Assembly: GCA_947492135.1 (NCBI GenBank) | Contig: CANLQR010000004.1 | Location: 1-44,857 of the forward strand | Origin: Deltaproteobacteria bacterium | GTDB lineage: Bacteria; Myxococcota_A; Polyangia; Nannocystales; Nannocystaceae | DNA: 44,857 nt | Direction of reading: 5' to 3' | Shown: piece after piece, positions 1 to 44,857 of the stretch | Layout: each line of letters starts with the position of its first letter | Numbering within the stretch: the stretch's first letter is position 1 | Notes under the pieces: generated by a model | The model's database searches: none | What the model was told of the DNA's origin: nothing | The model's input: only the letters and a program-made list of their open reading frames with translations | Program-made: the position numbers and the translations under genes

Positions 1-345
1 CCCGAGGGCCAGTGCGTGGTGCTGCCGCCGTTGTTCGAGGACCTCTGCGTGTTCGGGCCGCCCGGCGAATGCCCGCCGGAGTTTCCCGACCCGACGACGA
101 TCACGCAATCGCAGTGTCTGGAGTGCGAGGCCAACTGCATGCCCACCGATTATTGCAACTCGGTGGTCGCGACGGGATGGTCGATGCAAGGCTGCCAAGG
201 GGTCAGTGGGCCGGAGAGCCCGCCGGGCAGCGCCTGCCAGTCCGGCGATGGCTACGGATCGGCGGGGTTCACCAACGATGCCCAGGATGCCGCCTGTCCA
301 CCGGTCGCGGCGACGACGATGATGCTGCAGCTTTGCTGCGCGTGA
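1..345 (+). CDS. 3' end of a Cys-rich secreted protein (partial; the frame is open from nt 1, stop at 343-345)
   Basis: Frame 1 is open from the window edge. The product is Cys-rich (CxxC-like spacing, ECPPEF, CLECEANC), similar in character to the other Cys-rich lipoproteins in this window. No start codon is visible, so the gene is truncated by the window edge. Confidence 0.45.
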   Translation, partial: PEGQCVVLPPLFEDLCVFGPPGECPPEFPDPTTITQSQCLECEANCMPTDYCNSVVATGWSMQGCQGVSGPESPPGSACQSGDGYGSAGFTNDAQDAACPPVAATTMMLQLCCA

Positions 346-460
346 GACTCTCCACAACCCCAACGGATGCGGTGCCGCCGGCACCGTGAGCCACATCGGA
401 AACCCTGGGCGACGCGGATCGTGGGAACACGCGGGTTCGCGCTAGAGTCACGGAGTCGGC

Positions 461-3400
461 ATGTCAGCATCATCTCGTCGTTGGGTCATGGGAGCGGTCG
501 TGCTCGCAGCGTGTGCAGCATTGCTGTGGTGGTGGTTCGGTCGATCGCCTGCGCCGGAATCGGCGTCGGCCACCACCGCGGCAGCCGGGGCCAAGGCCCC
601 GCCACGTGCCGCGAAGCCGATCGGGTCCGAGCTCGAGCAAGACCGGACCTCGGCGTCCACGATGCCGTGGAATCGGCCCAAGACTTCGATCTCCGGCAAG
701 GTCACCGACGAGGCCGGCAAGCCCGTCGCTCGCGCCCACGTCTGCGCGGTGCTTTCGGGCCGGCGCCTGCCCGACGCCCTGTCGCGCAAGCCGAGCTGCA
801 CGACGAGTGCCGCCGACGGTGTCTACGTCCTGAGCAAGCTGCCGCCGATGCGCGTCAGCGTCGCAGCGAGCGCGGCGACCTATCAGCCCGGCCACTACGA
901 TCCGCCCGGCAAGTTCGACTCGATCGATCTGCGCGCCGGCAAGGAGGTGACGGGGATCGACATCATCTTGCTCAGCGGCGGCGTGGAGATCCGCGGCATC
1001 GTCAAAGACATCGCCGGCGGTGTCGTCGAGGACGCGACCGTCGCCACCCGGCAAGGTTGGGGTTGGGGCAGCGCGGCCGGCCGATCGTTCACCAAGACCG
1101 ACGCGCAAGGTGAGTTCAGTGCGTGGGTCGCCCCGGGCGAGGTGTCGGTCTCCGCGACCGCGCAGGGCTACGCGCCCGGCGACAAGGACGGCCCTGCACC
1201 CGGCTATACGTTCGAGATCCTGCTGACACCCGAGTCCGTGATCGCCGGTCGCGTCGTGCGAGCGAGCGATGGTGCGCCGGTCGCCGACGCCAACGTCACC
1301 GTCGAGCAGTCTTTCTTCGGCGGTGGCGGTGGCGGCACGTACACCGACGCCGACGGCTACTTCCGCCTCGATCGGCTCGAACCCGGGCGCTACAAACCCA
1401 GCGCAGAGTCGCCCGAGTTCTACGGCCAGCTCACCGAGAGCATCCGGCTCGGGCTCGGGCAGACTGTCGACGACGTCGTGATCACGGCGCACCCGATGGC
1501 GTCGTTGCGCGGCCGAATCGTCGTGGCGGGAACCGACACGCCGTGCGAGCGCGGCTCGGTAGACGTGACGGGGCGAGTCTCGAAACACACGGCGCACGCC
1601 GAGGTCGACGTCGGCGGCGAGGTCGTCGTCGCCGCGTTGCCACCGGATACCTACAGCATCGACGTGAACTGCAGCGGCTACGTGGCCAAGGCCACGTACC
1701 CCGAGATCGTCATCGCCGAGGCGGCCATCGTCGATCAGGTGTGGGAAGTCGACGCGGGCATCGTCGCGCGCGGCATCGTCGTCGACCAAGATGGCAAGCC
1801 CATCGCCAAAGCATCGGTCTCGGCGCGGCCGGTCGGCGCCGCCGCCCGCGGCCAACAGACCTTCGGTTGGGGCCAGAAGTCCGACGACAAGGGCGCCTTC
1901 GAGATCGATGGCCTGATCGCCGGCACCTACGAGATGGTCGCCGATCACGACGACTACGTGAGCCCCGAGACGCCGCCCCGGATCACGCTCGGCGACGACG
2001 ACAAGGGCACCGAAACCCGGCTGGTGCTCGAGGCCGGCGGGGTGATCGCCGGCCGTGTGCTCGATGCGAACCGCCGTGCGGTGTCGGGCGCCAGCGTGTC
2101 CGTGGTCGGCAAGCAATGGTGGGGTGGCTCGGCCGCCAACACCGGCGACGACGGCAGCTTCACGATGAAGGCGGTGCGGCCCGGCGATCACCGCGTCGTC
2201 GCCCAGCGCGGATGGTTCAACGAGATGCGCGCGCCGGGCACGACCGACGACGACATCCAGGGCGTACCGGTGTCGGTGCGGGCCGGCGAGACCACCAGCG
2301 TCGATCTGGTGGTCGAGGAGCAGTTCGGGAAGATCGAGGGCAAGGTCGTCGACAGCGACGGCGGCCCCGTCGACGACGCCTTCGTCCATGCCACGCGCGA
2401 GACCGACAGCGCGGCGGCCAGCGCCAAGGGTTCGCGGGCCAGCGTTCGCTGGGGCGCTTGGTCACGCACGCCGGCGCTCACCGAGGGGGATGGCACCTTC
2501 GTCCTCGACGATCTCGAGGTCGGCAAGCACACCGTGATGGCCATGCGCAAGGGCGGTGGCGAGGGCGTGGTCGAGAGCGTCTCGACCGGCACCTCGGGCG
2601 TCGTGATCAAGCTGAGCGAGGGCGGCAGCATCGCCGGCAAGGTGTCGTTGTCGGCCGGCGGCGCGCCCAGGCGGTTCTCGCTGTCCCTGGCCGCGCCGAG
2701 TGCGGGCTTCTGGCGCGAAGAGAGCTTCTTCGAGACCGCGGGCGCGTGGCGGATGTCGGATCTGCCCGCGGGTACCTACGACGTCACCGCGACCGCGACC
2801 GAGGGCACGACCACCACCAAGGTCGAGCTCACCGTCGGCGCGGCGAAGTCGGGCGTCGATCTCGTGCTCACGCCCAAGGTCGACGTCACCGGCACACTGG
2901 TCGACGTCAAGACCGGCGCGCCGGTGCCCGGGATGAAGGTCTCGATCGGTCTACGCAAGGGTGGAGGCTTCTCGTTCGGCTCCGACGAGGGAAACCTGGA
3001 GGACGTCTCCGACGACGCCGGAAAGTTCACGGTGCGCGCAGCCCCGTCGGGCGCGGTGCGCATCATGGTCACCCCGCGCAACTTCTTCGGGGCCGACGAC
3101 ACCAGCTACGGCTGGCACAACATCACGGCCATGATCCCCGCCGAGAACCGTCGCTACGAGCTGCCACCGCTCAAGCTCGCGGCCAGCCGCACCAAGCTGC
3201 GCGAGCGCGGCGGCGACTTCGGCATCACCTTCAAAGAGGGTGATCCGGAGCAGGAGTCCGAAGACGTCCCACTGCGAATCGCCGTCATCCGACCGGGGAG
3301 CCCGGCCGCCAACTCGGAGCTGAAGATCGGCGACGTCATCGTCGAGGTCGACGGCCAGGACGTCACCGGGAGCAACAAGTACCTGTACTACTCGCTGACC

Positions 3401-3481
3401 CGCGTCAACGCGGGCGACGAGGTCAGCTTTGCGGTGGAGGGCGGCGGGACGGTGACGTTGATCGCGGGCAAGCCGGTGTAG
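461..3481 (+). CDS. Large secreted multi-domain protein: N-terminal signal/TM, at least 9 carboxypeptidase-regulatory-like (CarboxypepD_reg/transthyretin-like) repeats, C-terminal PDZ domain
   Basis: 1006-aa ORF. The N-terminus has a hydrophobic segment (VVLAACAALLWWWF). The motif G(R/K)VxDxxGxPVxxAxV recurs at least 9 times. The C-terminus reads IRPGSPAANSELKIGDVIVEVDGQDV, which is typical of a PDZ domain. Protein-like composition, unlike the overlapping Arg-rich shadow ORFs. Confidence 0.75.
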   Translation: MSASSRRWVMGAVVLAACAALLWWWFGRSPAPESASATTAAAGAKAPPRAAKPIGSELEQDRTSASTMPWNRPKTSISGKVTDEAGKPVARAHVCAVLSGRRLPDALSRKPSCTTSAADGVYVLSKLPPMRVSVAASAATYQPGHYDPPGKFDSIDLRAGKEVTGIDIILLSGGVEIRGIVKDIAGGVVEDATVATRQGWGWGSAAGRSFTKTDAQGEFSAWVAPGEVSVSATAQGYAPGDKDGPAPGYTFEILLTPESVIAGRVVRASDGAPVADANVTVEQSFFGGGGGGTYTDADGYFRLDRLEPGRYKPSAESPEFYGQLTESIRLGLGQTVDDVVITAHPMASLRGRIVVAGTDTPCERGSVDVTGRVSKHTAHAEVDVGGEVVVAALPPDTYSIDVNCSGYVAKATYPEIVIAEAAIVDQVWEVDAGIVARGIVVDQDGKPIAKASVSARPVGAAARGQQTFGWGQKSDDKGAFEIDGLIAGTYEMVADHDDYVSPETPPRITLGDDDKGTETRLVLEAGGVIAGRVLDANRRAVSGASVSVVGKQWWGGSAANTGDDGSFTMKAVRPGDHRVVAQRGWFNEMRAPGTTDDDIQGVPVSVRAGETTSVDLVVEEQFGKIEGKVVDSDGGPVDDAFVHATRETDSAAASAKGSRASVRWGAWSRTPALTEGDGTFVLDDLEVGKHTVMAMRKGGGEGVVESVSTGTSGVVIKLSEGGSIAGKVSLSAGGAPRRFSLSLAAPSAGFWREESFFETAGAWRMSDLPAGTYDVTATATEGTTTTKVELTVGAAKSGVDLVLTPKVDVTGTLVDVKTGAPVPGMKVSIGLRKGGGFSFGSDEGNLEDVSDDAGKFTVRAAPSGAVRIMVTPRNFFGADDTSYGWHNITAMIPAENRRYELPPLKLAASRTKLRERGGDFGITFKEGDPEQESEDVPLRIAVIRPGSPAANSELKIGDVIVEVDGQDVTGSNKYLYYSLTRVNAGDEVSFAVEGGGTVTLIAGKPV

Positions 3482-3513
3482 CCGGGACGCGACGCGCTGT
3501 CGAAAACCCCAAC

Positions 3514-4149
3514 TCAGCGGGCGGCGCGACCACGCAGGCCGTCTGCTGCGAACCCCAGCACCGACTCGACCAGGGCCGCCCGTTCGGCCCGCGTGCGGCA
3601 GACCAACGCGCCGTCGCGCAGCAGGGTGGCGGTCCCGTGCACCACCGCCCACGCCTTGGCCTCGGCTCCGCGCCGGCGCGCGGCGGTCAGTTCACCGGCG
3701 ACCACGAGTTCATCGAGTGCATCCGAGAGCAGTTCGTAGGGGTCGCGATCGATGGTCCCCGCGCGACCTCTCACCCGGGGCCGGATGTGCGCAGCGCCGA
3801 ACATCACGACGAATCGGGCGGGCTGGGCAAGCGCGAACTCGACGTAGGCGCGGCCGACCGCGACGAAACCTGCGCGCGCCCGTGCGCGGGAGGTGCCACG
3901 GCGTGGTGTCGCCTCCCGCGCCGTCACCATCGCGTCGGCGAGCGCGGTGAAACCCTCCATCGCCAGCGCCGCCAGCAGGTCCGACCGGTCCGCGAAGTGG
4001 CGGTAGGCGGCAGTGGCGGACACGCCGACATCACGGGCTGCGGCGCGCAGGCTGAACTGCTCGGCGCCGTCGCGGGCGATCCGTACAAGCGCGGCGTCGA
4101 GCAGCGCTCGACGTAGGTCGCCATGGTGGTAGCGCGATCGCTCGGCCAT
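3514..4149 (-). CDS. TetR/AcrR family transcriptional regulator
   Basis: 211 aa. N-terminal HTH reads RYHHGDLRRALLDAALVRIARDGAEQFSLRAAARDVGVSATAAYRHF, which is the TetR_N signature. It is divergent from an MBL-fold gene, with a palindromic operator in the 47-bp intergenic region. Confidence 0.85.
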   Translation of the reverse strand: MAERSRYHHGDLRRALLDAALVRIARDGAEQFSLRAAARDVGVSATAAYRHFADRSDLLAALAMEGFTALADAMVTAREATPRRGTSRARARAGFVAVGRAYVEFALAQPARFVVMFGAAHIRPRVRGRAGTIDRDPYELLSDALDELVVAGELTAARRRGAEAKAWAVVHGTATLLRDGALVCRTRAERAALVESVLGFAADGLRGRAAR

Positions 4150-4157
4150 GGATTTAT

Positions 4158-4186
4158 GTTGACACTGTAAACTTAGGACGTAAAGT
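4158..4186 (+). promoter_or_regulatory. Putative promoter/TetR operator: TTGACA (4159-4164), 16 bp, TAAAGT (4181-4186), overlapping the imperfect palindrome GTTgACAcTGTaAAC (4158-4172)
   Basis: Read directly in the 47-bp divergent intergenic region between the TetR gene start (4149) and the MBL gene start (4197). The sigma-70-like hexamers have good spacing. The 15-bp dyad has one symmetric mismatch pair, as is typical for a TetR operator. Confidence 0.4.
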
Positions 4187-4196
4187 CCCGATCATC

Positions 4197-4988
4197 ATGC
4201 GGACCAAGTTGTCGAGATCCCCCTGCCTTGCCCTGCTGCTGGGTCTGCTGATCTTCGGGGTCGGGTGTGCCACGGCACGGTCGCGACAGACGACCGCGGA
4301 TGGCACCGTCATCCACACCCTGCGCAGGACGTACAACAACGTGCACGTCATCGTCCGCGGGGACCACGCTGTGATGATCGACGGCGGACTGGAGTCGGAT
4401 GCGCCCGCGCTAGCCCGCGACCTCCGGCGCATCGACGTCGACCCGAGCCAGCTGCGGGCGATCATCGTGACCCACGGCCATGCCGATCACGCCGGCGGTG
4501 CGGGGTGGTTCCAGCGTCAGTTCGGCACCAAGATCGTCGTCGGTGCCGGTGATGTCGCCCTCGTCGAGGGTGGCCACAACGATGCGCTTTGCCCGACCGA
4601 TGCGACGGCTCGGCGGCAGCTGCCGAAGCACCAGTCGGCGACGTTCACCCCACTGCGCGCGGACGTCACGGTCGCGCAAGCCATGGCGCTCGAGCCGATC
4701 GCTGGCATCGCCGGCGCGATCGTGCCGGTCGCCGGGCACACCGCCGGATCACTCGTCGTCACGCTCGATGACGTCGTGCTGGTCGGCGACCTGTTTCGCG
4801 GCGAGATCGTCGGCCACTCGGCGACGACGCACTTCTACATGTGTGACCTCGAGGACAACCGCGCGGACGTCCGCAATCTGTTGGATACCCTGGCACCCAC
4901 GGCTCGGCGCTTCTTCACCGGCCACTTCGGCCCGATTGGCAGGGCCGCGGTCGAGCGATTCGCCAGCGCTGGGCCGGCGAGCCGGTGA
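4197..4988 (+). CDS. Metallo-beta-lactamase-fold hydrolase, lipoprotein
   Basis: Signal/lipobox LLGLLIFGVGCATA. HxHxDH motif (THGHADHAGG) plus downstream His/Asp ligands (VAGHTAG). The classic TetR-target arrangement. Confidence 0.8.
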   Translation: MRTKLSRSPCLALLLGLLIFGVGCATARSRQTTADGTVIHTLRRTYNNVHVIVRGDHAVMIDGGLESDAPALARDLRRIDVDPSQLRAIIVTHGHADHAGGAGWFQRQFGTKIVVGAGDVALVEGGHNDALCPTDATARRQLPKHQSATFTPLRADVTVAQAMALEPIAGIAGAIVPVAGHTAGSLVVTLDDVVLVGDLFRGEIVGHSATTHFYMCDLEDNRADVRNLLDTLAPTARRFFTGHFGPIGRAAVERFASAGPASR

Positions 4989-5167
4989 CAGCGGCAAAGA
5001 CCGAGTGCGGTGGCGACGAGTGCATCGTGACGGCCGGCTTGCTGCCACCGGGCTGCGTACCGTCCGCAGACCCCGTGATCTGGCAGTTCCTCAACGCCTT
5101 CGGCAAGGCTCCGCAGCCTGCGGGCTGACCAGAACCCGGCGGCGATCTGCGGTAGGCTCCAGCGCAC

Positions 5168-5758
5168 ATGCGCCGCGCTGAACCCTTCTACGATGCACGG
5201 CTCGCCGACGCGCTCGGATTCGCCGCGACCGCGTTTGCCCACGTCGAGCGCAAGGGCAGCGGTGTGCCCTACCTCAGCCACCTGCTGGCGGTGACGACCT
5301 TGGTGATGGAGTACGGCGGTACCGCCGATCAGTGCATCGCCGCGGTGCTTCACGACTACCTCGAGGATATCGCCGGCAGCTCGGTCGACGAGCTCGCCGA
5401 GCGTTTCGGAGCCGACGTCGCGGCCATCGTGCTCGCGCTGTCGGACTCGACCCAGGACGAGCTCGACGCCACCGGCGGCAAGCCACCTTGGAAGGATCGC
5501 AAGCTGCGCTACCTCGCGCACCTGCGTGACGCGCCGCCGCAGGTGAAGCTCGTCAGCACTGCCGACAAGCTCCACAACGCCTCCTCGATCGTCCGTGATC
5601 GAGAGACCCTGGGCGAAGCGATCTTCGAGCGGTTCACCGCGAGCAAGCCCGAGACGCTGTGGTACTACGCCGCGGTGGTCGACGCGCTTGGCGACGGGTG
5701 GAATCATGCGTTGCTCGACCAGCTGCGCGCGGTGGTGCGGACCCTGCACAGGGGCTGA
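5168..5758 (+). CDS. HD-domain phosphohydrolase ((p)ppGpp-hydrolase-like)
   Basis: PYLSHLLAV...H...LHDYLEDI supplies the H...HD motif. Size (196 aa) and layout are typical of small-alarmone-hydrolase-like HD proteins. Confidence 0.7.
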   Translation: MRRAEPFYDARLADALGFAATAFAHVERKGSGVPYLSHLLAVTTLVMEYGGTADQCIAAVLHDYLEDIAGSSVDELAERFGADVAAIVLALSDSTQDELDATGGKPPWKDRKLRYLAHLRDAPPQVKLVSTADKLHNASSIVRDRETLGEAIFERFTASKPETLWYYAAVVDALGDGWNHALLDQLRAVVRTLHRG

Positions 5759-5786
5759 GGACGGTCCCGCAACCTGCGGTCGAGGA

Positions 5787-6779
5787 ATGGCGACGTTTGC
5801 GACGCCTCGCCGTGGTGATACGTTCCGCCTCGCGATGCTCGTCCTGCCCAAGGCCTCCTGGTGGCGATACGTCCGCCGCTACTCGGGCAGCGAGCTACCG
5901 CGGACCAAATATCGGATCGCCGGCGTGCTCCTGGTCGGCGTGCTCGTCACGTTCCTCGAGGAGCATCACGACTGGCATCCGAACCTCACGTCGCTGCCGT
6001 TCACGCTGGTCGGCGTCGCGCTCGGCATCTTCCTCGGCTTTCGCAACAACGCCAGCTACGATCGCTGGTGGGAGGGCCGCAAGATCTGGGGCAGCGCCAC
6101 CAACGGCGCCCGATCACTGACCCGGCAGATCCTCACGCTGGTGGGGCCGCAGCCTGGCGCGATCGAGGTCGACACCGCGGCCGTCGCCCGGCTCCACACC
6201 GAGCTCGTCCACCGCGTCATCGCCTGGGCCCACGCGTTGCGGCTGTCGCTGCGTGCCGAGGATGGCGCCACCACGCTGGCCCGGTTGCTTCCCGCCGAAG
6301 AGGTCGAACGCCTGACCACCCAGAGCAATCCGGCCTACGCGATCACGCAGGGGACCGCGGATCGACTTCGAGACGCCTATGCACGGGGCTGGGTCCATCC
6401 CATGCACCTGGTCGTACTCGAGCAGTCGCTGACCTCGCTGACCGACGTCCAAGGCGCCGCCGAGCGCATCCAGAACACGCCGATCCCGTTCTCGTACACC
6501 ACACTCATCCACCGCATCACGGCGGTGTACTGCTACGCCCTGCCCTTCGGCGTGGTCGACACGGTCGGGCTATTCACCCCGTTCGTGGTCGGCATCGTCG
6601 CGTATGCGTTCTTCGGCCTCGACGTGATCGGCGAGGAGATCGACATGCCCTTCGGCAAGGACCCCAACGACCTGCCGCTGAACGCGATCACCCGGACGAT
6701 CGAGATCAACCTCCGGCAGCGCCTCGGGGAGACCGACCTGCCGCCGATGCTCGTACCGATCGACGACGTCCTGGACTGA
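5787..6779 (+). CDS. Bestrophin/UPF0187 (YneE-like) family anion channel
   Basis: The LGFRNNASYDRWWEGRKIWG signature closely matches the bacterial bestrophin motif (LGFRNNxSYDRYWEARKLWG). TM helices precede it. The start is chosen at the ATG at 5787 with a GAGGA 5 nt upstream, just after the HD gene stop; the longer track ORF (5595) overlaps the HD gene. Confidence 0.75.
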   Translation: MATFATPRRGDTFRLAMLVLPKASWWRYVRRYSGSELPRTKYRIAGVLLVGVLVTFLEEHHDWHPNLTSLPFTLVGVALGIFLGFRNNASYDRWWEGRKIWGSATNGARSLTRQILTLVGPQPGAIEVDTAAVARLHTELVHRVIAWAHALRLSLRAEDGATTLARLLPAEEVERLTTQSNPAYAITQGTADRLRDAYARGWVHPMHLVVLEQSLTSLTDVQGAAERIQNTPIPFSYTTLIHRITAVYCYALPFGVVDTVGLFTPFVVGIVAYAFFGLDVIGEEIDMPFGKDPNDLPLNAITRTIEINLRQRLGETDLPPMLVPIDDVLD

Positions 6780-6835
6780 CCGGGAGCATCGCGCCCGGCC
6801 GGCCCGCATCGCCGACCGAGGGACCGCGAGCGACC

Positions 6836-7663
6836 TTACCGATAGGCCGGCGCCACGAAGGTGTACTCGACCCGCGCATCGAGCGGCGCAAGGCGTTTGC
6901 CCCGCGCGAGCATCGGTGGAACCCGCCCCTCGTAGCGCAGGATCTTCCGGGTCTTGGTGTCGAACACCAAGCGCATCGGTGGGACCGAAGCCCGCACCAA
7001 CGCGCTGCTCGCCGCAAACGAGAACACCGTCGTCCCGGCCTGGGCCTCGACCTCGCGCAGCTCGCACGCGTACGTGCGCGCGTCGTCGATCACGGCGAAC
7101 CGCAGCTCGAACACCTCGCCGCGGGACAGCGCATCCCAATGTTCGAGCGCCCAACCGAACAACGTCGGACCGACGACCACGGGCACGTCGACCCGCTCGA
7201 TCCGCGTGCGGGTCCGGCCGGCACGCGTGCGCTCGAAGGCGAGGTGGTGTTCGTCGCGCATGCGGGCGCTGCCCACGACTTGATTCTGGCGATTGACCTG
7301 GGTGAGGTCGACGAAGTCGTAGTTCGGTGCGTGGGTCGCGGTCAGCGAGAGCAGCGCGGCGTCATCGGGCCCGCGCGTCAAGTGGGTGGACACGCGACGC
7401 GAACCCTCGGCGCGGACGCGGCGTTGGTAGGTGAACACCGGCTCCTGCTGCGCCGACCGCTGCGGGTCGTAGACCGCCCCGTCGTAGATGAGTTCGCCGG
7501 CGGCGTCGGGTGTGGTCGCGAGCTGATCGAGTGATGCGAATCGAGCGCCCTGGGCCCCCGGCAGCCCGCGACAACCGACCGCGAGCGTGACTGAAACGGC
7601 CACAGCCGCGTAACGAGCGAGCGTGGCAGCGAGAGCCAAAACCGACTGAGTGGGGAACGTCAT
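6836..7663 (-). CDS. Hypothetical lipoprotein
   Basis: The internal ATG at 7663 gives MTFPTQSVLALAATLARYAAVAVSVTLAVGC (signal plus lipobox Cys). The upstream part of the track ORF (to 7996) is Arg-rich and non-protein-like. No recognisable domain. Confidence 0.5.
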   Translation of the reverse strand: MTFPTQSVLALAATLARYAAVAVSVTLAVGCRGLPGAQGARFASLDQLATTPDAAGELIYDGAVYDPQRSAQQEPVFTYQRRVRAEGSRRVSTHLTRGPDDAALLSLTATHAPNYDFVDLTQVNRQNQVVGSARMRDEHHLAFERTRAGRTRTRIERVDVPVVVGPTLFGWALEHWDALSRGEVFELRFAVIDDARTYACELREVEAQAGTTVFSFAASSALVRASVPPMRLVFDTKTRKILRYEGRVPPMLARGKRLAPLDARVEYTFVAPAYR

Positions 7664-7666
7664 GAT

Positions 7667-7743
7667 GGGTCCAGCATGGCGCTCGACCCTGCGACGGGCA
7701 TTGGCGCAGCCCGCCAGAGATGCTGTCCGATCGCGACAATGCG
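7667..7743. repeat. Conserved ~78-nt non-coding element, copy A (second copy at 20081-20158)
   Basis: About 90% identical to 20081-20158 (gggtccagcatggcgctYgaccctgcgacgggcattggcgcagcc...gatgcNgtccgatcgcgacaatgcg). The copies differ by a 1-nt indel, so it is not a conserved ORF. Internal dyads gggtc/gaccc and gcattg/caatgc are present. Confidence 0.55.
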
Positions 7744-7967
7744 CGGCCACGGGCGAGCTGCGCGTGTCGCACCACGACTTCTTGGCGCGGCGGGCCGCTC
7801 CAGAAAACCTCCGCCGACGGACGACACGGCTGGTCTTGTCCCACGTGCGCCCTCGTCGGAAGCCCCCCGCGGACTCGCACCGAGAAATAGTTTGAACCGC
7901 CGGGGCCTGGCGTTCACGTCGGGGTCGAGTGGCCGAGACGTGTGCCCGGCCCGGAGAACCAAACACC

Positions 7968-9092
7968 ATGCGTACCTCGATTTCGTGCCTTTCCACCGCC
8001 CTTGTCCTCGCCTGCCCGCTCGCCGTCGGTTGCTACGGTCCCGCGGACGCCGGCAACGACCACGACGCTGGCGCCTCGACCGGTGAGGCACAGGAGTCCG
8101 AGGGCAGCGACGACGCCAGCTCGACGACCCCCGAGCCCGGCGACGACGACGGCAACGAGGACAGCAGCGACGACGGTGCCGACGCCGGCGAGGATCCCGA
8201 CACCACCGCGGGCGACACCGGCGAGGTGGTCGACACCACGCCGCCGACTCTGGTGAGCAGCGTGCCCGCCGACGGCGACGTGGGGATCTACGCCGACACC
8301 CAGATCCGGCTGGTCTTCTCCGAGCCCATGGACAAGGCCAGCGTTCAGGTCGCCTACCAGAGCGCCGATCTGCCCGAGTTTTTCGTGACCATGGCCTGGA
8401 ACGACGACGGCGACGAGCTGGTCATCACGCCCGCCGGCCTGCTCGAGTACGGCGCCGCATCGTCGCCCGCCGAGGTCATCCCACGGGTCTACACCCTGAC
8501 GATCACCACCGCCGCGACCGACGTCGCCGGCAACGAGCTCGAGCAGGACGCGACCGTCGCGTTCACCACCCTCAAGGCCATCGTCCACGACCTGCCGATC
8601 GTCGCCGCTCTCACCGGCGCGGTGCGCCAGGACGGCGACGCCTACCCCGGGTTCATCATGGCCGGCGACGCGGCCCTCCCGGCCAACGCGCGGTGGAAGG
8701 GCTTCGTGTCGTTCGGCCTCGACGATCTACCCGACGACATCGCGATGTTCGTCGCCGCCGAGCTGGCCTACGAACAGCTCGACGTAATCGGCAGCCCCTA
8801 TGACGATCTCGGATCGCTCGAGATCCACGACGTGGTCTTCGGCGCGACCGATCTGACGGCGTTCGAGGCCGCGTCGACGGGTCCGGTGGGCATCAGCGAC
8901 GAGGTTGGCCTGGGCCAGGACACCTTCGACGTGACCCCGGCGCTGCAGGCCGATCTCGCGGCGGGTGCCGACCTCACCCAGTTCCGCTTCGAGTTCCCGG
9001 TCGCGTCCGACTTCGACGACGCCTACGACTACGCATTGTTCAGCGCGACGGATCCGGGCCCAGTGCTGCGCGTCGGCTACCTCATCCCGTGA
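7968..9092 (+). CDS. Acidic secreted lipoprotein with an SbsA-type Ig-like (Big_5) domain
   Basis: ATG at 7968 is preceded by GGAGAA. Lipoprotein signal MRTSISCLSTALVLACPLAVGC, then an Asp/Glu/Ser-rich linker, then TTPPTLVSSVPADGDVGIYADTQIRLVFSEPMDKASV, which is typical of SbsA_Ig. The 3' end overlaps the convergent kinase gene by 16 nt. Confidence 0.6.
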   Translation: MRTSISCLSTALVLACPLAVGCYGPADAGNDHDAGASTGEAQESEGSDDASSTTPEPGDDDGNEDSSDDGADAGEDPDTTAGDTGEVVDTTPPTLVSSVPADGDVGIYADTQIRLVFSEPMDKASVQVAYQSADLPEFFVTMAWNDDGDELVITPAGLLEYGAASSPAEVIPRVYTLTITTAATDVAGNELEQDATVAFTTLKAIVHDLPIVAALTGAVRQDGDAYPGFIMAGDAALPANARWKGFVSFGLDDLPDDIAMFVAAELAYEQLDVIGSPYDDLGSLEIHDVVFGATDLTAFEAASTGPVGISDEVGLGQDTFDVTPALQADLAAGADLTQFRFEFPVASDFDDAYDYALFSATDPGPVLRVGYLIP

Positions 9093-11872
9093 GCCGGTGT
9101 CCCCAGCGCCCGCCGCATCGACAGCTCGATCAACCGCAACAGGTTGGTCGAGCGGTCGGCGTTGGTGGTGCCGGCTCCGGCATAGATCCGTTCGGCCTCG
9201 ACCGCCCGGCCGATCGCCGCGTCGAGCTCGCCGTCGAGCCCATCGAGCCGCGACAGCTGGGCCAGAGCCAGGGCGGTATCCGGCGAGCTGGGGCTGTTGG
9301 CCCGCAGCGCCAGCACGCGATCGAGCTCGGTGCGGGCGTCGACGAACCGACCGAGATCGACCAGGACCAGCGCGCGGGCCTGGTGAGTGTGGGCGGTCTG
9401 AATGTGATCGGCGCCGATCGTGGCGACTTCGATGTCGGCGACCTGGTCGAGCCGCGCCAGCGCCTCGTCGAAGCGGCCCTGGCGGCGGCGCACCTCGGCG
9501 AGGTTCATGAGCACGCGCGCGGTCCGGGCGTCCTTGCGCGGCCCGGCGATCGCGAGCGCGCGCTCGAAGGCGAGCTCGGCCGCGGCAAGGTCGTCGCGCG
9601 CGTTCTCGATGGCGCCGAGGTTCAACCAGCCCGACACCACCCACGCGTGTTCGGGCCCATAGGTCGCGACGAACACCTCGATGGCACGGCGGGTGTACGC
9701 AGCGGCGGCCTCGAGGTCGGCGCCCGTCTGCGCCGCGAGGCCCAGGTTCATCAGCGCTCCGCCGACCCGGGGGTGCAGCGCGCCCAGTCGCGCCACCGCC
9801 TCGTCGTGCAGCGGGAGCAGCATGGCCCGCGCCTCGTGGTGACGACCCAGGCCGAGCAGCGTCGACGCGGTGGTCATGCGCGCGTGCCAAAGCTGGGATG
9901 CATCGCCATCGGCGGCGGACTCGAGCACCGCGATCGCCCGTCGGCACGCGACCAACGCGTCCTCGGGGCGGCCCTGGGCATCGTGGAGCTGACACGCGGC
10001 GCGGGCGATCCCGGCCTCGAGCTCGGGGTGCGATCCGTCGACCCGCGCGAGCGAGGCCTCGGCATGGCGGAGCCACTGCGCGGCGGCCTCGAGCTCCGCG
10101 GTGCGCGTGCGCTCGGTCGCGGCACCGTAGGCGCGGCGCGTCGCACGACGTGGCTGATCCAGAGCCATGGCAATCGCGTGGGAGTGCTCGATCGCTTCGG
10201 CGCCCGAGCCCGGCGACTGCTCGCCGCGGGCCAGGCCCAGCACGAACAGCGCGTCGCCTCGCGTCGCCTCGCCACCGTTGGCCTCGTCGAGGCTCGCGGT
10301 CGCGATCGCGATCGCGGTGGCATAGTCGCCGGCGAGGTGGGCGGCGCGTGCCGTCGCGATCCGACTGTCGATCGTGCCGTCGATGGCGGCGTCCTCGGTG
10401 CCTGCCCGCGACTCGGGTGACTCGCACTCGCGCGGGTCGGGCAGGCCATCGACGGCCGCCAGGGCGCGCTCGGCCAGCTTGGGCGACGCCTCGCCGAGGC
10501 GAGCGACCAGTGCGTCGGCGGTCGCGAGGCCCTCGCGCAGGCAGCCGACCCGCCGATCCAGCAAGGTCTCGTCCGCGACCCCATCATGCCACGTCGCTCG
10601 ACACGCGCCGACGTGGCGATCGATCCACCGCTCGCCCCACGCATCGACGGCCGCGCCGACGTTGGCCGCGGTGGTCTCGGCGTAGGGCACACCGGTGGCG
10701 CGTAGCGCCCGGCCGATCGCATCACGACGATCGGCGGTCCACACCGCGTCGAGCTCGGCGCGCGCCACCGCCGGATCGCAGCGTGGTCCGGTGTCCTCGC
10801 GCGCGTTGTAGACCCAGCCGAGCACACCGAGCCCACCGACGACACCCAGGCCCACCACCGCCAGCCGTCGACGTCGTCGCGACGCCCGCCCGATCGCAGC
10901 CAACAGCGCGGTCATGGACTCGAAGCGCATCGCCGGGTCGGCCGCCAGCGCGCGCTGCAGCAGCGGCGCGAACCAGCCCGGCACACCGCCGGTGACCGGT
11001 GGCACGGGCGGTCCGCGATCGATCGCGTCCAACAGCTCGATCGACGTCCGACCGGCAAACGGCGGCACGCCGAACACGACCTCCCACGCGGTCACCGCGA
11101 ATCCGAACTGATCGCTGCTGGCGTCGGCCCGCCCGCCCCGGTGCTGCTCGGGGGCCATGTAGCGCGGCGTGCCCATGATCGCGCCGGTCCGCGTCAGCGA
11201 CGACGACAGCGCCTCGTCGCGATCGTGTGCTCGCACGTCCGTCTCCGACGCGTCCGTGCGATCGTCGCGGGCCAGGCCGAAGTCTGCGACCTTCGCGGTG
11301 CCATCGTCCCCGACCAGGACGTTGGCGGGCTTGAAGTCGCGGTGGATCAGCCGGCGCGCGTGGGCGGTGCTCAGCCCGGCGCCGGCACCGACCAGCCACC
11401 GCAGCGCCGCCTCGAACCGATCGCGAGTGCCCGGCGAATGTTCGTGCGCCCACCGCTGCAGGGTCGTGCCGCGCACCAGCTCCATGGCGATGAAGTCGCG
11501 GCCGTCGATCGTACCGACCTCGAACACCTTCACCAGCCCGGGGTCGTCGACCGCGGCCATCGCCCGCGCCTCGCGGCGCAGCCGCTCGGTCGCGCCCCCC
11601 GATCCCAACGGCCGCAGGATCTTCACTGCGACCGCACGGGCCAGCGTGGTGTCGAGCGCCTCGTAGACCTCGCCGAACGCCCCCGCGCCGAGCCGTCGCA
11701 CGATTTGATAGCGCCCGAAGGATTCCGGCGGCGACTCGGTGCCGAACAACGACGCGAGCACGCCGCCGAGCCCATGACGGCCACCCAGGGTCAGCGGCGT
11801 GTCGGGGACGCGGGCCACGGCGGACGACGCGGACGCCTCGGACTCGTCGTCGTCACTGGACACGGGCGGCAC
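9077..11872 (-). CDS. Ser/Thr protein kinase with a TM segment and a C-terminal TPR-repeat region
   Basis: N-terminal kinase domain (GRYQIVRRLGAGAFGEVYEA...VAVKIL; HRDFKPANVLV; DFGLAR; GTPRYMAPE), a TM helix (VVGLGVVGGLGVLGW) and a long TPR/Ala-rich tail. Divergent (40 bp) from an ECF sigma-factor gene. Confidence 0.85.
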   Translation of the reverse strand: MPPVSSDDDESEASASSAVARVPDTPLTLGGRHGLGGVLASLFGTESPPESFGRYQIVRRLGAGAFGEVYEALDTTLARAVAVKILRPLGSGGATERLRREARAMAAVDDPGLVKVFEVGTIDGRDFIAMELVRGTTLQRWAHEHSPGTRDRFEAALRWLVGAGAGLSTAHARRLIHRDFKPANVLVGDDGTAKVADFGLARDDRTDASETDVRAHDRDEALSSSLTRTGAIMGTPRYMAPEQHRGGRADASSDQFGFAVTAWEVVFGVPPFAGRTSIELLDAIDRGPPVPPVTGGVPGWFAPLLQRALAADPAMRFESMTALLAAIGRASRRRRRLAVVGLGVVGGLGVLGWVYNAREDTGPRCDPAVARAELDAVWTADRRDAIGRALRATGVPYAETTAANVGAAVDAWGERWIDRHVGACRATWHDGVADETLLDRRVGCLREGLATADALVARLGEASPKLAERALAAVDGLPDPRECESPESRAGTEDAAIDGTIDSRIATARAAHLAGDYATAIAIATASLDEANGGEATRGDALFVLGLARGEQSPGSGAEAIEHSHAIAMALDQPRRATRRAYGAATERTRTAELEAAAQWLRHAEASLARVDGSHPELEAGIARAACQLHDAQGRPEDALVACRRAIAVLESAADGDASQLWHARMTTASTLLGLGRHHEARAMLLPLHDEAVARLGALHPRVGGALMNLGLAAQTGADLEAAAAYTRRAIEVFVATYGPEHAWVVSGWLNLGAIENARDDLAAAELAFERALAIAGPRKDARTARVLMNLAEVRRRQGRFDEALARLDQVADIEVATIGADHIQTAHTHQARALVLVDLGRFVDARTELDRVLALRANSPSSPDTALALAQLSRLDGLDGELDAAIGRAVEAERIYAGAGTTNADRSTNLLRLIELSMRRALGTPAHGMR

Positions 11873-11912
11873 GAGTCTACCCGAGGGCGGGTCGTGCTAG
11901 CGTGGCAGCGGC

Positions 11913-12509
11913 GTGGACGAGGATTTCGACCTGCTCGAGCGCTGGCGCGGCGGTGAGCGCAGCGCCGGCGAAGTATTGGTGACCCGCCACTTTGGCGCAG
12001 TGCGGCGATTCTTCGTCAACAAGACCTCGCGTGATCCCGACGACCTGACCCAGACCACGTTTCTGCGCTGCGTCGAGCAGCGCGAGGCGTTCGCCGGCCG
12101 CGGCAGCGTTCGCGCGTTCCTGTTCGGCGTCGCCCGCAACGTGCTGTACGAGCACTACCGCAAGGTCTATCGCGCCGACGTCGAGCCAGCGCAGACCTCG
12201 GTCGCCGATCTCGATCCCACGCCGAGCCAGATGGTCTCGGACATACAGTGGCACGGTCAGCTATTCGACACCCTGCGCGCGCTACCGGCCGAGATGCAGG
12301 TGCTGCTCGAGCTCCACTACTGGGAGGGCCTGTCGACCGCCGAGCTCGGCGTGGTGTTCGACGTGGCCCCCGGCACGATCAAGAGCCGGCTGTTCACCGC
12401 GCGCGGCGAGCTGCGCGAGCGAGCGCGCCGCCGCGGCTTCGATCTGGGCCTGGGCAAGGACGCGACGATCCCCGGCTGGGCCCGCAACCTCGCCGATCTG
12501 CGCGGCTGA
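11913..12509 (+). CDS. ECF-type RNA polymerase sigma-70 factor
   Basis: Sigma-70 region 2 (DLTQTTFLRCVEQREAFAGRGSVRAFLFGVARNVLYEHYR) and region 4 (LPAEMQVLLELHYWEGLSTAELGVVFDVAPGTIKSRLFTARGELR). No anti-sigma gene is adjacent; the partner appears to be the divergent STK. Confidence 0.85.
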   Translation: MDEDFDLLERWRGGERSAGEVLVTRHFGAVRRFFVNKTSRDPDDLTQTTFLRCVEQREAFAGRGSVRAFLFGVARNVLYEHYRKVYRADVEPAQTSVADLDPTPSQMVSDIQWHGQLFDTLRALPAEMQVLLELHYWEGLSTAELGVVFDVAPGTIKSRLFTARGELRERARRRGFDLGLGKDATIPGWARNLADLRG

Positions 12510-12523
12510 ACCTGCACTCTTCG

Positions 12524-12607
12524 ATGACGAGCAAGCCCGTCGCGTTCCTGTGCGCCGATCTCGGCGTGACCAAGACCCACTCGCGCCCAACCGCGACTCG
12601 TCGCTGA
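12524..12607 (+). pseudogene. Possible relic of a transposase/integrase-core (rve) C-terminus
   Basis: The 27-codon remnant MTSKPVAFLCADLGVTKTHSRP... resembles, from memory, the conserved C-terminal stretch of some IS integrase-core transposases (...LGVTKTHSRPHVSNDNP...). It diverges after HSRP and no upstream body is present. Weak. Confidence 0.2.
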
Positions 12608-12707
12608 TCCCACATCTCGTCAGGCGCTCTGCACGTTGTCGGCGCGGCACCTCGCGCAGCCCGCCCAGGCCTTGACTCGATACGGCCGGGCGTCCTATCG
12701 GTAGGAA

Positions 12708-13640
12708 GTGCCACAGCCCGTCTACGATTTGTTCTTCGGTCCGGCCAATGACGAGCTCTGCGATCATCCGCGCGGACTGGAGTACGCGAGCGCTCGTAGG
12801 TTCGTGCGGCCCGACGCCACGCGCGCGGGGCATGCGGGCGGACATGCGCCAGCGATTGCTGTCGACGCATGGCCGCGCTCGCCGAGCACGGGATACCCGA
12901 TGGCGCACCTGCTGACGCTCGAGCTGCCGTTGGAGTACCGACGCAAAGGGCCCGATCTCGTGGGGCTCGCGCTCTTCCAAGCCGACGACCATGTGGCTAC
13001 GCCCACGCCAGGTGCGAGGGAAGCCTTGATGACCGGCGTCGCCTCGCACACAAGTGCCCTGCTTGCGTCGTTGGTGCGGGCGCACGGCGCCAGGCACCCG
13101 CAGAGGGTCGATCTCGTCGACTTGATCGGCGGTCATTTCGCGGTCCTCTGGTTGCGAGACGAAGAGCTGCGCGGCCCTCGGACCGCCCCCCCTGCGGACG
13201 ACCGCGACCCCACCTCGCCCGTCGAAACTGGTCAGAACATGAACGCGTGGGACCACACCAAGCCGGAGCTCGCGGTGTGGCTTGCCGAACGTTCGTTCGA
13301 CCCCAACGCCGGGAAAGCGCCAACCGAAGGCTCGATCTACGACGACGACGACGACAACGACGACGACGACGACGATGCAGACGGGCCGCCTCCACCCTAC
13401 GAGCCTTCCGATGCGTACGTGGATGTGGTGCTGACGCGCGTCGAGAAGCTCAAGGCCTTTTACGAGGAACACCACGGACGAAGTCATCTCGGCGGCACGT
13501 GCTTGCCGGTGCAGCAGCTGCCCGAAGGCCTCACGCCGTGGTTCTTGGAGCTCGAGAACGATATTGGCGGCGCCAACTTCGGTGGTGGCAATCTGCAGTA
13601 CGATCTCGAGAGGGATATCCTCGACTGGGCATGCGGTTGA
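12708..13640 (+). CDS. Hypothetical protein with a DUF1963 (YwqG)-like C-terminal region and a poly-Asp tract
   Basis: 310 aa. The C-terminus HLGGTCLPVQQLPEGLTPWFLELENDIGGANFGGGNLQYDLERD resembles the DUF1963 pattern (LGG-P-W-Q ... FLLQLDSD ... GDxG). An internal DDDDDNDDDDDDAD run is present. No signal peptide. Confidence 0.5.
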   Translation: MPQPVYDLFFGPANDELCDHPRGLEYASARRFVRPDATRAGHAGGHAPAIAVDAWPRSPSTGYPMAHLLTLELPLEYRRKGPDLVGLALFQADDHVATPTPGAREALMTGVASHTSALLASLVRAHGARHPQRVDLVDLIGGHFAVLWLRDEELRGPRTAPPADDRDPTSPVETGQNMNAWDHTKPELAVWLAERSFDPNAGKAPTEGSIYDDDDDNDDDDDDADGPPPPYEPSDAYVDVVLTRVEKLKAFYEEHHGRSHLGGTCLPVQQLPEGLTPWFLELENDIGGANFGGGNLQYDLERDILDWACG

Positions 13641-13711
13641 GGTGCTGCTCGAGCTCCACGACTGGGAGGCCGCGCCTCTGCCGGGCGCGCCCATGCAGGT
13701 GAGCCCCGGCG

Positions 13712-14713
13712 CTAGGGCACGCAGCAGACGGTGCGCGGTGCCGTGGCTTGCGCCGGGGTCATGCACCCCAGCCGCGTGTCGCCTGCCATTGCGGAGGCGA
13801 AGGCTCCGTTTTGCTGGCAGCCACGGCCCGCGACGACCTCGCCGGGGCTGGCCGGGGTCTCGCACATCGTGTCCGTGAAGAGCCAGACACGCGCAGCGCC
13901 ACACCATTCGCTCATCGAGCACGAGCACGCGGCGCACTCGACGTGCTGCGCCTCGGGCAGCGGCACGGTGCCCAAGGGGCACATCGCGGCGGGCTCGTCC
14001 GCCATCACACACACGCGCTGCATCGCATTGCACTCGACAGCGTCGGGCAGCACGCAGACGGTCCAGGGCGGGAGTTCGTCGGCGACCGGTACACCTTGGC
14101 CGCTGCATTCGCCGCCGGGTGCGAGAAACGAGATGTCCTGATACAGCGCCGGATTCGGGTCGGCGAAGTCGGACACGCACTGCGCTGCCAGGAGATCGGT
14201 CTCGGTCACCGACACGCCGCACCCGCCCGGCGACGAGAGCAGGCTGAGCGAGCACTGCTGGGCGTGCGGTCCACAGTCGCACCCGCATTCGACCGTCTCG
14301 GTGGTCGGCAGCAGCACCTCGACCTGGGACACTCCGTCCGGGCACTCGGGCGGGGGCTCGCCAGCGATGCCGATGCGAACGAGCATCCAGTCCGACCAAC
14401 CGTCTCCGGGCTCGATCGCGTCGGTCGAGCAGTCCGGTGCGCCCGAGGTGCTCGAGCCGGCGCCCTCGGTCGACATGGCCCCGGTGCTGGACTCGGTCGA
14501 GTCGGCGAGCGTCGTGCCCGGGCTGCTCGTGCCGACGCTGCTCGTGCCGACGCTGCTCGTGCCGACGCTGCTCGTGTCGACCATCTCGGTGGCCGACGAC
14601 GTGGGTGCGTCGATCGACGGCGCCTCGCCGAAGCAACCAGACAGCCCGAACAGGAACGTCGCGATGCCCAACGGCCGATTCACCACGAGTTGCAGGCCGA
14701 GTCGCAAGCGCAT
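13712..14713 (-). CDS. Cys-rich secreted lipoprotein (myxobacterial Cys-rich repeat type) with a (TSSVG)3 tandem repeat
   Basis: The internal ATG at 14713 gives the signal MRLRLGLQLVVNRPLGIATFLFGLSGC. A 15-nt x3 tandem repeat encodes TSSVGTSSVGTSSVG. The C-terminal half has more than 25 Cys in CxxC/ECP-type spacing. Confidence 0.65.
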   Translation of the reverse strand: MRLRLGLQLVVNRPLGIATFLFGLSGCFGEAPSIDAPTSSATEMVDTSSVGTSSVGTSSVGTSSPGTTLADSTESSTGAMSTEGAGSSTSGAPDCSTDAIEPGDGWSDWMLVRIGIAGEPPPECPDGVSQVEVLLPTTETVECGCDCGPHAQQCSLSLLSSPGGCGVSVTETDLLAAQCVSDFADPNPALYQDISFLAPGGECSGQGVPVADELPPWTVCVLPDAVECNAMQRVCVMADEPAAMCPLGTVPLPEAQHVECAACSCSMSEWCGAARVWLFTDTMCETPASPGEVVAGRGCQQNGAFASAMAGDTRLGCMTPAQATAPRTVCCVP

Positions 14714-14912
14714 GATCTCGAGCCTACCACTGCGGACGCGCGCACGCGCGCACGCGCGCACGTGCGTACGGCGTGCCCGGCCTCGTCACGGCAGTCGTTG
14801 TCCCCCCGGCGGGCCAGCACCAGGCACCGCCGAGACGCCACCAGCCGCCATGTCGCAGCGATTTTCCGCCTTCGGCAATCGAAAGGCTCGCTCGCGCATC
14901 GACCCTCGCGGA

Positions 14913-16624
14913 ATGCGCCACCTTCTCGCCAGCTTTGCCGGATTGACCCTGATGTTCTCGGTTTCCGGCGCTCGCGCCCAAGACGCCCGCCTTCGGGTGA
15001 TCTTGAGTGGGGCCGACAACCCGACGCCGCTGGTGGAGTACGCCACCGCACGCGTTGGTCCCTACGTCGCCTTGTCGAGAACCGGGAGGATCACAGCAAC
15101 CGTGAACCTGTCCGAGGGTGCACCGGACACCTCGGCGCTGGTCGTGGCGAGACTCGACACGACCACCGACAACTTCGACTTCTCGCTCATCGCTCGCGAC
15201 GGTCAGGTCATCCACCCTGGCCTCGGCCTCACGCTCGACCGCATCGTCTCCGACTTTCGCGACGTTGGCTTCGACGGCGAGTGGGCGCTCTTTCAGAGCG
15301 TCGCGCCAAACGGGCTCCGCGTGCTCTACGGCGGCGCCGGCACCATGGAACTATTCTCGACGGGGGGCGAGCAGTGTCCGGGTTTGCCACCGGGCATCCT
15401 CCAGGGCGGCGGCGATGGCGACGTGAGAGTCAACATCGCCGGCGACACCGGGTTTGCCGACTGCGGCGGATTCAACATCAACGAAACCATCGTGTCGTTC
15501 ACCAATCCGCCGCAAGGTGCCACCGGCGGGTTCCTGGGAGGCTCCGGTCCTTTTGTCCGCGCCCTCGATGACGACGGCGGGCTCTGGGTGGCCGGAAGCA
15601 CCTCGTGTGCCGCTTGCGAGGGCGGCGTCATGCATGGTTTGTGGCGAATCGATCAAGACGGTCCGGTGCTCGCGTTCGACTCGAGCGCGTATTCACAGAT
15701 CGCCCACATCGTCCGCACCACCTTTCCCTCGCTCAACGGCAACGGCGAGTTCGCTGCCCTCGCCTTCGTCGGCCCCGCCGGCGCGAGCGGGCCCGCCAAT
15801 ACCGTCATCGCGGTCGCGGCCGGCGAGGTCACGGTCGTTGCCCGCGTGGGTGATGAGGCGGCTGACCGCCCTGGCCGCCCCATCACCTCGGTGTACGTTC
15901 ATCCCGGCGGTGCAAGCGGTGCCTACCTCGACGACGGCGGCGGCGTGGTCTTTCTCGCCGAGGTCGACAACCCGCCGGGCCGGGCGCTGCTTCGCTCATC
16001 GGGGGGGACGATCGAAACCGTCGTGATGACCGGCGATGTGGTCGATGAGCTCTTCGCGGGCTCGACGGTGACCGCGCTCGATCCGCAGCAGGTGGCCGTG
16101 AGCCGAACGGGTCACCTGGCCATCGCCGGCTCGGTCCAGCGACAGGGCTCATTGACGAGCTCGGCGGTGCTGTTCCTCGACGCCATCTCTCGGTCACCCA
16201 ATCCGAAACCGGATCGTCGATGCTCTCGATCGCGAATTCAGGGCCCGGGACCGCGGTCGGCGTCGTGGTCGAGCTGTCGGACTACACGGGTGGCGGGGAG
16301 GCAGCGGAGCGAATCTTCGTGGGATCCCTCGAGGTCGGTGAAGTTGCTCAGGTCGAGACGCTACTGGCCGACGATGGCGACTCGTTCGAGATCACAGCGC
16401 GAGTGCACTCGGAGATCGTCGACAACAACTTGACCAACAACACTGCCGTGTTGATCCGCGATGAGGAGTATCAACAGGGCTGCGGTTGCGTGGCGCTCCC
16501 TGCCCGCAAGGCTCCGGCAGCCGGCCTCGTCGCGATGGCCGTCGTTTTGGCAGCGGCGGGCCGACGGCGGCGCCGGCGGGCCCCGATCAAAAATTCACCT
16601 GACACTGGCCGGTCGTCGCACTGA
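14913..16624 (+). CDS. Secreted protein with a C-terminal CARDB-like domain and MYXO-CTERM-type sorting signal; an apparent frameshift near 16215-16222
   Basis: Frame 0 (14913-~16214) encodes the signal MRHLLASFAGLTLMFSVSGARAQD and a protein-like body ending ...SPNPKPD. Frame 2 (16223-16624) encodes LSIANSGPGTAVGVVVEL...DNNLTNNTAV (CARDB-like) then GCGCVALP-hydrophobic-RRRRRR (MYXO-CTERM-like). Each frame is non-protein-like beyond the junction. This is either a true frameshift/pseudogene or a 1-nt sequencing error. Confidence 0.5.
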
Positions 16625-17321
16625 CGCACATGTGCAAGTTCGGGCAGCACACGTGACCGCACTGGACCTGGCCATCGGGGCAGCTGGGCTGTCGCGGAGT
16701 ATTGTTGTCGCAACCTCCGCCGGCCTTGCACTGCACGTCGCAGCAAGTGTAGGAGGCGTTGGGGCTCTCGCTGGTCTTGCAGGTGGCCTGGGAGGACGTG
16801 CAGACGTTGTGGCAGCTGCCGTCGGAGCCGCAGCTCTGGCCCCACTCGCACGTCACGCCCTTGCAGGGGTCCGCCGGGGGGGCTGCGCCGCCATCGTCTC
16901 CACCTCCGTCGTTGTCTCCGCCGCCATTGCCCGCAGCTCCGCCGTCGCCACAGTCACCGCCGCCGTCGTCACCGCGAGCCGAGCCCTCGTCACCTCCAGG
17001 TGCCTCACCACCATCCGAAGGGTCACGCTCCTGGCCACCGCCATCCGCGGGGGGCGAGCCCTCGTCACCTCCACCCGCACCTTCATCGCCACGCGGCGAG
17101 CCACCGTCACCTTGCGCACCACCGTCGCCATCCGCCGCCGGTGAGTCCTCCCCTCCACCCGCACCGTCGTCGCCATCGCCGTCGCCATCGAAGAGCATCG
17201 CCAGGTTGGCACCGATCTCCGAACGCTGCGAAGCACCATCGTGCCGCGCACCGCCGCAGGCCAGCCCGAACGCCGCCCAGCCCGACAAAGACGAGATCAA
17301 AAGGATGTTCAGACTTCGCAC
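16587..17321 (-). CDS. Gly/Asp-rich lipoprotein with a C-terminal Cys-rich domain
   Basis: A GTG at 17321 lies 6 nt downstream of a perfect AAGGAGG and gives MRSLNILLISSLSGWAAFGLAC (lipobox). A long G/D/E/A low-complexity region is followed by a Cys-rich module (CKGVTCEWGQSCGSDGSCHNVC...). The 3' end overlaps the convergent gene by 38 nt. Confidence 0.6.
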   Translation of the reverse strand: MRSLNILLISSLSGWAAFGLACGGARHDGASQRSEIGANLAMLFDGDGDGDDGAGGGEDSPAADGDGGAQGDGGSPRGDEGAGGGDEGSPPADGGGQERDPSDGGEAPGGDEGSARGDDGGGDCGDGGAAGNGGGDNDGGGDDGGAAPPADPCKGVTCEWGQSCGSDGSCHNVCTSSQATCKTSESPNASYTCCDVQCKAGGGCDNNTPRQPSCPDGQVQCGHVCCPNLHMCVSATTGQCQVNF

Positions 17322-17527
17322 AGCAAGCCTCCTTGGCCGGGGATTACCGGCTTCTCGAACTGCGTGCCGCCGCGCCGCGATCGGTTGCTGGTGTAAAGCC
17401 ATGACGGCCGAGGTTTGCTGCACGCAGACACGAGCGCTAGCGGGCGGACCGTCGAGCTGACGCGCTGGTCACCGACGGCAGCGCGTCGTCGCTCGTTCGC
17501 TCCTCGGCCGCCGAGTACCTGACCTTC

Positions 17528-18075
17528 GTGGCGGCGAGCGGCACGGGCGGCGTCGAGGCGGTGTACGCCGACGAGAACGTGTGGCTCAGCCAGAAGATGA
17601 TGGCGCAGCTCTACGACGTGGAGGTCCCGACCATCAACTACCACCTGAAGAAGGTGTTCGAGGACAGCGAGCTGGAGGAGGACGCAGTTATCCGAAATTT
17701 TCGGATAACTGCCGCCGACGCCAAGACCTACGACACCAAGCACTACAACCTCTCGGCCATCATCGCCGTCGGCTACAAGGTCAACTCCGAGCGCGCGGTG
17801 CAGTTCCGCAAGTGGGCTACGCGCGTCGTCGAGGAGTTCACCATCAAGGGCTTCGCGATGGACGACGATCGCCTCCAGCGCGGCGGCTCCATCCTCAGCG
17901 ACCGGTACTTCGAAGAGCAGCTCCAGCGCGTCCGCGAGATCCGGCTGTCGGAGCGCAAGTTCTACCAGAAGATCACCGACATCTACGCCAGCTCGGTCGA
18001 CTACGACGTGACGGCGCAGGCCACCAAGCGCTTCTTCGCCACGGTGCAGAACAAGCTGCACTGGCTGCCCGCCGC
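17528..18075 (+). pseudogene. Virulence-RhuM-family protein gene, 3'-truncated
   Basis: Strong match to the RhuM family core (VWLSQKMMAQLYDV..TINYHLKKVF; VIRNFRITAADAKTYDTKHYNLSAIIAVGYKVNSERAVQFRKWATRVVEEF; YFEEQLQRVREIRLSERKFYQKITDIYA; FFATVQNKLHW). After about residue 180 the reading becomes junk and runs into the convergent LysR gene. Contains the 21-nt perfect palindrome ttatccgaaaTtttcggataa (~17687-17707). Confidence 0.6.
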
Positions 18076-18084
18076 CTTCGGGCC

Positions 18085-18969
18085 TCAGGCGGTCAGCGCA
18101 CGGCCGAAAACCCCGGCGATGCGGTCGCAGACCGCACGCAGTCCCGAGCGATCACGGGCGCTCGCGTGGGTTACGAGCCACACCGGCCGGCGCGGCAGAT
18201 CGTCGAGCAACAGCACCGGCTCGAGGCCGGACTCGCGCGCGCCCCAAGGCGTCGTGAGTGCGATCAGACCATAGCCGGCGACTGCCGCAGCCACGAGCGC
18301 CGCCATGCTGCTCGAGCGGAACACGACGCGAAGATCGTCGCGCGCCGCCAACCACTTCGCCTCCGGCATCGCGGCCAGCTCACCACTTTGGAGCACGACA
18401 TCGTGCCCACGAAGTCCTTTGACGTTCCGCGGTGTCCCACGGGCGCGCAGATAGCTCGGCGCGGCGAACAGACTCAAGGACATGCGCGCCACGCAACGCA
18501 CGCGCAGATCGGCCCCGCGGATCGTGGACATGCGCACCGCAATGTCGGCCTCACCACGAGCGAGATCCACCGGTCGATTTCCTCCTGCGATCTCGATGAC
18601 TAGCTCCGGATATTGGGCCCGAACCTCCAGCAAGCCCTCCGCCACGAGAAACGCCGCCAGCGCCTCGGTCGTCGCAACCCGCACCGTGCCGCTGACCGCG
18701 CCCTCGTCGGCCCTCGCCGCGTGCGCGAGTGCAATCGCCTGGCGCTCCATCGCTTCGGCGTGGGGTCGTAGTCGCTCGGCGGTCGCGGTTGGCCGCAGGC
18801 CCTCGCGGGTGCGCACGAAGAGGCGCGCGCCGGTGGAGTTCTCGAGCGCCGCCACCCGTCGACCAATCGTCGACCGATCGACCCCGAGCCGCTTGCCGGC
18901 CTCGCCCAGGGTTCGCGAGTTCAGCAGCATCAGCAGTACCCGGACGTCATCCCATTCCATCATGCGCAT
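18085..18969 (-). CDS. LysR family transcriptional regulator
   Basis: N-terminal HTH (MEWDDVRVLLMLLNSRTLGEAGKRLGVDRSTIGRRVAALE) plus a LysR substrate-binding domain. Divergent from an oxidoreductase gene, the classic LysR arrangement. Confidence 0.85.
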   Translation of the reverse strand: MRMMEWDDVRVLLMLLNSRTLGEAGKRLGVDRSTIGRRVAALENSTGARLFVRTREGLRPTATAERLRPHAEAMERQAIALAHAARADEGAVSGTVRVATTEALAAFLVAEGLLEVRAQYPELVIEIAGGNRPVDLARGEADIAVRMSTIRGADLRVRCVARMSLSLFAAPSYLRARGTPRNVKGLRGHDVVLQSGELAAMPEAKWLAARDDLRVVFRSSSMAALVAAAVAGYGLIALTTPWGARESGLEPVLLLDDLPRRPVWLVTHASARDRSGLRAVCDRIAGVFGRALTA

Positions 18970-19016
18970 TATTGCACATCTGGTGGGCACTTTTGCTCAT
19001 TTACGAATCGCCGGGC

Positions 19017-20075
19017 ATGGCCACGCTATCGGCGATGACCACGATGACCAATACCTATCGCGCGGTGCAACTCCGGGGCAAGGGTGGCCTCGACCAGCTC
19101 GTCGAGGTGAAACTGCCCCTGGTCGATCCCGCAGCGGGCGAGATCCGCATCCGAGTGACGGCGACGGGCGTCGGTTTCACCGACATCACCATGCGCACCG
19201 GATACTACCCGTATCGACCCGCGTTCCCGTTTGTCCCCGGCTACGAGGTCGTGGGCGAAGTCGACGCGATCGGAGCCGGCGTCACTGGGGTCGTCCTGGG
19301 TCAGCGCGTGTGTGCGCTGACCGTGCACGGCGGCTATGCCGAGCGGCTTACACGCGAGGCCGAGCACTTCGTGGCGGTGCCTGACGGCGTCGACGATGCA
19401 GACACCGTCGCGCTCGTTCTCAACTACGTCACCGCCTATCAGATGATCCATCGCAGCGCTGCGATGAAGCCAGGACAGACGGCGCTGGTGACCGGGGCCA
19501 ACGGAGGTGTCGGAATGGCGCTGGTCGAGCTGCTAGGGCTTGCCAAGGTGCGGGTGATTGCGGCGTGCAGCGAGCGACACTTCGCACACATGCAAGCCCT
19601 CGGTGCTGTGCCAATCCCCTCTCGTGGTCGCCCGCTCGACGTGCTCGTGCACGAACTCGAGGCCGACGGTGTCGACGCGGCGTTCGACGGCCTCGGTGGG
19701 CCAGCCACGCGCGAATGTGTCCGAGCCACCCGCAAGGGCGGAACCGTCGTCGCCTACGGCTTCATGGCTGCACGCGTCGCCGGGCGACCGAGCACTTGGG
19801 CGACGCTGCGTGGATTTGCCTCGCTGGCGGTCGGAGGCCGGCTTGCGGGTCGCCGGCCGGTGTTCTACGGGATCACGCAGATCTACCGCAAGGACCCCAC
19901 CTCGCTCCGCGAGGACCTGCCGAAGTTGCTCGAGCTGCTACGCACCGGACAAGTCCATCCGAAGATCGCCGCGCGACTGCCATTGCTCGCAGGTGCTCGC
20001 GCTCAGGCCGTCCTCGAGCGGGGGGCAGTGATCGGGAAGATCGTGCTCGTGCGCGACGGCGCGGACGCGTCCTGA
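19017..20075 (+). CDS. Zinc-binding alcohol dehydrogenase / quinone oxidoreductase (MDR superfamily)
   Basis: YRAVQL...GEIRIRVTATGVGFTDI..PFVPGYEVVGEV; Rossmann motif ALVTGANGGVGMALVEL; C-terminal GKIVL. The start is taken at the ATG at 19017; ATGs at 19035 and 19044 are also possible. Confidence 0.85.
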   Translation: MATLSAMTTMTNTYRAVQLRGKGGLDQLVEVKLPLVDPAAGEIRIRVTATGVGFTDITMRTGYYPYRPAFPFVPGYEVVGEVDAIGAGVTGVVLGQRVCALTVHGGYAERLTREAEHFVAVPDGVDDADTVALVLNYVTAYQMIHRSAAMKPGQTALVTGANGGVGMALVELLGLAKVRVIAACSERHFAHMQALGAVPIPSRGRPLDVLVHELEADGVDAAFDGLGGPATRECVRATRKGGTVVAYGFMAARVAGRPSTWATLRGFASLAVGGRLAGRRPVFYGITQIYRKDPTSLREDLPKLLELLRTGQVHPKIAARLPLLAGARAQAVLERGAVIGKIVLVRDGADAS

Positions 20076-20080
20076 TCCAA

Positions 20081-20158
20081 GGGTCCAGCATGGCGCTTGA
20101 CCCTGCGACGGGCATTGGCGCAGCCTGCCACAAGATGCGGTCCGATCGCGACAATGCG
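20081..20158. repeat. Conserved ~78-nt non-coding element, copy B (see 7667-7743)
   Basis: Lies 5 nt after the QOR stop and about 30 nt before the AraC start. It is in the same orientation as copy A, so its orientation relative to the flanking genes is reversed. Confidence 0.55.
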
Positions 20159-20187
20159 ACCCTCGTGGTCATCCTGGCGGTGACGCG

Positions 20188-21219
20188 ATGAGCCCCGATA
20201 CGATCTCGGTCACCAACGTGCGGCCGGCCTTCGAAGCGTCGCTGGCGTTTGGTGCCACGCCCGCAGAAATCGAGGCCCGCACCGGGATGACCCGGACCCT
20301 GCTCGAGTCCGATGGCGCGACCGTGAGCGGCGACGCGACCTACGAGCACATGGAGCTGATGTTCGAAAAGCCAGACTTTGGCCGGTTTCTGGTCGCTGCG
20401 GCGGGGTTGCACACGCTGTCGAGCCTGGGCGTGGTGGGTTTGGCGTGCAAGACCGTCGCGACCGTGGGTGAGGCCCTCGCGTGTCATCAGCGCTTTGGCC
20501 ACCTGACCAACCGCACCGCGAGCTACTCGGCGACCGTCGTCGGCGGGCACCTGGAATTCACCGAGCGCCGCACCGGCCCGCCGCGGCTGGGAAATCTGTT
20601 GGTCTCCGACTACGCGATGCTCATCGCTGCGCACGTGATCCGCCAGAGCGGGCGAGATCGTCCCCACGTGTTGGCGATGTTGAGCCGGCGCAAGCACATC
20701 GCCGACGACGAACGCCGCTGCTACGAAGCGTTCGTCGGCAGCGAACTGCGCACCGGCGCTGCCCATGCGGCGCTGTGGTTCGAGCCGGGGTTGCTCGGGT
20801 GTCCGGTGTCATCGGCCGATCCAGAGCTCGCGCTGTATTTCACGGCGATGCTCGCCAAGGCGGCGGGCTTTGGCGCAAGCGAGGCCACGCTGATGCGACA
20901 GGTCCGCATCGCGATCCGCGACGCGCTCGTCCACGGAACGGCCGATGCAGCCAAGATCGCCAAGTCGCTCGGCTTGGGTCAGCGCACGCTGCAGCGGCGC
21001 CTCGGTGAGCTCGGCACCGGCTTCACAGAGGTTCTGGACTCGACGCGAAGGACCCTCGCCGAAGGCTATCTGCGCGATCCGAAGCTCGGCCTCGCAGAGA
21101 TCGCATACCTGCTGGGATACGACGAACAGACCTCGTTCTTCCGCGCGTTTCGTCGGTGGCACGAGGTGACCCCAGGCGAGTTTCGTCGGCTCCACGGCGG
21201 GGCCGATGCCGACGGGTGA
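20188..21219 (+). CDS. AraC family transcriptional regulator
   Basis: N-terminal AraC-binding-like region. C-terminal HTH_18 (QRTLQRRLGELGTGFTEVLDSTRRTLAEGYL...EIAYLLGYDEQTSFFRAFRRWHEVTPGEFR). Confidence 0.85.
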   Translation: MSPDTISVTNVRPAFEASLAFGATPAEIEARTGMTRTLLESDGATVSGDATYEHMELMFEKPDFGRFLVAAAGLHTLSSLGVVGLACKTVATVGEALACHQRFGHLTNRTASYSATVVGGHLEFTERRTGPPRLGNLLVSDYAMLIAAHVIRQSGRDRPHVLAMLSRRKHIADDERRCYEAFVGSELRTGAAHAALWFEPGLLGCPVSSADPELALYFTAMLAKAAGFGASEATLMRQVRIAIRDALVHGTADAAKIAKSLGLGQRTLQRRLGELGTGFTEVLDSTRRTLAEGYLRDPKLGLAEIAYLLGYDEQTSFFRAFRRWHEVTPGEFRRLHGGADADG

Positions 21220-21221
21220 CG

Positions 21222-21331
21222 GCGCGCCGACCTGCGCGCCGACGTGCGCGCCGACCTGCGCGCCGACCTGCGCGCCGACGTGCGCGCCGACCTGCGCGCC
21301 GACGTGCGCGCCGACCTGCGCGCCGACGCCG
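21222..21331. repeat. 12-bp tandem repeat (gcgcgccgacSt) x about 9
   Basis: Read directly. Eight full units alternate ...acct/...acgt, followed by a partial ninth. It sits in the 200-bp gap between araC and the 2H-phosphoesterase gene. Confidence 0.85.
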
Positions 21332-21417
21332 AGTGATCGCGCTCGAGGTGCGGCGGCACCGCCCGCGGTGGCGCCGCACACCGCCGCGGCCCGCGTCCGT
21401 GCTAGCCTGCTCGCCGC

Positions 21418-21984
21418 GTGGGTTCTTCACTTCGCCTCTCCGACCGCTCGACGCTGTTGCTCCCGGTCGCGCACGACCAGCTCGAGTTTCCCGCCACGAT
21501 GGACCTCGGCGGCGTCACGCTGGTCCGCAAGACTGAACACCACATCACGGTGTTCGGCTTCGACATCGGCAAGGTCCTCGGTGCCGCGATCGCCAAGGCC
21601 CCGGCTTTGCGCGTGGCGATCGATGAGCTTGCGGCGGCGATGGACGCTTCGTGGACCGTGACCTCGCCGCCGGTGATGTGGCGATTGCATCGCGACAAGC
21701 CCAAGGATCTCCAGACCGTGATTCTCATGGTCGATGCGCCGGGGATCGCAGCGTTCTTCGCCGCGTGCGCCCAGCGCCTGCCCGAGCTCGCGCCTGGCAT
21801 CGCGATGCCCGAGTGGGATCCGCCTCCGGCCCACGTCACGCTGTACACCAGCGATCCCAACGGCAAGGACGGCATCGGGGTGCGGCGCGCGAGCGATCTC
21901 GAGCAAGCCGAGCGTCGCACAGCCGCAGCCGAGACCACCGGGCTACGCGCCGCGCGGCTACCCGTTGGAGCAGCCCTGTCGTGA
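21418..21984 (+). CDS. 2H phosphoesterase superfamily protein (LigT/2'-5' RNA ligase-like)
   Basis: Two H-x-T/S-x motifs (HHITVFGFD and PAHVTLYTSD) at about the right spacing for the 2H fold. The N-terminal LLLPVAHDQLEF resembles the LigT start. Alternative-start ORF in the track; the stop overlaps the next gene's GTG (GTGA). Confidence 0.55.
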   Translation: MGSSLRLSDRSTLLLPVAHDQLEFPATMDLGGVTLVRKTEHHITVFGFDIGKVLGAAIAKAPALRVAIDELAAAMDASWTVTSPPVMWRLHRDKPKDLQTVILMVDAPGIAAFFAACAQRLPELAPGIAMPEWDPPPAHVTLYTSDPNGKDGIGVRRASDLEQAERRTAAAETTGLRAARLPVGAALS

Positions 21985-23324
21985 GCGTGCGACCCACCCT
22001 CCGATGGGCCGCACTCGTGGTCGGCTGTGGCGCGTGCGCTGAACTCCGCGAAGACGACGCGAAGACGACGGCTGTCACCCTCGCCGACAGCGAGAGTTCG
22101 CCCGACGAGACCGCCGCCGGCGAGACCCAGCAGGAAAAGTTCGACGCCAACGGTCCGGGTGGTCTGCTGCCGCCACCCGAATGCGCGTCCGTGACACCCG
22201 GAACGGGTGGATCGCTGGGCGATCTCGACTTCAGCTACATCTGGATCTCCAACTCGGGCGAGGGCACCGTGTCGAAGATCGACACCGACACCGGCGTCGA
22301 GGTCGCCCGCTATTTCACCAGCGCGCTCGAGGGCAGCGGAGATCCCTCCCGCACTGCCGTCAATCCCGCCGGCGATGTGGCGGTCAGCAGTCGCGGCGGT
22401 GCGGTCACGAAGATCGCTGCGTTTGTCGATCGCTGTGAAGACTTCGACGACGACGGCAAGATCGATACGTCGTCGGGCCCCGACGACATCCTACCGTGGG
22501 GCACCGACGAGTGCGTCCGGTGGAGCGTCGAGCTGCCCGGTGGTGGTGGCGAACCGAAAAACCACCAGGGTCCGCGACCCACGGGCTGGGACGCCGGCAC
22601 CGCGAGCGAGCCGTGCAGTCGGCTGTGGGTGGGCTGGTACGAGCAAGCCCAAAATCGCGGCAGGTTCCGACGGCTCGATGGTGCCAACGGCGACACCCTC
22701 GACGAGATCACCGTGGACGACTGGGATGTGGTGCAGACCGGCAAGAACTGGGGCCCCTACGGTGGCGCCGTCGACGAATCCGGCAACCTGTGGGCGGTTG
22801 GTTGGGGCGGGCCGCTGCTGCGGATCGATGCCACGACGGGCGAGGTCGATCGCTGGGAAGCGCCCGTGGGCACGCATCCCTACGGCATCGCGCTGGATGC
22901 CAATGGTCACCCATGGACCTCGGGGATGTCGGGTGACGTGCTGCACTTCGATCCCGACACCCAGACCTTCGCGTCGCTGATGCTCGACACCGGTGCGGGC
23001 CCACGGATCTTGCGAGGTCTGGCGATCGATCGCGAAGGCGTGGCGTGGATCGCCGCGAACAGTCCCTGCGGTCTGGTCACCGTCGATACCGCGACGCATA
23101 CGCTGCTCTCGGATGCCGTCGAGCTGCCCGACTGCAGCATGCCGGTGGGCGTTGGGATCGACGTGCAAGGGCGAGTGTGGGTGCCCGACTCGGTCGAGAA
23201 CGTGGCGTATCGCCGAGATCCGGCGACCGGCACGGTGATCCGCACCGAGGGCTTGGTCGCGCCGTACACCTACTCCGACATGACGGGTGCGGGACTCGAG
23301 CTGGTGCTGAATCCGCAGGGCTAG
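21981..23324 (+). CDS. Lipoprotein with beta-propeller-like (NHL/SMP-30-like) repeats
   Basis: GTG at 21981 overlaps the stop of the upstream gene (gtGTGAgc). Signal VSVRPTLRWAALVVGC. Repeated motifs GxxYGxAxDxxGxxW... and HPYGIALDANGHPW fit a propeller. An alternative GTG start lies at 21987. Confidence 0.6.
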   Translation: MSVRPTLRWAALVVGCGACAELREDDAKTTAVTLADSESSPDETAAGETQQEKFDANGPGGLLPPPECASVTPGTGGSLGDLDFSYIWISNSGEGTVSKIDTDTGVEVARYFTSALEGSGDPSRTAVNPAGDVAVSSRGGAVTKIAAFVDRCEDFDDDGKIDTSSGPDDILPWGTDECVRWSVELPGGGGEPKNHQGPRPTGWDAGTASEPCSRLWVGWYEQAQNRGRFRRLDGANGDTLDEITVDDWDVVQTGKNWGPYGGAVDESGNLWAVGWGGPLLRIDATTGEVDRWEAPVGTHPYGIALDANGHPWTSGMSGDVLHFDPDTQTFASLMLDTGAGPRILRGLAIDREGVAWIAANSPCGLVTVDTATHTLLSDAVELPDCSMPVGVGIDVQGRVWVPDSVENVAYRRDPATGTVIRTEGLVAPYTYSDMTGAGLELVLNPQG

Positions 23325-23416
23325 GAGCCTGACCCTGTAAGGGTCTGGCTCCTCCGTGCCCGCGCCCGCGCCCGCGCCCGTGGTCGGTCACGTTCGGCGA
23401 CTGGCGCGGTAGCACG

Positions 23417-24337
23417 GTGGTGATGTCGGCGCATTCCAGGCATGCTCGGAGCGTGAAACGGGGAATCGTCGCATGGTCGACCGCCGTGGCCCTGCTGTGT
23501 ACGCCGTCGGTGCAGGCCGCCGGGCCGGCCGGGGCTGCCGTCGATCCACTCGCCGCCGCCAAGAGCGAGCACGCCCACGGCCAGGCGCTATTCGACACCG
23601 CCGACTATGCCGGCGCGATCACGGCCTGGACCAAGGCCCTCGAGGCGCTCCCGCCCAAAGAACCCAAGAGCGCCACGTACCGCCCGCTGATTCTCTACAA
23701 CGTTGCGGCGGCGCGCGAAAAACTGTTCGAGCTTCGCGGTGATGTGACCGAGTTGCGGCAAGCCAAGATCCTGCTGGAGCGGTTCGATGCCTCGATCGAC
23801 GAGATCTATGGCCACGACCCGGTCACCGCCGAGGCCGAGCGCTCACGCGTCCGTGAGAAGATCGCTGCCCTCGACGCGCGGATCGCCGCCACGCTCACGC
23901 CCGACGAGCCGGCCGTCGTCGAGCCGGTGGCCGAGCCGCAGGGCGAGCCAACCCTCGAGCCGATCCCGACCAAGCCTGTGCCTCGCTCCGATCGCGGTCC
24001 GGCACCGCCCAGTCGCGGCCTGATGATCGGCGGCGGCGTGATGGTCGGGCTCGGTGCGGGCGCGCTCGCGGGGCTGGTCGCGACGCTGGTCATCGGCAAG
24101 CAGGCCAACGACATCAGCGGACTCGAAGACAACGACATGCAGGGGCGCGAAGATCAGTTCGCGCGCGGCGGGCGGGCGAATGCAGCCGCGATCGCCATGG
24201 GCATCGTCGCGCCGCTGCTGTTGGGTGCGGGCGTGGCGTTGCTCGTGGTCGGCAGCAAGCGTCGCAGTGCTCGCGTGAGCGCAGCGCCGAGCCTTGGCCG
24301 CCACGGCGTCGCTTGGGTGCTGATCGGCCGTTTTTGA
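23417..24337 (+). CDS. Secreted/membrane-anchored hypothetical protein (signal peptide, TPR-like helical region, C-terminal TM helices)
   Basis: Signal ...IVAWSTAVALLCTPSVQAAG. A helical N-terminal half. Hydrophobic GLMIGGGVMVGLGAGALAGLVATLVIG and IAMGIVAPLLLGAGVALLVVG segments near the C-terminus. Confidence 0.5.
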   Translation: MVMSAHSRHARSVKRGIVAWSTAVALLCTPSVQAAGPAGAAVDPLAAAKSEHAHGQALFDTADYAGAITAWTKALEALPPKEPKSATYRPLILYNVAAAREKLFELRGDVTELRQAKILLERFDASIDEIYGHDPVTAEAERSRVREKIAALDARIAATLTPDEPAVVEPVAEPQGEPTLEPIPTKPVPRSDRGPAPPSRGLMIGGGVMVGLGAGALAGLVATLVIGKQANDISGLEDNDMQGREDQFARGGRANAAAIAMGIVAPLLLGAGVALLVVGSKRRSARVSAAPSLGRHGVAWVLIGRF

Positions 24338-24349
24338 TCGCGCGACTGC

Positions 24350-25840
24350 TCACGGCTCGAACGGATCGAACGTCCCGTCGGGTCGGAGCTTCGGCGTTGG
24401 TGGCGTCGTTGCGGGAACCGGCGTCGGATCACTGGACCTGCCGTTTTTAGGCGCCTTGGGCCGGCGCGGCTGGACCGCGGCTGGCTCGCGCGGTGGGATC
24501 GCGGCTGGTTCGAGCTCGGAGGCGTCTGGCGGTTGCGGCGACAGGTTCGCAGGGACGACCGGTGCGACCACGGGCGGCACGGAGATCGGCTGCACCTGCT
24601 GGGGCGCCGCCGGCGTCTGCTCCGACGGCCCAGCGAGCACCGGAGCCTCCGGCAGTTCGGACACCGGCTCGTGGATTCTTTCGGGTAGCGGCTTCACGTC
24701 ACCACGCGTCGTCATCCAGATCGCGCCCGCGAGTCCCGCCGCCGCGAGCAGTCCGCCGCCGACCCATGCCAGGCCCGAGCGCGAAGGCGCGAGCCGCTGC
24801 GCGGGCACGTCGGAGAACATGGTCGGCTGCGACAGCGGCGTCATGCTCACAGGCGCGACCGTGAACCCCCGGGTGCCGACCCCGAGCAACTCCGCACGCA
24901 ACGCATGGACGTCCGGGTAACGCTCGTCGCGAACCTTGAGCAAGCAGCGCGCGACGATCGCTTCGAGCTCCGCCGGCAGCTCGGGCACCTGGGTGCGCAG
25001 CAACGGTGCAACCTCGAACAGCTGGGCGTAGAGCAGCTCCACCACGCTGTCGGGCGACCACGGACGTCGCCCCGCGAGCATCTCGAACAGCACGATACCG
25101 AGCGCGTAGATGTCGGCGCGGGCATCGATGCGGTCGCCACGAACCTGCTCCGGGGCCATGTACGCGGGCGTCCCGAACACCTGGCCCGAGCGCGTCGGCA
25201 CCCGCACGCGGTCCACCACATCGTTGGCCTTGGCCAGCCCGAAATCGATGATCTTCGCGCTGGGTCGGCCATGGCTGTCGTGAATCACCAGCACATTGGA
25301 CGACTTGAGGTCGCGATGGATGATCCCGAGCTCATGCGCGCGCCCGAGGCCGTCGCAGAGCTGCACCGCGAGCTCGACCGCCTGTGGCCAGCGCACTCGC
25401 CCTTGCTCGGCGATCCACGCCGACAACGGCTGGCCGCGCACGCGCTCCATCACCACGTACGGGCGGTCGGCCGTCAGGAAACCAAAGTCGAGGACCGACA
25501 CCACGTTCGGATGATCGATCTGGGCGAGCAACTCGGCCTCGCGCCGCAGTCGCTCGCCCGCCTCGGGATCGCCCACAGCGGGGTGGAGGATCTTGACGGC
25601 AACCTTGCGTGGAAGCGCGAGGTCTTCAGCCTCCCAGACCACGCCCATCCCGCCGGCACCGATCTTCGCGCCGAGCTTGTAGCGACCGCCGAGGACCTCT
25701 TGCGTTCGTGAGCCATGAAGCGTCGCCACGAGCTGCGAATCGGGCAGCAAGGTGTCGGCCGCCGACGCCGGCAGCGTTGGGCTGCGCCCTGAGTCCTCGG
25801 AGGCCATGGAGCTTCTCGCGAGTGTACTGCATCGGAACAA
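24350..25840 (-). CDS. Ser/Thr protein kinase (membrane, Pro-rich C-terminal tail)
   Basis: GRYKLGAKIGAGGMGVVWEA...VAVKIL; HRDLKSSNVLV; DFGLAK; GTPAYMAPE. A TM helix after the kinase domain, then a Pro-rich tail. The start may be the internal ATG at 25810 (MASEDS...). Confidence 0.85.
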   Translation of the reverse strand: MFRCSTLARSSMASEDSGRSPTLPASAADTLLPDSQLVATLHGSRTQEVLGGRYKLGAKIGAGGMGVVWEAEDLALPRKVAVKILHPAVGDPEAGERLRREAELLAQIDHPNVVSVLDFGFLTADRPYVVMERVRGQPLSAWIAEQGRVRWPQAVELAVQLCDGLGRAHELGIIHRDLKSSNVLVIHDSHGRPSAKIIDFGLAKANDVVDRVRVPTRSGQVFGTPAYMAPEQVRGDRIDARADIYALGIVLFEMLAGRRPWSPDSVVELLYAQLFEVAPLLRTQVPELPAELEAIVARCLLKVRDERYPDVHALRAELLGVGTRGFTVAPVSMTPLSQPTMFSDVPAQRLAPSRSGLAWVGGGLLAAAGLAGAIWMTTRGDVKPLPERIHEPVSELPEAPVLAGPSEQTPAAPQQVQPISVPPVVAPVVPANLSPQPPDASELEPAAIPPREPAAVQPRRPKAPKNGRSSDPTPVPATTPPTPKLRPDGTFDPFEP

Positions 25841-26010
25841 CCCTGAACGCGAGCGCGCCGCCGCCGAGGTCGCGAGCGGCGGGTTGGCGCAGGGTAGCCG
25901 AAGGGATAGCCAGCCCTACGTGCCCGCGATGCGGCACGACGCGCTCGGCGAGGCGCAGCACCGCGCCCTCGCCCAACCCTGCGGATAGACGCCGCTACCC
26001 GCCACGATCC

Positions 26011-26038
26011 CCCTGCCTTGGCAGGGCGCAGCGCCCTG
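26011..26038. promoter_or_regulatory. Two overlapping perfect inverted repeats (ccctgcc-tt-ggcaggg and cagggcgc-a-gcgccctg) about 55 bp upstream of the antitoxin start
   Basis: Read directly in the divergent region between the STK start (25840) and the antitoxin start (26090). Candidate operator for TA autoregulation. Confidence 0.4.
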
Positions 26039-26089
26039 ATTGCGTCACCTCCCGTCCGCGTCTACAGTTTCGTAGAGGGGCTTGCGACG

Positions 26090-26383
26090 ATGGCCGACAC
26101 GCAGATTTCCGCCTACATCTCCGAGGCGACCAAGCAGCAGGTCGAGCGCTACGCCGAGGCACACGGGGTGAAGAAGGGGCATCTCCTCGAGGAGGCCCTC
26201 CTCCATCACTTGCAGGCGCTGCGCGAGTTGCCCGCGGACATCGTGATTCCTCCGCGGCTCACGGTGACTGGCAGATCGTTCGAGGTGGTTGCCCGGGTCG
26301 TGAAAAAGCCGCGCAAGCCAACCAAGGCCCTCCGCGACCTGATGGCCGGAAAGGCGGTCGACGGCGGGCCCGAGAGCACGTGA
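26090..26383 (+). CDS. RHH-type antitoxin (DUF1778/TacA-like)
   Basis: 97 aa. MADTQISAYISEATKQQVERYAEAHGVKKGHLLEEALLHHLQ is an RHH/DUF1778-like N-terminus. The stop overlaps the GTG of the downstream GNAT gene (caCGTGAcg). Confidence 0.65.
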   Translation: MADTQISAYISEATKQQVERYAEAHGVKKGHLLEEALLHHLQALRELPADIVIPPRLTVTGRSFEVVARVVKKPRKPTKALRDLMAGKAVDGGPEST

Positions 26384-26901
26384 CGCTCACGATCCGCAAG
26401 CTCGGCCCGGATGACGACCGGTCCGCGTTTCGCTCGGGGAACCCGGACCTCGATCGCTTCTTTGCCCGGTACGCCGCGCAAAACCAGTTCCGTCACCACA
26501 TCGGTACGACCTACGTCGCGATCGATGATGCGGGGGCGATCGTCGGCTTCGCGACGGTAGCCGCGGCCGAGATCGAGGCGGAGAAGATGCCGGCAACGAG
26601 GCGCAAGCGCCTGCCCAAGTACCCGCTGCCGGCGCTGCGCCTGGCCAGGTTGGCGGTCGACGAGCGCGCGAAGGGACAGGGCGTCGGCAGCGTGCTGCTC
26701 CGCGCAGTGCTGGTCCTTGCTCGACAGCTCGCCGACGACATCGGCTGCGTGGGAGTCGTGGTGGACGCGAAGCCCGAAGCCGTCGCGTTCTACGAGAAGC
26801 TCGGCTTCCTTCGGCTCGAGGTTGTCGCCGGAGAACTCGGTGATCGCCCGCAGCCGCTGCCGATGTTCCTCGAGCTGGGACAACTTGGACGCGCGAAATA
26901 G
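26380..26901 (+). CDS. GNAT-family acetyltransferase toxin (TacT/AtaT-like)
   Basis: 173 aa. GNAT acetyl-CoA motif (RLARLAVDERAKGQGVGSVLLRAVL...FYEKLGF). The 4-nt start/stop overlap with the antitoxin is the canonical arrangement of DUF1778-GNAT TA modules. Confidence 0.65.
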   Translation: MTLTIRKLGPDDDRSAFRSGNPDLDRFFARYAAQNQFRHHIGTTYVAIDDAGAIVGFATVAAAEIEAEKMPATRRKRLPKYPLPALRLARLAVDERAKGQGVGSVLLRAVLVLARQLADDIGCVGVVVDAKPEAVAFYEKLGFLRLEVVAGELGDRPQPLPMFLELGQLGRAK

Positions 26902-26929
26902 CCGCCGCTTGGCGCCACCCCCACCACTC

Positions 26930-30040
<3,111 letters not shown>

Positions 30041-30152
30041 GGGGAAAGCTACCGCTCATCGACCACCAGCGCGAGGCCATCGGGCTGAGCGACGGCCACG
30101 CCGAGGGCGGCTTGCCTTGCGCGCGGCTGCCATGTAGTACCCACGGCATCGC

Positions 30153-32369
30153 ATGCGCGCACGGTTTCGAGGGCGGGTGGCATTCGTGGTGCTGGGTGTG
30201 CGGGCGAAGGATGTGCCCGGCGTCGCCGAAGAGGGGGCCGTCCGCGCGTGGATCCAGGCGATCCGTGCCGACCTCGAACAGGCGAGCTATGGCACCGTCG
30301 TGCCCGAGCTCGAATGGCGGGGCTGGCTCGAGAGCCCGCTGCTGCGCGAAGAGCTCGGCTGCCTCGAGCTCGCGGCCCTCGCCGCGCACGCGCGGACGCT
30401 GACCGCCGAGCCGGTCGCCGGCGGTGTGATCGCCGTGGTCAACTGCACGATCGGCCGCACCGGCACGACGGGTCGCGATGTCATCGCCCAGTGGATCACC
30501 GGCGGTGGACAAGGCGGCCTGCGTCGGTGCCGATACTGCGGCGCGCTTCACCTCGCACCCAACGCCTCGCTCTCGCACTGCTGGGGCAGCCCCGAGGGTG
30601 GCCACGCGTTCGATAGCCGCGAGACCTACGAGCTGCCGCGCGCCGCCGACGGCGACGCCCACTACCGGAACTGTTCGTCATGCCATGCGATCTGGGCGTT
30701 CGACGGCAACTCGCGTGGCCATTGCCCGAAGAATCCCAGCGGCCACACCGGCGGCGATCGCTACAGCATCGCGCGCACGGACTCGGGCGCAGGCGGCTGG
30801 GCCGAGTGCACCGCGTGTCAGCGCGTGATCGCCGTCGAACTCGCCGACCGCGGCTGCATCGACAGCCAACCCTGTGCACCGGTGGCGCATACCCTGGCGA
30901 CCGATCATCCTTTGACGATCGCGCAGGAGTCCTTCCCGAGCCTGAGCTGGGGCACGCGCGCGCTCGCGGAGGCGCTGGGCGTGCACGGTGATCTCGATGC
31001 CACCGGCCGGGGCACTCGTGCGGCACCACATCCGCGCTTCACCGAGCGCGGTCCGGCGCCGTCGGCCGCGGCGGCGTGGTTGGCGGGATGGCTGCACCCC
31101 GATCGCGTCATCACGCGGATGTGGAAACCCGGTGACCGCTACGAAGTCGAGCTCGGCTTTGCCGACGCCGCCGCCCCGGCACGCGTGCTGCTGCAGATCG
31201 CCGCGCCCGCGGCCGTCTATGGCATCGAGCTGCGGCCCAATCACGGCAACGACGCGCACCTGCACGTCGACGAGTCGTTGCAACTGCGCCGATTCCTCGG
31301 CCGTGGCGCGCTGGGTGTCCCGGGTTGGCGCGCGTGCCAGGCCTGCGGCGCCGCGGTCGACAGCAGCTCGCGGAGCTGCGCCGCCGGCGGTCTGCACGAG
31401 TACGACCCCACCGAGTTCGCGGTGCCATTCGACCGCGGCTATGTGCGTGCGACCGCCGGGTGGCGACGATGCGTGGGTTGCAACGGCCTGTGGCACGAGG
31501 CTTCGGGGGACGGCAGCACGTGTGCGGCCGGCGGTCCCCATCGCAGCGATGCGACCACGGCGTATGCCCTACGTCCCAGCGAGACGACCACCGGCTTTCG
31601 GGCGTGCAGCAAGTGCCGTGCGCTGGTCGATCCGCAGCTCGCAGGCACGATGTGCGGAGCGGGTGGCACTCACGAGGTCCGGCGAAGTCCGTATTTTTCG
31701 CTCGATGTCATGCGCCGGGGCGCGACGGCGCAACATGGCTGGTCGACCTGCCGCAAGTGCGGGATCGTGGGGTTCACCGCGTCGCAGTCGTGCGCCAAGT
31801 CGGGCGGCGCGCACGTGCTCGAGGCCAGCGATCATGTGCCCGAACGCTGGGGCGTGGTCCCGGGGATCACGTCGGCGTGGCGCTGCACCCAGTGCGCGTG
31901 CATGTTCGGCCGCGCCGGCGTCTGCACCCGCGGCGGGCGCCATCGCAGCGCCGGGATGTTCCCCGACTTTGCCCTTCGTGACGCTGCGGCGGTCGATCGC
32001 GCCCTCACGCCAACAGCCACCGAGCCGCAGTTCCCCGAGGGCGTGCCGGCACTGCTGGCATTGCGCCGCAGCTGGCAGATCTGTCGCGACTGCGGGGTGG
32101 TGTTTTCGCTGGCCACAGCCGCCGCATGCCCGTCGACCAAGAAAAAGCATGTCGCGGGCAGCCCCACCCTGCGGATGAGCAGCGACACCCTCGAGGGCCG
32201 CCGCGTGCTCGTGGGCCTCGGCGACGCGCTCGCAGCCGATCGCGATGGCTTCGTGGTGCGAGTCGTTCGCCGCGACGAGCACGGCGTCATGCTGGTGGTG
32301 GAACCCGCCGGGGCCGCCGCAAAACCGGCGCGAAGAGCCAAGACCAACTTCATCCGACGGCGACGCTGA
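30153..32369 (+). CDS. Protein of unknown function with nine tandem W-x2-C-x2-C-x(11-17)-C-x(2-3)-G-G-x-H (Cys3-His) modules
   Basis: 738 aa, protein-like composition. Nine copies of the module are seen, e.g. WRACQACGAAVDSSSRSCAAGGLHEY, WRRCVGCNGLWHEASGDGSTCAAGGPHRS, FRACSKCRALVDPQLAGTMCGAGGTHEV, WSTCRKCGIVGFTASQSCAKSGGAHVL, WQICRDCGVVFSLATAAACPSTKKKHVAG. No signal peptide. It is divergent from one STK gene and tail-to-tail (2-nt gap) with another. Confidence 0.6.
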   Translation: MRARFRGRVAFVVLGVRAKDVPGVAEEGAVRAWIQAIRADLEQASYGTVVPELEWRGWLESPLLREELGCLELAALAAHARTLTAEPVAGGVIAVVNCTIGRTGTTGRDVIAQWITGGGQGGLRRCRYCGALHLAPNASLSHCWGSPEGGHAFDSRETYELPRAADGDAHYRNCSSCHAIWAFDGNSRGHCPKNPSGHTGGDRYSIARTDSGAGGWAECTACQRVIAVELADRGCIDSQPCAPVAHTLATDHPLTIAQESFPSLSWGTRALAEALGVHGDLDATGRGTRAAPHPRFTERGPAPSAAAAWLAGWLHPDRVITRMWKPGDRYEVELGFADAAAPARVLLQIAAPAAVYGIELRPNHGNDAHLHVDESLQLRRFLGRGALGVPGWRACQACGAAVDSSSRSCAAGGLHEYDPTEFAVPFDRGYVRATAGWRRCVGCNGLWHEASGDGSTCAAGGPHRSDATTAYALRPSETTTGFRACSKCRALVDPQLAGTMCGAGGTHEVRRSPYFSLDVMRRGATAQHGWSTCRKCGIVGFTASQSCAKSGGAHVLEASDHVPERWGVVPGITSAWRCTQCACMFGRAGVCTRGGRHRSAGMFPDFALRDAAAVDRALTPTATEPQFPEGVPALLALRRSWQICRDCGVVFSLATAAACPSTKKKHVAGSPTLRMSSDTLEGRRVLVGLGDALAADRDGFVVRVVRRDEHGVMLVVEPAGAAAKPARRAKTNFIRRRR

Positions 32370-32371
32370 CC

Positions 32372-35317
32372 TCATCGCGCGGCTTCGAGCCACGCGATCA
32401 TCTCGTCCCGTTCGCGTCGGGCGACCCCTTCGCTGTCGGCAAGGGCTGCGATCGCGATGCGGATCTGCTCGCGCCCCCGTTCGGCGAGCGTCGGTGCGGC
32501 GAGCCACGCTCGACCGAGCGCGAAGCGAGCCGAGGCCTGAACGCGAGGATAGGCGCGAGGGGTCGGCGCGAAGATCGTGAGCGCGCGCTGGAGGGCAGCG
32601 ACTCCCCGAGCCACCTCACCGCGCTGCAACAGCGCACGCCCGAGCCCCACCAGCACGAACCCGATCGCCCGCGCATCAGGCCCATAGGTCTGCTCGAGGC
32701 GCAGCAACGCCTCCTCGAAGGCGACCAACGCCTCGTCATGGCGCCCCATGGCCGACAACACTACCGCACGCAGGTCGATACGACCGAGCAGATCCGGATG
32801 GTGCTGATCCTCGGGCAGTTGCGGCTCGTCGATCCACTCGGCCTGCGCGAGTGCCTCGTCGTGTCGGCCCAGATCGAGCAGAGCCAGCGCCATGCCGTTG
32901 CGCATCCACCCCTGTTGCAGGCCAGTCTGCAGGTCGCGCTGCATGTTGCTGATCGTGGCCGGTGCGTGGACCGGATCGGGGCGTTGGGTCTGGTACTCCA
33001 GCGCCTCGGCATACGTGGCCAGCGCCTGCGAGGCATCACCGCGCTCCCACGCGACGTCCGCGAGGTGACCCAGGGTGTGGCTCACCCAGACCGAATCGGC
33101 GCCGAAGACCTCGCGGCGGATGGCCAGAGCGTCGCCGAAGTACCGGTTTGCGGTGGCGAAGTCACCGACCACGAAGTAGGTCTCGGCAAGGTTGCCCGAG
33201 GCATTGGCCACCATGATGTGATGGGGTCTGAGGTCTTCGGTGACGATCGCGAGCGCGCGGGCGTAGTGCGGGCGCGCGGCCTCGTAGTCACCGCGGCGAA
33301 ACTCGGTCTCACCGATGAGGTTGTGGGCCTGCGCGAGCCAGCGTCGGCTCGCAGGGCCGCTGCGCTCGAACTGCGCACGAGCACGCTCGAGCAACCCAGC
33401 GGCGTCACCATCACGTTCCATCATCATGATCTCGGCCAGGCACAGCTCGATGCGACCCACGAGCTCGGGTGGATCGCCCATCGCTGCGGCCGCGACGCGG
33501 GCGCGTTGCTGACTGAGTTTCGCGCGCACGTAGTCGCCCTGCGCAAGATCGGATTCCATCGACGCCACCAGTGCCAGGGCGATCAGGTCGGGGCGGCGAG
33601 ACGACTCCGCCGCAAGTACGGCCGCGTGCATCGTCGCGGCCGGATCGACCTCATCGACGCTGCCGAGCAAGGGGTTCTGGAGCTCGGCGGTGACCAGCAG
33701 CGCCTCGGCCTCGAGCGAGCGCAGGCCGAGATCTCGAGCCCTGCGCGTGGCGTCGCGAGCAGCGGCGAGCCCTTCGACGAGCTTGCCGACGTCGCCGTAG
33801 GTCCTCGCGGTGGCGATGGCTGCACGCAGCTCGAGATCTTGCTCGGGATCATGGGCCGGCGCGTCCGCTGCCGGCACGACGTAGAGGCATTCGCCCGGCG
33901 CCCGCCCAGCGGAACCACCGATCGCGGTGTGCTCGACCATCTGGGCGTCGGCGCGAGCGAACGCCGTGGCCATCGACTCGAGCTCGAGCAACCGGGTGTG
34001 TAGACAGTACTGCTGGGCGATGCGCGTGCCATCGTCGACCGTCGCGGTACACGCCGCGTCGTGGGCCGCTCGCCAGGCCTCGCCAAAGCGATCGAACTCG
34101 AACACCAGGCGATCGGCGCGCTCCTCGGCGTGGCTCGACCCGCTGGCCGCGAACGCCTCGCGAATGCGCCTGGCCGCCGACGCATTCCATACCGCGGCGA
34201 GCCGATCGGAGCCGTGCTCGCAACCGGCGTTGGCGGCATCGACACGCTGTCGCAGCAAACCCAGGGTTGCCAGGCCGACGGCCGCAATTCCCAGCCAGCG
34301 CCGGGTTCGTCCCCGCGTCGGCTGCTCGAGCACCGCGAGCAGCGACGCCATGTCGGCGAAACGGCGCGCGGGATCGGTACTCAAGCCGCGTGTCACCAAA
34401 CCCCCGAGCCACCGCGGGACGTCGATCATCGGCGGACGCGGACGCGGCCGCTGCCGTCCAGCGGTGACGTTCGCGGCCAGCCCGGCGTGGTCGCGTCCAT
34501 CGAACGGGCGCTCGCCATACAGCGCCTCGGCGAGTGCCACGCAATACCCGAACTGATCAGAGCGCGCGTCGATCCGGCCCCCGAGGAATTGCTCGGGGGC
34601 CATGTACGCGGGCGTGCCGATCCCCGCGGTCGAGGTCGCCGTCTCGGCCACGGTGGTGTCGTCATCGGTACCCGCGACCCGAGCGATTCCGAAGTCCGAC
34701 ACCCGCACGCGGCCGTCGTTGCCGATCAGGACATTTTCGGGCTTGAAATCGCGATGCACGATCCCCGCGGTGTGGGCCGCCTGCAGGCCACGGGCAGCCT
34801 GCGTGAACACCTCCACCACCTCGCGCCAGGTCCGACGCGTGCCGAGCCACTGACGCAGGGTCGAACCCTCGACGAGCTCGAGCGCCACGAACACCCGACC
34901 TTGGTGGACCCCTGCGTCGAACACCGGCACGACGTTGGGGTGGGACAGCTTCGCCAACGACTTGGCCTCGCGGACCATCGCCGTCCGAGCGTCTTGCGGA
35001 CTCATCGTGTCGTGGAGCAGCTTGATCGCGACGCGGCGATCGAGCTGTGGAGCAGCCGCCATCCACACCTCGCCGCTCGCACCGCCGCCGAGACGCTCGA
35101 GCAACTGGTAGCGACCGACACTTGGCCCAGGCGCATCCCGTCCGAACAGTCGGGCTGCGAGTTGCGCGTGCCAATGCTCGGCCTGGAGGTCCCGACCCTC
35201 GGGGACGGCCTGTGCGACGCGGCCACCAAGGGCGTCGTCGATCCCGGCGAGTTTGGGCACGCGAGGTGAAGTTTCCCCCAAAATCGGCGACGTCGGGTCG
35301 AGACGCGTTGGGCGCAT
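32372..35317 (-). CDS. Ser/Thr protein kinase with a TPR-repeat C-terminal region
   Basis: Kinase domain GRYQLLERLGGGASGEVWMA...VAIKLL; HRDFKPENVLI; DFGIAR; GTPAYMAPE. TM, then TPR. The track ORF extends to 35449, but that would overlap the divergent lipoprotein gene start (35419) by 31 nt. I take the internal ATG at 35317 (MRPTRLDPTSPILGE...) as the likely start. Confidence 0.8.
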   Translation of the reverse strand: MRPTRLDPTSPILGETSPRVPKLAGIDDALGGRVAQAVPEGRDLQAEHWHAQLAARLFGRDAPGPSVGRYQLLERLGGGASGEVWMAAAPQLDRRVAIKLLHDTMSPQDARTAMVREAKSLAKLSHPNVVPVFDAGVHQGRVFVALELVEGSTLRQWLGTRRTWREVVEVFTQAARGLQAAHTAGIVHRDFKPENVLIGNDGRVRVSDFGIARVAGTDDDTTVAETATSTAGIGTPAYMAPEQFLGGRIDARSDQFGYCVALAEALYGERPFDGRDHAGLAANVTAGRQRPRPRPPMIDVPRWLGGLVTRGLSTDPARRFADMASLLAVLEQPTRGRTRRWLGIAAVGLATLGLLRQRVDAANAGCEHGSDRLAAVWNASAARRIREAFAASGSSHAEERADRLVFEFDRFGEAWRAAHDAACTATVDDGTRIAQQYCLHTRLLELESMATAFARADAQMVEHTAIGGSAGRAPGECLYVVPAADAPAHDPEQDLELRAAIATARTYGDVGKLVEGLAAARDATRRARDLGLRSLEAEALLVTAELQNPLLGSVDEVDPAATMHAAVLAAESSRRPDLIALALVASMESDLAQGDYVRAKLSQQRARVAAAAMGDPPELVGRIELCLAEIMMMERDGDAAGLLERARAQFERSGPASRRWLAQAHNLIGETEFRRGDYEAARPHYARALAIVTEDLRPHHIMVANASGNLAETYFVVGDFATANRYFGDALAIRREVFGADSVWVSHTLGHLADVAWERGDASQALATYAEALEYQTQRPDPVHAPATISNMQRDLQTGLQQGWMRNGMALALLDLGRHDEALAQAEWIDEPQLPEDQHHPDLLGRIDLRAVVLSAMGRHDEALVAFEEALLRLEQTYGPDARAIGFVLVGLGRALLQRGEVARGVAALQRALTIFAPTPRAYPRVQASARFALGRAWLAAPTLAERGREQIRIAIAALADSEGVARRERDEMIAWLEAAR

Positions 35318-35418
35318 GGTGACGGCCAGCACAACCGCGTCGCGCCGGGTTTCATTGGGCCCAGGTCCGCGCAATCGATCGCGATGGCCAGGGCCTCTAC
35401 CGCTGCCGGAGACACCCC

Positions 35419-36183
35419 ATGCCACGAACGACTTCACACCTTGGTCCATGCCTTGCCATCCTGAGCGGATTTTTCACCCAGCTGCCCGCGTGCGTGATCA
35501 GTGGCGATGGCGATGATGACAGCGGCGGTGAAAGTTCCGGCGCTGGCGATACCGACGACCCCAGCGCGACGATGACCGATCCAAGCGCGACCGCGAGTGC
35601 CTCCGACTCCGCGAGCGCCTCCGACTCCGCAAGCGCCTCCGACTCCGCGAGCGCGAGTGCGAGTGCGAGTGCGACCGCGAGCGACTCCGACTCCGCGAGT
35701 GCCTCCGACTCCGCAGACTCCGACTCCGCAGACTCCGGCTCTACCGCGGACGACTCCGGCGTCGACATCGTGCCCGCCGAGGGCCTATGGCAATACGAAG
35801 AAACCGGCGGTGGAACCAACGACTGCACGTTCCTGTCCGAGCCGAGCAACGGCTTCGGTCAGTTCCAGATCACGCTCACCGGACCTGCGAGCCTCACCCT
35901 CACGCCCGGCGACGAGACCGAGCCCTTCGAGTGCACGTTCGGCGGCGGCGCCTACGAATGTGCCGAGCGCCTGACCGGCATGACGGACGCTGCAGCTGGG
36001 CTCGACGCGGTCGGCCGCATCTTGGTGTCACTCGACGGCACCTTCGACAGCGCGACCGCACTGGTGGGCACCCAGAACGGTTCGATCGTGTGCGAGGGGG
36101 CCGACTGCGGCGTCGCAGCCCAGGCCCTGGGAGTCGCGTTCCCGTGCGCGTTCACGATCCCATTCATCGGTACCGCGCTGTGA
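35419..36183 (+). CDS. Lipoprotein with an (SASDSA)n low-complexity linker and a C-terminal Cys-containing domain
   Basis: GGAGA lies 6 nt before the ATG. Signal/lipobox LGPCLAILSGFFTQLPAC. An 18-nt tandem-repeat region encodes SASDSASASDSASASDSA... The C-terminal domain has 8 Cys. Confidence 0.6.
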   Translation: MPRTTSHLGPCLAILSGFFTQLPACVISGDGDDDSGGESSGAGDTDDPSATMTDPSATASASDSASASDSASASDSASASASASATASDSDSASASDSADSDSADSGSTADDSGVDIVPAEGLWQYEETGGGTNDCTFLSEPSNGFGQFQITLTGPASLTLTPGDETEPFECTFGGGAYECAERLTGMTDAAAGLDAVGRILVSLDGTFDSATALVGTQNGSIVCEGADCGVAAQALGVAFPCAFTIPFIGTAL

Positions 36184-36196
36184 AGCCCGACTAGAA

Positions 36197-36838
36197 TCAC
36201 TGCGCGCGCCCGGCGATCTCGCGGATCGACCGGGCCCAGTCCTCGAGCCCGGCGAGCGTCGAGTGCAGCTCGGGTTCGCCCGCGCCGAGCTCGGCCAGTG
36301 CGGCCTCGAGCAGCTGGCGTGCTCGACGAATCCGCGTGCGGACGGTGCCCTCGGGGATCTCGAGCACGCCGGCGAGCTCCGCGGCGGACAAGTCTTCCCA
36401 GTAGTACAGCTCGAGTACGACCTGCAGCTCGACGGGAATCCGACGCAGCGCGTCGAGCAGCAGGCGATGCTCTCGGTGCTGGGCGACCAGCGTCGACGGC
36501 GACGGTGCTTGGTCGTGGACCGACTGCACCAGCGGATCGAAGCGCGCTTGATCGCGGCCGCCTCGGCGCAACGCGGCATAGAGCTCGTGCCGCGCCACCG
36601 TGAACAGATAGGTACGGAAGCTCGAGTCCCCGCGAAACTGCTCGCGGTTTTCGACCAGCGCCAACAATGTGCGCTGGATTAGATCGTCGACGCCGTCGCC
36701 CGCGAGCTTGTTGCGAAAGAACCGGCAAAGCGCGTCGAAGTGGCGCTCGAACAGAGCACTACCCGCCGCGGTATCGCCGGCACGCCAAGATCCGAGCAGC
36801 TCGATATCGGTGGGCAACGCCCCCGGAGCGTACCGCAC
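36197..36838 (-). CDS. ECF-type RNA polymerase sigma-70 factor
   Basis: Region 2 (DDLIQRTLLALVENREQFRGDSSFRTYLFTVARHELYAALRR) and region 4 (IPVELQVVLELYYWEDLSAAELAGVLEIPEGTVRTRIRRARQLL). The start is taken at the in-frame GTG at 36838 (a TTG at 36817 is possible); the upstream part of the track ORF is non-sigma-like. It lies 23 nt downstream of the Cys-rich lipoprotein gene on the same strand. Confidence 0.8.
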   Translation of the reverse strand: MRYAPGALPTDIELLGSWRAGDTAAGSALFERHFDALCRFFRNKLAGDGVDDLIQRTLLALVENREQFRGDSSFRTYLFTVARHELYAALRRGGRDQARFDPLVQSVHDQAPSPSTLVAQHREHRLLLDALRRIPVELQVVLELYYWEDLSAAELAGVLEIPEGTVRTRIRRARQLLEAALAELGAGEPELHSTLAGLEDWARSIREIAGRAQ

Positions 36839-36861
36839 CGGTGGCGGTAAGCCACGGTCGC

Positions 36862-37809
36862 CTAGGCCGGAATCAGGCAGGCGCCGACGGTCTCGTAGCC
36901 TGGCGGTGCCTGGCCCTCTTCGTACCAAGCGACGCACTCCTGGCCCCCGGCCGCGCCTGGGCAGTTCGCGGTCGAATCGGGATCGGTGAAGTCGCAGAAC
37001 GACGAGCAACAACCGATCGATCCGGCACACTCGGGCACGCCCTCGGGCGCAGCACAGAACAACCCGGGGTCGCAGACGTTGAGAAACTCGCAGCCCTCGC
37101 CGTACAGGCCCTGCTCGCCGCCGGCATCGGGGACGCACGAGAACGCGTCGTTGGTCGGATAGCAGGCCTCGCCCTCGGCACAATCCTGCAGCAGAGGATC
37201 ACAGTTTGGCAGACACAGGATCAGCACACCATCGTTGAGGATGTTGCAGCTGGTCGCGGGATCTTCACAGATGGGGTTCGCTTCAGAGCCCTCACAAAAC
37301 GCGACGCAGGTGCCGAGGTTGGTCTCCGGGTCGACGTTCCAGCACATCGAACTCTGCTCGCAGTTGTCGATGCCGCTGACACCCGAGCCCTCGACCGTAC
37401 ACGAGTCGCCGATCACCGCGGCGGCGTCGTCTTGCGGTGAACAGCGCGTCGCGTTCCACGAGTTGCCGCCGTCGTTTGCCCACGGCATGCACTTTTCGCC
37501 TTCCGGGCAATCCTGGGCCCATACGTCGCACTGGGTGCCGTCGATCCCGCCGTCGGGGTTGAGGATGAAGGTCCCGCCGTCGTCGTCGCCGCCACTGCTG
37601 GTCTGGGCGCCGGTCTCGACCCCGGGCTCGCTGGGGTCGACGGGCGGGTCGTCACTGGCATCGTCACTGCCGCTGCCGCCGCTGCTGCTGTCCTGGGCTT
37701 GGGTCGGGTCGACCGTCACGCTGGTTCCGGTGAGCGCGTCATCCTTGGGCGCGGCGCAAGCCACGGTCAGCAGCGCCAGCGCGCAATAGGGGGTCATACG
37801 GGTCTTCAT
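36862..37809 (-). CDS. Cys-rich secreted lipoprotein (myxobacterial Cys-rich repeat type)
   Basis: Signal/lipobox MKTRMTPYCALALLTVAC. An acidic Ser/Gly/Asp linker is followed by about 30 Cys in repeated C..C..C / CPEGE / CEGSE spacing. It appears co-transcribed with the downstream ECF sigma gene. Confidence 0.7.
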   Translation of the reverse strand: MKTRMTPYCALALLTVACAAPKDDALTGTSVTVDPTQAQDSSSGGSGSDDASDDPPVDPSEPGVETGAQTSSGGDDDGGTFILNPDGGIDGTQCDVWAQDCPEGEKCMPWANDGGNSWNATRCSPQDDAAAVIGDSCTVEGSGVSGIDNCEQSSMCWNVDPETNLGTCVAFCEGSEANPICEDPATSCNILNDGVLILCLPNCDPLLQDCAEGEACYPTNDAFSCVPDAGGEQGLYGEGCEFLNVCDPGLFCAAPEGVPECAGSIGCCSSFCDFTDPDSTANCPGAAGGQECVAWYEEGQAPPGYETVGACLIPA

Positions 37810-37993
37810 GGGCAGTTTCTCCTCGTGGGCGGGTGGAACCAGGGACGGTTTTACCTTGGACTCATAAACCTACAAACGCAACAGCTTAAACTAACAAATC
37901 TAATCTAACCCACAAAAATGCGCTTATCGCGCGGATTTGCTTCGGAACCGGACGATCGCTGCTACGCTGCGCACCCCCCGAAACCGAGGCCCG
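37810..37993. promoter_or_regulatory. AT-rich divergent promoter region between the Cys-rich lipoprotein/ECF sigma operon and the MVP-like gene
   Basis: The core 37861-37920 (ctcataaacctacaaacgcaacagcttaaactaacaaatctaatctaacccacaaaaatg) is about 35% GC in a 70% GC context. It contains repeated CTAA/TAAC motifs. GAGG lies 3-4 nt before the MVP ATG. Confidence 0.45.

Positions 37994-44857: not shown

Follow-up and report, generated by a model that had tools for sequence, protein, structure and literature searches.

A probable control region of a divergent lipoprotein/araC-family gene pair, duplicated around strain-variable DNA

The DNA analysed here, which we call the window, is a whole contig of 44,857 nt. 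A short sequence occurs in it twice, at 7667–7743 (copy 1, 77 nt) and at 20081–20158 (copy 2, 78 nt), as direct repeats on the same strand that agree at 73 of 78 positions (BLAST 93.6% over 78 columns, E = 4e-26). The differences amount to four substitutions and one 1-nt indel, and the similarity ends abruptly at both edges. The initial annotation had described an element of about 78 nt, present twice in the same orientation and about 90% identical, and this description holds. A profile of the element recovers copy 1 with an nhmmer E-value of 5e-20 and copy 2 with one of 6e-20, and the pair forms family D16 in a repeat scan of the window. Searched for at up to 3 mismatches, blocks of 19 and 29 nt taken from the element have exactly two occurrences each in the window (0.08 and 0.00 expected from shuffles), and no third copy was found in the 44.9-kb window by block search, profile or repeat scan. 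Copy 2 is also identical in a near-identical metagenome contig from ENA. Both copies carry the dyad GGGTC-N13-GACCC and a longer dyad, GCATTGGCGC-N25/26-GCGACAATGC, with one G/A mismatch; the two dyads had been proposed earlier and do exist, but the spacer of the longer one is 25–26 nt rather than ~30. The differences between the copies had been said to concentrate in the presumed loop: four of the five fall between the arms of the long dyad and the fifth in the loop of the GGGTC dyad.

Copy 1 precedes a minus-strand lipoprotein gene at 6836–7663, with 3 nt between it and the ATG (7663), while copy 2 lies 5 nt past the stop of a quinone-oxidoreductase-like gene and 29 nt ahead of the ATG (20188) of an araC-family gene at 20188–21219 on the plus strand, from which it is separated by a short leader (20159–20187, plus strand). 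Once gene starts supported by orthologs are applied, both copies are intergenic, as had been claimed. The placement of copy 2 between the oxidoreductase stop and the araC start was likewise correct. Copy 1 does stand in the leader of a lipoprotein gene, but the relevant gene is the minus-strand one at 6836–7663 and not the plus-strand Big_5 lipoprotein gene (7965–9092), which begins ~220 nt downstream of copy 1. A tandem array of the 12-nt unit GCGCGCCGACCT (8.8 copies, 93% matches; 21222–21327) begins 3 nt past the araC stop (21219), before a conserved 188-aa gene at 21418–21984.

The lipoprotein encoded at 6836–7663 has 275 aa and the lipobox LAVGC, and falls into no family of Pfam or NCBIfam. 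Its homologs number at least 190, most of them unnamed, the named ones being Myxococcota MAGs. Its AlphaFold model (pLDDT 94, pTM 0.85) adopts a beta-barrel-like fold with weak similarity to Brucella DUF1849 (6ntr, TM 0.44–0.49) and to LolA/nitrobindin-type barrels, and the modelled fold hints that the protein may bind a hydrophobic ligand. The regulator encoded at 20188–21219 matches Pfam Arabinose_bd and HTH_18, and in NCBIfam is QhpR/GliR-like at scores under the curated cut-offs. It has 298 homologs at E <= 1e-20, and the named relatives in the homolog lists are Myxococcota, Polyangiales, Sandaracinaceae and Nannocystaceae MAGs. Presumably this regulator binds the element and controls the expression of its own gene.

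Two further features of the contig lie away from these genes. A direct repeat of ~400 nt (40552–40973 and 44473–44857) consists of 233 nt at 98% and 145 nt at 91% identity; its copies are 3.9 kb apart and the second runs to the very end of the contig. Either a duplicated gene segment or a repeat at the assembly end might account for it. ARAGORN calls an 83-nt tRNA-Ala(GGC) at 24448–24530 on the plus strand, inside and antisense to a Ser/Thr kinase gene (~24350–25915, minus strand) and overlapping a 24-nt tandem repeat; this call is probably a false positive.

For comparison, we retrieved the DNA around eleven AraC homologs. In every ortholog lineage outside the window's own (AraC 58–77% identical), a gene on the opposite strand begins ~80–160 nt upstream of araC, and in nine independent lineages the element profile finds exactly one match per locus, always in the gap before araC. 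E-values range from 1e-12 to 1e-18 in six of these lineages (L088–L091, L092–L097, L098/L099, L100, L101/L102 and L103) and from 3e-6 to 6e-13 in the three most distant ones (L104–L106; AraC 58–66%); across loci with AraC 63–97% identical they lie between 1e-12 and 1e-20. No other match below E = 0.1 was returned from the window and ~200 kb of related loci. In seven of the nine lineages the divergent gene codes for a lipoprotein orthologous to that of the window, 53–58% identical beside the araC genes of L088, L092/L094, L098, L101 and L103, 47% in L105 and 39% in L104. At least ten further pairs of AraC and lipoprotein homologs could be matched by the size of the longest source contig, several of these contigs being shorter than 4.5 kb, which is indirect evidence that the linkage extends to many more lineages. 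At one ortholog locus (P0009; L088/L089), a Phage_integrase-family gene (5712–6504) and a DUF6036 gene lie 2.6–4.2 kb past the lipoprotein gene, on its araC-distal side; mobile DNA thus gathers near the pair in another lineage too.

In all single-copy loci the element lies between the regulator gene and a divergently transcribed gene, while each window copy is next to just one of the two. Given that there is one profile match per locus, and always in the divergent gap, we conclude from this comparison of sequences that the element is the conserved core of the control region that a divergent lipoprotein/araC pair shares in its intergenic gap, and that the lipoprotein gene at 6836–7663 is, on the same comparative grounds, the ancestral divergent partner of araC. 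It had been suggested that the element might be a binding site for a global regulator. A regulator binding site is a reasonable reading, but "global" does not fit an element confined to a single locus in the window and the ~200 kb searched.

The multiple alignment has the appearance of a phylogenetic footprint, in which conserved blocks are split by variable spacers. The blocks are, in order, CAGCTTG, GCTTGACC, (G/C)CATTGGCGCA, [C/G]TGACA and, after 17–18 nt, TGTCCGATCGCGACAA, which is nearly invariant across the alignment. In copy 1 the left blocks read CAGCATG (7672–7678) and GCTCGACC (7681–7688), corresponding to CAGCTTG and GCTTGACC of the orthologs. They are followed by the block GGCATTGGCGCA (7697–7708), which includes ATTGGC, or GCCAAT on the minus strand; by CCGCCA (7711–7716, plus strand), a degenerate rightward −35-like hexamer at the position of the orthologs' [C/G]TGACA; and by the most conserved block, TGTCCGATCGCGACAAT (7724–7740), which contains the palindrome TGTC-N7-GACA and ends in GACAAT. 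Copy 2 has CAGCATG at 20086–20092, GCTTGACC at 20095–20102, GGCATTGGCGCA at 20111–20122, the −35-like CTGCCA at 20125–20130 (plus strand), 19 nt before GACAAT, and GGTCCGATCGCGACAAT at 20139–20155, with GACAAT at 20150–20155 and a G in place of the otherwise invariant T of TGTC.

The spacing of these blocks suggests promoters. In all eight of the scorable single-copy orthologs, NTGNCA is separated from GACAAN by 17 or 18 nt, which would amount to sigma-70-type promoter geometry directed towards araC, with the GACAAT that ends TGTCCGATCGCGACAAT as its candidate −10 box. On the minus strand, inspection revealed CGGACA 17–18 nt before GCCAAT, and this pair may be a leftward sigma-70-like promoter of the lipoprotein gene; the GCCAAT of copy 1 would then be either the candidate −10 box of that promoter or a left operator half-site. 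Read in this way, the long dyad of the initial annotation would be formed by two outward-facing −10-like boxes, G(A/C)CAAT, and its "loop" would hold two −35-like boxes. The match to consensus is imperfect. A consensus scanner reported no sigma-70-like promoter in either window copy; the −35-like hexamers of the window (CCGCCA and CTGCCA) are degenerate, with spacers of 18 and 19 nt; position 6 of the putative −10 box GACAAN varies among orthologs; and GCCAAT does not have the canonical A at position 2. A sigma-54 promoter was considered by inspection and rejected, as TGGCGC is present and GC is not found at the −12 position.

Overlapping the same blocks is an imperfect 17-bp inverted repeat, ATTG(G/T)CGC...G(A/C)CA, with 10–11 of 17 positions matching and a gap of 6–8 nt. 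The repeat is not significant on its own, and its size would fit the DNA-binding domain of an AraC-family protein, with two helix-turn-helix motifs, on each half. We infer that the conserved blocks represent two interleaved divergent sigma-70-like promoters, an imperfect inverted operator, or both.

The element had been judged to be non-coding, and the comparison with orthologs agrees. The 1-nt indel between the copies shifts the frame of the MALDPATGIGAA mini-ORF, and its ATG is missing from all single-copy orthologs, which have CAGCTTG where the window has CAGCATG; the latter thus creates a spurious ATG. A gene caller had given a 33-aa product for this mini-ORF on the ENA contig, and we reject it as a gene given that its frame differs between the copies and its start is missing in the orthologs.

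The suggestion that the element is a small RNA or riboregulator fared less well. Rfam gave no match at gathering thresholds in the whole window, and none at E <= 1 when searched with 301 nt around each copy. Folding z-scores relative to dinucleotide shuffles were +0.11, −0.33, −0.57 and −1.22 for the two copies on both strands, that is, no better than shuffles, which also bears out the remark that the element is unlike a simple REP hairpin. In an alignment (A2) of four copies from the window's lineage with six single-copy orthologs, 71.8% of cells in the two proposed helices are paired, against 68.5% in shuffles. The covariation score of the helices is 0.074, and sliding the 3' partner by +1 or +3 gives 0.079 and 0.144, so that the proposed pairing does not rise above its slid controls. 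Nine of the 15 proposed helix pairs vary solely by breaking, and the only invariant "pairs" are those of the 4-bp DNA palindrome TGTC-N7-GACA. RNAalifold returns hardly any consensus structure (−2.68 kcal/mol; covariation term +0.24). The reading of the element as a structured RNA is not supported. The initial annotation had held that a lack of both further copies and covariation would point to a chance local duplication; covariation is indeed absent, but orthologous copies are present in many genomes, which shows the sequence to be conserved, in the role of a promoter/operator region and not in that of an RNA.

Between the two copies of the window lies an insert of 12.3 kb (7744–20080), which encodes the Big_5 lipoprotein, a Ser/Thr kinase, an ECF sigma factor, four family-less proteins, a truncated RhuM, a LysR regulator and the quinone-oxidoreductase-like protein. 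This DNA is absent from the single-copy orthologs (L088–L103), where the lipoprotein and araC genes are adjacent. It also differs in a sister strain (L085/L086), whose AraC is 97% identical and whose sequence is collinear with the window at ~96% nucleotide identity. Collinearity stops at the right end of copy 1 and resumes at the left end of copy 2, and between them the sister strain has 2.5 kb that is non-homologous to the 12.3 kb of the window. Of the lipoprotein gene, a 38-nt scrap was found in the insert of the sister strain and nothing in that of the window (tblastn E >= 0.03). A simple tandem duplication of the lipoprotein gene together with the intergenic region thus found little support.

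Several observations concern the contents of the inserts. The RhuM-family gene (17528–18274, plus strand), which PADLOC assigns to the candidate defence family PDC-S05, matches approximately the first 180 residues of profiles of ~335 positions, and its 3' end overlaps the LysR gene (18085–18990, minus strand) by ~190 nt; the gene appears to be a truncated remnant within the strain-variable DNA. A 30-nt direct repeat, AGGTGCTGCTCGAGCTCCAC[T/G]ACTGGGAGG (12298–12327 and 13640–13669, 97%), has one copy in the ECF sigma gene (11913–12509) and the other at the end of a gene for a 246-aa family-less protein, and the latter may be a scrap of a second sigma-factor gene in the insert. A scan for terminator-like hairpins followed by a T-run found 2 sites against 0.2 expected; the one at 7811–7826 (minus strand), which lies between copy 1 and the Big_5 gene, would halt leftward transcription out of the insert before copy 1 is reached. 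In the sister strain, a truncated Ser/Thr kinase fragment (L085 7400–7875, minus strand; kinase-domain positions ~68–165) abuts copy 1, and a gene for a family-less, Cys-rich lipoprotein of 532 aa (L085 8093–9691, minus strand) points from copy 2 towards the lipoprotein gene.

The sister strain also has two copies of the element, in a repeat that is longer than that of the window. Its copy 2 keeps the beginning of the lipoprotein gene (GAACGTCATGA, start codon and first codons), and its copy 1 keeps ~20 more nt towards the araC ATG; L085 7304–7401 matches window 20081–20179, such that most of the araC leader is duplicated beside copy 1. The variants specific to copy 1 (GCCCGCCA and GCTGTCC) are common to both strains, as are those specific to copy 2 (GCCTGCCA and GCGGTCC). 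From this it follows that a duplication of ~113 nt predates the split of the strains and that the cargo changed afterwards. Both copies retain all major conserved blocks, and each has lost one feature: the CTG of the −35-like hexamer in copy 1 and the T of TGTC in copy 2.

Our preferred reading, to which we assign a probability of about 80%, is that the element is a locus-specific bidirectional promoter/operator region that was duplicated in this lineage around foreign DNA. Two alternatives concern the nature of the element itself. That it encodes a structured small RNA or cis-acting riboregulator is suggested by the two dyads present in both copies and by its position 29 nt ahead of araC and 3 nt ahead of the lipoprotein ATG, from which parts of it are probably transcribed as 5' leaders. 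Against such an RNA stand the uniformly negative Rfam, folding, covariation and RNAalifold results, the fact that both arms of the long dyad are changed without compensation in L088 (CATTGGCCC and GCGACAAAG), and the single-copy state, in which both promoters occupy ~110 nt and leave no room for a separate RNA gene; we consider it highly improbable. We find it equally hard to credit that the element is a dispersed intergenic repeat, with two copies falling in the window by chance. It does resemble REP/BIME and MITE-like repeats in being short, intergenic, dyad-bearing and present more than once, but relatives down to 58% AraC identity have exactly one copy at the orthologous position, which indicates vertical inheritance of a locus-specific sequence and not mobility. 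No other copy exists in the 44.9-kb window and ~200 kb of related loci, and, in contrast to such repeats, the element has neither a hairpin better than shuffled sequence nor terminal inverted repeats, its ends (GGGTCCAG... and ...ACAATGCG) not being inverted copies of each other. A scan of genome contigs for the dyad pattern GCATTGGCGC-N25-40-GCGACAATGC gave, among the matches listed (at least 80 loci), chance matches only, none of them with the rest of the element. The 20-mer GCGACGGGCATTGGCGCAGC from the core gave 3 chance matches to unrelated sequence in JGI metagenomes, and the plasmid and phage collections held no match to the element.

The remaining alternatives concern the duplication. 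The copies might be attL/attR-like sites of an integrative element or cassette system, with use by a recombinase explaining the strain-variable DNA. As at genomic islands and integration hotspots, direct repeats bracket DNA between two conserved genes that is absent in relatives and differs between ~96%-identical strains; the strain breakpoints coincide with the inner edges of the repeats; and the insert holds a fragment of the RhuM family with its possible role in defence. An empty single-copy site in L088–L103 also agrees with this, as it would with any other insertion. However, Pfam and PADLOC identify no integrase, transposase or other recombinase in either insert, the family-less insert proteins resemble Cys-rich secreted proteins and lipoproteins, and there is no tRNA at the junction and no anomaly of base composition at the insert. 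Furthermore, the repeat is itself a resident, conserved promoter region that was there beforehand, and its copies, 6–15% diverged, are older than the strain split, so that at least one change of cargo took place without new repeats. We regard attachment sites as improbable. A less remote alternative, which we nevertheless think unlikely, accepts a duplicated control region but takes the distal half of each copy to be a neutral leftover, similar in the two copies as a result of young duplication or gene conversion. In its favour, the element differs by 8–10% between strains, against ~4% for the flanking genes, and the four copies show only a marginal tendency for substitutions to fall outside the columns conserved in orthologs (odds ratio 0.32, p = 0.057); the loss of one conserved feature per copy would fit subfunctionalisation or decay. 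On the other hand, the repeat of the window has been trimmed from both sides to the same 78-nt core with the major blocks kept in both copies, and if promoters and operator interleave, which is what their spacing points to, the loss of either half would affect the other. It is thus plausible that the gene-distal half of each copy is still functional.

Under the preferred reading of a duplicated bidirectional promoter/operator region, the ancestral state would have been a single element between a leftward lipoprotein gene and a rightward AraC-family gene. The rightward promoter would consist of [C/G]TGACA, 17–18 nt and GACAAN, and the leftward promoter, on the minus strand, of CGGACA, 17–18 nt and GCCAAT, their blocks overlapping the imperfect inverted repeat described above. 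The AraC-family protein probably binds that repeat and in so doing would control both its own gene and the lipoprotein gene. About 113 nt, beginning in the first codons of the lipoprotein gene and ending ~9 nt short of the araC ATG, would have been duplicated as foreign DNA lodged between the two genes. As the insertion split the divergent pair, each gene would have kept its own copy of the shared control region, and later turnover of the inserted DNA may have trimmed the repeat of the window to 78 nt.

Such an arrangement is familiar from the divergent control region of araC-araBAD in E. coli, where pC and pBAD are accompanied by AraC half-sites. There, and on our reading here too, a gene of the AraC family is divergent from its target, and a short shared region holds both promoters and the sites of the regulator; by analogy, autoregulation would be expected for the regulator of the present locus. 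The two regions have no sequence relationship, and that described here is much shorter, with ~80–160 nt between start codons. Its candidate half-sites form an inverted pair that interleaves with both putative promoters, nothing points to DNA looping, and its regulator differs in having a PF12625-type N-terminal domain and a QhpR/GliR-like character below family cut-offs.

A second point of comparison is the ARG box of Pseudomonas ArgR, an AraC/XylS-family protein, which has the form TGTCGC-N6-G-N-AA in tandem (PMC10963909). The hexamer TGTCGC is found on the minus strand of our most conserved block, as GCGACA within TCGCGACAAT, and in both cases the site, or candidate site, of an AraC-family protein is close to promoters. 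The match is confined to the hexamer, however: the minus strand reads TGTCGC GATCGG ACAG, leaving G-N-AA unmatched, and the arrangement of the element is an inverted repeat whereas the ARG box is tandem. We therefore rejected identity with the ARG box, and the likeness of this short motif is offered as a lead and not as a claim of membership.

The position of the accessory genes raises a further, rather speculative possibility. In the window the Big_5 lipoprotein gene is downstream of copy 1, and in the sister strain it is the 532-aa Cys-rich lipoprotein gene that is downstream of copy 2. Conceivably, the duplicated bidirectional region could act as a landing pad, placing accessory genes by an outward-facing promoter under AraC control. 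We hold this to be improbable; if it were true, the cargo could be exchanged from strain to strain by recombination between or within the copies, and changing sets of secreted proteins would be recruited into one regulon.

Whatever the fate of that idea, what we describe is a modest example of how a probable promoter region came to be duplicated on either side of strain-variable inserted DNA, and a specialist may well find it unsurprising. Its value lies in striking off a candidate small RNA and in assigning the sequence to a widespread pair of genes in the Myxococcota, encoding an AraC-family regulator and a lipoprotein predicted to be beta-barrel-like. The footprint CAGCTTG, GCTTGACC, CATTGGCGCA, [C/G]TGACA and TGTCCGATCGCGACAA may be used to define the operator of this AraC subfamily.

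Follow-up and report, generated by a model that had tools for sequence, protein, structure and literature searches.

An ECF sigma factor paired with a Ser/Thr kinase, and neighbouring lipoprotein and major vault protein genes that probably have promoters of their own, in a Nannocystaceae genome

Results

The window analysed here, a stretch of 44,857 nt from a Nannocystaceae contig, carries on its minus strand a gene for an ECF (group 4) sigma factor of 206 amino acids (36197..36817, TTG start at 36817) and, upstream of it on the same strand, a gene for a cysteine-rich lipoprotein of 315 amino acids (36862..37809). A spacer (37810-37993, 54% GC overall) separates the lipoprotein gene from the divergent, plus-strand gene of a bacterial major vault protein (MVP) homologue of 838 amino acids (37994..40510, ATG at 37994). 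Beyond the other end of the sigma gene lie a plus-strand gene for a second lipoprotein (254 amino acids, 35419..36183) and a minus-strand gene for a Hanks-type Ser/Thr kinase with a C-terminal TPR region (up to 1025 amino acids, 32372..35449). The MVP homologue has both the shoulder domain (MVP_shoulder, PF11978, 3.4e-26, 92 bits) and the vault repeats (Vault_3, PF17795, 3e-10, 40.5 bits) of a major vault protein. Its relatives were found on 84 stretches in GTDB species genomes, and the best 80 of 84 were kept for comparison; a 2019 preprint on bacterial MVP reports nothing on the gene context.

The sigma factor matched Sigma70_r2 (2.2e-11) and Sigma70_r4_2 (1.4e-13) in Pfam and scored 100.1 bits against TIGR02937 (cut-off 42.9), placing it in the ECF (group 4) sigma-70 family. 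An alternative in-frame GTG at 36838 would give a protein of 213 amino acids; in the orthologues at loci L004, L073 and L084, the earliest possible start is a TTG at the homologous position of the TTG chosen here. Across an alignment of 28 relatives the clade consensus of region 2.2 is xxDDL[IV]QRT, with two acidic residues conserved. Nearly all of these relatives also share a C-terminal tail of about 30 residues beyond region 4.2, with the motif L-[ED]-x-W-A-[RK]-S. The sigma factor contains a single Cys and its tail none; assignment to the CorE-like group ECF238 was rejected for want of a Cys-rich C-terminal extension.

Downstream of sigma the next gene is the convergent second lipoprotein gene, which means that the sigma strand carries no anti-sigma gene at this point. 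All flanking ORFs were scanned against Pfam and NCBIfam, and none has an anti-sigma domain. The first-pass annotation had read the layout as something other than a sigma/anti-sigma operon, and that reading holds; we rejected a canonical operon because an immediately downstream, same-strand anti-sigma gene is absent.

The kinase has a Pkinase domain (2.9e-39) with VAIK, HRD and DFG motifs and a TPR_12 match in Pfam. Translation may begin at 35449 or at Met45 (35317), the kinase domain occupies about residues 100-380, and the hydrophobic segment near residues 385-400 is short and falls under a standard hydropathy threshold. The lipoprotein gene between sigma and kinase encodes a lipobox (LPAC), an Asp/Ser-rich linker and a 140-residue domain with 8 Cys that has no Pfam match. 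It is kept in L004 and L073 at 68-76% identity, and a relative at 37-43% identity follows the kinase in L087 and L090.

An orthologous kinase adjoins the orthologous sigma gene in L004, L073 and L084, and the association extends well beyond these loci. A kinase domain lies at most 700 nt from the sigma gene, downstream in the same orientation or divergently upstream, in 19 of 29 distinct relatives (46-81% identity), a count drawn from loci that are phylogenetically non-independent. In L084, L087, L090-L092, L094, L097, L098 and L106 the kinase directly follows sigma. Four further relatives have a kinase within 3 kb, and for the six in which none was detected the contig or the flank is short. 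Kinase-dense genomes such as this one (three kinases in the 45-kb window) inflate chance adjacency, but this does not account for 19 immediate neighbours among 29. The window also holds a replicate of the arrangement (9077..12509), in which a kinase-TPR gene (9077-11872, minus strand) and a paralogous ECF sigma gene (11913-12509, plus strand; 44% identical to the first) diverge across 40 nt. The sigma factor thus belongs to a clade whose members almost always have a Hanks-type Ser/Thr kinase as neighbour. By gene neighbourhood it has two marks of the kinase-associated ECF groups, a conserved kinase neighbour and no co-encoded anti-sigma factor.

The product of 36862..37809 has a signal peptide and a lipobox (LTVA before C18), as predicted for a bacterial lipoprotein; 53 homologues all keep Cys18, here preceded by MKTRMTPYCALALLTVA, and have a small residue at -1. 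It had been described as secreted with about 30 Cys, and the count agrees closely: there are 28 Cys, of which 26 follow the lipobox Cys. An acidic, disordered linker (residues 19-88, approximately) leads into a domain of 225 residues in which all 26 mature Cys are invariant across the 53 sequences. This domain consists of two related modules of about 110 residues (internal repeat score 92, against 41.6 +/- 8.6 for shuffles), and an AlphaFold2 model, with pLDDT mostly above 90 over residues 90-315, predicts an all-beta, disulfide-rich fold. Its best structural matches are weak and fall among small disulfide-rich modules (colipase, Dickkopf, knottin-like and TNF-receptor-type), which are likewise all-beta and Cys-dense; no structural relative of the family emerged.

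Neither Pfam nor NCBIfam gave a match to the Cys-rich lipoprotein at E<=0.01. The protein is one of a myxobacterial family that is uncharacterised and very large, with about 2,800 clusters at 50% identity. In a profile search the architecture proved almost constant, some 300-330 amino acids long, with no fusions that hint at function. NCBI names the homologues "ribulose phosphate epimerase". We rejected ribulose-phosphate 3-epimerase, a TIM-barrel enzyme, on the lack of a Pfam or NCBIfam match and on the all-beta, disulfide-rich model; the name looks like a misannotation that has propagated. Paralogues occur in three further conserved contexts, all of them lacking a sigma gene, and the lipoprotein is absent beside sigma relatives beyond the closest clade, including sigma-kinase pairs at 46-72% identity. 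Two further Cys-rich secreted proteins in the window (1-345 and 13712-14761) had been considered to be of the same flavour. By tblastn (E<=1) they resemble neither the lipoprotein nor each other, so that the likeness is one of composition.

L073 (= L085) and L084 share the gene order MVP, lipoprotein, sigma, kinase with the window, as does L004 apart from an insertion; identities are 67-71% for the lipoprotein, 77-81% for sigma and 61-66% for the kinase. Loci L005 and L012 have a second arrangement, in which sigma and kinase diverge and the kinase ORF ends 48 nt before the MVP start; the modules beside MVP in the two arrangements are paralogous. In other myxobacterial lineages a kinase lies directly downstream of MVP. 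L001 has MVP and the Cys-rich lipoprotein and lacks the sigma orthologue; the sigma factor nearby (26% identity) is an unrelated ECF that carries a SnoaL_2 extension.

The junction between the Cys-rich lipoprotein and sigma genes varies among these loci. The first-pass annotation placed the two genes 23 nt apart on one strand; the strand stands, and the distance holds from the GTG at 36838, whereas the TTG at 36817, which matches the orthologue starts, makes it 44 nt. The gap is 74 nt in L073 and 237 nt in L084, where it contains a duplicated 3' fragment of the lipoprotein gene, and in L004 the genes are 1.4 kb apart with an opposite-strand WGR gene between them. Upstream of the sigma TTG, at a distance of 9 nt, lies a -10-like hexamer, TACGCT (36827..36832, minus strand), that is conserved across species. 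Of 27 sigma relatives, 24 have a TAnnnT hexamer, often TGCTAnnnT, 5-10 nt ahead of the start codon, whatever lies upstream (binomial tail 1e-32 against a background of 3.4% per 42-nt window), and the paralogous sigma gene has TGCTAGCGT 10 nt before its GTG start. We infer that TACGCT is the sigma gene's own promoter, giving a near-leaderless transcript; a TTG start on leaderless mRNA is unusual. The proposal of a shared promoter with obligate co-transcription finds no support, given this element, the L004 insertion and the L084 spacing, and the more distant sigma relatives that have no lipoprotein. We found no terminator-like site between the two genes in the window, and read-through from the lipoprotein promoter into sigma is possible in this genome.

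Between the lipoprotein gene and MVP lies an AT-rich island (37849..37908). At 32% GC it is the lowest-GC 60-nt stretch of the window, as had been proposed (next-lowest 42%; window 69%). The CTAA/TAAC repeats ascribed to it are there as three CTAA and two TAAC within 20 nt; no repeat of 8 nt or longer was found. On the minus strand the island contains a conserved core, TTTGTTAGTTTAA (37886-37898), unique in the window, and a -10-like TATGAG (37861-37866). In L001, L004, L073 and L084 the core is conserved and followed by TTGATT-N17-TAT(G/C)NT, oriented towards the lipoprotein gene. The island is absent from L005 and L012, both of which lack the lipoprotein, and co-occurs only with the lipoprotein gene. 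It is best interpreted as a putative sigma-70-type promoter of that gene with an upstream AT-rich element.

MVP has a conserved element of its own: an extended -10-like TGCTACGCT (37960..37968, plus strand) 25 nt upstream of its ATG. It is kept in the window and in L004, L005, L012, L073 and L084, with TGCTATCTT in L001. This element is present with or without the lipoprotein and the island, as L005 and L012 lack both, and would constitute MVP's own promoter. The suggestion that the island serves as the MVP promoter fails on the same two loci. Searching the island and the regions upstream of MVP and of sigma for an ECF-type -35/-10 motif returned only a non-conserved GGAAC, which precedes CGCT by 16 nt in the MVP upstream region of this window and is absent from all orthologous MVP promoters examined. 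Neither the proposed ECF-type MVP promoter nor co-regulation of MVP with this sigma factor is borne out, there being no conserved motif and the MVP element being independent of the island. An Rfam scan of the whole window returned nothing, and a consensus sigma-70 scan of the region gave no match at the tool's threshold, so that the promoter assignments above draw on cross-species conservation.

Discussion

Taken together, the gene identities, synteny and conserved promoter-like elements suggest that three units, each probably with its own promoter, stand side by side here: a sigma-kinase module, a Cys-rich lipoprotein gene and MVP. We found no evidence for a special link among lipoprotein, sigma and MVP. 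The neighbourhood seems mostly ordinary and lineage-specific, since the sigma factor is of a known kinase-paired kind and the lipoprotein and MVP genes each appear to be own-promoted.

The missing anti-sigma gene reflects the known kinase-associated ECF layout, because the sigma relatives and the in-window paralogue adjoin Ser/Thr kinases. Such groups include ECF59, ECF61, ECF62, ECF217 and ECF283 besides ECF43, in which activation by kinase phosphorylation has been demonstrated experimentally for EcfP/PknT of Vibrio parahaemolyticus and EcfK/PknS of Xanthomonas citri. The present pair resembles them in its two-domain sigma factor with no co-encoded anti-sigma factor, in its conserved adjacent gene for a Hanks-type kinase, and in the build of that kinase, whose kinase domain lies at the N-terminus and is accompanied by a hydrophobic segment and a large region at the C-terminus. 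It differs in the conserved C-terminal tail of sigma and, in this lineage, in the lipoprotein gene between sigma and kinase. ECF43 is defined by a region 2.2 without acidic DAED/DxxD and by a phospho-acceptor Thr in QTTA/STTA (PMC13147305, PMC8999054). Region 2.2 here, xxDDLIQRT, keeps two Asp in place of the uncharged QTTA/STTA, and the sigma factor is therefore not ECF43 in the strict sense. Of the suggestion that it belongs to a kinase-associated or anti-sigma-less group such as ECF43, the kinase association is retained and ECF43 itself is not; both this sigma factor and its in-window paralogue are expected to fall in a kinase-associated or so far unclassified group.

We infer that the kinase at 32372-35449 is the cognate regulator of the sigma factor, the two forming halves of a signalling module with the small lipoprotein gene between them. 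The sigma gene would be transcribed, probably constitutively, from its own housekeeping-type extended -10 onto a near-leaderless mRNA. With its clade apparently encoding no anti-sigma factor, sigma would most likely be switched on post-translationally through phosphorylation by the kinase, by analogy with the two ECF43 pairs. Candidate phospho-sites are the invariant Thr of QRT, a conserved Ser-rich linker (PSPS) and SSFRT; the ECF43 site is probably not used, since the two acidic residues of region 2.2 are kept. Given these residues, even unphosphorylated sigma may bind core RNA polymerase, and some other mode of action of the kinase is conceivable. The lipoprotein, presumably an exported and disulfide-bonded member of its myxobacterial family that adjoins sigma only in one narrow lineage, would have its own strong sigma-70-type promoter in the AT-rich island, and MVP would be transcribed from its extended -10-like element. 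The transcription starts predicted from these elements are near 36819-36821 (minus strand) for sigma, at about 37854 (minus strand) for the lipoprotein and at about 37975 (plus strand) for MVP.

Other readings can be set against this one. Lipoprotein and sigma could form an operon transcribed from the island, with the same region acting as a sigma-dependent MVP promoter and all three genes co-regulated. A gap of only 23-44 nt on one strand with no terminator-like site, the recurring gene order in L073 (= L085), L084 and L004, and the GGAAC with its CGCT upstream of MVP all speak for this. We nevertheless consider it improbable, as sigma's own -10-like element is conserved across the clade, an opposite-strand gene separates the pair in L004, GGAAC is missing from every orthologous MVP promoter examined, the MVP element is kept where the island is not, and the island's TTGATT-N17-TATGNT is of sigma-70 type and faces the lipoprotein gene. 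Equally doubtful is a broader version in which expression or assembly of bacterial vault-like particles is under kinase/ECF control and the lipoprotein is a co-regulated envelope component, a notion that would build on MVP always adjoining an ECF-sigma/kinase module in this Nannocystaceae lineage.

The Cys-rich lipoprotein might instead be an accessory of the module, an extracytoplasmic ligand or co-sensor for the TPR region of the kinase that takes the usual sensory role of an anti-sigma factor. Its adjacency is kept across fairly diverged relatives and, if the hydrophobic segment spans the membrane, both partners would be extracytoplasmic. Such a role is unlikely, however, given the sigma-kinase pairs that do without the lipoprotein, its paralogues in unrelated contexts, and L001, which keeps it beside MVP without the sigma orthologue; the lipoprotein that recurs in more distant modules (L087, L090) is the other one, 35419-36183. 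There is similarly little to recommend control of sigma mainly by means other than the kinase, either by the tail as a fused regulatory extension or by an unlinked anti-sigma factor. The tail's conservation and the acidic region 2.2 are compatible with such control, and other ECF groups offer known cases of short regulatory extensions (PMC7826278), but the tail could just as well serve to dock the kinase, no feature is conserved more strongly than kinase adjacency, and the flanking genes tested have no anti-sigma-like domain.

The sigma factor is of the same protein family as those of canonical ECF operons (RpoE-RseA, SigW-RsiW), yet it has neither a downstream co-transcribed anti-sigma gene nor a conserved autoregulatory GGAAC...CGT-like promoter, having a housekeeping-type extended -10 instead. 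With the CorE-like ECFs of Myxococcus it shares a myxobacterial origin, the lack of an anti-sigma factor and an association with cysteine richness; the Cys-rich segment of CorE is a C-terminal extension of the sigma factor itself, whereas here the Cys-rich protein is a separate exported lipoprotein.

The large family to which that lipoprotein belongs has no Pfam or NCBIfam model and a misleading name, and a new name and a model would be useful. The locus as a whole is a clean example, in Myxococcota, of the kinase-coupled, anti-sigma-less ECF layout. Its clade lies outside ECF43, with an acidic region 2.2, a conserved tail and putative housekeeping promoters of leaderless type, and could help to define how kinase-linked sigma factors other than ECF43 are activated.

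Gene order around the sigma gene

The window has a GC content of 69%, and its nearest relatives are metagenome-assembled genomes of Nannocystaceae (Myxococcota). ORF coordinates and Pfam/TIGR02937 matches agree with the layout described in the first-pass annotation, in which a gene for a Cys-rich lipoprotein of 315 aa (36862-37809, minus; 28 Cys, of which 26 follow the lipobox Cys18) lies upstream of a same-strand ECF sigma gene (36197-36817/36838, minus; Sigma70_r2, Sigma70_r4_2, TIGR02937 above cut-off). As also described, no anti-sigma gene follows the sigma gene, because the next gene, encoding a 254-aa lipoprotein (35419-36183, plus), is convergent. Beyond it lies the gene for a Hanks-type Ser/Thr kinase with TPR repeats (32372-35449, minus), whose ORF, if begun at the ATG at 35449, shares 31 nt with the start of the divergent 254-aa lipoprotein gene (35419). 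The true kinase start may be Met45 (35317); in tblastn comparisons with orthologues the similarity starts at residues 6-12 for the related loci L073 and L004, and at residue 52 for L084. On the other side, a 184-nt spacer (37810-37993) separates the Cys-rich lipoprotein gene from a major vault protein (MVP) homologue (37994-40510, plus), downstream of which is encoded a 527-aa secreted protein with a C-terminal proprotein-convertase P-domain (41503-43086, minus).

A promoter-like element specific to the sigma gene

Transcription of the lipoprotein and sigma genes from a shared promoter, as first proposed, is not borne out by the junction between them, which varies among loci. The only possible sigma start in the L004, L073 and L084 orthologues is a TTG equivalent to that at 36817, which puts 44 nt between the sigma start and the end of the lipoprotein gene in the window. 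The gap is 74 nt in L073 (= L085), 237 nt in L084, partly occupied by a duplicated piece of the lipoprotein 3’ end, and about 1.4 kb in L004, with an opposite-strand WGR-domain gene. The L084 fragment (7742-7957), a partial out-of-frame copy of the last 70 lipoprotein codons lying between the intact gene and sigma, suggests a recent rearrangement at the junction. L001 contains MVP and the lipoprotein gene and no sigma orthologue; the sigma gene beside it there, which is convergent and has a SnoaL_2 extension, is only 26% identical. In relatives below about 75% identity the lipoprotein gene is never directly upstream. The junction is thus not conserved in the manner of an operon. Read-through from the lipoprotein promoter into sigma may occur in the window genome, but it is not a conserved design.

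A -10-like TACGCT (36832-36827, minus) stands 9 nt upstream of the sigma TTG. Irrespective of the upstream gene, 24 of 27 sigma relatives carry a TAnnnT hexamer 5-10 nt ahead of the start codon, the hexamer being mostly preceded by TGC, the extended -10 form. Against a background of 3.4% per equivalent 42-nt window, the binomial tail is 1e-32, an upper bound on significance because the sigma sequences are related. We infer a housekeeping-type promoter that would yield a near-leaderless mRNA.

The AT-rich island and the MVP promoter

As had been noted, the spacer holds the most AT-rich stretch of the window, its lowest-GC 60 nt (37849-37908, 32% GC). When the spacers are aligned, the window, L001, L004, L073 and L084 share a conserved core that reads TTTGTTAGTT(T/A)A in the lipoprotein sense. 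In the latter four loci TTGATT-N17-TAT(G/C)NT comes next, with a Shine-Dalgarno sequence and ATG about 40 nt beyond it; the window counterparts are weaker (TTAAGC-N17-TATGAG, 37889-37861). L005 and L012, with MVP 86% identical, have neither lipoprotein gene nor island. On this comparison the island appears to belong to the lipoprotein gene. MVP has a predicted promoter-like element of its own, TGCTACGCT, about 25-30 nt upstream of its ATG, kept in the window (37960-37968), L004, L005, L012, L073 and L084; L001 has TGCTATCTT at this position. None of the three genes, for MVP, lipoprotein and sigma, is preceded by a conserved ECF-type motif, and a GGAAC 16 nt before CGCT is found in the window only, missing from orthologues.

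The MVP promoter type seems to vary by lineage. In many Kofleriaceae/Haliangiales homologues (L027, L028, L032, L035, L036, L038, L040-L043, L045, L048, L049, L057, L070), a sigma-54-like TGGACGCGTTCGTGCA or TGGACGGATTCTTGAA precedes the MVP start by about 15-30 nt, with TGCTCC...GGAGCA palindromes resembling enhancer-binding-protein sites further upstream. L031, L034 and L046 have TGCTATACC 7-8 nt before the MVP ATG, a leaderless-like arrangement.

For the proposed co-regulation of MVP with sigma we found nothing in favour except proximity, which counts for little because the window is crowded with kinase and ECF sigma genes: the 45 kb hold three kinases (the third kinase-TPR gene at 26930-30040) and two sigma genes. 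In L005 and L012 a divergent sigma-kinase pair precedes MVP, with 48 nt between the end of the kinase ORF and the start of MVP, and a kinase immediately adjoins the MVP homologue in several myxobacterial lineages. Ser/Thr kinase genes lie directly downstream of MVP in L027, L032, L035, L042, L045 and L063, and divergently upstream in L018 and L023. In genomes so rich in kinases such adjacency may be chance, or it may reflect a recurrent link. The reading that MVP repeatedly stands next to sigma/kinase modules is speculative and, in our estimation, quite improbable.

A very large family of Cys-rich lipoproteins

For the Cys-rich lipoprotein (36862-37809; homologues P0001-P0270) more than 2,343 homologues were counted at 90% clustering, and a profile search returned 2,806 clusters at 50% identity, 1,271 with E<=1e-30. 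Members are nearly all 290-330 aa and share a common architecture. Named matches are from Nannocystaceae or Myxococcota, under the NCBI label ‘ribulose phosphate epimerase’, which looks like a misannotation that has been propagated. The protein has no match in Pfam or NCBIfam, and no structural relative of the family was found. An alignment of 53 members shows no variation at the lipobox Cys or at any of the 26 mature Cys, while a 70-residue acidic linker is unconserved. AlphaFold2 confidently predicts an all-beta structure for residues 90-315, and the domain halves are related (score 92 versus 41.6 +/- 8.6 for shuffles). The lipoprotein is putatively an exported, disulfide-bonded, membrane-anchored binding or structural protein.

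None of the paralogues in other conserved contexts (L002, L003, L116-L119) is next to a sigma gene. L003, L116 and L117 share a block of glutamate dehydrogenase (plus LspA in L116 and L117), HslVU and the lipoprotein gene; L118 and L119 have Metallophos, SLT, lipoprotein and a 487-489-aa protein; L002 is a further, distinct context. The Cys-rich proteins at 1-345 and 13712-14761, earlier considered of the same flavour, have no detectable similarity to the 315-aa lipoprotein. The 13712-14761 gene is convergent, further downstream of the second sigma gene (11913-12509), and its product is homologous to neither lipoprotein near the first.

A probable coupling of the sigma factor to a Ser/Thr kinase

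A metagenome scan with sigma as query identified relatives at 47-81% identity, which with loci reached through MVP make 29 distinct relatives. In 19 of these a kinase domain lies within 700 nt of sigma, either following it directly on the same strand (at distances of 20-120 nt in L084, L087, L090-L092, L094, L097, L098 and L106) or divergent upstream, and 4 more have one within 3 kb; the 6 in which none was detected come from short contigs or have little flanking sequence. The window contains a second such pairing, a kinase-TPR gene (9077-11872, minus) and, divergent from it across a 40-nt spacer, a paralogous ECF sigma gene (11913-12509, plus; 44% identical).

Several ECF groups are Ser/Thr-kinase-associated, typically without anti-sigma factors (PMC7826278), and the window locus shares this layout. 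Direct activation by phosphorylation has been demonstrated for the ECF43 members EcfP and EcfK (PMC8999054, PMC13147305). We rejected ECF43 in the strict sense, because region 2.2 in this clade reads xxDDL[IV]QRT, with two conserved Asp, whereas ECF43 has lost the acidic DAED motif of that region and has QTTA/STTA instead (PMC8999054, PMC13147305). The clade fits the reviewers’ remark that other kinase-linked groups retain a DAED-like motif and may work differently. Within it the Thr after QR is invariant, and an SSFRT motif, a Ser/Pro-rich linker (PSPS) and a 30-residue C-terminal tail with the motif L-[ED]-x-W-A-[RK]-S are conserved.

The 254-aa lipoprotein (35419-36183, plus) has an Asp/Ser-rich linker and a 140-aa domain with 8 Cys, and no Pfam match. 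It accompanies the sigma-kinase module in close orthologues, and 37-43% relatives follow the kinase in distant modules (L087, ~11459-11992; L090, ~11402-12013). It is a better candidate module accessory than the Cys-rich lipoprotein.

The layout, unusual at first sight, is that of a known type of ECF module, a sigma factor and kinase with no anti-sigma factor, beside two neighbours that are probably transcribed from promoters of their own. The sigma factor would be produced constitutively and then activated post-translationally, a scheme that a near-leaderless housekeeping promoter would fit.
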